Below are positions 1-64,000 of a stretch of 64,000 nucleotides of DNA, piece after piece; the first letter of the stretch is position 1; each line of letters begins with the position of its first letter. Location: positions 32,001 to 96,000 of the forward strand of contig CAVYKI010000006.1 in assembly GCA_963769025.1 (NCBI GenBank). The letters run 5' to 3'. The stretch is from an uncultured Verrucomicrobiae bacterium. GTDB taxonomy: Bacteria > Verrucomicrobiota > Verrucomicrobiia > Chthoniobacterales > Chthoniobacteraceae. Both the position numbers and the translations under genes were made by a program. Below the pieces are notes generated by a model that was not told the DNA's origin, searched no databases, and worked only from the letters and a program-made list of their open reading frames with translations.

Positions 1-355
1 TCTCGGGGTCGCCGGGCAGCAGCATGTCGAGCCGCGTGCGCCATTCTGCGGACGCAGGAACGCCGAGCGACTCCAGCGACTTTGCGATGATGCGCGTGGC
101 CCCGGCATCGAGCGGGCTGTGCTCCAGTGCCGCGTTCGCGCTCAGGACAGCGCGCCTGAAGTCGCCCTTCGCGAAAAACTCCGACGCGCTCCGCACGTGA
201 CGCTGCGCATTCCACTCGCGGTAGCGGTGAACGGCGCGCGGCCACGCGAACATGCCACCGGCGATCGCGACAAACGCAAGCCCTGCAACCCACGGCCAAA
301 TACGGCGAGGCTGGCTCGATCGGCGTTCCTGTTTCTCGGACGGAAGGGATGACAT
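1..355 (-). CDS. N-terminal part of a membrane-anchored TPR-like protein (runs off the window)
   Basis: Not in the ORF track. Manual translation from ATG at 355 gives MSSLPSEKQERRSSQPRRIWPWVAGLAFVAIAGGMFAWP...FAKGDFRRAVLSANAALEHSPLD, open to position 1: one hydrophobic helix then a TPR-like helix pair. Divergent from the exosortase. Confidence 0.65.
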   Translation of the reverse strand, partial: MSSLPSEKQERRSSQPRRIWPWVAGLAFVAIAGGMFAWPRAVHRYREWNAQRHVRSASEFFAKGDFRRAVLSANAALEHSPLDAGATRIIAKSLESLGVPASAEWRTRLDMLLPGDPE

Positions 356-608
356 GGGTAAAAAATTTGAGGGCTGGCATTTTGCCGGCGCGCAGCAGGG
401 TCAGCGGCCGGTCTGCGTGCCTGCACTCGCGTGCATCACCCTCGCGCGACGCTAAGCATAGAGGTTTCGCAGGCAAGCTTCCGCTGCGCCGGCAGGTGGT
501 CGCGGTTTGGGATGGCGGCCCGTGCGCGAAAGGAACATCGCGCGGAGTGCAGGTCGCAAGACCGAGGTTTGCCTTGGCTTTCCGCGCTTCTGTGGAAACG
601 TCGCCCCG

Positions 609-2186
609 ATGAACCACCGCTGGCGCGGGTATCTTTGGATTTCCCTCCTCACCTTCCTCCTGCTCTGGGCCGATGTGGTCCGGAACCTGGGTTCATTTTG
701 GTCCACAAACCCGCAGTACGCATACGGCTGGACGGTCCCCGCGCTCGCGCTCTTTCTCCTCTGGGAATGCTGGATCACCCGGCCTGCCCCGTTCCCGGCG
801 CGGCGACGCGGCGTGGCATTTCTGCTCGCAGCGACCTTTGCCGCATTTCTGCTGCCGACGCGCCTGGTGCTGGAGGCCACGCCCGACTGGCGCCTCGCGC
901 ACTGGGCGCTCGTGGCGGAAGTCGTCGGCCTCTCGCTCTGTGCCGTGTACCTCACCGGCGGTCGGTCGTGGCTGCCGCACTTCGCATTTCCCATCGCATT
1001 CATTTTTGTTGCCGTGCCGTGGCCGGCGAGAATCGAGCAGGGGCTCATCCAGACGCTCACCGAGTGGGTCTCGTCGCTCACCGTGGACGGGCTGAATCTC
1101 TGCGCCATCCCCGCGATCCGGCATGGCAACGTCATTGAAATCAGCACCGGCATGGTCGGCGTTGAGGAGGCATGCAGCGGCGTGCGTTCCTTTCAGGCCA
1201 CGCTCATGGCTTCGCTGTTCCTCGGGCAACTCTGGAGTTTTCCGTTCCGTTCGCGGCTGATTCTCATCGGTGCCGGTGTGGCGTTCGCCTTTTTTTGCAA
1301 CGTCATCCGCGCCCTGCTGCTTTCCTTCGTCGCGGAAAAGCACGGCCTCGCCGCCATCGATAAATGGCATGATCCCGCCGGCTTCACGATTCTCGGCGTC
1401 TGCTTCGCCGGGCTCCTCGGCCTCGCATTGATCCTCCGGCCCAAGGTCGGACGCGGCCTCGCCGCCGCGGAAGGTTACGAGCCGCACCGGCTTCCTGGCG
1501 CATTTGTCGCGGCGCTCGCAACGTGGATCGTCATCGCCGCCGTCGGCACGGAGTGGTGGTATCGGTCCGCCCCTCCAGGCACCTCGGCATGGTGGCGCGT
1601 CGACTGGCCGGAGCACCAGCCAGGGTTCGCGGAAATTCCAATCTCGCCCGCCGTGCGCGAGTTGCAGTTCGACACGGGCAGGCAGGCGCGCTGGCGGGAG
1701 GACGACGGTTCGCGGTGGACGATGTTCCATTTCCGCTGGCTGCCGGGCCTTGCAGTCTCGCGCGCCTTTGCCCGCTGGCATAATCCGGACATCTGCCTGA
1801 CCTCCGCCGGGTTCAAGCGCGTCGCCGAATACGAGCCCACGGTCATCCGCCGCGGCGACATTGAACTGGCCTTCCGGACCTACCGCTTCGACGCCCGCGA
1901 CCAGATCAACTACGTGTTTTTCTGCGTCTGGGAGGATCGCCAGGAACCCGGCGCCACGCCCGGCCTCCCGGAAGAATGGACGGCCGCGGCCCACTGGCGT
2001 GCGGTGCTCCAGCGCAAACGCAACCTCGGTCAGCAGGTGCTCGAGGTCGCGATTGCCGGCATCGACGACGAGCAGGCTGCGCGCGCCGCATTCGAGCGGA
2101 AAATCACATCGTTTCTGCGTCCGGATTCGCTCCTCCCCGCTGTGGAAATCCCGGACACCGCGGCGACCGGCACCACCGCACGCTGA
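609..2186 (+). CDS. Exosortase/archaeosortase family protein with C-terminal EpsI-like domain
   Basis: Multi-TM protein with VEEACSGVRS, NVIR and WHD motifs (Cys/Arg/His triad); C-terminal HNPDICL domain; start taken at MNHRW. Confidence 0.9.
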   Translation: MNHRWRGYLWISLLTFLLLWADVVRNLGSFWSTNPQYAYGWTVPALALFLLWECWITRPAPFPARRRGVAFLLAATFAAFLLPTRLVLEATPDWRLAHWALVAEVVGLSLCAVYLTGGRSWLPHFAFPIAFIFVAVPWPARIEQGLIQTLTEWVSSLTVDGLNLCAIPAIRHGNVIEISTGMVGVEEACSGVRSFQATLMASLFLGQLWSFPFRSRLILIGAGVAFAFFCNVIRALLLSFVAEKHGLAAIDKWHDPAGFTILGVCFAGLLGLALILRPKVGRGLAAAEGYEPHRLPGAFVAALATWIVIAAVGTEWWYRSAPPGTSAWWRVDWPEHQPGFAEIPISPAVRELQFDTGRQARWREDDGSRWTMFHFRWLPGLAVSRAFARWHNPDICLTSAGFKRVAEYEPTVIRRGDIELAFRTYRFDARDQINYVFFCVWEDRQEPGATPGLPEEWTAAAHWRAVLQRKRNLGQQVLEVAIAGIDDEQAARAAFERKITSFLRPDSLLPAVEIPDTAATGTTAR

Positions 2187-2190
2187 TACG

Positions 2191-3486
2191 CTAAACCGCC
2201 AGCCGCTCGCTTGTCTCCGCCTTCAGGATGTCCTCGATCGTCTCGCGGCGGCTGATGAGTTCCAGCGTGCCGTCCGGCTCCGACCACACCTGCGGCGCCT
2301 TGCCGATGGAGTTGTAATTGCTGCTCATGGCGTAGCCGTACGCACCCGCATCGCGGAGTGCGAGCAGGTCGCCGCGCTCTGGCTTTGGCAGCAGGCGCGG
2401 CACCAGTTCCTCATCCGCGCCGCCGCGCGTGAAGACGTCGCCGCTCTCGCAAAGCGGACCCGCGACCACGATCGGTTCGCGCGGCTGGTTCGGGTCGTCG
2501 TGTTCCTTTCCGAGAATCTCGATCTGGTGGTAGCTCCCGTACATCGCCGGCCGAACGAGGTCCACGAAGCCCGCGTCCACCATCGCAAACGTCGCGCCGC
2601 TTCCCTTCGCGTTCGACTGCGTGCGCTTGATGTCATGCACCCGCGTCACGAGCGTGCAGGACGGTGCCACATAGTAGCGCCCCGGCTCGATTTCCAGCCG
2701 GAGATCCCGCTGCGCCGCCGCGCTGATGCGCTGCTGGCAGGAGGTGAAAAGCTCGCGCAGCGGCTCGATGGGAACCTGCGCATCGCGCTCGCGGTAATTG
2801 TGCGGGATGCCGCCGCCGAGGCTCACGCCTTCGAGCTTCGGGAAGTGCTTCGTAAGGTCGCGGAACTCCACCGCGAGGCGCGTGAGATTCTCGTGCAGCT
2901 CCTCAAATTTCGGCCCGCTGCCGATGTGCGCATGCAGCATCGTCACCGAGAGCCCGGCTGCCTCCGCCGCATCCTTCACCACCATCAAGTCGCTGTGCCA
3001 GATGCCGTGCTTTGACGACGGCCCGCCCGTGTCGCACGTGTTCACATGGCCGTGACCAAAGCCGGGATTCACGCGGATGCTCACCGGCCCGCGGTAGCCG
3101 GCCGTCGCGAGCTGCCGGATCATGTCGGGCGATCCGACGTTTGGCAGGAGCTTGTTTTCGAGGACAACATCGAGCGCGTTGTCGCGAAAGACATCGGCGG
3201 TAAAGCACACGACCGGCGGGTTGTTCCCCGGCGCGTGACCGGCGCGCAGCGCGCGCAGCGCCTCGTTGCCCGACACCGCGTCGATCCAGATCCCCGCCGC
3301 CGCCATCTCGCGCAGGATCTTCGTCGCCGGGCACGCCTTCATCGCGAACCGCGCCTGCACATGCGGCGCGCTGGTGATGAATTTGATGTCCGCAATCCGC
3401 TGGCGGACGACTGCGGCATCGTAAAACCAAAAGGGCGTTCCCACCTTGTCGGCGATCTTGCGGATGAGTTGTGCGTCGAGTTTCAT
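2191..3486 (-). CDS. lysA: Diaminopimelate decarboxylase
   Basis: FAMKA (PLP lysine), HAHIGSG, EPGRY, GPLCESGD, GAYGYAMSSNYN motifs. Confidence 0.92.
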   Translation of the reverse strand: MKLDAQLIRKIADKVGTPFWFYDAAVVRQRIADIKFITSAPHVQARFAMKACPATKILREMAAAGIWIDAVSGNEALRALRAGHAPGNNPPVVCFTADVFRDNALDVVLENKLLPNVGSPDMIRQLATAGYRGPVSIRVNPGFGHGHVNTCDTGGPSSKHGIWHSDLMVVKDAAEAAGLSVTMLHAHIGSGPKFEELHENLTRLAVEFRDLTKHFPKLEGVSLGGGIPHNYRERDAQVPIEPLRELFTSCQQRISAAAQRDLRLEIEPGRYYVAPSCTLVTRVHDIKRTQSNAKGSGATFAMVDAGFVDLVRPAMYGSYHQIEILGKEHDDPNQPREPIVVAGPLCESGDVFTRGGADEELVPRLLPKPERGDLLALRDAGAYGYAMSSNYNSIGKAPQVWSEPDGTLELISRRETIEDILKAETSERLAV

Positions 3487-3584
3487 CGGGCCGCGGAGAA
3501 TGGCGCGGCGCGCCGGACGGTCAAGCCGGTCTCACGCCACGTTCGCATTTGCCGAACCTGCTCACACCGCGCATAACCTTCGCC

Positions 3585-4445
3585 ATGCGCCTCCTTTTCC
3601 TCCTCGCACTCACCTCCGCCGCGTTCGCCGCAGAAGACTACCCGATTGGTCCAGACTCGCAGCCGCAGGCGGGCGTGCCGCAGGGCGAGGTGAAAAAGTT
3701 CACCTTCGAGACCAGTAAGCTTTTCCCCGGCACGAAGCGCGACTGGTGGCTCTACGTCCCGAAGCAATACGACGCCGCGAAGCCCGCGTGCGCGATGGTG
3801 TTCTTCGACGGCGGCGGCTTTGCGAAACCCGACAGCGGATTCCGCGTGCCCGTCGTGTTCGACAACCTGATCGCGAAGAAGGACATGCCGGTGACGGTCG
3901 GCATCTTCATCAGCCCCGGCACCATCCCCGCGACGCAGCCGGGCAAAAAGGACCGCAGCAACCGCAGCTACGAATACGACTCGATGGGCGATCGCAACGC
4001 GCGCTTCATTACCGAGGAAATCCTCCCCGAGGTCCGCAAGCTCGTCAAACTCACCGACGATCCCGCAGGGTGGGGGACATGCGGCACGAGCAGCGGCGGC
4101 ATCGCGGCCTTCACGCTCGCGTGGGAAAAGCCGGATCAGTTTCAAAAGGTGATCAGCTACATCGGCAGCTTCACAAACATCCGCGGCGGCTACGACTACC
4201 CCGCGCTCATCCGCAAGACGAAGGACAAGCCGAAGCCGCTGCGCGTCTTCCTGCAGGACGGAACCGCCGACCTCGACAATCTCCACGGCCTCTGGCCGCT
4301 TTCGAACAAGGACATGGACTCCGCGCTGACGTTCGCCGGCTACGATCACAAATTCGAGCTCGGTACCGGCGGTCACAGCGGAAAGCAGGGCACCGCGATC
4401 CTGCCCGACGTCCTGCGCTGGCTGTGGCGCGACTACGCGAAGTAG
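3585..4445 (+). CDS. Secreted alpha/beta-hydrolase esterase (enterochelin esterase-like)
   Basis: Signal peptide MRLLFLLAL; GTSSGG nucleophile motif; NRSYEYD; GSFTNIRGG. Confidence 0.85.
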   Translation: MRLLFLLALTSAAFAAEDYPIGPDSQPQAGVPQGEVKKFTFETSKLFPGTKRDWWLYVPKQYDAAKPACAMVFFDGGGFAKPDSGFRVPVVFDNLIAKKDMPVTVGIFISPGTIPATQPGKKDRSNRSYEYDSMGDRNARFITEEILPEVRKLVKLTDDPAGWGTCGTSSGGIAAFTLAWEKPDQFQKVISYIGSFTNIRGGYDYPALIRKTKDKPKPLRVFLQDGTADLDNLHGLWPLSNKDMDSALTFAGYDHKFELGTGGHSGKQGTAILPDVLRWLWRDYAK

Positions 4446-4539
4446 CCGCCGACGGCAGGAGGCGGGCACTCGTCGAACGCCAAAGTCGGAACGCGGAATG
4501 CGGAATGAGATCAGCCTGCCTCGTTCCCTCGGCGGCTAC
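4442..4539. repeat. GTAG-type REP doublet (REPIN-like), copy 1
   Basis: Starts GTAGCCGCCGACGGCAGGAGGCGG and ends CCTCGGCGGCTAC; inverted copy at 5935-6024. Confidence 0.8.
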
Positions 4540-5886
4540 TTTCCAATGCAGAACTGCCCGAAGATCACGCCGAGCAATTCCTCGGTGTCCGCGCGGCCGA
4601 CGATGTCGCCGATGGCGTCCATCGCCGCGCGCAATTCCTCGGCGATGAACTCCGGTGAGAGCGCCTGATCGAACGCGCCGAGAGCGGCGCGCAGAAAGTC
4701 ACGCGCCTTTTCGAGGCACGCCTGATGCCGCGCATTGATCGCCGCGCTCCAGTCGCCCTTTGCCGCGCCGCCGAGCGCCTTTGCCTCGATCGCGGTTGTC
4801 AGCGCGTCCATGCCGTCGCCGCTGGCGCACGAGATGCGCACCGCATCGACTTCGCGCCATCCCGAATGCACGCCCAGATCGCTCTTGTTCAGCACGAGCA
4901 GTGAGCGCGGCGCGCCGGCGAATGACTCCAGCGCGAGCCCGGAAAACTGATCCAGCGGCGCGCGCTGCGCCTCGGCGAGATGCAGCACGAGGTCCGCGCG
5001 TTCCATCGCCTGGCGCGTGCGTTCCATGCCGGCCTGTTCCAGTTCGCACGTGCTGTCGCGCATGCCCGCGGTGTCCATCAGCCGCACCGGGATGCCGCGC
5101 ACATTGATCGTCTCCTCCAGCACGTCGCGCGTCGTGCCGGGGTGATGGCTCACGATCGCCCGCTCGTAGCCGAGCAGCCGGTTCAGCAGCGACGATTTTC
5201 CGACATTCGGCGGACCGAAAATCACCGTGCGCAAACCCTCGCGCAGCACCTTGCCCTGTCCCGCCGTCGCGAGCAGCGCCACGACATCCGTGAGGGCTAC
5301 TTCGATGCGTCCGCGCAGCGCCGCGCCCGTTTCGGGCGAGATGTCGTCCTCGGGAAAATCGATGTACGCCTCCACCTGCGCGAGCGTGTCGAGCACCGCC
5401 GCGCGCAGGTCGCGGATACGTGCGCCGAGGCGGCCTTCGAGCTGCTCATTCGCCGCACGCAGCGCGAGGTCGGTCTGCGCGCTGATGACGTCCATCACCG
5501 CCTCCGCCTGCGTGAGGTCCAGCTTGCGGTTTAAAAACGCACGCTGCGTAAACTCGCCCGGTTCCGCGCTCCTCGCACCCGCGCGCAGCAGCGCCTCCAG
5601 GATGCGCCGCGAGACGAGCACGCCGCCGTGGCAGGAAATCTCAACGACATCCTCGCCCGTGTAGCTCGCCGGCGCTCGGAAGACCGTGAGCAGCACATCG
5701 TCCAGCCGCGTGTCTCCGTCGAAAATGCTGCCGAACTGCGCGACGCGTGCGGGCAGTTCGGTCGCGCGCTTCTTTGAGCGAAAAACCGCGTCGGCAATCT
5801 CCACCGCACGCGCGCCGCTCAGCCGCAGCACGGCGATCGCACGCTTCGCCGAAGGCGGTGCTGATGGCTGCGATGGTTTCGTTCAT
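4536..5886 (-). CDS. mnmE: tRNA modification GTPase MnmE (indel near 5840)
   Basis: MNETIAAIST start in an adjacent frame; SYTGEDVVEISCHGG, GPPNVGKSS, GTTRD, DTAG, NKSD, C-terminal FCIGK. Confidence 0.95.
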
Positions 5887-5934
5887 TCCTGGGAGAAAAG
5901 CAGCGCGGTTCGCATTCTCCAAGAGGCTTCGTTC

Positions 5935-6024
5935 GTAGCCGCCAAGGGAACGAGGCGGGCTGATCTCCATCGGGCATCGGTTCGCCGAGATTCAGCGTGC
6001 CCGCCTCCTGCCGTCGGCGGCTAC
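5935..6024. repeat. GTAG-type REP doublet (REPIN-like), copy 2, inverted relative to copy 1
   Basis: 5997-6025 is the exact reverse complement of 4441-4469; 5935-5967 matches the reverse complement of 4507-4539 at 31/33. Confidence 0.8.
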
Positions 6025-6054
6025 TGATTTAGCGCCCGCCGCTGCGCCCGTCGC

Positions 6055-7417
6055 CTACGGCAACTGCCGTCCGATTTCCTCGACGCGGTAGCCGAAGCCC
6101 GTCGGGCCGAGCGTGGAGAGATCGAGCACTCCGCCGCGGCGTCGGTACAGGCCGGGGTGGATTTTCACCTCGGGCAGCGACGCGTCGGGGGAAAATTGCA
6201 TCCCGTTGCTCTCGACGCCCATGATGGTGCCCGCGTGCGCGGCGAGGGTGACGTGCGGGATTTGCGCGAGCATCGGATTCGTGAGGTCCTGCACCATGAG
6301 CGTCATGCCGTTGGCGCGCGCCCATGCGAGGCTGAGCAGCGCGCCGGTGAGCGTCTTGCACGTTTTCAACGCGACGCCGCTCCAGCCGAGTTCGCGGCCG
6401 AGACGGACGAAGCGCCAGTCGTGCGCGCTTTCGTCGAGGAAGAGCGGCTTGCGCGCGCTGACGCTGCGGACGTCGATGCGGTGCGCCTCGAGGTCGTACG
6501 GGAATGGCTGCTCGATGTAGAGCATCATGCCGTAGATGCGCGGGTGCTCGACGAGGAGGCGGTCCAGGATTTCGCAGACGTAGGCGGGGTCGGTGACGGT
6601 GCAGTTGAAGTCCGCGGTGAGCCACTCGCTGCCTTCCTCGATGGCGATGTTGCCGATGCGGACGATGCGGTCAAAGTCCCACGCGGCGTCGGTGCCGCGG
6701 AGTTTGATCTTCAGGCACTTCAGTCCGTCGGTGCGAATCCAGTCGCGGAGCACGACCGGGTATCCGTCGTCCGGCTCGCTGCCGGTGCGATCGGAATCTT
6801 CCAGCGGATCGAGCCCGCCGACGAGGTGCCAGACGGGGAGGCGCGTCTTTTTCGGGCGGAGAAAATGCGGCGGGTGCAGCCCGGCGAAGCGCGCGTCGCC
6901 ATCGAGGAAATGCGCGAGGTCGGCGGAGAGGAATTCCTCGCCGAGCGTCTCGAAGACGGGGCGGCCGACGAGATTCCCGAACGCGTCGTGGATGGCGAGG
7001 TCGAAGAGCGAATGGCAGACGAGCGCCGCGAGGTGCGGCATGGGCTCCGAGTGGCCTGGCGTTCGCGGTCGCGAGGAGCGCGTCTAGGCGCGTGCGCTGG
7101 AATGCGTCGCCGATTTCCATCGGGTGCCCGCTTTCGCCGAATGCCGGAAGTTCACGCGCAAGCACTTCGCAGAAATCGCGCATCCGCGTCTCGCGCTCCT
7201 CCCACGGCAGCGGCGAAGGCCACACCCACGCGACGCTCAGCGGAGTTTCGCCCCAGCCCTCGGCGGTGCGGCCGGCGCGATCTTCCACCGTGACGCGTGC
7301 CCTGGCGCAGACGGAGCGGGAGACGGTCTGTGCGCCGAATTTCAGCGGGACGCGAAGCGTCGTCGGGAGGTAATGGAGGGAGACTTCACGGACGCGGATG
7401 TCGGAGGGTTTCGGCAC
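6055..7417 (-). CDS. Enolase superfamily (mandelate racemase/muconate lactonizing-like) protein, indel near 7050
   Basis: LKIKL, DFN, EQP, DES, ALKTCK motifs; N-terminal LRVPLKFG...GWGETPLS in ORF 6671..7453. Confidence 0.8.
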
Positions 7418-7495
7418 GCGCGGAGGCTGACGGACAAAAGGGAGGCGTGGCAAGCGGGACGATGACGGCGCGTGATCGCACCGCGACGGCCGGAA

Positions 7496-8569
7496 TTATT
7501 TCGGTGCCTCTTGCGGCGTGTCCGAGGGGACTGGAGGCGCGGGTGGTGCGGGGATCTTTTCAGCGGTTGCAGGCGGCTCTGGCAGCGGTGCGTCATCGTC
7601 GGCGGGAAGTCCGGCGCGTTTCCAGCCCTCCTGCGCCGCGAGTTGCTCGCCGAGTTCCAGCGGCCAGCGGGGATTTTCGAAAAGCTCGGGCAAGGTGACT
7701 TGCAGCTCTTTGATCCGCTCGACGAAGACGCCGTTTTCCGGGGAATTCGGATCGGCGATGGCCGGGTAGCGGCGCATCAGCTCCACCTTGGCGAGCCTTG
7801 TGATTTCCGCGGGCGTTTCCTTCGACATGCCGGTGAATGCGACCATCCCGGAATCGATTGTCACCTCATGTTCGCCCGCCTGGAAGGTCACGGTTCCATC
7901 CGAGAGTTTCTTGAACGGGAACTGGCCGCCGGCGCGGATGACGAACCGTTTTCCGCCGATCCGGATCTGGGCGTCCTGCGTGACGCGGATGAGCTTTCCG
8001 GCGGCCGGGTCGGGCGCGGGCGGAGTCAGTTCGTGGATGACGTCATCCTCCGGCGGCATAGGAATCTTTTCCACCGGAGGAGCGGGAGCCTTTCCCACCG
8101 TGGGCACCGGGAGTCCGTGGGGGTATTCGTCAACGGGAACGTCGGAGGGCTTTGCCGGTTCACCGCCGAGTCCGGCCTTTGCAGCGCGGTCCAGCTTTTG
8201 CACGCCGCGGTCGATGAACGGCAGCGCCGCGGCGAACAGTGCGACCGCGCCGGTCCCGATCAGCCCCCCGTGCGGACGATGGAATACGCGCAGACGGAAG
8301 AGCACCCACACGAGCGCAAAGGTCCCGAAGCTCGCCACGACCGCGCGCAGCGCCACGTGACTCGGGAGGTAAAGTCCCATCCAGAAAATCAGCAGCGCGC
8401 TGAGCAGCAAGCCGGCGCCGAGCGCGAGATTGGTGAGATCGCGGGGAATCCCCTCCGTTGCCGGTTGAGGGCGGGCGGGCATTTCCGCGGGAGGGGCGCT
8501 GATGCCGGAGCCGGGCTTTTCGGCTGGCTTCTCGGGAGTGGCGTGCGGGGTGTCTTGGGTTGGATTCAC
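7496..8569 (-). CDS. Hypothetical membrane protein (3 TM, Pro-rich linkers, C-terminal globular domain)
   Basis: 357-aa ORF directly downstream of the hybrid kinase on the same strand. Confidence 0.75.
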   Translation of the reverse strand: MNPTQDTPHATPEKPAEKPGSGISAPPAEMPARPQPATEGIPRDLTNLALGAGLLLSALLIFWMGLYLPSHVALRAVVASFGTFALVWVLFRLRVFHRPHGGLIGTGAVALFAAALPFIDRGVQKLDRAAKAGLGGEPAKPSDVPVDEYPHGLPVPTVGKAPAPPVEKIPMPPEDDVIHELTPPAPDPAAGKLIRVTQDAQIRIGGKRFVIRAGGQFPFKKLSDGTVTFQAGEHEVTIDSGMVAFTGMSKETPAEITRLAKVELMRRYPAIADPNSPENGVFVERIKELQVTLPELFENPRWPLELGEQLAAQEGWKRAGLPADDDAPLPEPPATAEKIPAPPAPPVPSDTPQEAPK

Positions 8570-8638
8570 TAGCCGGGCACGATGCCACGCAACGGCGGCT
8601 TGTCGCTACGAAAGTGTCGCGGCGCGCTTCGGCGCGGC

Positions 8639-11444
8639 TCAGACCCAATTGATGTCGCGGTGCTCGATCCCCGCGAAATTTTCGAGGCTGATCAGCAGCG
8701 CGCGCATCGCCCGTACGAACTCGTCGGCTTCGTCCTTGATCGCATCGACCTTCCCGGCGCGCGCGGTCATCTCGAGCATTTTTGCCGCGCCCCACGCGTC
8801 GGTGGCGTTGAATGCGCCGACCATTCCCTTGAATGCGTGCGCCGCCTTCGCGATGGCGTCGGTGTCGCCGTTCTGGATACCCTGGGCGAGATCGGCGAGG
8901 AGCCGCGGTGCGTCATTTTCGCGGCAGAGGATGATGACTTCGCCGAGCATGGCCTTGTCGCCGCCGAGGTTGTCCATCAGCGCATCGGGGTCAAAGAGCG
9001 GGCGTATCGGCGCAGCGGCCGGCGGGGGTGTCGCGGGAGCTGCCTTCGCGGCGGCTGGCGGCTGAATCGGCGTGGCGGGCTCGGGCGCGACGCTGCGGAT
9101 CGGCGCCGGGAGCGGAGCGGGTGCCGGGGCTGGAGCTTTCACTTCCGGTGCGGCTGGCCGCGGGTTCAAGCGGGGATCCGGCATCGGCGCGCGTTCCTGC
9201 TGGGACTGCGCCGTCGGCGCGGAAAAGACGGCGGACGTGGGATTGGTGGAAGCGTTCTTTGCCGCCTGCGCGGCGAGGAAGGCTTCACCGGTCGCACGGT
9301 CCACGAAAAGGTGCGGGATGAGCTGCGACATCGCGCCGATGAGCTCGGGCTGCCGCACGGGTTTGGAGACGTAGCCGTCCATGCCCGACTTCACGCACTC
9401 GTCGCGGACGCCCTTCAGGACGTTCGCGCTCAGCGCGAGGATCGGCGTGCGCGTGATGCCGCGCATTTTCTCCAGCTTGCGGATCGAGGCGGATGCCTCG
9501 AAGCCGCTCAGCCTCGGCATTTGCAGATCCATGAGGATCAGGTCGAAGTCCTTTTCCTTGTACGCTTCCACGGCTTCGGCGCCGTCGTTCGCGAGGGTGA
9601 CCTTGTGGCCCCAGCCCTCGACGTTGAGCTTTGCGAGGCGCTGGTTGACGGCGTTGTCCTCGGCGATGAGCACCTCGAGCGGGCGCTGCTCCGGCACGTT
9701 GCCGTTCTTCGGCACGGACATTCCGGAGTCCTTCTTCTGATCCTCGAGCGCCTTCGCGACGGCCATGCGCAGCGAGCGCGCGGTGACGGGCTTGATGAGC
9801 GTGGCGCGGATGGCCGCGTGCTGGTAGCGATCCATCTCGCCGAGGCGCGTGGAGGAAACAAGGAGGACGACGCGCGTGGAGGCGAGTTCCGGGTAGGTGT
9901 CGATCGCGGATGCGAGCTTCACGCCGGGGCTCTCAGGCCGCACGGCATCGGCGACGAAGAGATCGTAGGGCTGGCCCTGCGCCTTGGCGCCGCGCAGCTC
10001 GCTGAGCGCGCTGGTCACGTCGCGCACGGTGCGCGCATGCATCTGCCAGTTGTTCAGCAATTCGGCGGTGATGCGCAGGCTGTTCGGATGCGCGTCGAGG
10101 ACGAGGACGCGCAGGCCGCGGAAAGCCGCCACGGTGACGTCCTCCTTCGGTTCCTCCGCGTGCCGGTAGGTGAATTTCGCCGTGAAGCGGAACACGCTGC
10201 CGCGGCCCACTTCGCTTTCCACCTTCACGTCGCCGCCCATCAGCTGCACGAGCTGCTGCGTGATGGCGAGGCCGAGGCCCGTGCCGCCGAAGCGCCGCGT
10301 GGTCGAATAGTCCGCCTGGTTGAACGCCTGGAAAATCGTCCCGACCCGATCGGCGGGAATGCCGATGCCGGTGTCGGTGATGCTGAACGCGAGCTCCGCG
10401 TTGCCATCCACCCAGCGCGAATTCTCGACGCGGACGATGATCTCGCCGCGCTCGGTGAACTTGAGCGAATTGCCGACGAGATTGACGATGACCTGGCGCA
10501 GGCGGTGCGGGTCGCCGACGACGATGTCCGGCACCTCGGGGCGGATGTGCAGCAGAAGTTCGATGCCCTTGTTCTGGGCGCGCGGCGCGAGCGTGGTCAC
10601 GGTCTCGCCGAGCAGTTCGCGGAGGCTGAATTCCGTGCGCTCCAGGTCCAGCTTGCCGGCTTCGATCTTGGAAAAATCGAGCACGTCATTCAGCAGCGCG
10701 AGCAGCGAGTCGGCGCACGAGTTGATCGTCTCGAGGTAGTCGCGCTGGCCGGGAGTCAGCTCCGTCTGGAGGGACAGCTCGGTCATGCCGATGATGCCGT
10801 TCACCGGCGTGCGGATCTCGTGGCTCATCACGGCGAGGAATTCGCGCTTGGCGATGTTCGCCTCGCCGGCCTTGAACGCGAAGGATTTCACCTGCTCGCT
10901 CGCCTTTTCGAGCTGCTCGTTCATGCTGAGCAGGTCGCGGTTGTTCATCATCAGCCGCTCGCGATCGCGCCGGCTCACATCGACGACGCGGCTGAAAGCC
11001 TCGGCCAGTTCGCCGATTTCGTCGCTCGCGTGCGGGGAAGGCCAGATCCTCGCGTTTTCCCTCCGCGACCAGCGCGGCCTGCAGCGAGAGTTCGCGAATC
11101 GAGCGGGTCGTCCCGAGCACCATCTGGATCGCGACGAAAACGCCGCCGACAAGCCCGGCGCCGCCGCCGAGGAGCAGAAGTTGGGATGTCCTTTCGGAAA
11201 GGTCGGCGTAGCGCATTCCGAACGCTGCGACCGCGATCACGACATTCGGGATGATGAGCGCGAGCGCCGCGAGGAGCAGCCGTTGCCGCACGCCCAGGCG
11301 TACGCCCACACTTTCGCGGACGTCGTCGGCGGGACGCGGCGCGATCGCGGGAAGAAGGTCGTCCGGTGAGAACGAGTTCTTCCGGCGGTTCTTGGCCAGC
11401 TGGGGTTGTGGTTGGCTTGGCAGGACTACGGTGGGCACAGCCAT
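8639..11444 (-). CDS. Hybrid sensor histidine kinase (2 TM-HAMP-HisKA-HATPase-REC-REC-Hpt), indels near 11050
   Basis: [53 protein letters not shown]-terminus in ORF 10686..12014. Confidence 0.92.
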
Positions 11445-11570
11445 CCTGCAAAAGCAAACGGCGCGCCACATTTGCGCGTGAGGCCGCCCCTGATGCACTC
11501 CCTCGGGGCGAAACATCCGCTTTGCGAATCGCAGCCGCGTCCCTATCGTGCGCGTCCAGTCTGACACCTC

Positions 11571-12969
11571 ATGCCCAATCCTCCTGAAAAGCCGGCGACG
11601 CCCGGCGCGGTCCTGCTCATCGGCAATTACACCCAGGCGTCGCAACGCCACGAGGCCGCGAGCCTGCTGGAGGAACTGGCCGACCTCGTGAAGACGCTCG
11701 GCCTCCCGATCGCGGCCTGCGAACTCGTTCAGCACCGCGAGATGCACGCTCGATATCTCATCGGCAGCGGAAAGGCGGAGGCGATCGCGGAACGGGCGAA
11801 GGCGGAGAAACTCGGGGGCATCGTCTTCGATCACGATCTGTCGCCGAGCCAGCAGCGGAACTGGGAGGAACTCGCCGGCATGCCGGTCATCGACCGGCAA
11901 AAGGTGATCCTCGATATTTTCGCCCGCCGCGCCCGGACCCGCGAGGCGCGGCTGCAGATCGAGCTCGCGCAGATCGAATACGCGCTGCCGCGGCTCACCG
12001 GCGCGTGGACCCACCTCGGCGGCCGCATGGGCGGCATCGGCGGAAAGGGCGAGGGCGAGAGCCAGCTCGAGCAGGATCGCCGCCGCATGGGCCGCACGGT
12101 CGCGCAGCTCAAGCGCGAACTGGTCGAGGTGCAGAGCGCGCGCGCCACGCAGCGGAAGGATCGCCAGCGCACGCCGGTGCCGAATTGCGCCATCGTCGGC
12201 TACACGAACTCCGGCAAATCCTCACTGCTCCGTCGGCTGACCGGCGCGGATGTGCTCGTCGAGGACAAGCTCTTCGCGACGCTCGACACGACGACGCGGA
12301 AGGTCGCGCTGCCCTCGAAGCAGCCGCTGCTGCTCACCGACACCGTCGGCTTCGTCCGCAAGCTTCCGCACCGGCTTGTCGAGGCGTTCAAGGCCACGCT
12401 CGAAGAGGCGGTGCAGGCGGATTTTCTCATCCATCTGCTCGACGCGAGCGCGCCCGAGGTCATCGAGTTTCACCAGACGACGCTCGACGTGCTGCACGAA
12501 CTCGGTGCCGGCTCGCAGCCGGTGATCACGGTCTTCAACAAGGTGGACAAGGTCGCCGACCCGGCGACGATCCACCGCCTGCGCGTGCATTTTCCCGAGG
12601 CGCTCTTCATCTCCGTCCACACGGGCGAGGGGATTCCCGTGCTGCTGGAAAGAATGACCGAACTCGCCGCGCCCGGCACCGTCACGCGTGAGTTGCGGAT
12701 TCCCGTCCGCCGAGGCCAGCCTGCTCGCGCGGCTGCACCGCGAGGCGCAGGTGCATGAAATCACCTACGACGGCGGCGATTCGCTGGTGACCGTCACGCT
12801 TTCCAAGCGTTTCGCCGAGGAGTGCGCGCGGTTTGTCCAGCAGCCCACGCCCGCGGCCAAATCCCGCAAGAAATCCGCGGGCGATAACGTTTTTCGGGAC
12901 ATTGGGCCCGGAAAAAGCTATCGCAAAGCTGCGTCCACCAAAATGCGTAAAGCCCAACCACGCGCATGA
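11571..12969 (+). CDS. hflX: GTPase HflX (indel near 12710; exact 3' end uncertain)
   Basis: LSPSQQRNWE, ILDIFARRART, GYTNSGKSS, LFATLD, DTVGF, NKVD. Confidence 0.93.
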
Positions 12970-15900
12970 GTTTCCTCGACCGTTTCAAGCGAAAGCCGAA
13001 TCCGGAGGAACCCGTCGCGCCCATTCCGGAGCAGAAAAAAACCGAGCCCGCGAAGAGCCCCGCCCCTACGAAAGGCTCCGCTGCCGGCCAGCCGGCTGCC
13101 CAGAAGACTCCGCCGGCCGCGGATGAGGTCCGCCTCGAACTTGGTGACTTCCTTCACCGCATCCCTGCGCAGCTCCTCCTGCCCGGGCCGCACGATCTGA
13201 AGACCGAGCTGAGGTTCGACATCCCCGAACTTTCGCAACGGATTGCGAGGGGCGAGACCATGCTCAACCTCGCTGAGATTTACCGCAGGTTGCCGCAGAT
13301 TTTCCGCTCCGAGGTGCTCGAGGGCGACAATGTCGAGATCCGCTTCCCTTGGCAGAAAATCGCGAAGCTCGTGACCAACGTGAAGAGCACCTCCGGCGGT
13401 GCCGTGACCGAGCAGCCTTCCGCCGAGGGCGCCGGACCCGCGCTCGCGGAGAAGCTTCGCGCGAACAAGCCGGCCAAGCCGGGCGCGAAGACCGGGAAAG
13501 ATGCGCCCGCTGCTCCGCCGCCTGCGCCTGCGGGCCCGGTGCTGCCGGGACGCGGAGGCGCGGGGCAGGCCTCGTGGTTCTCGCGGACCGGAACTGACAA
13601 GCCATTGGAAAAGTCGCCGCAGTTTCCCGCACAAAAACCGGCCGCGCCGGATGCGGGAGCGACGCCTGCACCTGCCGCAGCAGCGGCAAAGCCAGCCGAG
13701 CCAGCGCTCCGCCTCACGCCGGCGGCGGCTCCTGCCGAGAAGCCCGCGGCAACCAAGGACGATTTGCAGCTCAGCGATCTGCCCGAGGACATCCAGCGCC
13801 GGGTGGCGGTGATCCGCGGCGATTACGAGCGGCAGCTCGCGGATCTGGAAAAGCAGCGCAAGGCGCTGGCCGAGGCGCGCGACCGCTCCGCGGAGGAGGC
13901 GGAGAATTTGCGCAGGGATCTCGAGAATGCCGTGAACCAGGTCGCGGAGGGCAACACCGCCGTGTCCATTCGCGCCGACCTCGCAGGCCGCGCGAACAAG
14001 GAGCGCGAGAAGATGCAGGAGGAGCTGAAGGCGAAGCACGACGAGATCGATCGGCTCAAGGGCGAGCTCGCGAAATTTGAAAGCGCCCCGCAGGCCCCCG
14101 TGGTGGCGCCGGGCGCGCGCACGAAAGGCGGGTCCGATCGCGCGGTGGAGGAACTCAACCGCCGCATCAAGGCCCTCGAGCAAACCCAGAAGCAGACCGC
14201 GCTGGAACTCGCACGCGAAAAGGAAGCGCGTTCGAAGGCGGAAAAATTTCTCGCCTCCGCCGACAAGCGGCAGGAGGACACCGCGAACTACATGGAGTCC
14301 GCGAAGCAGGAGATGCGGAAGGAGATCGAGGCGAGCGTCAAGCAGCGCGAAGCCGACATGCGCAAGGCGCTGAAGGATCTCCAGACGGAGGTGGACGCGC
14401 TCCAGGAACACAACGAGACCGTCAACAAGGACCTTGAGGCGGCCCGCCTGCGCGCCGCGCAACTCGAAGTGAAATTTGCCGACGCATCCGCGCCGGTGGA
14501 GCAGACGGCGGCGCTCCACGCCCAGACGGTGGAGCGGCTGGAGAAGGAAATCGAAGGCTACCGCGATCGCCTGAAGCTGCTCGTGCAGGAGCGCGATGCC
14601 GCCCGCGTGGAAAAGGAAAAGGCCGGTCGGGAAGTGCAGGCGAAGATCGACGCGGAGGCGAAGCAGGCCAAGGAGCGCGAGAAGGAGCGGGCCGCGGCCG
14701 AAAAACGGATCGAGGAAGCCGCGGCGCGTGTCGCATCGCTCGAGCAGCTCGCAAAGGCGAAGGATGGGGAGATTCGCGAGCTTCAGGGTGCGATCAAACA
14801 GCGCGACGCGGCCGGCAACCAGCTTGCCGAGCTGCGCGGGCAATACGACGCGCTGCAGGCGCAGCATGCGGAGGCTCATTCGCAGTTCACCCGCGAGCGC
14901 GAGGCGATCCTCCAGGAGCGGCAGCAGCTCGCGGGAACGCTGCGCGAGCAGACCGCCTCGCTCGAGCAGCAGCTCAAGGCGCTCGTCGTCGAGCGCGATC
15001 GCCTGCGCGGCGAGATGGAAGCCGGCAGCGTCCGTTTCAACACCGAGATCACGGGGCGCGAGCAGCTCGCGGCGAAGATCCAGGCGGAGCACGCCGCGGC
15101 GATCCATGCGCGCGACACGCTCACGAAGCAGCTCGCCGAGTCCGAGCGCGCATTCAAGGATTTGCAAAAGCAGAACGCCCGTCTCGCAAAAGCGGGTCAG
15201 GGGCTGCTGGCGGACCCGGTTCTGAAATCGGAGCTCGACCAGCTCCGCAAGCAGCTCGCCGCCGCCAACGAAGCCGAAAAGGTCGCGGCGGAGGCGCAGC
15301 AGGCGGCGGAATCCGAACTCGCGCGTCTTCGCGAGGAGCGCCAGAACGCGCTGGCCGGCGTGGCCGAGGAGCGAGCCACCTCCGAACGCCTCGAAGGCCA
15401 GATGGCGAAGGTGCAGGCCGAACTTGCGAAGCTGCGGAACAAGCTCGACAACGTGACGCGCGAGCGCGACGAGGCCGAGACGGAGATGCAGCGGGTGGCC
15501 ATTGCGCTTGCAGCGCTGGAGAAATCCGGAAAACAGGACATCACCAAGCTCACTGCGGAACGCGACGCGGCGCGGAAGGAAAAGGATCTGATCGCGGAAC
15601 AGCTCGCCGAGGCACGCGCGCACCACGAGCATCTGAGCGGATCGCTGGACAGCACGCGCCTGTCGCTGGTCACCGAGGTCGAGAAAACGCAGGACAAGCT
15701 CGCGAACTGTGCAGCGCCTGCATGAGCAGACGGAATCCCAGCTCGCCGCGGAGCGCGAGGAGCACGCGGAGAAACTGGCGGCGCTCCAGACGAAGCACGG
15801 GCAGTCGCAGGAAAGTTTTTCCTCGGAGCTCGAGAAAATCCGCAAGGAGCTCGCGGGCGCGTACGCGAAGATCGCGTCGAGCGAACAGACCCTTTCGGAC

Positions 15901-18900
15901 ACGACCCGCTCGGCCAATCAGGAGCGTGCGGCGCTGTTGAAGGAGAAGGCGGAAATCGAGCGGCGTGTCGCGGAACTCCAGAAGGCGATGACGGAGGCCG
16001 GACGCAGGGCCGGCGAGCAGGAAAAGGTGCTGAGGGCCGCCGTGGAGGAGATGGAACAGCGTCTGGCAAACACGGAGCGCACCCTTTCCGAGGCAAGGCG
16101 TGCGTCGGACGCGGAGCGGGCCGCGCAGGCGAAGGCGAAGGCCGAACTCGAGCGCCAGTTGGCCGAGACGCAGGGTGCCTTCGAGGAGGCGCAGCACGCG
16201 GCGCAGAGCCAGCACGCATCGCTTTCTTCCGAGCGGGATGAACTCCTCACCCGGCTGGAGTCCACGCTCCGCGCGCTGGAGGAGACGAAGCATTCCGCCG
16301 ATCAGGAAAATTTTGTCCTTTCGCAGCAGCGGGGCGAACTCGAGCGCAAGCTCGCCGAGGCGGAGGCCGCCCACGCGGAGGCCGTCCGCGCTGCCGACGA
16401 GGAGATGGCCGGGATCATCGAGGCGAAGGAGGAGCTGGAAGTGCGGCTCCTCGAGACGAACCAGACGATCGAGCACGAGCGCCACGCCGCCGAAGCCGCG
16501 AAGGCGGAACTCGAGCGCAAGCTCACGGCACTGACCGAAGCCTCGGCCGAGGTAAAGCGCGTCGCCGCCGAGGAACACGCAGCGCTTCAGGCGAACCTTC
16601 AGGATGTCCTCAAGACGCTCGACGAATCCCGTCGTGCCGCGCAGGAGGCGCAGAACGCCATCACCGCCGAGAAGGCCGAATTCGAGAGGCGGCTTGCGGA
16701 AACCGAGAAGGCGCTGGCCGAGGCCAAGCGGCAATCGGCGGAGGAATACGCGTCACTTTCCAAGAAGCACGATGAACTGAAGGCGAACCTCCAGGAGGTC
16801 ACCGCCGCTTTTGATGAAGCGCGCCGCACCGCGCGGGAGGAGCAGGCCGCGATGGCCGCGGAGAAGGCCGAGCTTACGCGGCGGCTCGCGGAGACCGAAA
16901 AAGAGCTGGCCGAGACCACGAGAGAGTCGGCTGAGAAGTATGCGGCGCTTTTCAAGAAGCACGAGGAGCTGGCGGGCAATCTGCAGTACGTCACGGAGGC
17001 GTTTGAGGAATCCCGGCGCAACGCGGAGAAGGCGCAGAGTGCCCTTGTCGCGGAAAAGGCCGCTCTCGAGAAGCGAGTGATCGAGGGTGAAAGCCTGCTG
17101 GCCGAGACGAAGCGGGTCGCGGGCGAGGAGTACGACGCGCTTTCCAAGGCGAAGAAGGAGCTGCAGGAACGGCTCGCGGAGAGCGTCCAGAGCCTCGTGG
17201 AAATCCGGCGGGCCGCGGCCGAGGAAGTCACCGCGCTGAATCACGCGAAGGCCGAGCTCGAGCACCGTCTTGCGGATGTCGAAAAGGCATTCGCGGAGGC
17301 GCAGCTCGCGGCTTCGGAAAAATACGAGGCGATCGCGGCGGAAAAGGCCGCGATTGAAGCGCGTTTCGAACAGACCGAGAAGGCGCTGACGGAATTGCGT
17401 GCGGAATCGACGCAGACGCAGGAAAGCCTGTCATCCGCGAAGGCCGGGCTGGAGCAGGCGCTCGCGGAAGCGCAACGCAAGGCTGCGGAGGAACGGAAGA
17501 CTTTTGAGGGGCTGAAGGCCGCGCTGCAGGGGCGGCTCGCCGAGCAGGAACATTCGCTGCAGGAGCTGAATGCGACCACGCGGCACGAAATCAACCAGCT
17601 CGCCGCGGAGAAGGCGGAACTGGAGCGTCACCTCGCCTCGACCGAGCAGACGCTCGCCGACACGCGGCTGACGACGGACAAGGAACACGCCGCGCTGGCC
17701 GCGACGAAGGGCCAGCTCGAAGAGCAGCTCGGCGAGACGGAGCGGACGCTGGCGGATGTCCGCAGGAGTGCGGCCGAGGAACACGGTGCGCTCACGGCGG
17801 CGAGGGACGGATTCCAGCGCAAGCTCGCGGAGACCGAGCACGCCCTCGCGGAGGCGCAGCGGCTGGCCGCCGATGAGCACACGGCGCTCGTCGCGGCGAA
17901 GGAAGATTTGCAGCACCGGCTCACCGCGACGGAGAGCAGCCTCATCGAGGCCCGCCGTCTCGCGGCGGAGCAGCATGGGACGCTTTCCGCGGAGCGGGAC
18001 GAATTGCAACGGCGGCTGGGGGAAACGGAAATCGCACTCGCGGCGGTCCGCGGGGAAATGGCGGCCGCGATGCGGGCAGCGGAAGAGCGGCATTCGCAGA
18101 TCGCGGGCGAAAAGGCGGATCTCGAGCAACGTCTCGCGGCCTCCGCTCAATTGCTCACGGACACGCGGCAGGCGTCGGAACAGGAGCACGCGGCGCTGGT
18201 GGCAGCGAGGGATGCCTTGCAGCGCCGGTTCAGCGAGACCGAGAGCGACCTCGCCGAGGTGCGACGTCTCGCGACGGAGGAACACGGCGCGCTTTCCGCG
18301 CAGAGGGACGCCCTGCAGCGGCGCATCGGCGAGATGGAGATCACGCTCGTCGAGGCGAACCGTGACGCCACAGAGCATCAGGCGACGCTTGCAGCCAGGG
18401 TGGGCGAACTTCAGTCCCAGCTCGCGGCGAGCCGGCATGAACTCTCGGTGGCGAGGCAGTCCACCGGCGCTGAGATCACCGCGCTTGGGGCGGCAAAGTC
18501 GGATTTGGAAAAGAACCTCGCGCAAGTCCGCGAGGAGATGGCGAACTCGGCGCGGGCGATGGATGAGCGGAACGCGCTCCTCGCGGCCGAAAAGACGGAC
18601 CTCGAGCAGCGACTCGCTGCGACGACGCAAGTGCTCGCGGAAACTCGGCAGGCATCGGAAAGCGGACACGCGGCGTTGGTGGCGGTCAGGGACGAATTGC
18701 AGCGCCGGCTGGGCGAAACCGAGGGCAGGCTCGCCGATGCGCACCGGGCCGCTGCGGAGCAAAAGGCGACATTCGAAGGCAAGGCTGGCGAGCTCGAGTC
18801 GCAGCTTGCAGCGAGCAGGGCGGAACTTTCCGGAACCCAGCACGCGCTCGGCGGGGAGATCGCGGAACTGTCGGCGGCAAAGACAGGATTGGAGAGGACG

Positions 18901-21618
18901 CTACAGCAGGTTCGCGATGAGATCGCGCTCTCGGGCCGCGAGATGGATGAACGGTATTCGCAGCTCGCGGAAGCGAAGGCGGGCATCGAGCAGGCGCTCG
19001 CCGCGGCGGAGCGGAAGGCCGCGGAGGATCGCAAGGGATTCGACGGGCTGAAGGCCGCGCTGCAGCGCCGTCTCGCCGACCACGAGGAGTCGCTGAACGA
19101 ACTCACGGAGATCACGAGGAGCGAAATCAATCAGCTTTCCGCGCAAAGGGCGGAACTCGAAACGCGCCTGGCTTCCACGGAGCAGTTGCTCGCCGACACG
19201 AGGCTGACAACCGGCGCGGAGCAATCCGCCCTGGCCGCCACGAAGGGTGAACTGGAGACGCGCCTTGCCGAGACGGAGCGGACGCTGGCCGAGGTCCGCA
19301 GGAGCGCGGCGGAGGAACGTGGCGCCATTTCCGCGCAGCGGGATGAACTGCAGCGGCGGATCGGCGAACTGGAGGGCGCCGTCGCCGAGTCGAACCGGAT
19401 CGCAGCGGAGCAACGGGCCAAGCTCGAAGGCACGACTCGCGAACTCGAGGCGCAGGTCGAGTCTGGCCGTCAGGAACTCGTCGCGGCGAGAGACGCACTC
19501 GGCGGGGAAATTTCCGCGCTCAGCGCGGCAAAGGCGGATCTGGAGAAGAGCCTCGCGCAGGTCCGCGATGAGCTGGCGCTTTCCGGGCGCGGGATGGACG
19601 AGCAAAATTCGCAGCTCACGGAAGCGAAGAACGCGATCGAGCAGCGGCTCGCGGAGACAAGCCGGACGCTGGCCGAGACGCAGCAGGCGCTCGAAGCGAC
19701 GCGCGGGGAGCTGGCGGATTCGCGGCGGCAGATCGACGAGGGACAGGCGCGGCTCACGGCGGTGAGGACGGAATTCCAGCGGCGGCTGGCCGATGCCGAG
19801 CACACGCTCACGGACCTGAACCGTTCCGCTCGGGAGGAAATCGCGGCGCTCGTGGCATCGAAGGAGGAGCTCGAGATCCGCCTCACGGAAGCCAGCCTCG
19901 CGATAGGGAATGCACAGGTGGCTGCGGACAGGGAACGCGCGTCCTTGGTCGCGGAAACGGAATCGCTGCATCGCAATCTTGCAGAATTGCAGGAGGCGCT
20001 CGCCACGACGCAGCAGACCGCGACCGGCCGGACTTCCGAGCTGACGGCGACGAAGGGCGAACTGGAAACGCGACTCGCGGCGTTGCAGAGCGCGTTCGAT
20101 GCTTCCAGGCAGAGTTTTGCCATGGAGATTGCCGGGCTTGTCGCCGCTAAGTCGGAGCTCGAGCGAAATCTCGCGGAGTCGCACCAAGCGCTCGCGCAGG
20201 CGCAGATGGCAGGCGGCGCACACTCAGAACTAGAAAGCCGTCTGGCTGCGACAGGCGGGCAGCTTTCTGCGATGCAGCAGCGCCTGGAGGAAGCCACGCG
20301 TGCTGCTGAGGAGGAACGTGCCGCCTTTGCCACGCAAAAGTCCGCGCTCGAAGATCGCCTTCAGGGCGCGATCCTCACGCTCGAGGAAGTTCGCAAATCG
20401 GCTGCCGGTGCCCAGGCCGCGCTCGCCGCCGACCGGGACGGAATCCAGCGCCGGCTCATGGCCGCCGAGGAGACGCTTGCGGAACTTCGCAATTCGTCTG
20501 ACACCGGCCGGGCTACCCTCCTCGCTGAAAAGGCGGACATCGAATCGCAGCTCGCGCAGGCATTGCTCGCCACCGCCGAAGCGGAGGCCCGTCTGCAGGC
20601 TGCCGCCGGGGCCGAGTCCCTCACGGCAGCCGTCCGCGCGGAGCGGGACCGCGCCGTGGCGGCGCTCGATGAATCGCAGCGCAGTTTCCGTGAAACCATC
20701 GCCGCCAATGCGCGCGAGACGGAGCACCTTCGCATGGCAGCCGACAGCATCCGGGCCGAACTCCTCGTCTCGCGCAAGATGCAGGTGGAGGTCCTGACCA
20801 CGCTCGAAAAGGAACGCGAACGCACCGCCGCCGAGCGGGCCGAACTCGAGCGGAACCTCGCCGCGGTGGATGACGCCCGGCAGCAGCTTTCCGCGGCGCT
20901 GGCCGAGAGCGAGCGCTCCGTGAAGGACCTCGGCCAAAAGCTCGGCGAGGCGACCCGGAGCAACGGCCACACTGCCGAGCGGCAAAAGGCGGAACTGAAT
21001 GAGATGAGTGATGCCTTGGAAACGGCGCGCCACGAGGCCGAGCAGTTACGGATGAAATTTGGCGCGGCGCAGGATGACTTCATGCGCCGCCTGCTCGCGC
21101 TCGAGGATAAGATCAATCTGGTCAACGCCGACCGGCAGCGCGTCGCGGCCGAGGCCGAAGCCGAACGGCAGGCTCATGCGAAGGAGCTCGCCGCCGTGGC
21201 GGAAGAGGCGCGACTGGCCGCGGCCGTGCGTGATGAGGCGTTCGCAAAGGCGGAGGCCGAGCGTGTGCGCCAGGTGGAGCAGATTGCCCGCGAACTCGAA
21301 GAAGCCCGCAGTGACATCGCGGCGCTCGAGGAGGAAAACGCCGCTGCGAAGGCGGGCCGCGAGGCCGTCGCACGTCAGCGCGACGACCTCGCCCGGCGCA
21401 TCGCCCGCATCACGGACGAACAGAAGCGCATCCTTGATGACCTTTCCGAACCCGATCCTTCCGAAGCCGGTCAGCGTTCCGTGCGCCCGACCGTGGTGAA
21501 GCCGCACATCGTCGAGATGTCGGATTCGGATCTTCTGCCTTCGCAGAGGGAGCGCGTCATCAACCTGCCGCCGGCGCGGCCCGCGTCCATCGCACCCCCG
21601 AAGGTGCGGACAATCTAG
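12966..21618 (+). CDS. Giant coiled-coil protein (~2,880 aa; ORFs 12966..15725 and 15709..21618 joined across one indel)
   Basis: E/A/R/L/K-rich helical composition, nearly Pro-free over >2,000 aa, continuous across the junction; 32-residue periodicity. Confidence 0.85.
15900..20600 (+). repeat. Intragenic 96-bp (32-aa) degenerate tandem repeat array; bounds approximate
   Basis: Consecutive 32-aa units such as AAEEHGALTAARDGFQRKLAETEHALAEAQRL / AADEHTALVAAKEDLQHRLTATESSLIEARRL. Confidence 0.8.
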
Positions 21619-22089
21619 CTCCCCGATTTCGGGAGAAACGCGGCCCGGGCGGCTTCGAGCGCGGCGGACTGCACCTCGCGCAGAGTCACGCCGGCACGCT
21701 CGGCAACGGCGCGGCAGCTCTCAAACTCGGGCGCGATCTGCAGAAGGCGTGTGTCCTTGAAACCGAGCTTCACGGTCACCTCGCCGTGCGGCGGTCTTCA
21801 CCGTCTCGAATCGGCGCGTGAGTTTCAGCCGCTGGATCTTTTCGACGCGCAGCCCGAATGCGGTCGTCTCGGCAAAGATGATGTCGGCGAGCGGCTGGAT
21901 ATTTTCCTCGTCGCACAGGACCGACAGCATCACCCCGGGGCGATCCTTTTTCATCTGCACCGGCGTGAACCACACATCGAGCGCACCCGCTGCGAGGAGC
22001 TGCTGCATCACCGAGCCGAGCACCTGCGGGGAGACGTCGTCGAGGTTCGTCTCGAGCTGGGTGACCGTGTCGGTTTCGTAGCCGGGCAT
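21615..22089 (-). CDS. larC: Nickel insertion protein LarC, C-terminal part (LarC2), indel near 21790
   Basis: LETNLDD, GALDVWFTPVQMKKDRPG, TTAFGLR, then APEFESCRAVAERAGVTLREV in a shifted frame. Confidence 0.88.
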
Positions 22090-22118
22090 TGGGTGTGGCC
22101 GGTTGGGGGTGGGAAAAG

Positions 22119-23184
22119 CTACGCCAGTTCGCCGAGGACGGCGCGCAGGACGTTCGGACGGTTTGCGAGTTCGCGCGTGCCGAGGCCGTAACCGATGCGC
22201 TCGACTTTCATCGCGGGCATGAGGCCGAAGTTCGCGCCGAATTCCGCGACGATCCCAGCGCCGGTCGGCGTGATGAGTTCATGCGGCTCGTCTATCTGGC
22301 CGACGGCGATGCCTTTCAAAATCTCCAGCGTCGCCGGCGCGGGCACCGGGAAAATCCCGTGCGCGCATTTCACGGTGCCGTGGCCGTCATTGAGCGCTGG
22401 AGACGAAAACCTTCTCCACGCCGAGTGCCTCGATGCCGACGCAGGTGAGCACGATGTCCGCGATGGAATCGAACGCGCCGACTTCGTGAAAGTGGACGCT
22501 CTCCGGATCCATGCCGTGGATGCGGCCCTCGGCTTCGGCGATTCTGCGAAAGATGCCGAGCGCGTGCTTTTTGACAAACGGCGAGAGATCGCTCGCCTCG
22601 ATCAGGTCGCGAATCTCACTGTGCGACCGGCCGTGCTCATGCTCGTGTTCATGGCCGTGCTCATGCGAGTGGCCGTGCTCGTGGGAATGCCATGCTCGTG
22701 GCTGTGCTCGTGGGAATGTTTGTGCTCGTGGCATGTTCGTGCTCGTGGCTGTGCATCCTGCACAGTGCTCGCCATGCTCATGTTCGTGGCTGTGGGAATG
22801 CGTGCCGTGGTCATGCTCGTGCGTGTGCTTCAGCGCGGCGTGTTCCTCCTCGTGCGTGTGGCCATGTGCATGCTCCGGGTCGTGGTCGTGCTCGTGATGG
22901 TGGTGGACGTGAGCTTCCTCGCCGTGCTCATGCGTGTGCCCATGCTCGTGGCCGCCGCTGCATTCATGTCCGTGATCGTGATGCGTGCTGCCGTCGTGGA
23001 TGTCGAACTTCACGCCCTCGATCTCCTTCCGCTTCGCGCGGTCGTAGTGCATGTGGAAGTCGCCGAGGTTCAGCTTGCTCAGCTCCCATTCGAGCGCGCT
23101 GGGTTTCACGCCGAGGTCGATGAGCGCGCCGACCATCATGTCGCCACTGATGCCGGAGATGCAGTCGAGGAAGAGAGCTTTCAT
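22119..23184 (-). CDS. larC: Nickel insertion protein LarC, N-terminal part (LarC1) with long His-rich insert, several indels
   Basis: FLDCISGISGDM, AEAEGRIHG, VHFHEVGAFDSIADI, CAHGIFPVPAPAT, ELITPTGA, PNVLR. Confidence 0.9.
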
Positions 23185-23228
23185 GCGAGGGAGTTTGTCA
23201 GGATTCGTGCGGTTGCAAACAGCGAACT

Positions 23229-23971
23229 CTAGCGCGCGATCGGCGAGCAGTTCGGACTTCACCGCGGGAAGGCTCAGCGTCTTGTCGTAAAGCGCCTTGC
23301 CGATGATGCAGCCGTGCAGGGAGGGGATCGTCGCGGCCTGCAGCACATGCGCCGCCGTGCCGACTCCGCCGCTCGCGATGAGCTGCCCGCCGAGCGGGAC
23401 GATGGCCGCATTCACGCGCTCGGTCTCGGGAAAGTTCGGCCCCTGCAGCATGCCATCCGTCGCGATGTCGGTGTAGATGATCGTGCCCGCGCCCGCCTTC
23501 ACGGCGTTGCACGCGAGTTCGAGCGCGCTCTGCCCGGTCTCCTGCGTCCAGCCTTTCACGCTCACGATTCCGTTTTTCGCGTCGATGCCGACCGCGATGC
23601 GCTCGCGGCCAAATTCGCGCGCCATTTCGCGCGACGAACTCGAGCGACTCCGCCGCCTTCGTCCCGAGGATCACGCGCGCCACCCCCGCATCAAGCGCGC
23701 GGCGGATCGCCTCCACGTCGCGGATGCCGCCGCCGAGTTCACACGGAATGCCGACGGCGGCCGTGATGGCGCGGACGGATTCGAGATTCTGCTGCTTGCC
23801 GGAGAATGAGGCGTCCAGATCCACGATGTGCAGCCAGTCGCCGCCCTCGCTCTCCCATTGCCGCGCAAACGCGGCGGGATCGGACGAGTAAACGGTTTTC
23901 TGGTCGGCGCGGCCCTGGCGCAGGCGGACGACCTGGCCGGACATGAGATCAATGGCGGGATAGAGGAGCAT
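23229..23971 (-). CDS. hisA: ProFAR isomerase HisA (indel near 23630; stop inferred)
   Basis: LYPAIDL, VVRLRQG, LHIVDLD, GGGIRD, YTDIATDGMLQGPN, IASGG, GKALY. Confidence 0.92.
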
Positions 23972-24037
23972 GAGCCGCGAAGAAGTGGCGGGGAGATCCG
24001 CGCATGGCAAGTGCGCTCGTGCGGATTTTGGCCGCGG

Positions 24038-25471
24038 CTACTTCCAGAGAGGGTCCATCTGTTCCGCGTTCCATTTGTCCCACAGCGCGGAGAATTCCGC
24101 CACGCGGGCGGGTTCCTTGGCGGCGCGGTTGTTCGATTCGCCGATGTCCGCGGTGAGGTTGAAAAGCTGCCAGGCTCCGCCGTCGCGGATGAGCTTCCAG
24201 TCGCCATGGCGCAGCGCGTTCCTTTTTCCGACGCGCCAGAACAGCGTCTCGTGCGGACGGGTTGTGGATTCACCGGTGAGCAGTGGAACAAGGCTGACGC
24301 CATCCAAGGGAGCGCCTGCCGTGGCGGGCGCGCCTTTTGTGGCCGAGGCCGATGCCACGTTGAGCGCGGTGGCAGTGAGGTCGGTGGCGACGACGGGCGC
24401 ATCCAGCACGCGCGCGGGCACACGACCTTTCCAAGAAACAATGAACGGCACGCGGATGCCGCCCTCCCACAGCTCGCCTTTGCCGCCGCGGAGCGGTGCG
24501 TTGCTTGACGTGAGTTCCTTGGTCGGCCCGCCGTTGTCGCTGAGGAAGACGACGAGCGTGTTTTCCTCGATGCCGCTCGTGCGGAGTTGGTCGAGCACGC
24601 GGCCCACGCCGTCGTCGAGCTGCGCCAGCATCGCGGCGAAAATGCGGCGATGGATGTCACCGATGTGCGCGAACTTTTGCATGTAGGCATCCGCGCCCTG
24701 CAGCGGGCTGTGGACGGCGTTGTAGGCGAGGCAGAGGAAAAATGGCTGCGCCTTGTGCCGCTCGATGAATTCGCATGCCTCGCGTGTGAATGCGTCGGTG
24801 AGGTTCGCCTTTTCTTCCACCGGCTGGCTGCCGCGGAGCGTCGGATTGTCGGCATCGTAGTCGGGCTCGTGGTGCCCCATGTGCGTGCTCCACACGGTGC
24901 GGCCATCCGGCGAGATCCAGCGTCCCTGCGCGCCATTTGGCAGCGCCTTGCGGCGCAGCCATGTCGTCACGCCTGTCCACGGCGGCTGCACGTAGTAGTG
25001 CCCCTCGTGCAGGAAGCCGAAGAACTCATCGAACCCGCGCCGCTGCGGATGAAACGGCGCGGTGCCGCCGAGGTGCCATTTGCCCACGAGCGCCGTGGCG
25101 TAGCCGGAATCGCGAAGGCGATCGGCGACGGTCCTCTTCTCTACCGGCAGCCCGATGCCTGGAGCGGCGTTCTTCGCGCCGATGGGATTGAATTCAAACC
25201 CGAACCGCGTCTGATAGCGCCCGGTCAACAGCGCCGCCCGCGACGCCGCGCAGAACGGCGCGGTGACGTAGCCATTTGTGAACCGCGCCCCGCCCGCCGC
25301 GAGCCGATCGATGTTCGGCGTAGGAATCTCCCGCCCGCCGTAGCAGCCCGCTTCGCCGTATCCGAGATCGTCGGCGACGATGAAGACGATGTTTGGGCGT
25401 TCCTGCGCAGCGGCCACGAGCGAGATGTCGCCGAGGCAGCCGAGGCAGGCAAAGATCGTGAAAATCTTCAC
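24038..25471 (-). CDS. Secreted sulfatase
   Basis: RPNIVFIVADDLG, CAASRAALLTGR, GKWHLG, SDNGG, GGIRVP. Confidence 0.93.
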   Translation of the reverse strand: MKIFTIFACLGCLGDISLVAAAQERPNIVFIVADDLGYGEAGCYGGREIPTPNIDRLAAGGARFTNGYVTAPFCAASRAALLTGRYQTRFGFEFNPIGAKNAAPGIGLPVEKRTVADRLRDSGYATALVGKWHLGGTAPFHPQRRGFDEFFGFLHEGHYYVQPPWTGVTTWLRRKALPNGAQGRWISPDGRTVWSTHMGHHEPDYDADNPTLRGSQPVEEKANLTDAFTREACEFIERHKAQPFFLCLAYNAVHSPLQGADAYMQKFAHIGDIHRRIFAAMLAQLDDGVGRVLDQLRTSGIEENTLVVFLSDNGGPTKELTSSNAPLRGGKGELWEGGIRVPFIVSWKGRVPARVLDAPVVATDLTATALNVASASATKGAPATAGAPLDGVSLVPLLTGESTTRPHETLFWRVGKRNALRHGDWKLIRDGGAWQLFNLTADIGESNNRAAKEPARVAEFSALWDKWNAEQMDPLWK

Positions 25472-25481
25472 GGATCAAAAG

Positions 25482-26834
25482 TCAGACGAGGTCGGTAAGC
25501 GTCCCGGTGCTGTCTGAGAATTTCTCCTGCTCCACGCCCATCTTCTGCGCGACGGAGAGCAGCACATTTGCGAGCGGCGGATGACTTTCCGGGTCGTGCG
25601 CGATGTGCTGGCCGTGCCTGAGCCCGTAGGCGGCGCCGCCGGCGACAATGAGCGGGAGGTTTTTCGGCGAGTGTTCGCCGCGCGGGCCGCTGTTCATGCC
25701 GGAGCCGTAGACGACCATCGTGTGATCGAGCATCGGGCGGCCGCCCTCGTCGGTGGACTGGAGGAAGGTGAGGAAGCGGCTGAGTTTCGAGAGGTATCCG
25801 CGATCGACGGTGGCGAGTTTTTCGAGCATCCCGGCATCGCCGCCGTGGTGCGAGAGTTCGTGGTGGTTTTCGCCGCCGATGCCGACGTCCGCCCGCCTCG
25901 CGCGCCCATTCGAAAGTGATCACGCGCGTGGTGTCCGTGGCGAAGGCGAGGTAGCTGAGCTCCAGCATGACATCGAGCCACATCGGCCGGTCGTGCGCGT
26001 CGCCGGGCTTGCTGTTGAGCTGCAGCCCGGCGGATTCGACCTTCGGCTTCGGCACGTCCACCCATTCCACCTGCCGCTGCACGCGCAATTCGGTCTCGCG
26101 CACGGAGGCGAGGTATTCGGCCAGCTTGGCCTGGTCGGCGCGGCCGAGCTTCTTTTCGAGCGCCTTCGCCTCGGCGAGGACGTCGTCGAGGATGCTCCGC
26201 TTTTCGGCGTAACGCCGGAGCGTGGCTTCGCGCGAGGCGGCGTCGTCGGGGACGAAGAGGCGCTCGAAGAGCCGTTGCGGACTGTTCTCGGCGGGGAGCG
26301 GCGTGCCGTTGCGATCGAAGGCGAGCGTGTGGCTGTGCAGCGCGGCGCCGGTGCCGGACTGATCGCCGATCTCGAGCGACGGGAAGCGGGTCTTCGCGCC
26401 GACCTTTTCCGCGATCACCTGATCGACGGAAATCGTGTTGGTGTAGTCCTTGCCCGGCACCGCCTTGAGATCGGCGCCGGTGAGCCATGTGTCGCCGCCG
26501 CTGTGGCCGCCGGTGCATCGCGGATGGCCGAGCCCGGTGAGCACGCTGAAATTTGCGCGGTGCTCCTTCAGCGTCTCGAGCGTGGGCGAGAGCTTGTAGT
26601 CCGCGGCCTTTCGAGCCGGGCACCCATTCGAGGATGTTCACGCCATTCGAGACGTAGCAGAAAATGGCGCGCGGCGTGGGCTTCGTGCCCGACTTCGCGC
26701 AGCGGCCTGTAAGTCGAGGGCGCGGCGTGAATCGCGCGCGGCAGCATGGCCTCCAGCAATGGCAGCGAAAGCGAGACGCCGAGGCCCCGCAGCGCGGTGC
26801 GACGGGAAAGGGGGGTGTGAAAGATCGGGTTCAT
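25482..26834 (-). CDS. DUF1552 family protein (Tat-like signal), indels
   Basis: SRRTALRGLGVSLSLPLLEAM; ISVDQVIA; TRFPSLE; SILDDV; MLDHTMVVYGSGM. Confidence 0.85.
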
Positions 26835-26847
26835 GGGCGTGGCGGGT

Positions 26848-29416
26848 TTACTTGGTGGCGAAGGCTTCGGACGTGGCGATGGCGGTGATGAGCGAGCGCA
26901 GCGTGTAGCGGTCGCGCTTCATCTGCGCGACGAAGCTGCGGATCGCGGGGCGATCGGAAAAGCCGAGTTCGCGCCCGAGCGCGTACGTCGTGAGCTGGTT
27001 GGCGAGCGCCGTCGAGGAAGAGATCCTCCTTCTTCAGAAGCTGCTGCTGCAGCCCTTCGACGCCTTTGAACTCCGTGCCATCGGGCATCTTCGCGCTGGC
27101 GTCGATGACGGGGTCGTTCTTGTCGATGCGGCCATTGTAGCCGTGGCCCTCCTGGTCGCGCCATTCGCCGGTGGCGTTGAAATTTTCCAGCGCGAGGCCG
27201 AGCGGATCGATCTTGTCGTGGCAGCGCGCGCACGACGCGGCCTCGCGGTGAATCTGCGAGGCGCTGCCGCACGGTGGCCTTGTCGATGCCGGGCACCTTG
27301 GACTGGATCTCGCCGACATTCGCCACCGGCAGCCCGGGGTCGGTGCCGAGCAGCGTCTTCAGCACCCACACGCCGCGCACGACGGGCGAGGTGCGCGTGC
27401 CGTTGGAGGTGATGCTGTGCATGGATGCCTGCGTGACGAGTCCGCCGCGATGCGACTCCGGCGGCGCGGGCACGCGGCGGATCGCGTCGCCCTTCACGCC
27501 GGGGATGCCGTAGAAGCGCGCGAGGCGTTCGTTGATGGTGACGAAGTCGCTCTTGATGAGGTTGCGCGCATCGAGATCGCCGCGGAGGATCTCGCGCGAA
27601 GAAGCCTTCCGTCTCGCGCACGATGGAGAGTTCGAGATGCCGGTCGTATTCCGGGTACAGCGTCTTCGACGGCGGATTCGCGCCGACCTTGCGCAGCCCG
27701 AGCCACTGGCCGGCGAAGTTTTTCACGAAATCGCCCGCTCGCGGATCGGCGAGCATGCGGTTCACCTGCGCGCGCAGCACGGCGGGCTTGGCGAGTTCGC
27801 CCGCTGCGGCGAGGCGGAAGAGTTCGTCATCCGGCATCGAGGACCACAGGAAATAGGAAAGCCGCGACGCGAGTTCGTAGGGAGTGAGCGCGCGCGGCTT
27901 CGCCTGCGGCGCCTCGGGCTCCACGAGGTAGAGGAAATGCGGCGAAGCCAGCACGGCGGCGAGCGGCACCTTGATCGCCTCGGTGAACGTCGGCTTCTCC
28001 GCGCGATGCTTCTCGAACAGCGCGACCTTCGCATCCACCTCGGCCGCGTTCACCGGGCGGCGGTACGCGCGCGCCATGAAGCGCGTGATCACTTCCCGCG
28101 CGTACGCCTTCTCGTCCCTGTCCTTGTTCGGCGACGCGAACAGCACGCGCTGGTGGCTCGGCGGCGGCCAGCTCGCATGGACCGGACCTTCGAGCTCGAT
28201 CCAGTCGATGAGCAGCGTGGGCCGGGCGAACTCGTCCCTCCCGGTGAATGCAGAAGTTCTCCAGCGCCCGCGGGATGCTCGTACGCGTAGCTGAAGCCCA
28301 CGCCGGCCTTCTGCGTGCGTGAAGTGCGCGCGCACTTCGTACACCTGCGGCGCGCTCTCGGGCGCCGCGATGTCCATCTCCGCGATCACCTCGCGGCGTG
28401 CCGCCGAGATTCTGCGTGATCTTCACCCGCGGCGGCCCGTAGTCGTAGCTGCGATGCGTGGCGAAATGCTCGGAGCGTATTTTCAAAATCGCGGTCGTGA
28501 TACGCTTTGCCCTTGGGGTTCTTCGCCATCTGCTCGTCGCGCCGCTTTTCGAGAAGCGGCGTCACCGAGGCAACGACCTCCTCGCGCGTCGGCACGCGGC
28601 CCGCCGCGCGGAAGCGGATGACGTACTCGCCTTCCACCGGCACCTCGAAATCGCGAAAGCCCACGCCCTTGTCCCAGGACTCGTGGTGGATGACGGTGAA
28701 GCCGTTTTCCGTCGGGTTCTTGCCGTCGTTGAGCAGGATGTTGTTCCCGTCGCGCTTCACCCGGTAGCGGTCCCGCCCAGTCGTGTTTTCCTCCGGCTCG
28801 AAGCGCCACTTGATGCGCCGGCGGCTGCGCGCCCTCGACCAGCGCGCGGTCGAGGATCTGCCGCGCCGTCGCGTAGTACAGCTCCACCTGCATCGGCGAC
28901 ATCGTGAGCGCCTGGCCGATGTTGTCGAAGCCGCCCGCCGGCGGATCTTCGGGAAATTTCTCCGACGGCATGAAAATCCACGCCCACGAGATCGCGGATC
29001 GTGTTGTCGTATTCCGCGCGGTTCATCCGGCGCAGCACCACGCGGGTCGAGCGCTTCGCCATCTCCCCGCGCGCCAGTTCGCCGTCCAGCCATGCGGCAA
29101 ATTTCGCCGCAGCCTCCGGCGTCGGCTGCTTCTCATCCTCCGGCGGCATCTCGTGCGCGTTGACCGAGTTCACGACCTCCTTCCACTTCGTAACCGCGGA
29201 CGGATCTCCGAAATCATTGGCCAGCGTGTCCAGCCGCAGCTTTCCCTTCTGCTTTTCCGGCCCGTGGCACGAGACGCAGTGCTCCTTGAGGAATGGCTGG
29301 ACGATGTTGCTGAAGCCCGCGTGGTCAGGCTTCAGAGGTTGCCCGTCCTGTGCGGAGACATTGGCGAAGTGGGCGAGCGCGCAGGCGACGGAGAAAAGCG
29401 GGAGACGGGGGTGCAT
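26848..29416 (-). CDS. Planctomycete-type cytochrome c / DUF1592-DUF1588 multi-domain protein, indels
   Basis: CVSCH and CARCH heme motifs; RRMNRAEYDNTIRDL; ELASRLSYFLWSSMPDDEL; RGGLVTQAS; TSPVVRGVW. Confidence 0.85.
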
Positions 29417-29596
29417 TGACGAATCAGTGGAGGTCGGGCGTCCTTGCGCTGCCGGTGAAAGCTTCGCATGTCACGCTGGCTCGCCGTCCGCGCGCGAGCG
29501 CGTGGGTGGCGGGCGAATGCGCGATGCGCCATGTGGAAAGGGAGGAGTTCAACGGCTGTTCGTATGCACCCGGCAGCGGGTGAATAGAAGGACGTT

Positions 29597-31025
<1,429 letters not shown>

Positions 31026-31036
<11 letters not shown>

Positions 31037-33915
31037 AGGCAAACTCGTTGGAGTTGAGCAGCGCGAGGCAGACATCCGCGAGGGCGCGCGTGTGCGCGGG
31101 GACATCGGCGGGCTGGAGGTCGGGGACGAAGTCGGCGTAGGCGTGCAGCTTTTCGTCGAAGGAAAACTTCTCGCCCGTGTTTTCCTCGACGGCGTCGCGG
31201 CGCACTTCGAGCGGCGGCTTCATGGCGACGGGTTTCGTGTCGCCGAGCAGCGATTCAATTTCGCGCCAGTGGGCGAGGCAGGTTTGCAGTTCATCGGCAT
31301 TTGGTGGACGCGAGAATGCGAGCGTGAAGCAGCGCGTAATGGCCTCGCTGTCGCTGTGCGTTTCCTTCACGGCGCGATTCGCCAGCGCCAGCGCGCGGGA
31401 CGTGCGTGGCTCTGGCCGTTGAAGAGGCTGAAGACCTGCGGCGTGACGGTGCGAGGCTTCGCGGCGCTCGCAGGAAAAATCCGGCGCGGGCTCGTTGAAC
31501 ACCTCCAGGAACGGGTCGGGCAGGCCGCGGACTTTCAGCGCGTAAATGCGAGCGGCGATGGCGCTGCTCGGGCAGCGGATTCGGCACCCACGCGGCGGCG
31601 AAGGTGCCCATGACCTGGCGCGGCTGCAGCGCGGCTTCGAGATTGATCTCCGGACGGTTCGGAATGCCGCCGAGTGCCGGATTCAGTTCGCCCGTCGCGG
31701 CGAGCATCGCGTCGCGCAATTCCTCGGCGGTGAGCCGGCGCGGCTTGAAGACGGCGTAGCTCGTCCCGGCCGGATCTTTTTCCGCGAGCACCTTGCCGTC
31801 TGGATGCGTCGCGCTGCGGCGATACGCCTCGCTCGTCATGATCAGCGGTGCAGTTCCTTGAACGACCAGCCTTTCTCGACAAACGTTGCCGCGAGCCAGT
31901 CGAGCAGTTCGGGATGCGTGGGCTTTTTGCCGGTGCTGCCGAAGTTGTTCGGATTGCCCGCGATCGGCTGGTCGAAATGCCAGAGCCAGATGCGATTCAC
32001 GATGGCGCGCGTGGTGAGCGGATTGTCCGCGCTCGCCACCCAATCGGCGAATGCCTTCCGACGGCCCTCGATCGAACCCGGGACGGGGAACGCGGGACGC
32101 GGAGTGATCGCAGTCGAGCACGCTGAGCGTGCCGGGTTCCACCTTCGCGCCCTGCGCGAATGGATCGCCGCCGGTGAGGATGTAGCGTCTCCTCGAGTTC
32201 GCCCGTCGGTCATGCGGTTCTGCGGGCATCCGCACCGGCGCAGTGACGCGACTTCACGTCCGGCGTGCGGCCGTCATAGACGGCGAGCGCGAACGGCTCG
32301 TAGCGCTCCAGCTCCCACCTGAGCCGTTCGAGTCCTTTGCGTGCGATGCGTTCGTTGCCGAAGTCCTCGGGGTGCGAAGCCGACGAGCTTTGGCGGAAAC
32401 TGATCCTCGGGGACACCGAGCTTCTTCATCGCCGCGCGGGCGGACGTCGAAGACACCGCCAAAGGCGCGCCGCTTGCCGCCGGGTTCCTGCGGGCGCGCC
32501 TGCGCGATGGCCGCGTTCCACTTCGCCGGGTCGAGGCCCTTCTCCGCAAACCACTTTTCGGCGTTTCCCACGAGCTTCTCGTCGAGGCGTTGCAGCGTCG
32601 CGAGGTATTCCGCGCGGCGTGCATCGAGGTAGGCTTTCTCCTCGAAGCCGGTGACATTTTCCTCCGGCAGAAAAGGCGCGGCCCGCTCGCTGAGCTGCGT
32701 CGTGGCGAAGACGGCCTGCACCGAGTAGTAGTCGCGCGTCGGGATGGGATCGAACTTGTGGTCGTGGCAGCGCGCGCACTGCAGCGAGTGCGCGAGGAAG
32801 GTCTCGCCGACGCTGTTCGTCACGTCGTCGAGGAAACGCTGCCGCGCGACCTTCGCCACTTCCATGCCGGTGAGTTCCCACGGCCCCATGCGGAGGAAGC
32901 CGGTGGCGATCGAGGAGTCTGAGAGCTGGGAGTTCGCGGGTTGCGAGGCTTCAGCAAGTTCGTCGCCGGCGATCTGTTCGCGGACGAACTGGTCGTAGGG
33001 TTTGTCGGCGTTGAACGAACGCACCACGTAATCGCGGTAGCGCCACGCGTTGCCGCGCTCGTAGTCGTTCGCGAAACCGCTCGTGTCCGCGTAGCGCACC
33101 ACGTCGAGCCAGTGCTGCGCCATGCGCTCGCCGTAGTGCGGCGACGCCAGCAGTCGCTCGACGACCTTTGCAAATGCCTCCGCGTCGGGTCGCGAATCCT
33201 TCACGAAGGCATCTACCTCCTCCGGCGTCGGAGGCAGTCCGATGAGATCGAAAGTCGCACGGCGGATGAGCGTCACGCGATCCGCCGCGGGCGCGGGCTG
33301 GAGACCGGCGGACATCCTGGCGGCGATGAAGGCGTCGATGGGATTCCCGATTTCGGATTTTTGATTTTTGATTTCCGGCACCGCAGGCTTCCGCACGGGC
33401 TGATACGCCCAGAGCCCCTCCGGCTTGTATTTGCGGTTCGTCCACTCCGGCGAAAGCCCGCCGCTCGTCTTCACCGGGATGCCGTCCTCCGCCGACCACT
33501 TCTCCGCGTTCGCCTTCGCGATGGCCTGCATGCGCGCTTCGTCCGGCCACGGTGCACCGCCGGCGATCCACTCTTTGATCCAGCCGACCTGCTCCGCGTA
33601 GAGCTTGTCCGCTTCCTTCGGCGGCATCGGCTCCCAGTCGTCGTGCTTTCGCGTGACAGCGAGATAGAGCGGGCTTTCCTCCGGCTTTCCCGCGACCAGC
33701 GCGGGCTTTTCGCTGTCGCCGCCTTTGAGCACGGATGCGCGTGTGCGCATGTCGAGCCCGCCTTTGATCTTCGCCTCGTCCTTGCCGTGGCATGCGAGGC
33801 ATTTCTCATGAAACAGCGGCGCGATGCGGCGGACGAAGAGCGCCTCCGCGTCATCGGCAAGGACGAAGTGCGGCAGGACGATCACAAGCGCGCAGAGGAA
33901 TGGGGCGGGTCTCAT
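31026..33915 (-). CDS. PSD1/DUF1549-DUF1553 planctomycete cytochrome c protein, indels
   Basis: CLACH; TLIRRATFDLIGLPPT; SPHYGERMAQHWLDVVRYAD; CARCHDHKFDP; PTHPELLDWLA; LLNSNEF. Confidence 0.88.
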
Positions 33916-34090
33916 GGGGACTGTCAGAATGCCAACTACATTACGGCAGACTGTCCGGCTTGCAGGTTGTAAAAATCTCGTTCGCGCAAAGGCGCTGAGA
34001 GGCAAGGGAGCAGCGTCGGGTCGGGGGATGGCGCACGCCGGAAAGGCAGGACGCTTCTGCCACATTGTCCCGCCGCAGTCGCGCTGCGGG

Positions 34091-35860
34091 TCACTTCACC
34101 AGGGTCAGCAGGATCAGCCGGACGTCCATCACCGACTTGCCGGGGACGCTGAGCGCCTTGAGCGTGAGCAGGCCGCGGCCGGGTTTGAGCGCGAGCGTGC
34201 CGAGCGGGAGCGGCTTGAAGTCCTTCACGTAGGACTCGGACGCGCGCGGCGCGCGGTCATTGTCCTTGCCGCGCAATGCAGGATCGTGCGGCACGCTCAC
34301 GACCGCTTCGGTGCGGTCGCCGTTGAAGCTCAGCTCGACTTTCGATCCCACATCCGCCGCGGGGCACGTGTAATAGACGACGGCCTCGTATTTGCCCGCA
34401 GTCGCGACCTCGATGTCCCAGGTGATGCTTTCGTCGGCGCTCGTCCAATTCGTGAAGAACGAGCAGTTCGGCGCCTTAGCGCTGCGTTTCACGCCGCCGT
34501 GCGGGATGCCGTCGCGCGCGGGGAGTTGCGTGATGGGAAACTCCGGATAGCCGACGGTGAACGGCTTCCGCTCGTTTTTTCTCAGTCCGGGGAGCACGTC
34601 GTCCCTGTATTTCGCGGCGGCCTTCGCGAGTCGCGCGGCCACTTCGGGGTGCTCCTTGGCGACATCGTGATCCTGCACGGGGTCGGCGACCATGTCGAAA
34701 AGCTGCCCGGCGTTATCGAGCCGGTACTGCTGCGTGCGGACGCTGACTTTCCCCGCCCAGTGGGAGAAAATCATTCGATCCATCCATTCAACCTTCGGCG
34801 AACCCGTGAGCAGCGGCTTGAGCGACAATCCGTCGAGGGGTTTTTCGGATGTGACCTTGATGCCGCAGAGATCCGCGAGCGTGGGAAGCAGGTCCACCGC
34901 GCCGGCGATTTGTGTCACCCGTTTGCCCGCGGCGATCTTCCCCGGCCAGCGGATGACGAAGGGCGAACGCACGCCGCCCTCGTCGGTCGCACCTTTCTTG
35001 CCCTTCATGTCGCCATTCCAGCGCCACGTGTTCGGCCCGTTGTCGCTGAAGTAGATCACGATGGTGTCCTCTGCGAGTTTCAGTTCGTCGAGCCGGCGCA
35101 GGATGCGGCCCACGTTCCAGTCGATATTCGCCGTCATCGCCAGCGAGGCGCGCGTGTCCACGATGTCTTCCTGCTGCGGATTGCGCGCGCGCATTTTCAG
35201 GTCCGCATTTGCGAGCGGCGCAAAAAATTCATCCGGCACCTGCGCAGGCCAGTGAGGCGTGTGGTAGGGTACGTAGCAGAAGAACGGTCGCTCCTTGTTG
35301 TCGCCGATGAACTTCAGCGCGTGGTCCGTGAGATCATTCGTGAGGAAGCCCTTGCTCGTGACGAGCCGTCCGTTGTGCTCCACCGGCGCGTCGAAGTAGT
35401 CGCCCCAGTGCCCCGAGCAGAAGCCGTAGTATTCGCCGAAGCCGCGCCCGCGCGGGTGATACGGATACTGCATCCCGTTGTGCCATTTCCCGAACGCCGC
35501 CGTCGCGTAGCCCGCCGCGGTGAAAGTGTCCGCGATCGTCTTTTCCGTGAGGCTCATCCGCTCGCCACCCTCGGAGGTGCTCCAGACGCCGCTGCGCGGA
35601 TGCCAGCGCCCGGTGAGGAACTCCGCACGCGTCGGCGAGCACACGGGGCACACGAAAAACCGCTCCAGCACCGCGCCCTTCGTCGCGAGCGAATCGATGT
35701 TCGGCGTCGAGATGTTCGTGTTGCCATTGAAGCTCAGATCGCCCCAGCCCTGATCGTCGGCGAGAATGACGACGACATTCGGGCGTGTGTCATCGGCGGC
35801 CATGGCGGCAGATGCGATGAGGAAAAAAAGCAGCGCGAGGCGGGGGAGCAGTGAGTTCAT
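34091..35860 (-). CDS. Secreted arylsulfatase
   Basis: RPNVVVILADDQG, CSPTRAEFLTGR, GKWHNG, SDNGP. Confidence 0.93.
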   Translation of the reverse strand: MNSLLPRLALLFFLIASAAMAADDTRPNVVVILADDQGWGDLSFNGNTNISTPNIDSLATKGAVLERFFVCPVCSPTRAEFLTGRWHPRSGVWSTSEGGERMSLTEKTIADTFTAAGYATAAFGKWHNGMQYPYHPRGRGFGEYYGFCSGHWGDYFDAPVEHNGRLVTSKGFLTNDLTDHALKFIGDNKERPFFCYVPYHTPHWPAQVPDEFFAPLANADLKMRARNPQQEDIVDTRASLAMTANIDWNVGRILRRLDELKLAEDTIVIYFSDNGPNTWRWNGDMKGKKGATDEGGVRSPFVIRWPGKIAAGKRVTQIAGAVDLLPTLADLCGIKVTSEKPLDGLSLKPLLTGSPKVEWMDRMIFSHWAGKVSVRTQQYRLDNAGQLFDMVADPVQDHDVAKEHPEVAARLAKAAAKYRDDVLPGLRKNERKPFTVGYPEFPITQLPARDGIPHGGVKRSAKAPNCSFFTNWTSADESITWDIEVATAGKYEAVVYYTCPAADVGSKVELSFNGDRTEAVVSVPHDPALRGKDNDRAPRASESYVKDFKPLPLGTLALKPGRGLLTLKALSVPGKSVMDVRLILLTLVK

Positions 35861-36039
35861 GCGGGGGGTGGCAAGCAAAGCATGTCTGTTCGACTGCGAA
35901 CAAGCTTTGCCGCGCGGTCCCGCGGCATTTCACAGCGGGCTACGCTGCGCGAGAGTCATCCTCTTCGTCTTCGATCCGAACCATGGCTGTAGGCGTTCCT
36001 TCGCGGAATGCAAAGGGGGTGACTGGGTATTTCGCCCGG

Positions 36040-37698
36040 CTATTTTCCGTCAGGATAGAAAATCACCTCCTTCACGTTCTCGTCGGCGACGTGGTTTCCG
36101 GAAATGATGTTCGACTTGTTCCGGCCACGGACGCGAAACGCGGTGGTAACGGAGTCTGTCACCGAGTTGTCGCTGGCGAGGATTTCCGCATCCTCCGCGG
36201 AGAGGGCATGACGCCAGCCGCTCACGGTGTTCCCGGTCATTTCCACGTGCGCTCCCGGGAGTGCCCAGACGCCGAAGTTCGGCGGGCCTCCTTTGCTAAG
36301 CTTGACGCCTTCAATCCGGTTGCCGATGACGCGAATCGTCCCGGCCACGCGGATCGCCGCGACACCGCCACCCCGGAGGGTGTTGTTCGTAAAGAGCGCG
36401 GTCGCCCCCTCGAACACCATCACGAGCGGTGGCATGTCCTTGGCGCGGGCAATTTGGTTGCCGCTCAGCGTGACCGTCCATCCTGAATTGATGCCGACGG
36501 CGACGGCGAAGTTTTCGAGAATGCGGTTGTCGCTCAGCACGGCGGTGTTTTTTCCACTGCCGGAAAAGCCGATGCCCGCTGCCTTATTCGCATGGCAATG
36601 GTTGCCGGTGACCTGCGTGTCGCTGCCGGTCGCGAGGCCGATGCCCGCCTCCCCGTTCTCAAAGCACTCGTTGCCCAGGATCGAGGGACGCGCCTGGTCG
36701 CGGGCACCGATCCCGGCGAGCACGTTGCGAAAGCAGCGGTTGTTGCTAATCACCGGCTCGGCCTTTTCTTCCACGCCAATGCCCGCCATGCCGTTGTCGT
36801 GGCACTCGTTTCGCTCGATGATGGGGCGCGTGTTGGCAGCGGTGCGGATGCCAATGCCCGCGCGGCGGTTTCCGTAGCAGACATTGTTGCGCACCGTCGG
36901 GCACGCCCCCTCGCTCACGCCGATCCCTGCGCGGATGTTGCCGTGACAGCGGTTGAACTCGACGAGGGGACTCGCGTTCTCATGGCCGATGCCGGCGTAG
37001 AAATTCTCGAAACAGGTGTTGCCCCGGATGACGGCCGTGGAGCCGCTCATCGAGCCGATGCCTCCGCCCATATTGCGGTAGCAGATGTTCCCGAGGATCA
37101 GCGGCGCGCACCTGCGGCCATCCACGCCGGCGATGGCAATGCCTGTGTAGCCGGAGTGGCGGACAATGTTGTGCCGCACCACACAGTTCACGCCGCGGAT
37201 GCTCACGCCGGCCACGCCAGGCGCGCCGATGTGCTCATGCGCCTGCTCGTTCCCCCGGGTCTCGAAATGCCTCTTCCACTCGGCGTCGTCATAGCGGCCT
37301 GCGTTGGCAACGGTGAATCCGTCGAGCACCGCACCCTCCGCCATGTCGACGCCCGGATGTGCGTCCTGCGTGCCGCCACCATCGATCACCGTCGCCTCGG
37401 CGCGTTTCAGTCCGAGTGTCCCCTGGGAATCGTCGCCGGCGCTCCGAAGCGTCACCTTCTCCTTGAGCCGCACACGTTCGGGATAGGTGCCCGGATCGAC
37501 GACCACGGTGTCACCGGGATGCGCCGCATCCACGGCGGTCTGAATCGTTCGAAAATCCGCGGGGACGCGCAACGTGGCTGCCTGCAATGGGCACGCACCG
37601 ACGATGAGTGATGGCACCGCGAGTAACGGCCAGCGGCGAAGCCAGCCCATTTTTCCGAGTCGTGATGAGATTCGGGGCACCGGGGTGAGGTCGTTCAT
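36040..37698 (-). CDS. Secreted right-handed parallel beta-helix repeat protein
   Basis: LRVPADFRTIQTAVDAA cap; repeated (I/V)xxNxCxxNxxAGIG coils; start may be 37650. Confidence 0.85.
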   Translation of the reverse strand: MNDLTPVPRISSRLGKMGWLRRWPLLAVPSLIVGACPLQAATLRVPADFRTIQTAVDAAHPGDTVVVDPGTYPERVRLKEKVTLRSAGDDSQGTLGLKRAEATVIDGGGTQDAHPGVDMAEGAVLDGFTVANAGRYDDAEWKRHFETRGNEQAHEHIGAPGVAGVSIRGVNCVVRHNIVRHSGYTGIAIAGVDGRRCAPLILGNICYRNMGGGIGSMSGSTAVIRGNTCFENFYAGIGHENASPLVEFNRCHGNIRAGIGVSEGACPTVRNNVCYGNRRAGIGIRTAANTRPIIERNECHDNGMAGIGVEEKAEPVISNNRCFRNVLAGIGARDQARPSILGNECFENGEAGIGLATGSDTQVTGNHCHANKAAGIGFSGSGKNTAVLSDNRILENFAVAVGINSGWTVTLSGNQIARAKDMPPLVMVFEGATALFTNNTLRGGGVAAIRVAGTIRVIGNRIEGVKLSKGGPPNFGVWALPGAHVEMTGNTVSGWRHALSAEDAEILASDNSVTDSVTTAFRVRGRNKSNIISGNHVADENVKEVIFYPDGK

Positions 37699-37958
37699 GC
37701 CAGAGCCACCCGACCAATTTTGAATCGTTAGCACGGAACCGCGAAGCAGCCAATAAAACGGCGAAACTCTGCTCAAAAGGCGCGGCTGAATTCCCCTGTT
37801 GTCGGGTAACCGCTTCCCGGGAAGCACCGCGCTTCCGCCTGAGCCTCAGCGAGGGGCGTCGCGCAGCTGCGCTCTGTGTTCGTTTGCTGGCGACCAAGCC
37901 GCGCGTACGGCTCCGTTTAAGCCAGCCTGGCGCGGTAAGATTGCAGGCGGCAGCGAGG

Positions 37959-38415
37959 CTACTTTGCCTTCTTCGGCTCTTCCCGCGCGCATTTGCAGAG
38001 CCACTCCTCGCTTCTTGCAGCTCCCGCAGACCTTCGTGTCGTATTGCAATCGGGCGGTGACGGCCTTGGCCTTCGCGTTGTCCTTGAATTGCACGATCAG
38101 CCACTCGCCGGCCTTCACGATGGGGACGACGAAATGACCGCCGTCTTTTTCCACGGCGAGCTTCTCGGGCTTTGTGCCGGTCGCCGGCCGGTGGCGGTGA
38201 GCATCTGTTCGCCGAGCGCGACGGGCTTCATGTCCTTGTCGAGCAGCGGCGATGTGGAACTTGCCGCCCTTGACGGTGACTTCGCCGTGCATGGTTTCGT
38301 TCTTGGAGAACTCGAGGATGCGTCCGCCGTTCGGGCCGACTTCGACTTCGCCGTGCGCGAAGGCTGCGGCGGTGAGGGCGAGGCTGCCGAGCAGCGCGAG
38401 GATGTGTTTTTTCAT
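37959..38415 (-). CDS. Small secreted His/Cys protein, last gene of the RND operon (indels)
   Basis: Signal peptide ending AFA, then HGEVEVGPNGGR; frame-corrected tail CGSCKK..EEWLCKCAREEPKKAK* ending at 37959. Confidence 0.7.
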
Positions 38416-38504
38416 GTTGGTTTGTTTGTGTGTGTTTGCTTTGCGGTCCGGGTGAAGGTGACCGCGCCGTGGCGTCCAGACCGCCGCCGCGGCGCGGAGA
38501 GTTG

Positions 38505-41500
38505 TCAGTGTGAGGCGGGCGCTTCGTTCGTCGATGGCCCGCCGCGCGGCCTTGCGGCCGAAGGTGTAGAAGACCGTCGGGCGTGACGCCGAGGCCGAGC
38601 AGCGTGCTGGTGATGAGTCCGCCGACGATGACGACGGCGACGGGATGCAGGATTTCCTTGCCCGGCTGATCGGCGGCGAGGACGAGCGGGATGAGGCCGA
38701 TGCCGGCGGCGAGCGCGGTCATGAGCACGGGGACGAGCCGTTCCTTCGTGCCGCGGATGACCATCGCCTTGGTGAAGCCTTCGCCCTCGTGCTGCATGAG
38801 GTGCAGGTAGTGGCGAGATCAGCATGATGCTGTTGCGCGCCGCGACGCCCGCCGACGGCGATGAAGCCGACGAGCGTGGCGATGCTGATGTTGTTCAGCT
38901 TGAACTAGGTGAAGACGAGCCCGCCGACGAGCGCGAGCGGGATGTCGCAGAGCACCTGGAAGGCGAAGAACGGCGTGCGGAAATAGCCGTAGAGCAGGAA
39001 GGCGATGACGACGAAGACGACCGCGCTGAGAGATGGCGATGCGCTGCGAGGCTTCGCTTCTGCGCCTGGAATTCGCCCTCGTAGCGTGATGAAGTAGCCC
39101 TCGGGCAGCTTCACCTTCTCGCGCGACTTCGCTTTTGCAGCTCGCACGACGAGCGTGCTCGACATCGCGCACCGTCGGCTTGATGGCGATGGCGAAGCGG
39201 CGCTGGCTGTTTTCGCGGAAGATGACGTTCGGTCCCTTCGCCTCGCGCACGTCGGCGACGAGCGAGAGCGGGATGCGCTGCAGGCCGCCTTCGCTGTCGT
39301 GACCTCGATGGGCAGCTCGGCGAGTTTCTCCGGCGATCTCGCGCCACTCCAGCGGGCAGGCGGATGACGAGATCGACGGTCGCGCTGGCCTTCGCGCAGC
39401 TCGGCGACGTTCTCGCCGCCGAGCAGCGTGGAGAGCTGTTCGTTGAGCTTGCCCGGCGTGATGCCGTAGGCGGCGCGCGCGGTCGCGGTCCGCCTCGATG
39501 CGGAGCTGCGGGATGACGGATTGCTGATCGAGCTTGGCGTCCTCGAAGCCGGGGATGCGTTTTCGCGACGCGCCTGCACCTCGATGCCGAGCTGCCGCAG
39601 CTTGTCGAGGTCGGGGCCGAAGATCTTGACCGCCACCGGCGCGGAGACGCCGCTGAGCATGTGGCCGATGCGGTCGGCGAGCGGCCCCATCACCACGCTG
39701 AAGGTGCCGGGCACGCTCTGCACTTTCTTGCGCACGTCGGCGAGGATCTCCGCGCGGCTGCGCTGCGGGCTCGCTCTTTTCGGTCGCGGAAATCCACGTC
39801 GAACTCCGCGGTGCGACACCGGCACGACATGGTCGCCGCGCTCGGCGCGCCCGAGACGGCGGCCCGACCTTTCGCACTTCGGGGACGCTGAGGAGCTGCT
39901 GCTCGATGCACGTCGGAGATCTTGTTCATCTCCTCGAGCGAAGTGCCCGGCGCGGCGGTGGTGGCGACGAGCGCGGTCTCCTCCCGGAACGCGGGCAGGA
40001 AGTCCTTGCCCATCTGCGGATAGAGCGAGGAACGCGGCGACGACCATCATGCCGACGACGCCGAGCAGCAGGAACGGCTGCGAAAGCCCGAAGCGCAGCA
40101 GCGTGTGTTCGAGCAGCCACTTCATGCCGCGCGTGACGAAGCCGTCCTTGTGCGCGTCGCCTTCCTTCGGCCGGAGCAGGAACGAGCAGAGCACCGGGAA
40201 TGACCGTGAGCGAGACGACGAACGACGCGATCATCGAGACGATGGTGGCGATGGCGATGGGCGCGAAGAGCCGGCCCTCCACGCCGCTCAGGCCCGAGCA
40301 GCGGCAGGAAGACGAGGATGATGAGCAGCGTGGCGTAGAGGATGGAATTCCGCACTTCGCCGGAGGCGCGCGCGATGACTTCGAGCCGCGGCTGCGGCTG
40401 CGGCAGCGCGGCGTTTTCGCGCAGGCGGCGGAAGACATTTTCCACGTCCACGATGGCGTCATCCACGACCATGCCGATGGCGACGGCGAGGCCGCCGAGC
40501 GTCATCGAGTTCACGGAGATGCCGAACCATTTGAAGACGAGCATCGTGATGGCGAAGGACAGCGGCATCGCCATGAGCGTGATGAACGTGGTGCGGAAAT
40601 TCAGCAGGAAGAGGAAGATGACGATCGTCACCATGATCGCGCCGTCGCGGATGGCTTCCTTGAGGTTGCCGATGGCGTGCTCGATGAAGTCGCCCTGGCG
40701 GAAAAGCAGCATCGGTCTCGACGCCCGCGGGCAGCGTCGGCTTGCAGCTCGGCGAGCGCCTTCTCGATCTTCGCCGTGAGCGCGCGCGTGTCGAAGCCGG
40801 GCGCTTTCGTGATGCTCATGCACCACGCCGGCGCTTCGCCGTTCACGCTGCGCGTCGCCGCGCATCGGCTCGACGCCCCACTCGACGCTGCGCCACGTCG
40901 CCGATGCGGATGCGGGCGGTCGCCGACCTTCTTGACGACGGTGCTGCGCGATGTCGTCGAGCTGCACGGTCATGGCGAGATTGCGCACCATGATTTCCGT
41001 CGGTGCCGGTGTTGATGAAGCCGCCGGTCGAGTTGCTCGCCGCCTCCTTCGCGGCGGTTTCGAGTTCGTCGAAGCGTGACCTCGTGCGCCGGCCATGCGG
41101 TACGGGTCGGGCTGGACCTGCGATCTGCTTGACGCCGCCGCCCATGTTCAGGACTTCGGCGATGCCGGGGATGCTTTGCAGGCGCGGGCGGATCGTCCAG
41201 TCCGCGAGCGTGCGCACGTCGCGCGGCAGCGATCTTGCCGTCGCGGCTGCGCACGCCGACGAGCAGGATTTCGCCCATGAGCGAGGCGACCGGCGTCAGG
41301 AACGGCTGCACGCCCGTCGGGCAGCGTGCTCGCGCACGCCCTGCAGCCGCTCCTGCACGAGCTGCCGCGCCTTGTAGATGTCCGTGCCCCAGCCGAACTC
41401 CGCATAGACGAGCGAGAGCGACACGTCGGAATTCGAGCGCAGCCGCGTCAGCCCGGCGACGCCCATGCAGCGCGCTCTCGATGCGGCTGCGTGACGCGCG

Positions 41501-41689
41501 TCTCCACCTCCTCCGGCGCGAGGCCCGGCGCTTCGGTGAGGATGATGACGGTCGGCTTCGTGAGATCCGGCAGCACCTCGACCGGCAGTTGCATCGTCGT
41601 CTGCACGCCCGATGACCATGAGCAGCAGCGCCAGCGCGAGGACGATCGCGCGGTTGTGCAGCGACGAGGCGGATGAGCTTGTTCAGCAT
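38505..41689 (-). CDS. Heavy-metal efflux RND permease (CzcA/CusA family), many indels
   Basis: [64 protein letters not shown] spread across frames. Confidence 0.9.
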
Positions 41690-41692
41690 GGC

Positions 41693-42874
41693 CTAGTGCG
41701 ATTCCGCTTTCGGGGCCGCGTGCTCGGCGCGTCGTCCGCCTTCGGCTTGCGCAGCATCGCCACGACGAGCAGCACGAGCAGCAGGCCGTTCGAGGCGAGC
41801 GAGAAAGATCGTGAGCGTCGAGAGCCGTGCCGCCGTGTGCGTGGCCGTCGCCGCCGCTGCCGCGCGGCGCGCCCGCTCTTCTGTCCGGCGGTCATCTCGC
41901 AGCCGTCCTCGTTGTGCTCGTGGCCGTGCGCGGCATCGAGCGCCTCCTTCAGCGACACGCTGCCCTTGCCGGCAAAGCCGAGCGAGTAGGCGCCGCGTCG
42001 TCACCACTTCATCGCCCGGCGAGGAGGCCGCCGGTGATTTCCACGAAGCGGTCGTTCATCGCGCCGACCTGCACCGGCATGCTCACGAAGGTGTGCTTGA
42101 GCGAGTCGTCGTAGTGCTTGACGATAGACGAAGCGGTTGGCCGCGTCGCCTTGCAGCGCGACGCGCGGGACGCTCATCACGCCCTCGCGTTTGCCGAGCA
42201 CGATGGAAAACTCCGCGCGCATGTCCGGGCGCAGCACGCAGCCTCGGGATTCTCGACGTGAAAGGCGGCCTCGAGCGTGCCGCTCTTCGCATCCGCCTCC
42301 GCGCCGAGATGCGCGAGCGTCGCCTCGAAGGTTCGTCCCGGCACCGCCGTCACGCGGATGTGCGCGGTCTGCCCGGCGCGCAGTCTTGCCGACGAGGTGC
42401 TCGGGCACCGCGGCGACGGCGTGGACCTCGGCGAGATCGATGATTTCGACCAGCGAATCGTCCGGCGTCACCGGCTGTCCGGGCACGACGTTGACCGCCG
42501 AGACCATGCCGCTGATCGGCGCGGTGAGCCGGATGGACGGCGGCGGATCGCCGGGCTGCCGGCTCTCGATCACGGCCACCTCCGCGCCTTTCTCGATCGC
42601 GCGTGTCGATGTGCGCGCTCACGCTCAGCACGCGCCCCGGCACGCGGCTGCTGACCACCGCGCGATGGCCCGGCGCCACGCGGATGCGGCCGAGCGCGAA
42701 GACCGTTTCCTCGAAGTCGGTCTCCTCGGCTTCGACCGTTTCGATGCTTGAGATTCTTCACGCCGGTCTCGTCGAGGATGACGGTGTTGGCGGCTTCCTC
42801 GGGCGAAATCGGCGGCGCGCAGAGGCGCGAATGCGCAGCAGCGCGGCGGAGAGGATGGTGAGTTTTCTGATCAT
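41693..42874 (-). CDS. RND periplasmic adaptor (CzcB-like) with His-rich C-terminus and terminal hydrophobic helix, indels
   Basis: [52 protein letters not shown]. Confidence 0.82.
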
Positions 42875-42896
42875 GGATGGAGGTCGAGAGTGGGAT

Positions 42897-43254
42897 TCAA
42901 AGGTTCACGCCAGCGGTTTTCAGCAGGCGCATGGTGAGAAAGTAGAGCGCGACGGTGAGCGCCAGGCCCGCGCGCGAGCGCGGGCCAGAACGCCACGCCT
43001 CGCCGCAGCAGCCACGGCACTGCGAGGAACATCGGCAGCGTCGGCAGGACGAACAAGAAGGTGCCGGTCATGTGCCGTCCGATGAGTGCGGTGTCGCGCG
43101 TCCCCGCGTAGAGCCAGATGAGCGCGAGCAGCGAGACGAGCGGGAGCGAGTGGACGATGCTCGCGGCGGTGTTGTTGCGTTTCGCCAGTTCCGAGACGGC
43201 GACGATGATGCCGCCGCTGACGATACCCTTGGCAATGAGGAGTGCGGTGTTCAT
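42897..43254 (-). CDS. Small membrane protein, DUF3147-like (indel near 42970)
   Basis: KGIVSGGIIVAVSELAKR, SLPLVSLLALIWLY, FVLPTLPMF; corrected tail ALYFLTMRLLKTAGVNL*. Confidence 0.75.
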
Positions 43255-43262
43255 GGCGTCGT

Positions 43263-44528
43263 TCACTTGTGGCTGGCCGATTTCGGCGCGAGTGCGGTGG
43301 CACCGGTGGCGGCGAGGTAGCGCGTTCGGGCCAGATGGTAGTCGCGCAGGGCGGTCACGAGCTGCACTTCGAGTTCAAAGCGCCCGCCCCGCGCGCGGAC
43401 GACCTCGGTGAAGGCGCTCTGCCCGATTCCGTACGAGTTCCGGCGCTGCTCCTCGATTTTGACCGCCTGCGGAATGAGATCATCGGCGATGGACGCGACG
43501 ACCTTGGCCAGGCCGGCCATTTCTCCGCGGGCACCGGCGACTTCACCGCGGATCTGCACCGCGAGGGCGTCAAGTTCCTTGCCGGCACGCGCTGCGGTGG
43601 CGTTCGCCTCGCGGATGCGGCCCTCGTTTGCGTTCCAGAGCGGAAGCGGCAGGCTGAACTTCAGCCCGACCATCGTGTCGCGTTCAAATCCCTGCGGCGC
43701 ATCCTCGGTGCGCGCGTGCTCGGCGGTGAGTCCCACGCCGATGTCGGCCCATTTGTTCGCCATTGTGAGCGCCGCGCTTTCCCTCGCCGCCGAGGCACCG
43801 TGCTGCGCTGCCTGGTAATCGCCGCGCCTTTCCATGTTCACGCGGCCTGGCGGGGTTCCGGCGGGCATGGGCAGTTCACCGCGAATCTCGACCGGAGCGG
43901 GCGCTGTCACGCCGAGCAGCGGGCGCAGTTCGCCGAGCAGCGCCGCCTGTTCGCTGTCGAGCAGCAGGAGCGCGGTGTCGAGCTGGCTGCGCTCGAGCTG
44001 CACCTGCGCCGCATCGACCTGCGAAGCCTCGCCCGAAGCGACGCGCCTGGTCATGAAGTCGCCGAGTTCGCGGCTGGCGGCGATCTGTTTCACGCGTACC
44101 GCGCGCTGCTGGCGAAGCGCGAGCAGTTTCACCGCGAGCGCACGCGCATCTGCGGCGAGCCTGCGTTCCGCGTCGCGGACCTCAGCCTCGGCGGCGGCCA
44201 GTTGCGAACGGGACACGGCCTTTTCCAGCCGCAGGCGCCCGGTGAGCGGAAACCGCTGCATGAACTCCAGCCGGAAGCCGCGCTCCGGCATGCGGACGTT
44301 CTGCGCGTATTCGAAATCGAGTTCGGGATTCGCAAGCCGCCCCGCGCTGTCGAGCCTGCCGCGGGCCTCCTCGATGCGGAGCCGTGCGGCGGCGAGTTGC
44401 GGGTTGTGCCGGCGCACCTGCTCGTCCACGCCGTCGAGAGTGAGCGACAGGCCGCCGCTCCCCGCAGCAATGGCGGCGATGGGCAGTGCGAACAGAAAGC
44501 TGAGGAGGTGGAGTTTTCGGAAAGGCAT
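43263..44528 (-). CDS. TolC family outer membrane efflux protein (CzcC-like)
   Basis: Signal peptide; HNPQLAAAR, GRLANPELD, FSLPLPLWNANEG; located upstream of the adaptor and permease. Confidence 0.88.
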   Translation of the reverse strand: MPFRKLHLLSFLFALPIAAIAAGSGGLSLTLDGVDEQVRRHNPQLAAARLRIEEARGRLDSAGRLANPELDFEYAQNVRMPERGFRLEFMQRFPLTGRLRLEKAVSRSQLAAAEAEVRDAERRLAADARALAVKLLALRQQRAVRVKQIAASRELGDFMTRRVASGEASQVDAAQVQLERSQLDTALLLLDSEQAALLGELRPLLGVTAPAPVEIRGELPMPAGTPPGRVNMERRGDYQAAQHGASAARESAALTMANKWADIGVGLTAEHARTEDAPQGFERDTMVGLKFSLPLPLWNANEGRIREANATAARAGKELDALAVQIRGEVAGARGEMAGLAKVVASIADDLIPQAVKIEEQRRNSYGIGQSAFTEVVRARGGRFELEVQLVTALRDYHLARTRYLAATGATALAPKSASHK

Positions 44529-44609
44529 GATTTTGAAAATTGCGGGTGGATGCGAGCGTGCGCAGACGTGCGGACACGCGGGATCCGGCGATGGGCCGGG
44601 GTGATTAGG

Positions 44610-44666
44610 CTGACGCCGCAAGATTCGCCGTGCCATCCGGGCACGACGATGCGCGTCAGGCGTCAG
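44610..44666 (-). promoter_or_regulatory. Long stem-loop between the leader ORF stop and the TolC gene
   Basis: Minus strand CTGACGC-GCA-TCGTCGTGCC-(CGGAT)-GGCACGGCGA-..TGC-.GCGTCAG; no U-tract. Confidence 0.65.
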
Positions 44667-44992
44667 GCGATCTGAGGCGGATGATCGATGCCGAGCGGCA
44701 CCGCATCCGGGGGGAATTCATCCGTGTGAGACAGGAAGCCCGTCGGGACGAATGCCGCATCGGCCGCCCACAGTGTCCCAGCGGTGAGCGTGGTGAGGAC
44801 GACGTGGCAGATGCACTGGCAGCCGTCACCTTTGTCGGGGGCCTGATCGTGGTCATCGGGAGCGCAACCGGAGTGTTCCGTCTCCGCCGGCCCGTGCGAT
44901 CCGCAGCACTCGCCGAAAACATCCACGCCGAATCCCGTGAGCACGAACAGGGAGACGATGGCCAAGAAAACGCTGGAGCGGAGGAATCGCAA
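44663..44992 (-). CDS. Small signal-bearing Cys/His-rich leader protein ending IDHPPQIA
   Basis: Hydrophobic N-terminus, ECCGSH...CQCICH, Pro-rich tail; start probably TTG at 44992 (track ORF starts at 45037). Confidence 0.78.
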   Translation of the reverse strand: MRFLRSSVFLAIVSLFVLTGFGVDVFGECCGSHGPAETEHSGCAPDDHDQAPDKGDGCQCICHVVLTTLTAGTLWAADAAFVPTGFLSHTDEFPPDAVPLGIDHPPQIA

Positions 44993-45001
44993 GACGGGCG
45001 G

Positions 45002-45030
45002 AGGTAACGGGCAACTCGTCGTTGTGTCAA
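45002..45030 (-). promoter_or_regulatory. Candidate sigma70 promoter of the RND operon
   Basis: TTGACA-17 nt-TTACCT on the minus strand, 9 nt before the TTG at 44992; -10 box is weak. Confidence 0.5.
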
Positions 45031-45101
45031 GGGACACGTCCGGCTTGTCCGATGATCAGCGGGCGAATGCGCTCGCGCGGCCTAGAGCTCCGGCAGGCAG
45101 C

Positions 45102-46577
45102 TCAGTGCCGGGTAATCGGGAACTGCTTCCTGAGCAGCGCCGCCGCTTCCGCCTGGGCCTTCGCGAGGGCGGGGGAGTCGATGGCGTTCTTCATTTCGTG
45201 CGGGTCCGCGGCCGCATCGTAGAGTTCGCGTGCGACGGGTTCGCCGGTCTTCCAGTCGCGCCACTCGGTGTAGCGGACGCTGGCGGTGCGGACGCTGCAG
45301 CCCATCACGGACGGCTGGCCGCCCGGCTCGCGGTCGTAGTAGGCGGGGCGCGGGTGCTGGGTGAATGCGGCGGGCTTCAGTGCGAGCGAAGGATCGTCGA
45401 GCAGCGGCGCGAGGTTTGTGCCTTCGAGGCCATCGGGCCTTGGCAGTCCGCAGAGAGCGGTGAGCGTGGGAAAAAGATCGAGCAACTCGGTGGGCGAGGA
45501 TGTGCGTTTGCCGGCGCTTTTCATCCCGGGCGTTCCGATGAAGAACGGCACGTGCGCATCCAGCTCGAAGTTCGAAGTCTTCCCCCACAGCGTGTGCTCG
45601 CCGATCTGGTAGCCGTGGTCGGCGACGAACGTGACGATGGTGCGGTCGCCGACGCCGCTCGCGTCGAGCGCGTCGAGCACCTTGCCGAGCTGCGCGTCCA
45701 TGTAGCTGATGTTGGCAAAGTAGCCGTGGCGCATCTCCGCGGCCTGTTCGGGCGTGAGCCGCTTCTGGTCCTTCGCAGGGCCGAGGATTTCGGTGCTCTG
45801 GTGAAAGGCAATGTCCGGCGCGCCCGTCGGGCGGGGTTCGGTGTGTGCGTCGAGCGGCGGGAGCTTTGCGCGGTCGTAGAGATCCCAGTATTTCTTCGGC
45901 GCGTTGAAGGGCGCGTGCGGTTTCCAGAATCCGACCGCGAGGAAGAACGGCTCGCCCGTTGACTTCACCTGGCCGAGCACCCGCACCGCCTCGGCGGCGA
46001 CGCGACCGTCGAAGTACGCCTCGTCCGGCACGTCGCGGCATTCGCAGAGGCCGTTCTTCGCGTAGCCGAATCCCGACACGGTCGTCGCGAGGTTCGGCGG
46101 CAGCGGGCCTTCCACCTTTGCGACATCCTCGCCGTGGTTCTCGTAGTGGAGGAATTCCGGCGCGCTCCACGAGCGCGGATCGCCGTGCACCTTCGTGTGC
46201 CAGTTGTGGAAGATTTTCCCGACGCAGCGCGTGTCGTAGCCGTGCTCCTTGAACCACAGCGGCAGCGTCGTCACGTCCGGGTTCAGCTCGCGAAAGTGCG
46301 TGCCATTGTTCCAAATCCGCAGCGTGTCGGGCCGGAGTCCGGTGAGGAAGGACGAGCGCGACGGATTGCAGACGGCCTGCTGCGTGTAGGCGCGGTCGAA
46401 CTGCAGCGAGCGCTTCGCGAGCCGGTCGAGGTTCGGCGTGTGCGCGGGCGATCCGTAGCTGGCCAGCTCCGCGCGGAAATCGTCGGCGACGATGAAGAGG
46501 ACGTTCGGCTTCTGCGCGGCGGTGGCGGTGGCGCAGATAAAAATGAGAAATGCGAGGAGGCGGGGAAGCGTGTTCAT
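45102..46577 (-). CDS. Sulfatase (iduronate-2-sulfatase-like)
   Basis: KPNVLFIVADD, CNPSRSSFLTG, GKIFH, GFWKPHAPF, DHGY. Confidence 0.92.
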   Translation of the reverse strand: MNTLPRLLAFLIFICATATAAQKPNVLFIVADDFRAELASYGSPAHTPNLDRLAKRSLQFDRAYTQQAVCNPSRSSFLTGLRPDTLRIWNNGTHFRELNPDVTTLPLWFKEHGYDTRCVGKIFHNWHTKVHGDPRSWSAPEFLHYENHGEDVAKVEGPLPPNLATTVSGFGYAKNGLCECRDVPDEAYFDGRVAAEAVRVLGQVKSTGEPFFLAVGFWKPHAPFNAPKKYWDLYDRAKLPPLDAHTEPRPTGAPDIAFHQSTEILGPAKDQKRLTPEQAAEMRHGYFANISYMDAQLGKVLDALDASGVGDRTIVTFVADHGYQIGEHTLWGKTSNFELDAHVPFFIGTPGMKSAGKRTSSPTELLDLFPTLTALCGLPRPDGLEGTNLAPLLDDPSLALKPAAFTQHPRPAYYDREPGGQPSVMGCSVRTASVRYTEWRDWKTGEPVARELYDAAADPHEMKNAIDSPALAKAQAEAAALLRKQFPITRH

Positions 46578-46681
46578 GTGGGACACGAAGGAAAGCACGG
46601 GCGCACGCACGGGAACAAGCCTTGCCGCCTGAGCCCGCAAATCGAGTTGTCGGGGTGCGCTCTCCATGCTTTGGCATGTGC

Positions 46682-47176
46682 ATGGAAGCGGCCATCCTCA
46701 ACAGCCGAAAGTCATGTCCCCAATGCAGAGGGGACTTGAGGACTGTCGCATTGGGCTTGGTGATCGTTGAGAAGTGTCCCGTTTGCGATGGGATGTGGGT
46801 CGGTTACGAGTCCTTCGTTCGGATTTGCAAGGATTCCGCCAGTCGCAATGAGATGATGTCGGATCTGGCGCCTGCCGCATCCTCCCCCAACCGGGCGGAT
46901 CCAAATTGGCGTTACCGACCGTGTCCAATCTGTGGTGATTTGATGTCGCGGATAAACTTCGCTGATATTTCAGGAGTGATCGTTGATGTCTGTCCGCGGC
47001 ATGGGGTCTGGTGCGACCGGGACGAGATCCGGCAGATCGTCAAGTTTGTCGAATCAGACGGCTTTGAGCGGTCGCGAAAGTTTCGGAATGAAACGGAGAA
47101 GGAACGCGCGCGGAGCGACGTGCTATGTAGCGCACTTCGTGCGATCGCCACTCAATGGAGCTACCCCGGATGGTAG
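46682..47176 (+). CDS. Double Zn-ribbon (zf-TFIIB-like) protein
   Basis: CPQC..CPVCDGMW and CPIC..CPRHGVW. Confidence 0.8.
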   Translation: MEAAILNSRKSCPQCRGDLRTVALGLVIVEKCPVCDGMWVGYESFVRICKDSASRNEMMSDLAPAASSPNRADPNWRYRPCPICGDLMSRINFADISGVIVDVCPRHGVWCDRDEIRQIVKFVESDGFERSRKFRNETEKERARSDVLCSALRAIATQWSYPGW

Positions 47177-47185
47177 CCGCCGCTT

Positions 47186-47972
47186 TTACTCCGTAAAGTC
47201 GGTGTCCGGCTTCGTCAGGTCGAGTTCCTTGATCCACGCGTTGCGGTAGCGCACGTCGTGGCCTTCGCACTGGAGCTTCAGGCCGCCGGGCGTGTCGGTG
47301 ATTCCCTTGCCGCCGTCGTTGCCGCCGTCGATGCCGGACTTCGGGCCGCCCCAGACCTGGTTGATGGCCACGTTCGTGTGGACCTTGATGCCGTTGAAAT
47401 ACATCGAGACGAGCGGCTTCTCCACGAGCTTGCCGTCCTTGAAACGCGCGGCGCGGAACGTGATGTCGTAGGCGTTCCATTTTCCGGTGCCGGCGTAGGC
47501 GTGGTAGGGCGACTCGGTTTCGTTGATCACCGCGCCCATGCCGTGCTTCGTCTTGTCGCCGTCGAGCACCTGGATCTCGTAGCGGTTCTGCAGATACACG
47601 CCGCTGTTGCCGCGCGGCTTCGCGATCCAGAATTCGATGTGCAGCCGGAAGTCGCGATACTGCTTCTTCGTCACGATGTCCGCGGTGCCGAACTTCCCGC
47701 CGTCCGCGACGCGGTCGTCGGTCATCACGGTTGTGCCCTTGTCCTTGTCCACGGGATCCTCGACGATCTTCCACTTGATCGGCATCGCGGACTTGAAGCC
47801 GCGGCCCTTCCCAATAAATCCACTTCTCATCGAGCATCGCGCGCGAGCCATCGATGATCACTTCGGCGCCCTCCAGCGGCTTGGCGCCGACGCCGGTTTC
47901 AGCGAATGCGAGGGGCGCAAAAAGCGCGCCGGTGAGAATGACGGATGCGAGAGGGATGCGGGGGATGTTCAT
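47186..47972 (-). CDS. DUF1080 (3-keto-disaccharide hydrolase-like) secreted protein, indel near 47815
   Basis: DFRLHIEF, GNSGVYLQNRYEIQVLD, WNAYDITF, VRYRNAWIKEL. Confidence 0.85.
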
Positions 47973-48068
47973 GTGGGCGTAGTGGGAGTGCATCGGCTAG
48001 CGGGAGAGCGGAACAAAAGCGACTCCCATGTTTGCGGGTTCAAAACGGCGCATGAATCGCGGTGGGCG

Positions 48069-48611
48069 TCACTTGAAGTCCGCCCGCACTTCGGCAAAAT
48101 CGAAGTTGCCCACGGCAAAGAGGCTGCGGGCGAGCACTTCGATTTTCACACAGCCTGGCGGCAGTGTGAAGGTCCGGCGGAAGGTGTGCCAGTAGGGTGA
48201 GTTGCCAGAAGCAACCACGGCGGCGGAAATGTTCGCGCCTTTGGCGTCCTTGTAACGCAAGGCCACTTCCACCGCGGCGTTCTTCTCGGTCTTCAGGTTT
48301 TGCGGCTTGCCACGCATTCTTCCATAGACGTTGACCGAGACGGCCTTTGGGGGCACGGCGAGTTCCTGCGAGACGCCCGCGTTGGCCGGTTGCGCGCTGG
48401 AAAGGCGCAGGAAGGTTTCCTTGCCGTCGTTGAAAATCACACCGCCGGCGTTGGGATACGCCGGCTTCCAGCCCGCCGGGGGTTGGCCCACCGGCAGTAC
48501 ACTGAATTTTCCGTTGGGCAAGTCGTGCTCCGACGGTTTGGGATCGGCTGCGTGAGCCGGAGTGCATGTGAGGGCCGCAAGCGCTGAGAGGGCGAGGAAC
48601 GTGGTTTTCAT
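48069..48611 (-). CDS. Secreted hypothetical protein, possible carbohydrate-binding beta-sandwich
   Basis: Signal peptide MKTTFLALSAL; LPNGKF start and WHTFRRTFTLP typical of jelly-roll modules. Confidence 0.65.
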   Translation of the reverse strand: MKTTFLALSALAALTCTPAHAADPKPSEHDLPNGKFSVLPVGQPPAGWKPAYPNAGGVIFNDGKETFLRLSSAQPANAGVSQELAVPPKAVSVNVYGRMRGKPQNLKTEKNAAVEVALRYKDAKGANISAAVVASGNSPYWHTFRRTFTLPPGCVKIEVLARSLFAVGNFDFAEVRADFK

Positions 48612-48745
48612 GGAGGAAGAGGCTGGCGAAACAGCGTGCATGAAATGCCATACGGCGGTGACAATTTTGCAAACGAATTGTGACGGCAGGACGAGGCGGC
48701 GCGCAGGAGAATCGACAACCGCGCGCAGGTCGCCGACATTCCGCC

Positions 48746-49636
48746 ATGCCCAAACCGAGCACCGTGAGTGCGCCCGCCGAACTTCTTGCGTATCTCTTCG
48801 CCGCCTGGCCGCAGGAGAAGAAGAAGCAGATCCGCACGTGGCTGAAGTTCCAGGCGGTGACAGTGAACGGGCGGCCGGTGACGCAGTTCAATCATCCGCT
48901 GAAAAAGGGCGATGTGGTGGCGGTTCGCACGGACCGGTTTGCGGTGCCGAAGACGAAGCTCGGCGCGGGGATGAAGGTCTATTTCGAGGACGCGCACATC
49001 ATCGTGATCGACAAGCCATCCGGCCTGCTGAGCATCGCGAGCGAGGCGGAGCCGGAGAAGACGGCGTACTTTCAACTCACGGAATACCTGCGCCTCGGCA
49101 ATCCGCGCGCGAAGGAGCGCGTGTGGATCGTCCACCGGCTCGACCGCGAGACGTCGGGGCTGATGGTCTTTGCGAAGACGCCGCTGGCGAAGGAGACGCT
49201 GCAAGGCGGCTGGGATCGCGTGGAGAAAAACTACGAGGCGGTGGTGGAGGGGCGGCTGCCGCAGGAAGCGGGCACGTTCGAGTCGGACCTCAACGAGACG
49301 AATCCCTTCAAGGTCTTCAGCGCGCCGCCGAGCGAGCTCACGCGCCATGCGGTGACGCATTACCGCGTGCTGGCAAAAAGCGAGTGGCGTTCGCTCGTCG
49401 CGCTGACGCTGAAGACGGGACGCCGGCACCAGATCCGCGTGCATCTCGCCGACGCCGGCTGCCCGATCGTCGGCGACGAGAAATACCACGCGAAGTCCAA
49501 CCCGGCGAAGCGCCTTGGGTTGCACGCATGCGGCCTGCGCTTCCCGCATCCGGAGACGGGCAAGGAGATGAAATTCGAGTCGCCGCTGCCGAAGGATCTC
49601 GCGCGCCTGGTGCCGCTGGCGAAACCCGCGGGCTAG
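48746..49636 (+). CDS. RluA family pseudouridine synthase
   Basis: IDKPSGL, VHRLDRETSGL, TGRRHQIRVH, PIVGDEKY, LHA. Confidence 0.93.
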   Translation: MPKPSTVSAPAELLAYLFAAWPQEKKKQIRTWLKFQAVTVNGRPVTQFNHPLKKGDVVAVRTDRFAVPKTKLGAGMKVYFEDAHIIVIDKPSGLLSIASEAEPEKTAYFQLTEYLRLGNPRAKERVWIVHRLDRETSGLMVFAKTPLAKETLQGGWDRVEKNYEAVVEGRLPQEAGTFESDLNETNPFKVFSAPPSELTRHAVTHYRVLAKSEWRSLVALTLKTGRRHQIRVHLADAGCPIVGDEKYHAKSNPAKRLGLHACGLRFPHPETGKEMKFESPLPKDLARLVPLAKPAG

Positions 49637-49760
49637 ACCGTTGCGTGTCTCGCCGATTCCGGGATGAGGCAGCGTCGGCTGGAGTTCGGCCGCCTGTTTC
49701 CCTCCGCGTCTCTGCGTCTCCGCGTTTCAAAAAATGGAGCCGCGAGGCTCCCACGGGAGC

Positions 49761-52323
49761 CTATTTCGCCTTCGTCTTCGCGGCCCGTTTTGCCGGTTTC
49801 GCGGGTTTCTCCGCCTTGTCCTTCGCCGTCGGCGCTGCGGCCCCGTCCTTCGCCGGAGCCTTCGGCTCGCGCGCGGCGAATTCGAAGCCGACCTTGCCGT
49901 CCTCCTTCAGCACGAGAAACGCCTTGAACGAACGACCAGTGCGCGCGCTGACGAAGCCCGTGAGCAGCGCGGTCTTTCCGTCCTTCATCAGCGCCGCGAT
50001 GTCCGAGCGCGTGAGATTTTTGCGGAGGATCGTCTTTCCGATCCGCACCTTGCATAGGTTCGTGGCGCGCTGGTCGCACTGGAAGACCTCCGCGGCCTCG
50101 AAGATCTGTCCGGTCGCGCACATGCGGCACTTGCAGACGGGCTCCGGGTTCACCCACTCGGGCTGCGTGCCGTCGCCTTCGTCTTCCTTCTTAAAGTCGA
50201 AAGTCACCTTCCATTCCTCGCGGTCGAGCTTCAGCGGGGCGGAAAATGCGCGGCCAAATTTGCTGCGAAAGCCCTCGAGCGGGCCGACCTGACCTTCCGT
50301 GAGGAGCTTCGTGACTTCGCTGCGTTCGAGTTCGCGGCTCGCGACGGTTTTCCACACGGTGAGGCCGCAGCCTGGGCACGTGTAACTCTTGAAGCTCTCG
50401 GCAAACGGCGTCGCGGCGCACTTCGGGCACACGACTTCGAGCGGTTCAAAATTTCCCTGAATCTCGCCGCCCTGGTGGTTCTTCACCTTGTTCACGATGT
50501 CCGTCGTGAGGCGCGCGGATTTCGTCCATGAACTCGACGCGCGAGAGTTTGCCGCGCTCCATCTGCTTGAGCTTGAATTCCCACTCGCCGGTCAGTCGCC
50601 GGCTGCGTGAGGCTCTCGGCGTCGAGATTGCGCAGCAGGGTGATCAGCGAGAGCCCTTTTGCGTGACGATCAGTTCGCGCCCCTCGCGGATGAGGTAGCC
50701 CTCGTAAATCAGCCCTTCGATGATCTGCGCGCGCGTCGCCGGCGTGCCGAGGCCGCGCTCGGCCATCGCCTCGCGGAGTTCCTCGTCGTCGACGAGTTTG
50801 CCCGCGCCTTCCATCGCGGAAAGCAGCGTGCCTTCGTTGTAGCGCGCGGGCGGCTTGGTGAGGCTTTCCTTCACCTCGATGGCCTCGGTCTGCGCCTGCT
50901 CGCCGGGCTGCGACGGGGACGACGGCCTTCTCGCTGTCCGTCGCCCTCGGCCTCGCGGCCGTAGACGGCCAGCCAGCCGGGATCGATGATGATCTTCCCG
51001 TCGTCTTGAACGTCTCGCCCTCGACCGTGGTGATGCGCGTCGTGCACCTCGAACTGCGCCGCGGGATAAAACACCGCGATGAAGCGCCGCGCGACGAGGT
51101 CGTAAGATCTTCTGCTCCGTTCTCGCTCGAGCCCTGCGGCACCGTGCCCGTCGGCACGATGGCAAAGTGATCGCTGACCTTCGCGTTGTTGAAGATGCGC
51201 TTGTTCGGCTGCACCCAGCCGCTCGCGCAGCGCCTTCTTCGCGTGCTCGGCGAGCGAGCGATCCTCGAAAGCTGCCCATCACGTTCTTCGCCGTCGCGAG
51301 GTGATCCTCCGGCAGGTAGCGCGAATCGGTTCGCGGATAGGTGAGCGCCTTGTGCTTTTCGTAGAGCGCCTGCGCGATTTGCAGCGTCATCTCGCGCGGG
51401 AAATCCGAAGCGTCCGTTCGCTTCGCGCTGCAGCGTGGTGAGGTCGTAGAGCAGCGGCGGAACTCTGCGTCGTCGGCTTCTTCTCCTCCTCGATCGTGCC
51501 CGGCTTGCCCGTCGCACTTCGCGACGATGCGCGTCGGCCTGCGCCTTGTCCCAGATGCGCTCGGCTTCGCGCTGTCTTCCTCGGCCGCCTTTCTTGAAAT
51601 GCTGCGTCGAACCAGCGTCCGCGATAGCTGCCCGGCGGCGACGCCGAAATCGCCGAACACCTCAAAATAGGCGCGCGGCTGGAAGGCGCGGATCTTCTCC
51701 TCGCGCTCGACGAGGATGGCGAGCGTCGGCGTCTGCACGCGGCCGGCGGTGGTCTTCTGGAAGCCGCCGCCGTGCGAGTTGAAGGCGGTCAGCGCGCGCG
51801 TGGAATTGATGCCCACGAGCCAGTCCGCCTCGCTGCGCGAGATCGCGGCGTCCGCGAGCGGCTGCATCTCCTCGTCGCTGCGCAGGTGCGCGAAGGCCGT
51901 GCGGATCGCATCCGGCGTCATCGATTGCAGCCAGAGCCGTTTGATCGGCTGCTTCGCGGCCGTCGCGCGGATGATGTTGCGGAAAATCAGCTCGCCTTCG
52001 CGGCCCGGCGTCGCAGGCGTTGATGATTTCGCCGACGTCCTTGCGCTTGATGCAGGCGCTTGAGCACCGCGAGGCGGCTCGCGTTCTTCTCGATGGGCTT
52101 CAGGTCGAAGTACTCCGGCAGGCTGCGGGAGGTTTTCGATCTTCCACTTTCCGCGCGCCTCGCTGCCCTCCGGCGCGGCGATCTCGAGCAGATGGCCGAC
52201 CGCGCAGGAGATCACATACTTGTCGTTCTCGTAGAACTCATCGCCGCGTCCCGGCTTCATCCCGAGCACCCTCGCAAGGTCTTGTGCGACGCTGGGCTTC
52301 TCGGCGAGGACAAGTGTTTTCAT
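49761..52323 (-). CDS. topB: DNA topoisomerase III (type IA), many indels
   Basis: LAEKPSVA, REGELIF, RLWLQSMT, GRVQTPTL, LTYPRTDS, GLGTPATRA; C-terminal GFxS..GR.F repeats. Confidence 0.9.
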
Positions 52324-52520
52324 AGGAAGGTCTGGCTGGCGGGGCGTGGGGAGTTAGGCGGTCAGCGGTGATCGCGCAACTGGAAAAATTTCACCCATCT
52401 CAATTCTCGCGAGCAAAATTTGGCGGATGAACGCGGCTTGAAACTGCGAATGCGATGTTTCCGAAATGCTCCTTGCCGGGCGCGGTGCGGGAACTGATAT
52501 TCCGCGCTCCTTTTTCCAAA

Positions 52521-53615
52521 ATGTTGCAACCACCTCTTCATGATCGCGGCGTCATCGCCCGCTGGCGGGAGTTCCTGCCGGTGAGTGCGGCGACCCCCGT
52601 CATCTCCCTGAACGAGGGCTCGACTCCGCTGATCCATTCGCCGCGGCTGAGCGCCATCGTGGGGCGGGGGAGCGAAGTGTATGTAAAGTACGAGGGACTG
52701 AACCCGACGGGGTCGTTCAAGGATCGCGGAATGACGATGGCGATCTCGAAGGCCGTTGAGTCCGGCGCAAAGGCGGTGATTTGCGCCAGCACGGGCAACA
52801 CTTCCGCTGCGGCTGCGGCGTACGCAGCGCGTGCGGGCATCACGAGCATCGTGCTGCTGCCGGCGGGGAAAATCGCGCTGGGCAAGCTGGCGCAGGCGTT
52901 CATGTACGGTTCGAAGGTCGTGGCCATCGAGGGAAACTTTGACGATGCGCTGCGGCTCGTGCGCGAGATCGGCGAGACGGAACCGATCGCGATCGTGAAT
53001 TCCATCAACCCGTTCCGGCTCGAAGGGCAGAAGACGGCGGCGTTCGAGATCATCGAGACGCTCGGCGATGCGCCGGATCTGCACATGATCCCCGTGGGGA
53101 ATGCGGGCAACATCTCGGCGTACTGGATGGGCTACCAGGAGTTCAAGGCCGCCGGCCGCTCGAAGAAGCTGCCCGTGATGACCGGCTTCCAGGCCGCGGG
53201 CTCCGCGCCGATTTTCCACAACAAGGTGATCGACAACCCGGAGACCGTCGCGACGGCGATCCGCATCGGCAATCCCGCGAGCTGGGACAAGGCCACGGCG
53301 GCGATGCGCGACTCCGGCGGAGCGGTGGACATCGTGACCGACGCCGAGATCCTTGAGGCGCAGTTCTGGCTTGCGAAAAACGAAGGCATTTTCGTCGAGC
53401 CAGCGAGCGCGGCGAGCATCGCGGGGCTGATGAAGTGCGCGGGCAAGGAGCGGTGCTCCGCGTGCCCGCTGCCGCGCATCCCCGAGGGCGCAAAGATCGT
53501 CTGCACCGTCACCGGCCACGGCCTGAAGGATCCGGACGTCGCGCGGGATCGCATTTCGGGCATCGTCACGGCGAGCGCGGACAAACGCGCCATCCTGGAC
53601 CTCCTCGGCAGCTAG
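52521..53615 (+). CDS. thrC: Threonine synthase
   Basis: [49 protein letters not shown]. Confidence 0.93.
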
Positions 53616-53634
53616 CCTTTCCCCTTTTTCAATA

Positions 53635-55416
53635 ATGAGCACCTACAACTGGATCGAATCAACGGCGTGGCAACTTCAGTTCTTCGGCCTTCCGAACCGT
53701 GTTCCGTGGCCGGCGGACGCGCAGAAGCCTGACGACCAAAAGGGCGAATTCGACATGCCGACGCTCCTGCGCGGCGTGGAGACGTGCGTGAGCAGCGAGC
53801 CGACGGTCATCGGGCCGTGGCGCGGATTCCTCGCGGCGTCGGAGCATTTTCAGGAAATGACGGAGGCGCTGGAGGATCAGGAATACGCGCGTGCGTCGGA
53901 GCTGCTCACGGCGATCGACAAGGAGCATCCGGGTTCGGCATACGGGCTGTTCCATCAGGCATACGTCCACCGGCAGAGCGGCAATGACCAGGAGGCCGTG
54001 CGCCTCTACGCGGATGCGTCGCAGAAGGCGCCTGGCGTGCCTTTCATCTGGAACAATCTCGGCGCGATGCTCGCGGAAAATGGCCAGCGCGACCAGGCTG
54101 TGCAGGCGTTCAAGAACGCGGTGAACATCAACCAGAGCGACGCCGTCGCCCTCGAATCGCTCGTGCAGCTCAAGGCCGCGGTGAAGCTGCTCCGCGACCA
54201 GAAGGATCCGAACTCTGCGGTTTACGTGCCTGTCGAGCAGTTCCGCGAAATGGCCGCCGGGCAAATCGATCAGCTCGCCGCGAACCCCGACCAGCTCGTC
54301 GCATTCGGCGAGCAGATGCTCCGCGACGGCGTCATTCCCGATGTCGGTGTGAAGGCGCTGGAAAAGGCGGACTCGGTGAAACCGAACGACCCGCGGATCC
54401 TCGCCGCACTCGGCGCGGGCTACCGGCTCACCGGGGCCTTCGACAAGTCGAAGGCCGCATTCGAAAAGTTCACCGCCGCGCGTCCGGACGATGCGTGGGG
54501 CTTCTTCAACATCGCGCAGACGTGCAACGCCTCCGGCGACAAGGCGGGCGAACGCGCCGCGCTCGAAAAGACGCTCGAACTCGACCCGAACATCCAGGCT
54601 GCGCTGGGCATTTACTTCGATCTGCAGTCAGACCACGGCCCCGGGAAGGAGAAGGCGCTCGTCGAATTTGCCGAGAAGCGCGGCGCGTGGATGCCTCTGC
54701 TCCTCGCGAGCAGTGTCGCACGCCAGCGGGACGACATCCCGGCGGCGGTCGCGCACGTCGCGAAGGCCTTCGAGCGCAACCCGAACTCCGAGGAGGTCCT
54801 GCTCCAATATTCCGCGATGCTCGGCGACGCCGGCGACGCGGCCACGCTCGATTTCGCGATCCTGCCAGCAGTTTCTGGCGGGCGCTTTTCGAAGCGGCTC
54901 GACTGGAATTACGCGCAGTCACTCAAGCAGGTCGGCAAGACCCAGCAGGCCATCGAGGCGCTGCGCCGGGCGCAACTCGGCGACGCGCCGGATGACTTCA
55001 AGGCCGCCGCCGCCACCGCGATCGAATTTTGGACCGGTCTCCGCGCGCAGTCCGGCGAGATGCTCGAGGTGCACCGAGGCGGATCGCTGCTGCGCCCCAT
55101 TCTTCTCTCGCTGGAAGACGGCGAAGGCGGCGTGCTCATCCACCCGCGCGCGCCGCTGCCCGCGCACCACAAGTTCCCGTGGCGCGCCCGCGAAAACGGC
55201 GGCACCGAGGCGCGCGTCCGCCTCCAGCAGGGACAGGCCGGCCTCGGCGCCACGCCCAAGCCGCTCGGCGTCTTCGTGGTGAAAAATGTCACGCCCGCCG
55301 CGGACGGGCCGACAAACATCGACTGCCGCGTCGAAGCGACGCCCGACGGCCGCCTGCTCTTCAGCGCCGGCCAGGACGGCCGCATGCTGCCTGTCGAGTG
55401 GGCCGGACTCGCGTAA
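53635..55416 (+). CDS. TPR repeat protein with C-terminal Hsp70 substrate-binding-domain-like module
   Basis: Multiple TPRs (WNNLGAML, LAALGAGY, FFNIAQ); C-terminus aligns by eye with the DnaK beta substrate-binding domain. Confidence 0.8.
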   Translation: MSTYNWIESTAWQLQFFGLPNRVPWPADAQKPDDQKGEFDMPTLLRGVETCVSSEPTVIGPWRGFLAASEHFQEMTEALEDQEYARASELLTAIDKEHPGSAYGLFHQAYVHRQSGNDQEAVRLYADASQKAPGVPFIWNNLGAMLAENGQRDQAVQAFKNAVNINQSDAVALESLVQLKAAVKLLRDQKDPNSAVYVPVEQFREMAAGQIDQLAANPDQLVAFGEQMLRDGVIPDVGVKALEKADSVKPNDPRILAALGAGYRLTGAFDKSKAAFEKFTAARPDDAWGFFNIAQTCNASGDKAGERAALEKTLELDPNIQAALGIYFDLQSDHGPGKEKALVEFAEKRGAWMPLLLASSVARQRDDIPAAVAHVAKAFERNPNSEEVLLQYSAMLGDAGDAATLDFAILPAVSGGRFSKRLDWNYAQSLKQVGKTQQAIEALRRAQLGDAPDDFKAAAATAIEFWTGLRAQSGEMLEVHRGGSLLRPILLSLEDGEGGVLIHPRAPLPAHHKFPWRARENGGTEARVRLQQGQAGLGATPKPLGVFVVKNVTPAADGPTNIDCRVEATPDGRLLFSAGQDGRMLPVEWAGLA

Positions 55417-55489
55417 GCCGGGTGTCCGCGAATTGACCGGCAGCGCCGGGGCTTTGCGGCCTTTTCCTACGCCGCGGAACGCAATGCAT

Positions 55490-55744
55490 TCACTCCGGCT
55501 CCAACGCCCGGAGCGCGTGGCAGGCGGCAGTGCAAATCTGCGGATTCGCAAGTTCGGCGATTGCCGTGATGAGCGCGCTGTCCTCGCCTGCCGCCCTCAT
55601 CTCCGTGAGCATCTGGTCAAACGCGATGCGTCGGACGGAGTCCGGGCACTGCTCCAGGCGAAACAGCCATTCGCGCAGGTGCGCGTGATCCCGGATGGCG
55701 TGGACCAGCGTGACCACTTCCTCGGAGATTTGCCCGTCGTCCAT
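55490..55744 (-). CDS. Small helical hypothetical protein
   Basis: 84-aa ORF starting 9 nt after the upstream gene's stop, same strand. Confidence 0.6.
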   Translation of the reverse strand: MDDGQISEEVVTLVHAIRDHAHLREWLFRLEQCPDSVRRIAFDQMLTEMRAAGEDSALITAIAELANPQICTAACHALRALEPE

Positions 55745-55753
55745 TTGCCGGAG

Positions 55754-56056
55754 TCAGTTGAAGGTGCTCAGCTCCAGCTCGGCTTCCTGTTCCTCGGCGA
55801 TTTCCTCCAGCGGGGCGAAGCGTTCTGACTTGAAGGCGAGCTCCTCGCTGCCTTTGTGCGTGGGGTCGGGCGGATTGACGAGTTCCTCAAGCAGGAGCGC
55901 GATGGTCGCGGAGTCGGAGCCTCGCATGGTCTCGCGGCGCAGGCACACGTCGCGGATGGTGTAGGTGCGGCCTTTCACCGGGAGCTGGTTGAAGAATTCG
56001 ACGACCCACTTTGGAAAGCGATCGTCCACGCAAACTACGCGCTGGCCTTTGATCAT
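55754..56056 (-). CDS. Hypothetical protein (GQRVVCVDD...YTIRDV...LEELVNP...RFAPL)
   Basis: 100-aa ORF with globular composition and typical codon usage. Confidence 0.7.
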   Translation of the reverse strand: MIKGQRVVCVDDRFPKWVVEFFNQLPVKGRTYTIRDVCLRRETMRGSDSATIALLLEELVNPPDPTHKGSEELAFKSERFAPLEEIAEEQEAELELSTFN

Positions 56057-56167
56057 GAGTTGAGGGTTTGAAAGTTGAGAGTGTGAGCGGCGGGGGCGAC
56101 GGCACGTTACGCGCGCCGCGCCGCGCATACCAACTCCCAACTTTCACTTTGAAACCTCAACTTTCCG

Positions 56168-56196
56168 TTGACCCGGTGGCACGACGCCCGTAACAA
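56168..56196 (+). promoter_or_regulatory. Candidate sigma70 promoter
   Basis: TTGACC-17 nt-TAACAA upstream of the small basic ORF. Confidence 0.45.
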
Positions 56197-56233
56197 CGCG
56201 CCCTCACTTTTCTCACCACACCTTTCACCGAAC

Positions 56234-56383
56234 ATGGGCAAGCAATACAACAAAGTCGAAAAGAAGCGCCGCCGTCTCAATTACCTCGTGCGCCGCAAGG
56301 CGAAGGCGGCAGCCGCAGGCAAGGGTGGCGTGAAGGTTCGCGCGAAGCGCCCTGCCAAGAAGAAGGCCGCAGCCGCGGCGTAG
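56234..56383 (+). CDS. 49-aa highly basic protein
   Basis: MGKQYNKVEKKRRRLNYLVRRKAK...KKKAAAAA; own candidate promoter. Confidence 0.7.
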   Translation: MGKQYNKVEKKRRRLNYLVRRKAKAAAAGKGGVKVRAKRPAKKKAAAAA

Positions 56384-56425
56384 GTCTCCCGGCGGATCGG
56401 GCTGCTGTCCGGATGAGGGCAAGCC

Positions 56426-56856
56426 ATGCGCTATCTCCTCGTCGATGCGCACAGCGTCATTTTTTCGTGGCCGGAGCTCCACGAACTGCACGGCGCAATC
56501 GGCTCGTCGCGCGTGAGGAACTGACGCGGAGGCTCACGGCGTATCAGGACGCGACGGGTGTGCGCGTCGTGGTGGTGTTCGACGGGAAAGGGGCGCGCGC
56601 GAATTCGGAGAAGATGCCGGGTGGCATCCAGGTGTTCTATTCCGGCGGAAAGGACTCGGCGGATTCCATCATCGAGCGGCTCGCGGCGAAGTATGCGGGC
56701 GAGCACGAAATCACCGTGGCGACGAATGACCATCTCGAGCAGCAGACGGTGATCACGTTTGGCGGGCTCGCCATTTCCGTGGAGGCGTTGCGCAAGGAAC
56801 TCGAATCGGCGGACCGGGATGTGACGCGGGAGATCCGCCGGCTGCGGAAACGCTGA
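56426..56856 (+). CDS. NYN domain ribonuclease, YacP/Rae1-like (indel near 56495)
   Basis: MRYLLVDAHSVI start in an adjacent frame; VVVFDG, SADSIIERL, VATND. Confidence 0.85.
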
Positions 56857-56861
56857 GGCGT

Positions 56862-57989
56862 TCAGCGCGCGGCGGCGTGCGCGTTTGCTCCCGCCGATCA
56901 GCCGCACGAGGAGCTGGCTGAGGACGACCTCGGTTTCCGTCGGGGCGGAGACGAGCGTCACGTTTGCGTCCAGGCACGCCTTCAGCCCGGCCTGCAGTTC
57001 CGGCAGCGTGAAATTGCGCGCGCCAGCCGCGGCGAAGCCGAGCGAAAAGGCGTTCAGCTTGCCTTCCTTCGTCCGCGGCAGATGCGCGATGGCGGCGGCG
57101 GGGAGGCGTTCGAGCGTCGAGGTGAAATGGAACGGATTCGACGGCGCGGCGAGCTTGTGCCGGACGAGGAGATCCTTTGCGAGGAGGAGGTTTCGGACGG
57201 TGGGGATGATCGTCGCGAGCAGGATGCCGATGGCCTTTTCGCCGTTGAAAAGGAGCTGCTGGAGGAGTTCCAGCGCCCGCTGAAGCTGCCGCGCGGAGAT
57301 CGCATTGCCGAGTTCGAAGATGACGCCCGCGCGCGACATCGGCGTGAGCATGCGGACATCGTCCTGCGTCACGCGGCGGTTGTCCTTGCCGAGGTAGAGG
57401 TCGAGCTTCTCCAGCTCGCTCGTGATGGCGTAGCGGTCGCCGCCCGTGTAGAGCGTGAAAAGCTCGATCGCGTCCTCGTCGAAATTCAGGCCCTGCTGCC
57501 GGGCGAGGTCGCGGCAGAGGATGACGGCATTGCCGCTCCCAGCCCTGCTTGGTGGAATCCAGCCGGTCGAAAGTCTGCATCTCGCGCGATCTTGTCGAGC
57601 GTCTTGTAAAACGAGCGCCGCTTGTCGATGGCGCCGCCGCTGAGCAGGAATCGCGTGCCTTCCGGCAGCCCGCGTTGCAGCAGCGCCGTGAGCTTTTCGA
57701 TCGCGTCCTTCGTGGCCTGCGCGCCGCCGGTGCGGTCGTCGGCGAGGAAGTTCGCGTCCTGCAGCCACACGAGCTTTGCGCCGCCGAAAAAGCCGTACGT
57801 ATCCAGCGCCTCGATCGTCTGGAAAACCTTCTGCGCCGCGTCGTCCGCGTTCATCGCCTGGCCGTTGATGACCTCCTTCCCGAAGTCCCCCGGCGGCGCG
57901 AGCCTTTCCGCCAGCTCCCGCGCCACGCGCTTCACCTCGAAATCGTCCGTGCCGAGGATGGCGTGGATGGGGGCGGCGTCGTTTTTCAA
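56862..57989 (-). CDS. holA: DNA polymerase III subunit delta (indels; 3' end approximate)
   Basis: GTDDF, TYGFFGGAKLVWL, DKRRSFYK, SELEKLDLY, IFELGNAI. Confidence 0.8.
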
Positions 57990-58871
57990 GGCGTGGTCGG
58001 GATGAGTGGCGATGTCGCGTAGCTCTTAAACTCGCTCTCGACCGCATCCAAGTTCAGAAAGCGGTTTCCGAAGTGATTCCGCGCCGCCGTCTCGAAGAGC
58101 GCGCCCTTTCCCATCGCGTCGAGGAACGCCACGAAGCCCTTCTTGTCCGCCGCCGAGAGGAACCGCACGAGCTTCTGCGACTCCTCGTAAAATGCGGCCA
58201 CGTTCTCCACCTCCGCCGGGTACTCGCTCGCGGACGTCAGCTCCGCGAGCGGGATGTACAGCCACCGCTTCACCGGGCTGGCCTGCGGCCGCGCGTTGTA
58301 TCCGCGCGCGCGGTAGAATGCCGCGCGGCAGCGCGACGCCGCGTATTCCGCAAAGCCTTCGTTCAGCCACAGCGGGATGCCCGGGCCGAAAAAGCGAAAC
58401 AGCACCAGATGCGTGATCTCGTGCGGCAGCGTCGCGTTGTCCGCCATCGGGCCGGGCTTTCTCAGGATGAAGAGCGCGCCCTCGCCGTGGATGCCGCCGG
58501 TCCACGGATCCAGCCCGCCGAACTTTTGGAACGCCTTCCAGTCGGCTGCATCGTCGAAAAGGAACAGGTGGCACTTCCGCTCCCATTTGGTCGTGTCCCG
58601 GCCGAGTTCCGCCGCGATCACGCGGTAGTAAAATTCCGCCTCCACCGAGACCGACGACGCCGTCGGGCGGTCGAAGAAATGATAGACGAAATGCTCGGTC
58701 TCGCCGTGCTTCCAGTCACTGGCGCGGACTGTGCAGCGCCTTCTTCCCGAGCGCCGTCAGCGTCCGGTCCGAGAGCTTTTCAAACGCAACCTCCGGCAGC
58801 CCGCCGGCGGATGTCTCCTGCCCAGCGCAGACGCAGGCGACGAGGAAAATGAAGACGGGCAGAAATCGCAT
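57986..58871 (-). CDS. Secreted zincin-like protein (peptidase MA-like), indel near 58720
   Basis: LPHEITH followed by PLWLNEGFAEY. Confidence 0.75.
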
Positions 58872-59025
58872 CCCCGCCAGAGAGGCAGCCCCCGTGCCAG
58901 CGGGCGGGATTCCGGCCGCTATTCCTTCGTCGAACAGATGCGTCGTAATCCTATTCCGTCGGGGCGAACGGGCGGGGGTACGAAGATCGACAGACGACGA
59001 CGCAGGCTTGCGCGGCTTTGCGGGA

Positions 59026-60157
59026 CTATTTCCGCGGCACGGCGAAGACGACGCAGACGGGGGCGCGCCGGAGACTTGCGCGGCGGGGGTGAGCTTTCCG
59101 GTCGCGGGGTCGATCTTGTGCGAGGCGAGGCTGTTGTCGTTCTGGCCGGCGGCGACGAGCCATCCGCCGTCGGGCGAGATCGCAAAGCCGCGCGGCACCT
59201 TCACGTTGGCGGGCGCGTTCTGCACGAGCGTCACCTTCCCGTCCGTCGCCGATGGCAAAGACGGCGATGCTGTCGTGGCCGCGGTTCGAGACATAGACGA
59301 AGCGGCCGTTCGGGTGGCAGAAGATCTCCGCGGTGCTGTTTTTCTGCGCGTCCGGGGCGCCTTCGGGCAGCGTGCTGAGCGTCTGGATCGGCCTTGAGCG
59401 TGCCCTTCTTCGCGTCATGCGCGAGGACGCGTGATCGCGCTCGTCATCTCGTCGCACACGTAGGCAAAACCGCCCTTGGGGTGAAACGCGAGGTGCCGCG
59501 GGCCGCTGCCGGGCGGGACTTTCCCGCTCGGCGGATCGTTCGGCGTGAGCGTGCCCTTCGCGGTGTCGAAGCGATACACGAAGACGTCGTCCGTCCCGAG
59601 GTCGCAGGCATAGACGTAGTCGCCGCTGGGTGTAGATGGAATGGGCGTGGGGCGCCTTCTGGCGCGAGGCGTTCACGCTGCTGCCGGTGTGCTGGACGAA
59701 GCCCGACGCGGGCCCGACGGAGCCGTCCTCGCGGATCGGGAGGGCGGCGACGCTGCCGCCGCCGTAGTTTGCCGCGAACACCGTCTCGCCGCCGGGATGC
59801 ACCGTGCACATGGCAGTTCCCCGCGCCCTTGGTGGATTCGTCGTTCAGGTGCCGGAGCGAGCCGTCCTTTTCGATGGCAAATGCGCCGACGGTGCCGCCG
59901 CCTGCTCTCGATCGCGGCGTAGAGGAATTTGCCGTTCGGATGGACTGCGAGGAAGCTCGGGCTCTTCGCCTCGGCCGCGAGGACGGGGGCGGTGAGCGCG
60001 CCGGTCTTCAGGTCAATGCGTGCCGCGATAGATGCCGAGGCTGCCGCCGGGCTTCGTGTAGGTGCCGATGTAAAATTCCGCCACGTCTGCGGCGGAGGGG
60101 GGCGGCGAAGGAGCCGAGGAGGAACGGGAGGGCGATGAGCGTGAGGGTCAGTTTCAT
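59026..60157 (-). CDS. Lactonase family beta-propeller (6-phosphogluconolactonase-like), indels
   Basis: YIGTYT, AANYGGGSVA, QHTGSS, PHAHS, GPRH, YVSNRGHDSIA, PRGF. Confidence 0.88.
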
Positions 60158-60199
60158 GAATGTGAGGGGTGTGGATGGGAACGGTCCGGCGCGGGTTCG

Positions 60200-62904
60200 C
60201 TATTCGAGGAGGCGGCGGATTTTTTTGCGGGCGTGGTCGAGGGTGAATGGCTTCTGGATGAAGTCAACCAGCGGGTCATTTCCGAAGCGGCTCGCGACAT
60301 CCTGCGTGCTGTATCCGCTCATGATGAGCACGCGCAGATCGGGCCGCAGTTTGCGCAGTTCGCGCAGCGTCTCCTCGCCGTCCATCTGCGGCATCGTGAG
60401 ATCGAGAAAGACGAACTGCACGTCCCCGAGCGACGGGAACAGCGCCAGCGCCTCGCGCGCCATTGGTCGCGGTGATCGTCTGGAACCCGAGGAATTCCAG
60501 GAAGCGCGTGGCGACATTCCGGACGGTATCCTCGTCGTCCACGACGAGGACGAGCCCGCTGCCGCGCCAGTCGTCGGCCGGCGGGCCGGCAATCGGCGGC
60601 TGGCTCCGGCGACCTCGCCGGTGGCGGGGAGCAGCACGCGGAATCGCGTTCCGTGTCCCGGCTGGCTCGCGACCGTGAGAGCGCCCCGGTGGCCGCGCAC
60701 GATCCCGAGCACCGCGGCGAGCCCGAGGCCGCGGCCCGGTGAATTTCGTCGTGAAAAACGGGTCGAAGATCCGCTGCAGCACGTCCGGCTCCATGCCGCA
60801 GCCGGTGTCGCTCACTTCAAACCAGACGATAATTTCCCTCCCTCGCATCCGGCGAGGCATTCGCCTTTGCGAGCTCCGCCTGACTCAGCCAGCCGGTGCC
60901 GGTCGAGACGCACACGGTGCCGTCGCGTTCGCCGAGCGCCTCGCTCGCGTTGATGACAAGATTCATCACGACCTGGCGGACCTGCGTCACGTCTGCCAGC
61001 ACCGCCGGCAGCTCGGGTGCGGGCTTGAAATCGAGGCGCGCACGCTTGCTGATCGAGATGCCGAGGAGGTTCATCGTCTCGCGGACCAGCGCATTCATGT
61101 CGAACGCCTGCACGTCGAAGCGCCCCTTGCCGGAATACGCGAGCATCTGCCGGCACAGGTCCGCCGCGCGGCTCGCGGCCTTCTCGATCTGGTCGAGAAA
61201 GGCGTGCGCCGCCGAGTCCGGCGGGAGCTCCGCGGCGGCGAGGCTGGCGTTGCCGAGCACGCCCGTGAGCAGGTTGTTGAAATCGTGCGCGATTCCGCCC
61301 GCGAGCACGCCGAGGCTTTCGAGCTTTTGGGTCTCCTGGAGTTTCGCCTCGATGGCGCGGCGTTCCTCCAGCGCCCGCCGGCGTTCGCTGATGTCCCGGA
61401 AAAATCCATGCACGCGGATGCCGTCGCCCGTGTTCTCCGCGTTTGCGTTGAACTCGAAGGTGGCGACGCGGCCGTCGGCGCCGGCCATGTCCATCTCCAC
61501 GTTTTGGATGCGGCCTTCCACGGGCAGCTTCGCCAGCGTCTGCGCCGCCAGTTCGTGATGCCGGGGCGCGACGAAATCCAGATAGTCGTGCCCGACCAAA
61601 TCCGCCTGGTCCTCCGCCCCGAGGAATGTGAGGAACTTGTCGTTCACCGCGACGATCCGGCCGGACGTGTCGAGCTGCACGTAGCCGGTGTTCGTCGCGT
61701 GGATGAGCGTGTTCAGCAGCCGGTCCGAGGCCTGCAGCTTCTCCAGCGTCTCCACCGTGTAGGTGATTTCCTCCGCGAGCCGCAGGTAGGAACGCACGGA
61801 GCCGTCGGGATTCCGGAGCACCGAGTTCCACCACAGGCAGTGGATGACGCGTCCGTCCTTCGTGAGATTGCGGCAGCGCAGCGTATTGTGATCCTCGTCG
61901 CCACGGTCGAGCCGCCCGAACGTCTCCGCAGTGAACGCGGTTTCATCCGGGTGGATCGCATCCAGTTCCGCCAGCGTCCGGCCGATCGCTTCGCGCGATG
62001 TCCAGCCGAACATCTTTTCGGCGCGACCGGCCCATCGCGTGATCCGCGAGCTGGCGTCCATCTCGGCGACGAGCAGCAGCGAATTTTCCAGATGCTGCGT
62101 AAGCCTCAGGCGCGCGTCCGCGAGTTCGTCGGCGGCGCGTTTCATGTCCGTGACGTCGCGGGCGATCGCGATGAGTCCCAGCAGGCGCCCGCCGGTGTCG
62201 CGGAGCGGATACTTGCTCGTGAGGAACCATCCGGCCCGGCCGTCGGGATACTGGAAGCGCTCCTCGCGATTCACGATCGCCTCTCCGGTGCGCAGCACCT
62301 GCAGGTCGTCATCCAGGTAAGCCCGTCCAAACTCCTCGGGAAAACCAAGGTCGGTCGTCCGGCGTCCGAGCACCTGCTCATCGGGATATCCTGTCAGTCT
62401 CTGGTGCGCGCCGTTGACCATCACGTAGCGCGCCTCGGCGTCCTTCACGATGATGATGTCCGGGATTCCATCCATCACCGTGCGCAGGAGGTGGCGCTCC
62501 TCGGAGACGCGCTCGAATTTTTTGCGCCGCGCCGTGACATCGCGCATGCTCAGCAGCGTGCGATCCTCCCCGAGCGGCAGGGCCACCACCTCGCATGTTC
62601 CGGCTTCGCCGCCCTTGCGGAGAAAGGCCGTCTCGCCGTGCCATTGTGCGTTGCTCGCGAAGACCTGCTGGACGGCCGACGCGAGGCCCCGCACGGCGTC
62701 CGCGGATTGCAGCGCGTGAACCGACATCCCCTGAGCCTCGTCGGGCGACCAGCCGAAGACTCGCGTCGCCCCGCTGTTCCATTCGAGGATGCTGCCGTCC
62801 CGGCCCGCGACAATCACGGCTTCCTCCAGCAAATCGACAAGCGACTCTGTCGGCGGGCGTGTTGCCGCGATGCGCGTTGGCTGGCTGGATGGGGCGGGCG
62901 TCAT
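60200..62904 (-). CDS. Cytoplasmic multi-PAS hybrid histidine kinase (CckA-like HisKA-HATPase-REC), indels
   Basis: Four PAS-like blocks, [37 protein letters not shown]. Confidence 0.9.
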
Positions 62905-63038
62905 CGGAAGGCTCGGTGCGGCGCAAGAAGCAAACGGACTTACGCAGGAATGCAAGGGTGGACGCCCCGCGGCGCAGATGCCTGCCGGCTGACGTGTGGG
63001 ATAATAGCGTTTGAACGTTCCGTCGCTCTGGGTGACTA

Positions 63039-63413
63039 ATGGGTCGCATGCAATCCACCGCTGCCAGCCTGGTCGGGCTTTTCGTCGCCATTGCGATGAG
63101 CTTCGGTTCCTTGTCACTGCTGCCGGCAGGGGACTGCGGTGCGCGGGAAGCGCAACGTGCTTGCACGTGTTGCGTTCAAACCGCGTCAGACGGCTGCTGC
63201 GCTGCGCCGGAAAACCGCGCGCCCGCGCAGGAGCCAGCGGCGCCTTCCACCTCCGTGTCCGGGCAATGGCAGCCCGCGGCGCTCGCCCAGCGGCATCCGG
63301 TCGCGATTCTGCCCCCGGTGGATGCAGTCATTTTCCCGTCGGAGAAAGCCGGCCTTTGCGCCCGTGCAGACGGGCACACTTTCCAGTCGGTGAATTGCGT
63401 GTGGCGGGTCTGA
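63039..63413 (+). CDS. Small signal-bearing Cys-rich leader protein ending FQSVNCVWRV
   Basis: Hydrophobic N-terminus, C..CTCC..CC cluster, Pro/Ala linker; start 63039 or 63048. Confidence 0.72.
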   Translation: MGRMQSTAASLVGLFVAIAMSFGSLSLLPAGDCGAREAQRACTCCVQTASDGCCAAPENRAPAQEPAAPSTSVSGQWQPAALAQRHPVAILPPVDAVIFPSEKAGLCARADGHTFQSVNCVWRV

Positions 63414-63420
63414 GAATGCC

Positions 63421-63478
63421 TTGACGCCAGTGGTGTGCCCGGACGCGGCGAACGCCGCGCGGGCTGGGTGAACGTCAA
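63421..63478 (+). promoter_or_regulatory. Long stem-loop between the leader ORF and the CusB-like gene
   Basis: TTGACG..GCCCG..CGCGGC-GAAC-GCCGCG-CGGGC..CGTCAA nested inverted repeats. Confidence 0.65.
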
Positions 63479-63495
63479 CGCAATTTCCCAGACTC

Positions 63496-64000
63496 ATGAA
63501 AAAACTTCTCATCCTCATTCTCATCGCTGCCGCCGCCTTTGGCGGATGGTGGTTCGGCAGACACGGCCATTCACACGTCGTGACGCCCGCCGGACGCAAG
63601 GTCCTCTACTACCAGAGCTCCATGCACCCGTGGGTGAAAGTCCGACAAACCGGGCCGCTGCACCATCTGCGGGATGGAGCTTGCGCCTGTATTCGAGGGC
63701 GACGCCGGTTTCGATGCCGACTCGACGCTCATCACGCTGACCAAGCAGGGCGTCACCGTCACGGGTGTCGAGACTGCGCCCGTGGTGAAAAGGACCATCC
63801 GGCGCACCATCCGCGTCGCGGGAATGGTCGATGACGACGACAGCACGCATCGCCGGCTGAGTGCGACCGCGGAAGGGCGCATCGAGAAGCTCTTCGTCAA
63901 TTACGTCGGCGCCGAAGTCACCGCCGGGCAGCCGCTCGCCACGATCTACAGCCCCGCGTTGCGGAATCTGTTTGCCGATTACCCGCTCATCGCGCGCCAG
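63496..64000 (+). CDS. CusB-like RND periplasmic adaptor, 5' part (indel near 63640)
   Basis: TM anchor, YYQSSMHPW..KPGRCTICGMEL metal-binding motif, GRIEKLFVNYVG, GQPLATIYSP. Confidence 0.85.

Follow-up and report, generated by a model that had tools for sequence, protein, structure and literature searches.

The window (the entire 64,000-nt stretch of DNA analyzed here) contained a giant gene immediately downstream of hflX (Table 1), in a neighborhood that also held genes for a histidine kinase, larC, hisF, and a sulfatase. As written, the giant gene was a pair of plus-strand ORFs in differing frames, 12966..15725 (919 aa, ATG start) and 15709..21618 (1,969 aa), that overlapped by 17 nt. Each of four same-genus orthologs had a single stop-free open frame (3,087, 2,799, 2,250, and 2,417 aa) colinear with window frame 1 and then frame 2, and all four aligned without gaps across the junction region (KLAN followed by VQRLHEQ). 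This gap-free alignment places exactly one extra base between the codons AAC (15705–15707) and GTG (15709). The hydrophobic phase was also steady across the junction, at 0.83, 0.80, and 0.79 in the spanning sliding windows. Based on the orthologs, both ORFs are one gene, and the split stems from a one-base frameshift and marks no gene boundary. Dropping the extra base restored a protein of 2,883 aa.

Table 1 Features of the giant gene and the adjacent hflX, in window coordinates. Residue numbers refer to the restored protein.
Feature	Position	Strand	Basis or remark
hflX (ribosome-associated GTPase)	11571..12969	+	Pfam GTP-bdg_N, GTP-bdg_M, MMR_HSR1; frameshifted near 12700
Giant gene, entire	12966..21618	+	2,883 codons after discounting one extra base at about 15708
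Basic amphipathic N-terminal peptide MSFLDRFKRK	12966..12995	+	Conserved as M[SK]FL[DN]RF[KR]RK in orthologs
Head domain, alpha/beta, ~90 aa (about residues 53–145)	13122..13400	+	AF2
Pro/Ala-rich linker (about residues 146–265)	13401..13760	+	Composition, short conserved motifs
Rod, first part (residues 266–914), mixed heptad-like periodicity	13761..15707	+	Sliding-window spectra
One-base insertion that breaks the frame	15708 (exact base within 15705–15709 not resolvable)	+	Ungapped alignment of four orthologs
Array of ~44 units of 32 residues (residues 975–2408)	15889..20190	+	7+7+7+11 pattern
C-terminal rod segment	20191..21450	+	Common to shorter homologs of the same genus
Pro-rich tail	21451..21615	+	HIVEM (family motif VIE[VI]); C-terminal end INLPPARPASIAPPKVRTI

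A preliminary description of this locus had proposed a single cytoplasmic protein of ~2,880 aa with an amphipathic start, an ~80-aa globular block, a Pro/Ala linker, a ~2,500-aa helical rod, and a short Pro-rich tail, and had excluded a signal peptide, a TM helix, and a Walker A motif. The single gene was recovered, although as written it is two ORFs, and the head-rod-tail layout was present in the restored protein by composition and AF2, as were the individual segments and absences; the cytoplasmic assignment was likewise supported. The N-terminal peptide did have a net charge of +3, and its helical hydrophobic moment (0.67) ranked at the 97.7th percentile among the protein’s own 10-mers, but 12% of shuffles of MSFLDRFKRK matched this moment, making it not exceptional given the composition. 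Found in 76 of the 150 family representatives listed, the peptide is a possible helix for binding a membrane or a partner. Residues 1–265 were 17.7% Ala and 15.1% Pro, and in the family alignment the linker had two short motifs, LAEKLRA..KP and LPGRGG..SWFSRTG, in common with P0006, P0007, P0032, and P0036. At the opposite end, the final 55 residues had 10 Pro, and INLPPARPASIAPPKVRTI fits the family motif LP+[IV]RPV..xPPxV (LPxxRPxxxxPPxV-type). This tail motif occurred in 33 of the 150 representatives listed and in 28/45 of those of at least 900 aa; among the genome’s open frames it was confined to the giant gene, save for three apparent chance matches. The highest 19-residue Kyte-Doolittle mean in the whole protein was 0.76, with no TM helix, signal-peptide core, or C-terminal sorting signal, and no Walker A motif ([AG]xxxxGK[ST]) occurred across the 2,883 aa.

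AF2 with a 40-row alignment predicted the head as a confident alpha/beta domain at about residues 50–145 (block pLDDT 82–93 over residues 50–140). Foldseek against PDB gave no match to this fold at E ≤ 0.001, and the top VIA-align score among 48,161 chains, Z 3.7 for an SsgA-like protein (rmsd 8.8), was within noise. The head sequence had no Pfam match at E ≤ 10 and 0 matches in a PDB sequence profile search. ESM Atlas matches were confined to hypothetical clusters of Verrucomicrobiota, whose scores of 0.82–0.83 fall under the trust level. Using the window head as the query, we found 338 representative clusters at E ≤ 0.001 and 196 at E ≤ 1e-10. Among the 150 representatives listed, only P0152 had the head anywhere but at the N-terminus (residues 734–851). 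Members carrying both conserved ends spanned 693 to 3,086 aa, a more than four-fold range in rod length. Judged by these matches, the family is restricted to Chthoniobacterales-type Verrucomicrobia (MAGs, soil and freshwater) and is uncharacterized. No family in Pfam, NCBIfam, PHROGs, or PDB claims the protein, and our literature searches found nothing on the family or on its conserved operon link with hflX. The order-wide family, the tight hflX coupling, and the exact 32-residue module were all absent from the preliminary description. A head-bearing paralog on contig C9 had a C-terminus that resembled Roadblock/LC7 by eye, but this was dropped as it had no Pfam match.

The rod (residues 266–2800, ~2,535 aa) was composed of 20% A, 16% E, 11.4% L, 10% R, and 0.2% P. 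Pro was absent between residues 752 and 2829 (2,078 residues) and Cys was absent from the whole protein. The hydrophobic spectrum of the rod peaked at 32/9 = 3.556 with a power of 13.2 vs 0.16 ± 0.16 for 200 shuffles. The canonical heptad period of 3.5 had a power of 0.33 (shuffles 0.14 ± 0.14), and there was no peak at 3.667 either. All four long orthologs peaked at 3.554–3.556. On the scale in PMC8016460, coiled-coil periods below 3.63 remain left-handed. The rod is not heptad-based. Each 32-residue unit consists of three heptads and one hendecad, with the consensus.LAE.RRALAE..AAL.A..AELE..LAE... and Leu-rich core columns (54–86% hydrophobic) spaced 3,4,4,3,4,3,4,3,4. Scored with a register profile derived from the very array it scores, 32 consecutive units shared one register, and the only register changes were of +18 and +7 residues. 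On either side of the array, the first rod part had 60–62% identity to orthologs, and the C-terminal rod segment, to which the C-termini of L015 and L016 aligned at 29–36% identity, had a period and phase unlike the array’s in sliding-window spectra.

Between the two closest orthologs (85% identical), the sole length differences were a 64-aa and a 96-aa gap, 76 residues apart, indicating that the rod in this lineage has been extended by whole 32-residue modules. The module gaps were seen in this one pair; in distant orthologs (53–60% identity) gap lengths were not clean multiples of 32, and alignment within the repeats is ambiguous there. With units that averaged 21% identity in pairwise comparison, the modules are old and have diverged, and TRF reported only four tiny tandem arrays at the DNA level. 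An 8-unit piece was predicted by AF2 as one unbroken helix over residues 2–255 (pLDDT 90.4), in a run of a monomer for which a single alpha-helix domain would give an equally long helix. A homodimer prediction with two copies of P0002 residues 623–878 scored 0.07 against a mark of 0.32, a value that weighs neither for nor against a dimer.

In 52/58 family loci, found with a 12-row alignment as the query, hflX was upstream on the same strand. The gap from the hflX stop to the start of the family gene was ≤93 nt in 37/39 unique loci and −4 (ATGA) in six. In the window, the C-terminal frame of hflX (ORF 12688..12969) ended in a TGA that overlapped the ATG of the giant gene as ATGA (sequence gcgcATGAgtttc), and ortholog ORFs aligned to 11571–12704 in one frame and to 12700–12942 in another. 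We found no terminator-like site on the plus strand between the two genes, and promoter and terminator scans around both ends of the giant gene returned nothing on that strand. This arrangement suggests that the giant gene is co-transcribed with hflX and probably translationally coupled to it. There was no conserved partner gene downstream; the largest cluster covered 7/58 loci, in an ORF clustering that is crude because high GC yields many shadow ORFs. We know of nothing in HflX biology that demands a 375-nm rod. A role as a substitute for HflK/HflC was rejected, since Band_7 genes, including an adjacent pair, were present elsewhere in the genome and the head was not SPFH-like by fold search.

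We lean towards the hflX-coupled gene encoding a parallel coiled coil that acts as a scaffold or tether and binds at either end, a function that we infer from its architecture. The rod would form a weakly left-handed coiled coil with parallel helices in register, in the simplest case a dimer, and would measure ~375 nm, each module adding 4.75 nm. One end would be held at the membrane or a partner through the N-terminal helix and head, and the C-terminal short linear motif would be offered to a second partner at the far end. Whole-module gaps between close orthologs fit a parallel in-register homo-oligomer because such an oligomer tolerates gaps anywhere. The length range of the two-ended members, together with these whole-unit differences between close relatives, weakened the earlier suggestion of a molecular ruler. 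Golgins, which are anchored by one terminus, are predicted to reach out through the cytoplasm for capture or tethering (PMC4707255), and coiled coils can serve as molecular spacers (PMC5082667). The giant protein may likewise be a rod held at one end that projects a distant binding site, but in a bacterial host and with an anchor deduced solely from a 10-residue amphipathic peptide. A more specific version, which we consider rather improbable, is a membrane-anchored tether of ~0.2–0.4 micrometre whose 32/9 rod gains and loses 4.75-nm modules and which, via the hflX coupling, would position ribosome-splitting/-rescue activity or ribosomes in Chthoniobacterales at a defined distance from the pole or membrane. 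As part of that version, and with the same reservation, the 32/9 (7-7-7-11) coiled coil would be a previously undescribed one.

The protein could instead be a self-assembling, IF-like cytoskeletal element of the crescentin/FilP/Scy type that packs laterally into filaments or a submembrane lattice, with ends serving mainly assembly, but we find this doubtful. The IF-like class is functional and not a homology family, and the giant protein has its head-rod-tail, rod-dominated architecture, with most of the mass in the rod. Crescentin and FilP share this layout and, like the giant protein, have no nucleotide cofactor motif. The rods of these two span several hundred residues, compared with ~2,535 here, and no homology connects them to the giant protein. 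The Scy repeat is said to be a 51-residue unit, a finding credited to Walshaw et al. in 2010. Scy, the 1,326-aa polarisome scaffold of Streptomyces coelicolor, is described in PMC3718342 as having a 1,226-aa unique non-canonical coiled-coil domain and partner-binding regions. Both proteins are very long bacterial cytoplasmic coiled coils with a non-heptad repeat, and Scy acts as a scaffold. In contrast to Scy, whose N-domain is a short canonical coiled coil, the giant protein has a globular head, is more than twice as long, is built on the 32-residue 7-7-7-11 unit, is tied to hflX, and has no sequence relation to it. The preliminary analogy with crescentin, FilP, and Scy holds for layout alone. 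The 32/9 rod period is neither a heptad period nor that of Scy, and the family searches did not link the protein by sequence to any of the IF-like families.

Charge and length both argue against lateral assembly. The sole charge power in the rod was at 32/5 = 6.4 residues (15.2, compared with 0.36), where acidic and basic residues alternate locally; the spectrum had none at 32/1 or 32/3, the periods of long-range charge zones. In myosin-type rods, such long-range zones drive staggered packing, and the giant rod has no long-range charge periodicity for it. Filament lattices usually fix rod length, whereas the two-ended members vary more than four-fold and close relatives differ by whole modules.

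Two monomeric or folded arrangements of the rod appear unlikely: an antiparallel fold-back hairpin in the style of SMC/Rad50 arms, which would be ~190 nm long and bring the head next to the tail, and a monomeric ER/K-type single alpha-helix spacer. AF2 modeled one long helix without a partner, the charge alternation at 6.4 residues runs along that helix, and the array lies roughly mid-rod so that a fold there would pair array with array. However, the protein offers no hinge, loop, or zinc-hook candidate, with no Cys and the 2,078 Pro-free residues, and a hairpin would be left unpaired by the 64- and 96-aa insertions between close orthologs, which both fall on the same side of the rod with 76 residues between them. 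ER/K single alpha-helix domains have very high E+K+R and no hydrophobic seam, while this rod was 30.7% E+K+R and carried a coherent, Leu-rich seam with core columns up to 86% hydrophobic.

We regard it as very unlikely that the frameshift is genuine and marks two genes or a pseudogene, with a 919-aa head-plus-rod protein and a 1,969-aa rod-plus-tail protein starting from GTG 15709. The sequence as written does have a stop at 15723–15725 and that possible GTG start, and the insertion site is not in a homopolymer run. In one public read run (7% of sampled words), the contigs spanned only 15200–15301 and 15743–15779, ending short of 15708 on either side, such that neither state was confirmed. Against a genuine frameshift, 4/4 long orthologs were unbroken and gap-free at the junction, the repeat phase continued through it, and conserved window genes contained at least ten further frame switches. 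Compared with intact ORFs of relatives, the DUF1501 gene (31042–29600) had four frame switches and the gene at 58025–56884 had two, and there were single switches in hisF (~23629), larC (~22397), hflX (~12700), and the histidine kinase (~11027). These genes were still 58–93% identical in amino acids to the relatives’ ORFs, and the assembly had 13 contigs yet a completeness score of only 83%. The frameshifts in other conserved genes point to assembly error as the source of the split. With an assembly this rich in one-base indels, automatic annotation will miscall the giant gene, hisF, hflX, and others.

It is extremely improbable that the protein belongs to a known machine (an SMC/SbcC/Rad50 ATPase), is a phage tape measure, or is a secreted fibrillar surface protein: one family member is labeled “chromosome segregation ATPase” by IMG, and the hundreds of coiled-coil residues resemble SMC/Rad50/SbcC arms, but the weak NCBIfam matches to SMC, ASRP, and Rad50 were confined to the arm regions of the profiles and scored 15–83 bits vs cut-offs of 111–1000 (SMC_prok_B 39.6 and 53.6 vs 567, ASRP 82.6 vs 300, Rad50_Sulf 31.6 vs 1000), the protein had no ATPase head, Walker A, hinge, or CxxC zinc hook, there were 0 PHROGs matches at E ≤ 0.001 and no phage tail genes among the housekeeping neighbors, and export signals were absent. 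This agrees with the earlier exclusion of SMC, and the known families named as a check in the preliminary description, tape measure and SbcC, did not account for the protein.

No part of the bacterial cytoskeleton is understood less well than its long coiled-coil proteins, and almost every case studied is from one of a few cultured model organisms. HMW2 of Mycoplasma pneumoniae, a ~1,800-aa cytoskeletal coiled-coil protein of the terminal organelle, is likewise a giant and nearly all-coiled-coil bacterial protein, but it comes from another phylum and we detected no homology. At 2,535 residues, the giant rod is more than twice that of Scy (1,226 residues as given in PMC3718342). A natural 32/9 period that stays in phase for more than 1,400 residues could serve to test the rules of coiled-coil geometry and bears on the design of long rigid spacers, and the natural length variants, which differ by whole modules, provide a ready-made ruler-swap experiment.

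The open reading frames (ORFs) at 12966..15725 and 15709..21618 overlapped by 17 nt in different frames. The first was matched in 27 of the 41 related genomes searched and in 23/24 other genomes of the window's genus. The closest orthologs were uninterrupted open frames of 3,087, 2,799, 2,250, and 2,417 aa, and the ortholog proteins were colinear with the window, following frame 1 and then frame 2. Their alignment across the junction was ungapped (...QDKLAN, then VQRLHEQTESQLAAE...), so that the window must contain precisely one surplus base, located after AAC (15705-15707) and before GTG (15709). The rod's hydrophobic repeat phase also continued unbroken through this point (0.83, 0.80, 0.79). 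Since the orthologs are intact, the alignment colinear and ungapped, and the repeat phase continuous, these comparisons indicate that the two ORFs should be read as one gene. Discounting the extra base restored a protein of 2,883 aa, so the ~2,880-aa product of the preliminary description stood for the joined ORFs and not as a single ORF in the window as written.

Frame switches, called by comparing window genes with the intact ORFs of relatives, also occurred elsewhere in the window (see table), with amino-acid identity to relatives staying at 58-93% on either side of every switch listed. The genome had a completeness score of 83% in only 13 contigs. We infer that the assembly is prone to indels, which makes the extra base at 15708 very probably one more assembly error and would leave automatic gene calls in the window fragmented. 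The site is not a homopolymer, so a true mutation that splits the gene in this strain is conceivable, but it is very unlikely given the intact, ungapped orthologs and the continuous repeat phase. The single public read run found held 7% of sampled words, and its contigs end short of the site.

Features of the window, of the restored protein (residues), and of contig C9 from the same genome
Feature	Position	Strand	Remarks
Exosortase EpsH gene	507-2186	+	
Hybrid histidine kinase	8639-11152	-	HisKA, HATPase_c, two receiver stretches, Hpt; divergent from hflX
Hybrid histidine kinase, interval with frame change	9449-11468	-	One frame change, about 11027
hflX	11571-12969	+	One frame change, about 12700
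Giant gene, first ORF	12966..15725	+	919 aa, ATG start
Giant gene, second ORF	15709..21618	+	1,969 aa, other frame than first ORF
larC	22122-23229	-	Frame change at least once, about 22397
hisF	23248-24034	-	One frame change, about 23629
Sulfatase	24038-25471		
Planctomycetes/Verrucomicrobia-type cluster	25468-31042	-	DUF1552/HXXSHH, PSD4/PSD5 = DUF1592/DUF1595, DUF1501
DUF1501 gene	29600-31042	-	Four frame changes
Further gene	56884-58025	-	Two frame changes
Second-architecture paralog	C9, about 1048240-1048920	-	Head in 503-aa open frame, Pro-rich region, distinct C-terminal domain
Register block 1	residues 975-1198		About 7 units, single register
Register step after block 1			18 residues (7+11)
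Register block 2	residues 1217-2240		32 consecutive units, single register
Register step after block 2			7 residues
Register block 3	to about residue 2408		About 5 further units

The restored protein followed the head-to-tail layout described from the sequence earlier. Its MSFLDRFKRK start, noted then as amphipathic, was basic (net charge +3) with a helical hydrophobic moment of 0.67 (97.7th percentile within the protein), though shuffling these ten residues gave at least this value in 12% of cases. The peptide was kept as M[SK]FL[DN]RF[KR]RK in orthologs and occurred in 76/150 family representatives listed; it may be akin to membrane-targeting N-terminal helices such as MinE's. After a low-complexity stretch, the proposed ~80-aa globular block (the head, about residues 53-145) was confidently predicted by AlphaFold2 as a small alpha/beta domain (pLDDT 82-93, 40-row alignment). 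The head had no recognisable relative in Pfam (nothing at E<=10), the PDB by sequence profile (0 matches), the PDB by Foldseek (nothing at E<=0.001), or a VIA-align comparison with 48,161 chains (best Z 3.7). The Pro/Ala linker spanned residues 146-265 and bore two short conserved motifs. Rod residues 266-2800 were 20% Ala, 16% Glu, 11% Leu, 10% Arg, and 0.2% Pro, and the protein had a Pro-free run of 2,078 residues. The short tail was Pro-rich as claimed, with 10 Pro in the final 55 residues and INLPPARPASIAPPKVRTI as the C-terminal end. The protein contained zero Cys and only two Trp (residues 129 and 204). Also in line with the preliminary description, the Walker A motif was absent, and hydrophobicity was too low throughout for a TM helix or signal peptide.

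Fourier analysis of rod hydrophobicity gave one sharp peak at 3.556 residues, or 32/9, with a power of 13.2 compared with 0.16 +/- 0.16 in 200 shuffles, and no peak at the heptad (3.5) or hendecad (3.667) period. Stacking the rod at 32 residues gave the consensus.LAE.RRALAE..AAL.A..AELE..LAE..., in which nine core columns per unit are spaced 3,4,4,3,4,3,4,3,4, equivalent to three heptads and one hendecad. The register map, whose profile was derived from the same array that it scores and is biased to register 0, divided the units into the blocks listed in the table. All interruptions of the array were whole heptad or hendecad multiples, which preserves the phase of the seam between about residues 770 and 2370. 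All four long orthologs (4/4) peaked at 3.554-3.556, with powers of 9-17 compared with about 0.9 for the best shuffle peak, while shorter homologs of the genus peaked at 3.51-3.55 with lower power. Eight units were predicted by AlphaFold2 as a single unbroken helix (residues 2-255, mean pLDDT 90.4), from an alignment whose 19 rows were in-register blocks of the window and ortholog sequences. Helix rise is about 0.1485 nm per residue, which gives calculated lengths of 4.75 nm for a module and about 376 nm for the rod, within the several hundred nm estimated previously. On the scale published in PMC8016460, 3.63 residues per turn marks the undistorted helix, and bundles with lower values are left-handed; with a period of 3.556, the rod would form a left-handed supercoil looser than that of a heptad coiled coil.

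The 32-residue units are old, with a mean pairwise identity of 21% and no tandem repeat detectable in the array at the DNA level. Residues 1505-1632 and 2017-2144 (about 17479-17862 and 19015-19398 in the window) formed a long-range internal duplication, 512 residues or 16 modules apart. Identity at this offset was 26% compared with 15-20% at neighbouring multiples of 32, a pattern suggestive of duplication events that each copied many modules.

We infer that the rod is a parallel in-register homo-oligomer, most simply a dimer. The nearest two orthologs shared 85% identity, and the only gaps between them, 76 residues apart, measured 64 and 96 residues, or two and three modules. Gaps of whole modules would be tolerated anywhere in a parallel homodimer but would unpair the arms of an antiparallel or folded-back rod, making this mode of evolution the strongest argument for the parallel arrangement. 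The protein also contained no hinge candidate. A rod that folds back on itself or exists as a monomeric helix is unlikely.

A phmmer query of residues 1-160, a stretch that includes the head, matched 338 clusters at E<=0.001, 196 of them at E<=1e-10, among 1.84 billion representative proteins. Among the 150 representatives listed, which ranged from 41 to 2,236 aa and included many fragments, the head was N-terminal in 149. The sole exception was P0152, an 883-aa Chthoniobacteraceae protein with an N-terminal FGE-sulfatase domain and a head-like match at residues 734-851. The few named members were Chthoniobacteraceae MAG proteins labelled 'hypothetical' and one with the IMG label 'chromosome segregation ATPase'. 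Among the 45 representatives of 900 aa or longer, 28 terminated in an LP.[IV]RPV...PP.V-type motif, in most cases with a VIE[VI] motif ahead of it; both motifs occurred in the window protein. Members with both conserved ends ranged from 693 aa (the representative P0048) to 3,086 aa (the homologous locus L011). When one genome per species was scanned, 58 loci emerged, exclusively in MAGs, labelled Chthoniobacterales, Chthoniobacteraceae, Spartobacteria, or Verrucomicrobi*, with a few Prosthecobacter or Akkermansia. The head was present in 65/201 sampled genomes of the window's order (64/200 without the unpublished genome G194) and 8/16 sampled families; within the window's own family, three genera had forms >2,400 aa. 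A second architecture combined the head with a MGLFDHLFK-type start, a Pro-rich region (about 20% Pro), and a different C-terminal domain with an end like ...FVPGVREKLVAIADEL. The window's genome contained one such paralog, on contig C9, with zero matches to Pfam.

The giant gene lay directly downstream of hflX on the same strand, an arrangement found in 7/7 loci of an initial set and 52/58 overall, raw counts that the shared ancestry of the genomes inflates. Four of the six loci without hflX had <500 nt of upstream sequence, and the other two (L068 and L074) had 1.5 and 4.5 kb. The linkage held down to 62-66% HflX identity. Spacing between the hflX stop and the gene start was <=93 nt in 37 of 39 unique loci, six of which had -4 (an ATGA overlap); the other two loci had 166 and 209 nt. 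In the window, the ORF at 12688..12969, in frame with the HflX C-terminus, had a TGA stop overlapping the ATG at 12966 (ATGA, 12966-12969), and a window scan found no + strand terminator-like site between the genes. We read hflX and the giant gene as a probable operon, translationally coupled in some species. No downstream gene was conserved across loci, leaving hflX as the only conserved neighbour. A replacement for HflK/HflC was ruled out, with Band_7 genes sitting elsewhere in the genome.

By kind, we would rate the giant protein as a bacterial coiled-coil-rich structural protein. One gene with two conserved ends, a modular helical rod with a 32/9 seam, and tight hflX linkage form the observational base, and a role as scaffold or tether is the reading toward which we lean somewhat. 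The N-terminal helix and head would anchor one end of the parallel, most simply dimeric, coiled coil to a partner or the membrane, and the C-terminal peptide, as a short linear motif, would recruit another partner at a distance of up to about 375 nm. A self-assembling filament like those of intermediate filament (IF)-like proteins is a less probable alternative that we entertain tentatively, and the two are not mutually exclusive. Long-range charge zones drive staggered packing of filament-forming rods. Charge power in this rod occurred only at 32/5 (6.4 residues), a local acidic/basic alternation along the helix, and its absence at 32/1 and 32/3 gave no sign of such zones, which speaks against a filament. 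The one defining property of IF-like proteins that would matter for this comparison is cofactor-free filament assembly. Identity with a known machine is highly improbable. The preliminary description had set a match to a known family, such as tape measure or SbcC, against its own reading, and none was found in PHROGs or above the cut-offs of NCBIfam. SMC, SbcC, and Rad50 were rejected, in agreement with the earlier 'not SMC', as there was no P-loop and no hinge or hook, and NCBIfam scores were 15-83 bits at arm positions only, compared with cut-offs of 111-1000. Phage tape measure (0 PHROGs matches, no phage context in the window), exported fibril (no signal peptide, TM segment, or sorting signal), and ER/K single helix (E+K+R 31%, Leu-rich seam present) were likewise rejected. 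The molecular ruler proposed earlier is unlikely as a fixed role because lengths vary four-fold across the family, though module-wise length change would make ruler ideas easy to test.

The earlier analogy with crescentin, FilP, and Scy was kept for how the protein may work, as a bacterial coiled-coil scaffold also similar in possible mode to eukaryotic golgin-type tethers, and dropped for descent: with no sequence relation, the protein appears to lie outside all four families. PMC3718342 gives Scy a length of 1,326 aa, of which 1,226 aa form a non-canonical coiled-coil domain; the window rod is twice as long and has a different repeat. Full-text literature searches, which covered few subscription journals, turned up no description of the family or of a 32-residue coiled-coil module. 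The unrecognised predicted head fold, the very regular and unusual periodicity, and the undescribed hflX link appear to be new and may be of note to bacterial cell biologists and coiled-coil structuralists.

Downstream of the giant gene, larC, hisF, and the sulfatase gene were on the opposite strand and convergent with it. Upstream, an 890-aa + strand ORF lay over the histidine kinase and is a shadow frame, since identity to relatives was 90% on the - strand and 75% on the + strand.

Follow-up and report, generated by a model that had tools for sequence, protein, structure and literature searches.

Near the 3′ end of the 64,000-nucleotide stretch of verrucomicrobial DNA that was analysed here as a whole (the window), a small open reading frame (ORF; 63039–63413, forward strand, 124 amino acids) stands directly ahead of a cusB-like gene, and the two are joined by an RNA hairpin of about 82 nt whose 3′ arm abuts the cusB-like ATG (Table 1). 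Homologs of the small protein start at the second ATG, which gives a leader of 121 residues. A preliminary description had read this interval as a leader ORF and hairpin ahead of a Cus-like operon, and all of the parts it listed are in place, namely a TTGAAC box, a signal-like helix, a C..CTCC..CC cluster, a spacer, a tail with no terminal PP, a hairpin and a CusB-like gene next in line; only the position of the hairpin proved to be different, as set out below.

Table 1. Features of the leader locus, in window coordinates
Feature	Position	Strand	Basis or remark
TTGAAC box, −35-like, inferred operon promoter element	63011–63016	+	Position conserved
TGACTAAT, second conserved box, −10-like	63033–63040	+	Overlaps first ATG (63039)
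Leader ORF, predicted exported Cys-rich protein	63048–63413	+	121 aa and TGA; 34 distinct homologs
Signal-peptide-like N-terminus	63048–63128	+	Hydropathy, inspection, AF2 helix
Cys cluster DCG...C-T-CC...CC, putative metal-binding sensor	63135–63200	+	Cys conservation in 34 sequences
Pro/Ala-rich linker	63201–63371	+	Length conserved, sequence poorly conserved
C-terminal tail GHTFQSVNCVWRV	63372–63410	+	Conserved across 35 loci
Nested RNA hairpin	63406–63495	+	Folding and covariation
UGA stop	63411–63413	+	Inside 5′ arm of helix 1
GGUGUGCCC, internal-loop/helix-4 element, sequence-conserved	63432–63440	+	G(G/A)GUGUG(C/U)C(C) in all three subfamilies
cusB-like RND adaptor gene, 5′ part	63496–64000	+	Membrane anchor, HMBD motif, barrel-sandwich domain; frame shifts near 63640

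A Sec or lipoprotein signal peptide is predicted for the leader protein: the N-terminus is hydrophobic in every aligned row (highest 15-residue hydropathy window, 2.0–2.9), AF2 models a helix at residues 2–22 and, by inspection, relatives in other genera read M-x-x-R-L-(L)n...A-A-C, which resembles a lipobox. This helix is the sole confident part of a model with a pTM of 0.23 and, because the model is of low confidence and drew on 34 sequences only, it is weak evidence of disorder elsewhere. The cluster cysteines are C33, C42, C44, C45, C53 and C54 (124-residue numbering). In a full-length alignment of 34 distinct homologous proteins, the second CC pair never varies, and two more cysteines are kept in at least 90% of sequences; C42-T-C44-C45 formally includes C-x-x-C, the pattern conserved in the family being C-x-CC...CC. 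From the last CC to the C-terminus there are 65–72 residues (mean 68.2, s.d. 1.5) at 35 loci, which bears out the spacer between cluster and tail.

Pfam returned zero matches at E ≤ 1 for the window protein and five relatives, NCBIfam held no relevant match at E ≤ 1 and no relative was found in the PDB. In the ESM Atlas the nearest clusters consist of verrucomicrobial hypothetical proteins without a name; of the named families, DUF8199 (47% of the members of one such cluster) and DUF6769 come closest and were taken as chance. Our literature search found no description of the verrucomicrobial leader family or its tail. A complex prediction that paired the mature small protein (residues 26–121, 34-row alignment) with CusB (residues 25–400, 17-row alignment) scored 0.00 against a mark of 0.32 and carries no weight either way. 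A screen of sequencing runs listed no RNA run and four DNA runs with small shares (0.04–0.15 of words), which likewise bear on none of the readings below.

Downstream of the leader, the cusB and cusA frames of the window copy are broken, and the locus may for that reason be non-functional. An intact paralog lies on contig C8, with matches to HlyD_D23 (E = 8.9e-58) and HMBD (E = 1.7e-9). The cusB start has no Shine–Dalgarno sequence. Genome-wide, Shine–Dalgarno-like 4-mers precede 14.3% of 3,805 long ORFs and 15.1% of random windows, a count that is uninformative because proxy gene starts are unreliable in DNA of 65% GC.

Upstream, TTGAAC stands in the same place at 11 of the 12 loci inspected in genus g1; in other genera the position is occupied by TTGAC(G/C), followed after 17 nt by GTTA(A/G)T-like hexamers. 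A scan with the sigma-70 consensus returned 0 promoter sites, and the promoter role is putative. The second box is kept as GGGTTGACTAAG or GGGTGACTAAT 8–12 nt ahead of the start in the g1 loci, and its overlap with the first ATG in the window suggests that the ATG at 63048 has little or no 5′ leader ahead of it. The leader ORF would then start leaderless, as is reported for czcI2 (PMC10127602).

Conservation of the tail, stop codon and hairpin

The same layout of tail, stop and hairpin is common to 35 loci, distributed over Chthoniobacteraceae, one sister family and metagenomes, which confirms that the arrangement of leader and hairpin is real and well beyond chance. A search with the RNA alone led to loci in other genera, 10 of the 11 inspected carrying both ORF and tail and the eleventh (L051) being a deletion remnant, and ORF and tail were likewise present in 8 of 8 metagenome matches. 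Apart from that remnant, we found the hairpin nowhere else in 151 genomes of the family. A further locus search from eight closer sequences returned six loci, all in genomes already found.

The leader of the window ends in FQSVNCVWRV, as had been described, followed by TGA. Conservation of this tail had been set beforehand as a test, and the tail is not variable: it is the best-conserved segment of the protein, with a mean pairwise identity of 0.40, rising to 0.51 over the five terminal residues, where the linker has 0.22. The C-x-(W/F/L)-x-x-stop motif first put forward broadens, over the 35 loci, to C-[IVTM]-[R/W/F]-x-[I/V]-UGA. Of the 35 loci, 34 have Cys at −5, and −3 is occupied by R in 23, W in 8 and F in 4. 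Because Arg(−3) is written with four codons (CGG 9, CGC 6, CGT 1 and AGG 2, in 26 loci) and W and F are tolerated, selection on the tail acts at the level of the peptide. Judged by its sequence, the tail is unlike any characterised arrest motif and lacks PP or RAPP: proline is absent from the window tail ADGHTFQSVNCVWRV, none of the 26 Chthoniobacteraceae loci has PP within the last 15 residues, and the 5 that do among all 35 loci are of the sister-family type. The stop is UGA at 35 of 35 loci, a uniformity that is not statistically strong because the loci represent three or four deep lineages only and TGA ends 65% of long ORFs genome-wide.

The hairpin had been placed 7 nt past the stop. The folded stem instead opens in the last sense codons of the leader, includes the UGA and closes on the base that precedes the cusB ATG (ΔG −45.3 kcal/mol, z −2.6, equalled by 3 of 200 shuffles). 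In its outer helix (helix 1), the 21 nt directly upstream of the cusB ATG pair with the last leader codon, the UGA and ~8 nt beyond it. Covariation supports this structure: among 23 sequences 92.0% of cells are paired and 11 of 27 pairs are compensatory, and among 33 sequences the values are 89.1% and 17 of 24 (8 of 10 in helix 1), while 0 of 500 shuffles reach the hairpin values and slid controls are 28–47% paired. The search signal is strongly asymmetric between the strands, with reverse-strand matches at 14–20 bits against 83–113 bits. A MAFFT and RNAalifold treatment of all 16 divergent hairpins aligned poorly (−3.7 kcal/mol), and model-guided alignments were used instead.

In 26 loci the stem starts 0–6 nt ahead of the stop and either ends 0–4 nt ahead of the ATG or, in 4 of them, overlaps the first 2 nt of the ATG, within an intergenic spacer of 70–123 nt; towards the apex, length differences between loci exceed 40 nt. 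Rfam does not match the hairpin, its two hits (E = 1.8 and 3.4) being at chance level and elsewhere, and we found 0 terminator-like sites and no T-tract after the stem. Three further candidates were set aside. Pairing of the tail-coding region with the 3′ arm, seen by eye in the window alone, is not kept in the paralog. A mini-ORF within the hairpin (GAGGUG, 5 nt, AUG) occurs at 5 of 12 g1 loci and is absent from the window. For bypassing of the T4 gene 60 kind, inspection showed that the 3′ arm has the complement, not a copy, of the take-off codon and that no candidate landing codon is in frame.

Comparison with regulatory leaders and arrest peptides

The closest parallel in layout is CutF, first cistron of the metal-homeostasis operon cutFOG in Rhodobacter capsulatus, which is described as having a Sec signal, a Cys motif in its mature part, a conserved C-terminal stalling motif beside the stop and a stem-loop over the ribosome-binding site of the next gene (PMC9973294; bioRxiv 10.1101/2025.02.05.636593); as a protein it is poorly structured or undetected, and CutF-like genes commonly lie ahead of genes for CusC, CusB or CusA (PMC9973294). 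The leader locus, too, has a short intergenic stem-loop over the downstream initiation region, with the differences that the stop codon lies within its hairpin and that the hairpin borders a start without a Shine–Dalgarno sequence. The proteins share no detectable sequence homology: CutF is reported with CxxxC, a spacer of ~45 residues and PP or PPP, the leader family with C-x-CC...CC, ~68 residues and, in Chthoniobacteraceae, no PP. The published CutF-like survey filtered for a C-terminal PP motif (PMC9973294) and was thus bound to pass over the leader class. Its File S1 lists 5,334 CutF-like proteins, which may include the five sister-family members with PP; the three small text supplements of that paper do not contain 'Verrucomicrobi', 'Chthoniobacter' or 'Opitut'.

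CruR of Bordetella pertussis (DUF2946, PF11162) is likewise described as a regulatory upstream ORF with a (lipo)protein signal peptide and little structure, by AF2 as well, in which cysteines of the nascent chain sense copper and the spacing from metal motif to arrest motif is conserved to 1–2 residues and matters for regulation (PMC9426467). In the leader family the corresponding spacing is also conserved, at 65–72 residues versus CruR's 45. CruR differs, according to the same source, in acting through Rho-dependent termination over an unstructured 162-nt intergenic region, in repressing an uptake system and in its CXXC and RAPP motifs. The leader protein has no match to PF11162, the best in the whole genome being elsewhere at E = 0.33, and hhalign of the leader family against 11 verrucomicrobial DUF2946 proteins gave a probability of 28.7% with the signal peptide alone aligned. 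The family is thus not detectably a member of DUF2946. Taken together, its sequences look like a CutF/CruR architecture reached with no detectable homology and, in Chthoniobacteraceae, with no PP, the RNA being unusually well defined, covarying and holding the stop.

The preliminary description had likened the locus to another occurrence near 44.6 kb of the window and drawn from the two a general regulatory strategy. The ORF there (44666–44980, reverse strand) is unrelated in sequence, as claimed (BLASTP E = 0.24); it has a PP tail, and ~75 nt lie between the end of its hairpin and the next ATG. The notion of a general strategy is in line with the CutF/CruR paradigm as published (PMC9973294, PMC9426467); in its details the 44.6-kb occurrence departs from the layout seen here.

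Arrest peptides offer a further comparison. SecM, VemP and MifM are described as monitoring-substrate arrest peptides (PMC7897499), and PepNL and TnaC are known to arrest with RF2 at a UGA stop (PMC11890864). As reported, these peptides resemble the leader in that a targeting signal at the N-terminus is followed by a variable linker and then by a conserved tail at the C-terminus, and their downstream hairpin is opened by the paused ribosome, as we propose for the leader hairpin. They regulate protein export machinery or tryptophan catabolism rather than metal efflux, their motifs have no similarity to the leader tail, and arrest in the leader family is a proposal.

Probable coupling to leader termination and competing explanations

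In the explanation we propose, an RND efflux operon of the copper/silver type opens with the small ORF, which would act on it in cis as a CutF- or CruR-like regulatory leader. The helicase site of the ribosome lies ~+11 nt from the P-site codon. With this geometry, helix 1 would be melted, and the cusB initiation region freed, only by a ribosome on the last codon or the stop of the leader, so that leader termination would gate cusB translation; we consider coupling of this kind probable. Our preferred reading as a whole, in which the leader acts in cis and its termination melts the hairpin and so licenses translation of cusB, perhaps under the influence of metal, stands at about even odds. Tentatively, the tail might slow release at UGA from within the exit tunnel, for a dwell time set by the state of the Cys cluster (Cu(I) or Ag(I) bound, or disulfides formed). 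With the ribosome at the stop, the chain between the peptidyl-transferase centre and the cluster measures ~68 residues, so that the cluster should be just out through SecYEG, and metal load would be converted into pump synthesis. The most specific version seems to us unlikely: a proline-free, termination-stage arrest peptide, independent of DUF2946, whose tail slows or blocks RF2 at UGA and is tuned across the membrane by Cu(I)/Ag(I) binding or disulfide formation at the distant cluster while the hairpin is held open. If true, exported nascent-chain metal sensors would be a convergent solution.

As the main rival, the small protein could instead be a stable periplasmic or lipid-anchored accessory of the pump, either a Cu/Ag chaperone in the position of CusF or a CzcI-like modulator, its tail and cluster being kept for the work of the protein itself, with the hairpin providing fixed translational coupling or stoichiometry and no sensing by the nascent chain. 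CusF, which chaperones Cu(I)/Ag(I) in the periplasm for the cusCFBA system, is also a small exported protein whose gene adjoins cusB, and the place of the leader ORF upstream of a cusB or OEP gene is that of cusF and czcI. The metal chemistry of CusF is His/Met/Trp, whereas the leader family is Cys-based. A signal peptide, eight cysteines with an invariant CC pair and the lipobox-like A-A-C or S-A-C of several genera all suit such an accessory, and C-x-C-C is reminiscent of CxCC, the copper-cluster motif in CopG. The fixed length would fit a small folded domain and, together with the cluster and the C-terminal Cys, would also be expected of a small metal-binding or disulfide-rich periplasmic protein. 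CzcI and CzcI2 of Cupriavidus metallidurans, compared here by description only, are likewise encoded directly ahead of an RND metal efflux operon, as small exported proteins with no C-terminal proline motif; CzcI is cited as CutF-like without PP (PMC9973294) and is reported to act in trans, unlike the proposed cis leader, as a periplasmic quencher of CzcCBA pump activity (PMC10127602).

We nevertheless think an accessory role rather improbable. No fold is predicted for the leader protein, and it matches neither CusF (PF11604) nor any other Pfam or NCBIfam family or PDB entry. The swap of R, W and F at −3 within the five most conserved residues would be odd for a metal site and is typical of tunnel-interacting tails; the linker is of low complexity and poorly conserved, yet almost never gains or loses residues; and the constant placement of the stop within helix 1 is left unaccounted for.

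A second alternative makes the hairpin an autonomous RNA element in which the tail has no part: a site of RNase III/E processing or of stabilisation, by which the mRNA levels of leader and pump are uncoupled, a site bound by a protein, or a small RNA that senses a ligand. RNase III substrates are typically long, near-perfect stems; within genus g1, moreover, the intergenic nucleotides are more conserved than the protein, and the conserved unpaired GGUGUG and UGAA go beyond what pairing alone explains. We hold this to be a slight chance, as the hairpin is locked between the stop and the next ATG at 35 of 35 loci, is found on its own in the family genomes only as the L051 remnant and matches no Rfam family; a ligand pocket is itself unlikely because of the variable apical part. 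Reading of the UGA as selenocysteine, or readthrough, with a SECIS-like hairpin would draw on the stable stem directly after the UGA but is exceedingly improbable, since in-frame extensions run from 1 to >148 codons (one locus stops two codons on), spacers are divisible by three in only 14 of 25, GGUGUG falls in differing frames across genera and post-UGA positions covary with the 3′ arm and show no third-position wobble; with no conserved in-frame extension, a coding extension of the bacterial selenoprotein type is refuted.

Returning to the regulatory leader, control of metal homeostasis via an exported nascent chain has been described only in 2022–2025 and is so far defined by DUF2946 with PP or RAPP; the leader family would extend the class past the motif used to search for it. 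Its tail would be a new candidate for arrest-peptide research, one acting at a UGA stop, and leader and hairpin together, at ~450 nt, would offer a compact system in which to study how a periplasmic signal reaches the cytoplasmic ribosome. For annotation in the Chthoniobacterales, it gives a name to a family of 'hypothetical proteins' encoded ahead of cusB- and cusC-like genes.

A small exported protein with a conserved tail

The interval 63011–63500 holds what the preliminary description placed there: a TTGAAC box and a reading frame with a hydrophobic N-terminus, a cysteine cluster and the tail FQSVNCVWRV, followed by a CusB-like gene. In the predicted leader product, six clustered Cys (DCG...C-T-CC...CC) and a Pro/Ala-rich middle separate the N-terminus from the tail. 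The TTGAAC box and a second box, TGACTAA(T/G) (together 63011–63047), are kept in the genus and, because they end 8–12 nt upstream of the start codon, may be the promoter of a leaderless or near-leaderless mRNA. The second box runs into the first ATG (63039), which is therefore an unlikely start. Neither a sigma-70 consensus promoter nor a T-tract terminator was found in 62700–64000.

Coordinates of the main features within the window
Feature	Position	Strand	Basis or description
TTGAAC box	63011–63016	+	window sequence
Leader ORF	ATG 63039 or ATG 63048 to TGA 63411–63413	+	window sequence
cusB-like ORF start	ATG 63496	+	window sequence
Second small ORF	44666–44980	−	signal-like helix, Cys cluster CC...C...C-x-C-x-CH, tail ...GIDHPPQIA

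The leader protein matched no Pfam or NCBIfam family, and its family profile no solved structure. A word-indexed search returned 2 relatives and an exhaustive search of 1.84 billion representatives 18 matches at E ≤ 0.001, 14 of them proteins of 112–163 aa; 13 aligned over most of their length, and protein match P0017 over the C-terminal half only. Four long repetitive proteins (P0009, P0014–P0016) were dropped because they matched via the Pro-rich linker. The relatives were placed in the Chthoniobacteraceae/Chthoniobacterales (Verrucomicrobiota), and protein searches placed the leader in 14 of 61 related genomes, in 12 of 29 of the same genus and, at order level, in 10 of 401. Across 34 distinct aligned proteins the CC pair is invariant and three further Cys occur in at least 90% of sequences. 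By its sequence conservation, the leader ORF is a real conserved gene, of a family without a name.

Conservation is concentrated at the C-terminus: mean pairwise identity is 0.51 over the last five residues and 0.40 over the last 13, but falls to 0.33 in the Cys cluster, 0.22 in the linker and 0.18 in the pre-tail segment. In 35 complete loci the stop codon is always UGA and Cys occupies position −5 in 34, which bears out two elements of the proposed C-x-(W/F/L)-x-x-stop motif; position −3 is mostly Arg (23, with Trp in 8 and Phe in 4), which widens the motif to C-[IVTM]-[R/W/F]-x-[I/V]-UGA. Position −4 is Ile, Val, Thr or Met in 33 loci, and the last residue is Ile in 22, Val in 12 and Thr in one. 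Arg(−3) is written as CGG, CGC, CGT or AGG and replaced only by Trp or Phe, Cys(−5) uses both TGC and TGT, and the residues at −4 draw on eight codons; the last codon alone is clearly tied to the RNA, AUC/GUC covarying with U/C of the 3′ arm of the hairpin described below. As judged from codon and residue patterns, the tail is under selection as a peptide. The distance from the last CC to the C-terminus is 65–72 residues (mean 68.2, s.d. 1.5, 35 loci), the linker being of low complexity and nearly constant length. An AlphaFold2 model from the 34-row alignment (pLDDT 64.7, pTM 0.23) was confident for the signal helix alone, with a weak helix at residues 112–120.

A hairpin from the leader stop to the next start codon

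The region 63400–63510 folds as a single nested stem (63406–63495, ΔG −45.3 kcal/mol, z −2.6), equalled by 3 of 200 shuffles. It does not start 7 nt after the stop codon, as first described; its 5′ strand comprises the last sense codon of the leader, the UGA itself and the next bases, while the 3′ strand is the 21 nt ending one base before the cusB ATG. At 26 genome loci, where the spacer to the next gene varies from 70 to 123 nt, the stem begins 0–6 nt upstream of the leader stop and ends 0–4 nt upstream of the downstream ATG or, in 4 of the 26, overlaps its first 2 nt. No Rfam family matched.

A model-guided alignment of 23 sequences had 92.0% of cells paired and compensatory changes in 11 of 27 pairs; with the sister family and metagenome added (33 sequences), the values were 89.1% and 17 of 24, and in the stop-codon helix 8 of 10. 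Slid controls reached 28–47% paired, and none of 500 column shuffles attained the observed pairing or covariation, counts that are not probabilities because the alignments are model-fitted and the sequences related. In the sister family the stretch after the UGA is wholly rewritten (UCCAAGG/UCUUGGA versus GAGAG/CUCUC) with complementarity retained. G-U pairs occur, and the reverse strand scores 14–20 bits versus 83–113 bits for the forward hairpin, which together point to action as RNA rather than as a DNA operator. The covariation identifies the hairpin as an RNA structure under selection.

The apical part varies in length by more than 40 nt. Inside the hairpin, a G(G/A)GUGUG(C/U)C element (63432–63440, GGUGUGCCC) is conserved in sequence in all subfamilies and reads GAGGUG, a perfect anti-SD complement, in many relatives; GGUGAAC (63467–63473) is likewise conserved. 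Both lie far from any start codon, and could form a candidate standby or protein-binding site. In 5 of 12 loci of the genus (L010, L012, L013, L014, L015), GAGGUG-UGCCC-AUG opens a mini-ORF of at least 9 codons within the hairpin; the window and the other genera lack it.

A covariance model of the hairpin found matches in 21 of the 151 family genomes, spread over 5 of 29 genera. Of 11 new loci inspected, ten carry a small ORF whose product has a signal peptide and a Cys cluster and whose tail reads ...C-[VIT]-R-L-I-UGA; the exception, L051 (G015:C3:36513–36598), is a deletion remnant in which the leader signal peptide runs out of frame into the tail region, followed by the hairpin 5′ half and the middle of a cusB-like gene. 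A broader model matched 5 of 151 genomes across the order. Beyond the family it had a single match among 15 genomes of one sister family, a true member located ahead of a gene for an outer-membrane efflux protein, and none among 120 genomes from the other 14 families. Scanning metagenomes with an 18-nt hairpin pattern yielded more than 120 stretches, 80 of which were fetched; the hairpin model accepted 8, all with ORF and tail, and the remaining 72 were chance pattern matches.

Downstream genes and the state of the locus

Among 35 loci (L034 unassigned), the next gene mostly encodes a CusB-like adaptor with an HMBD motif (22 plus L059), and in 9 an outer-membrane efflux protein. In two metagenome loci (L156:560–1012 and L104) it encodes instead a 150-aa exported protein (MKT...KPLSYVGG...QENDETGH...) that is not an efflux component and matches no Pfam family.

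The same genome carries a paralogous leader on another contig (G000:C8:35762–36221, minus strand; L002/L008), with 68% amino acid identity and the same hairpin. The cusB-like (432 aa; HlyD_D23 and HMBD) and cusA-like (1108 aa) genes behind it are intact, and the start of the histidine kinase gene is part of the duplicated block as well. At the window locus (G000:C6, L007) the reading frame of the cusB-like gene shifts near 63640 and again near 64638, the cusA-like region (65034–68374, past the window end) has at least 8 frame changes relative to the C8 copy, and the divergent PAS-PAS-HisKA-HATPase-receiver hybrid histidine kinase (60200–62904, minus strand) is split over three frames, with breaks at about 60712 and about 60817–60860. 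Since ORFs of up to 5975 aa are intact elsewhere in the genome, the breaks are local, and reflect either a duplicate that is decaying into a pseudogene or an error in the consensus at this place. Kinase-region DNA homology lies upstream of the leader in four other genomes of the genus (G014, G025, G012, G010); at the DNA level it was not found in G001 or in other genera.

Relation to known copper leaders

CutF of Rhodobacter capsulatus is described as a small protein exported by Sec that carries a Cys motif and, at the C-terminus, a proline motif, and CutF-like genes as often preceding cusC, cusB and cusA genes (PMC9973294; bioRxiv 10.1101/2025.02.05.636593); CruR of Bordetella, the DUF2946 prototype, is defined by CXXC and RAPP (PMC9426467). 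The leader family shares their architecture point for point, a conserved ruler included, but falls outside the family definition. It has no PF11162 match, and of the 35 loci 5, all of the sister-family type, have PP within the last 15 residues. The CutF survey (PMC9973294) demanded a PP motif in that 15-residue stretch, and so left out proline-free tails by design. Elsewhere in the phylum, DUF2946 exceeded the cut-off in 9 of 401 genomes, none within the order sample; these members have canonical C-x-x-C and (R/S)(A/G)PP motifs, and profile–profile comparison of the leader family with 11 of them aligned the signal peptide alone (probability 28.7%).

The second small ORF, near 44.6 kb, does satisfy the published rule-based CutF-like definition by its signal-like helix, Cys cluster and PP tail, again with no PF11162 match. 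It is unrelated in sequence to the 63-kb leader, as had been observed. The common layout claimed for the two extends to helix, Cys cluster, UGA stop and a stable hairpin reaching to about 44590 (ΔG −59 for the 161-nt region, z −3.0); this hairpin stops about 75 nt short of the TolC-like OEP gene (ATG 44529, minus strand).

Leader gene, tail and hairpin recur in a fixed geometry. By established ribosome dimensions, the helicase site lies about 11 nt downstream of the codon in the P site. Once GUC occupies the P site and UGA the A site, the 5′ strand would therefore be open as far as about 63419; both outer helices, 13 pairs in all, would be melted, and 63475–63495, the 21 nt before the cusB ATG, would become free. 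Given the −45 kcal/mol stem and the lack of an SD-like sequence upstream of that ATG, cusB initiation should depend on leader translation reaching the stop. We speculate, by analogy with CutF, that the tail prolongs the dwell at the stop codon and that this dwell is tuned when the Cys cluster binds metal or forms disulfides; by estimate, a chain of about 68 residues would be roughly long enough to reach through the ribosomal tunnel and the SecYEG channel. Arrest at UGA stops with RF2 is described for PepNL and TnaC (PMC11890864).

The main rival holds that the product is a periplasmic accessory protein and that the hairpin provides translational coupling only. In its favour, CzcI is reported to be periplasmic and to quench CzcCBA, and czcI2 to be leaderless (PMC10127602). 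The CutF survey paper (PMC9973294) names CzcI/CzcI2 as PP-less cases. Decoding of the UGA by selenocysteine or readthrough was rejected: the length of the in-frame extension varies between 1 and more than 148 codons, the spacer is a multiple of three in only 14 of 25 loci, and conserved nucleotides fall in different frames among genera.

The regulatory-leader reading of the preliminary description, with its putative arrest step, is plausible and now has a published framework. On sequence grounds, we class this family as CutF/CruR-like regulatory leaders that lack the defining motif of those proteins and detectable homology to them.
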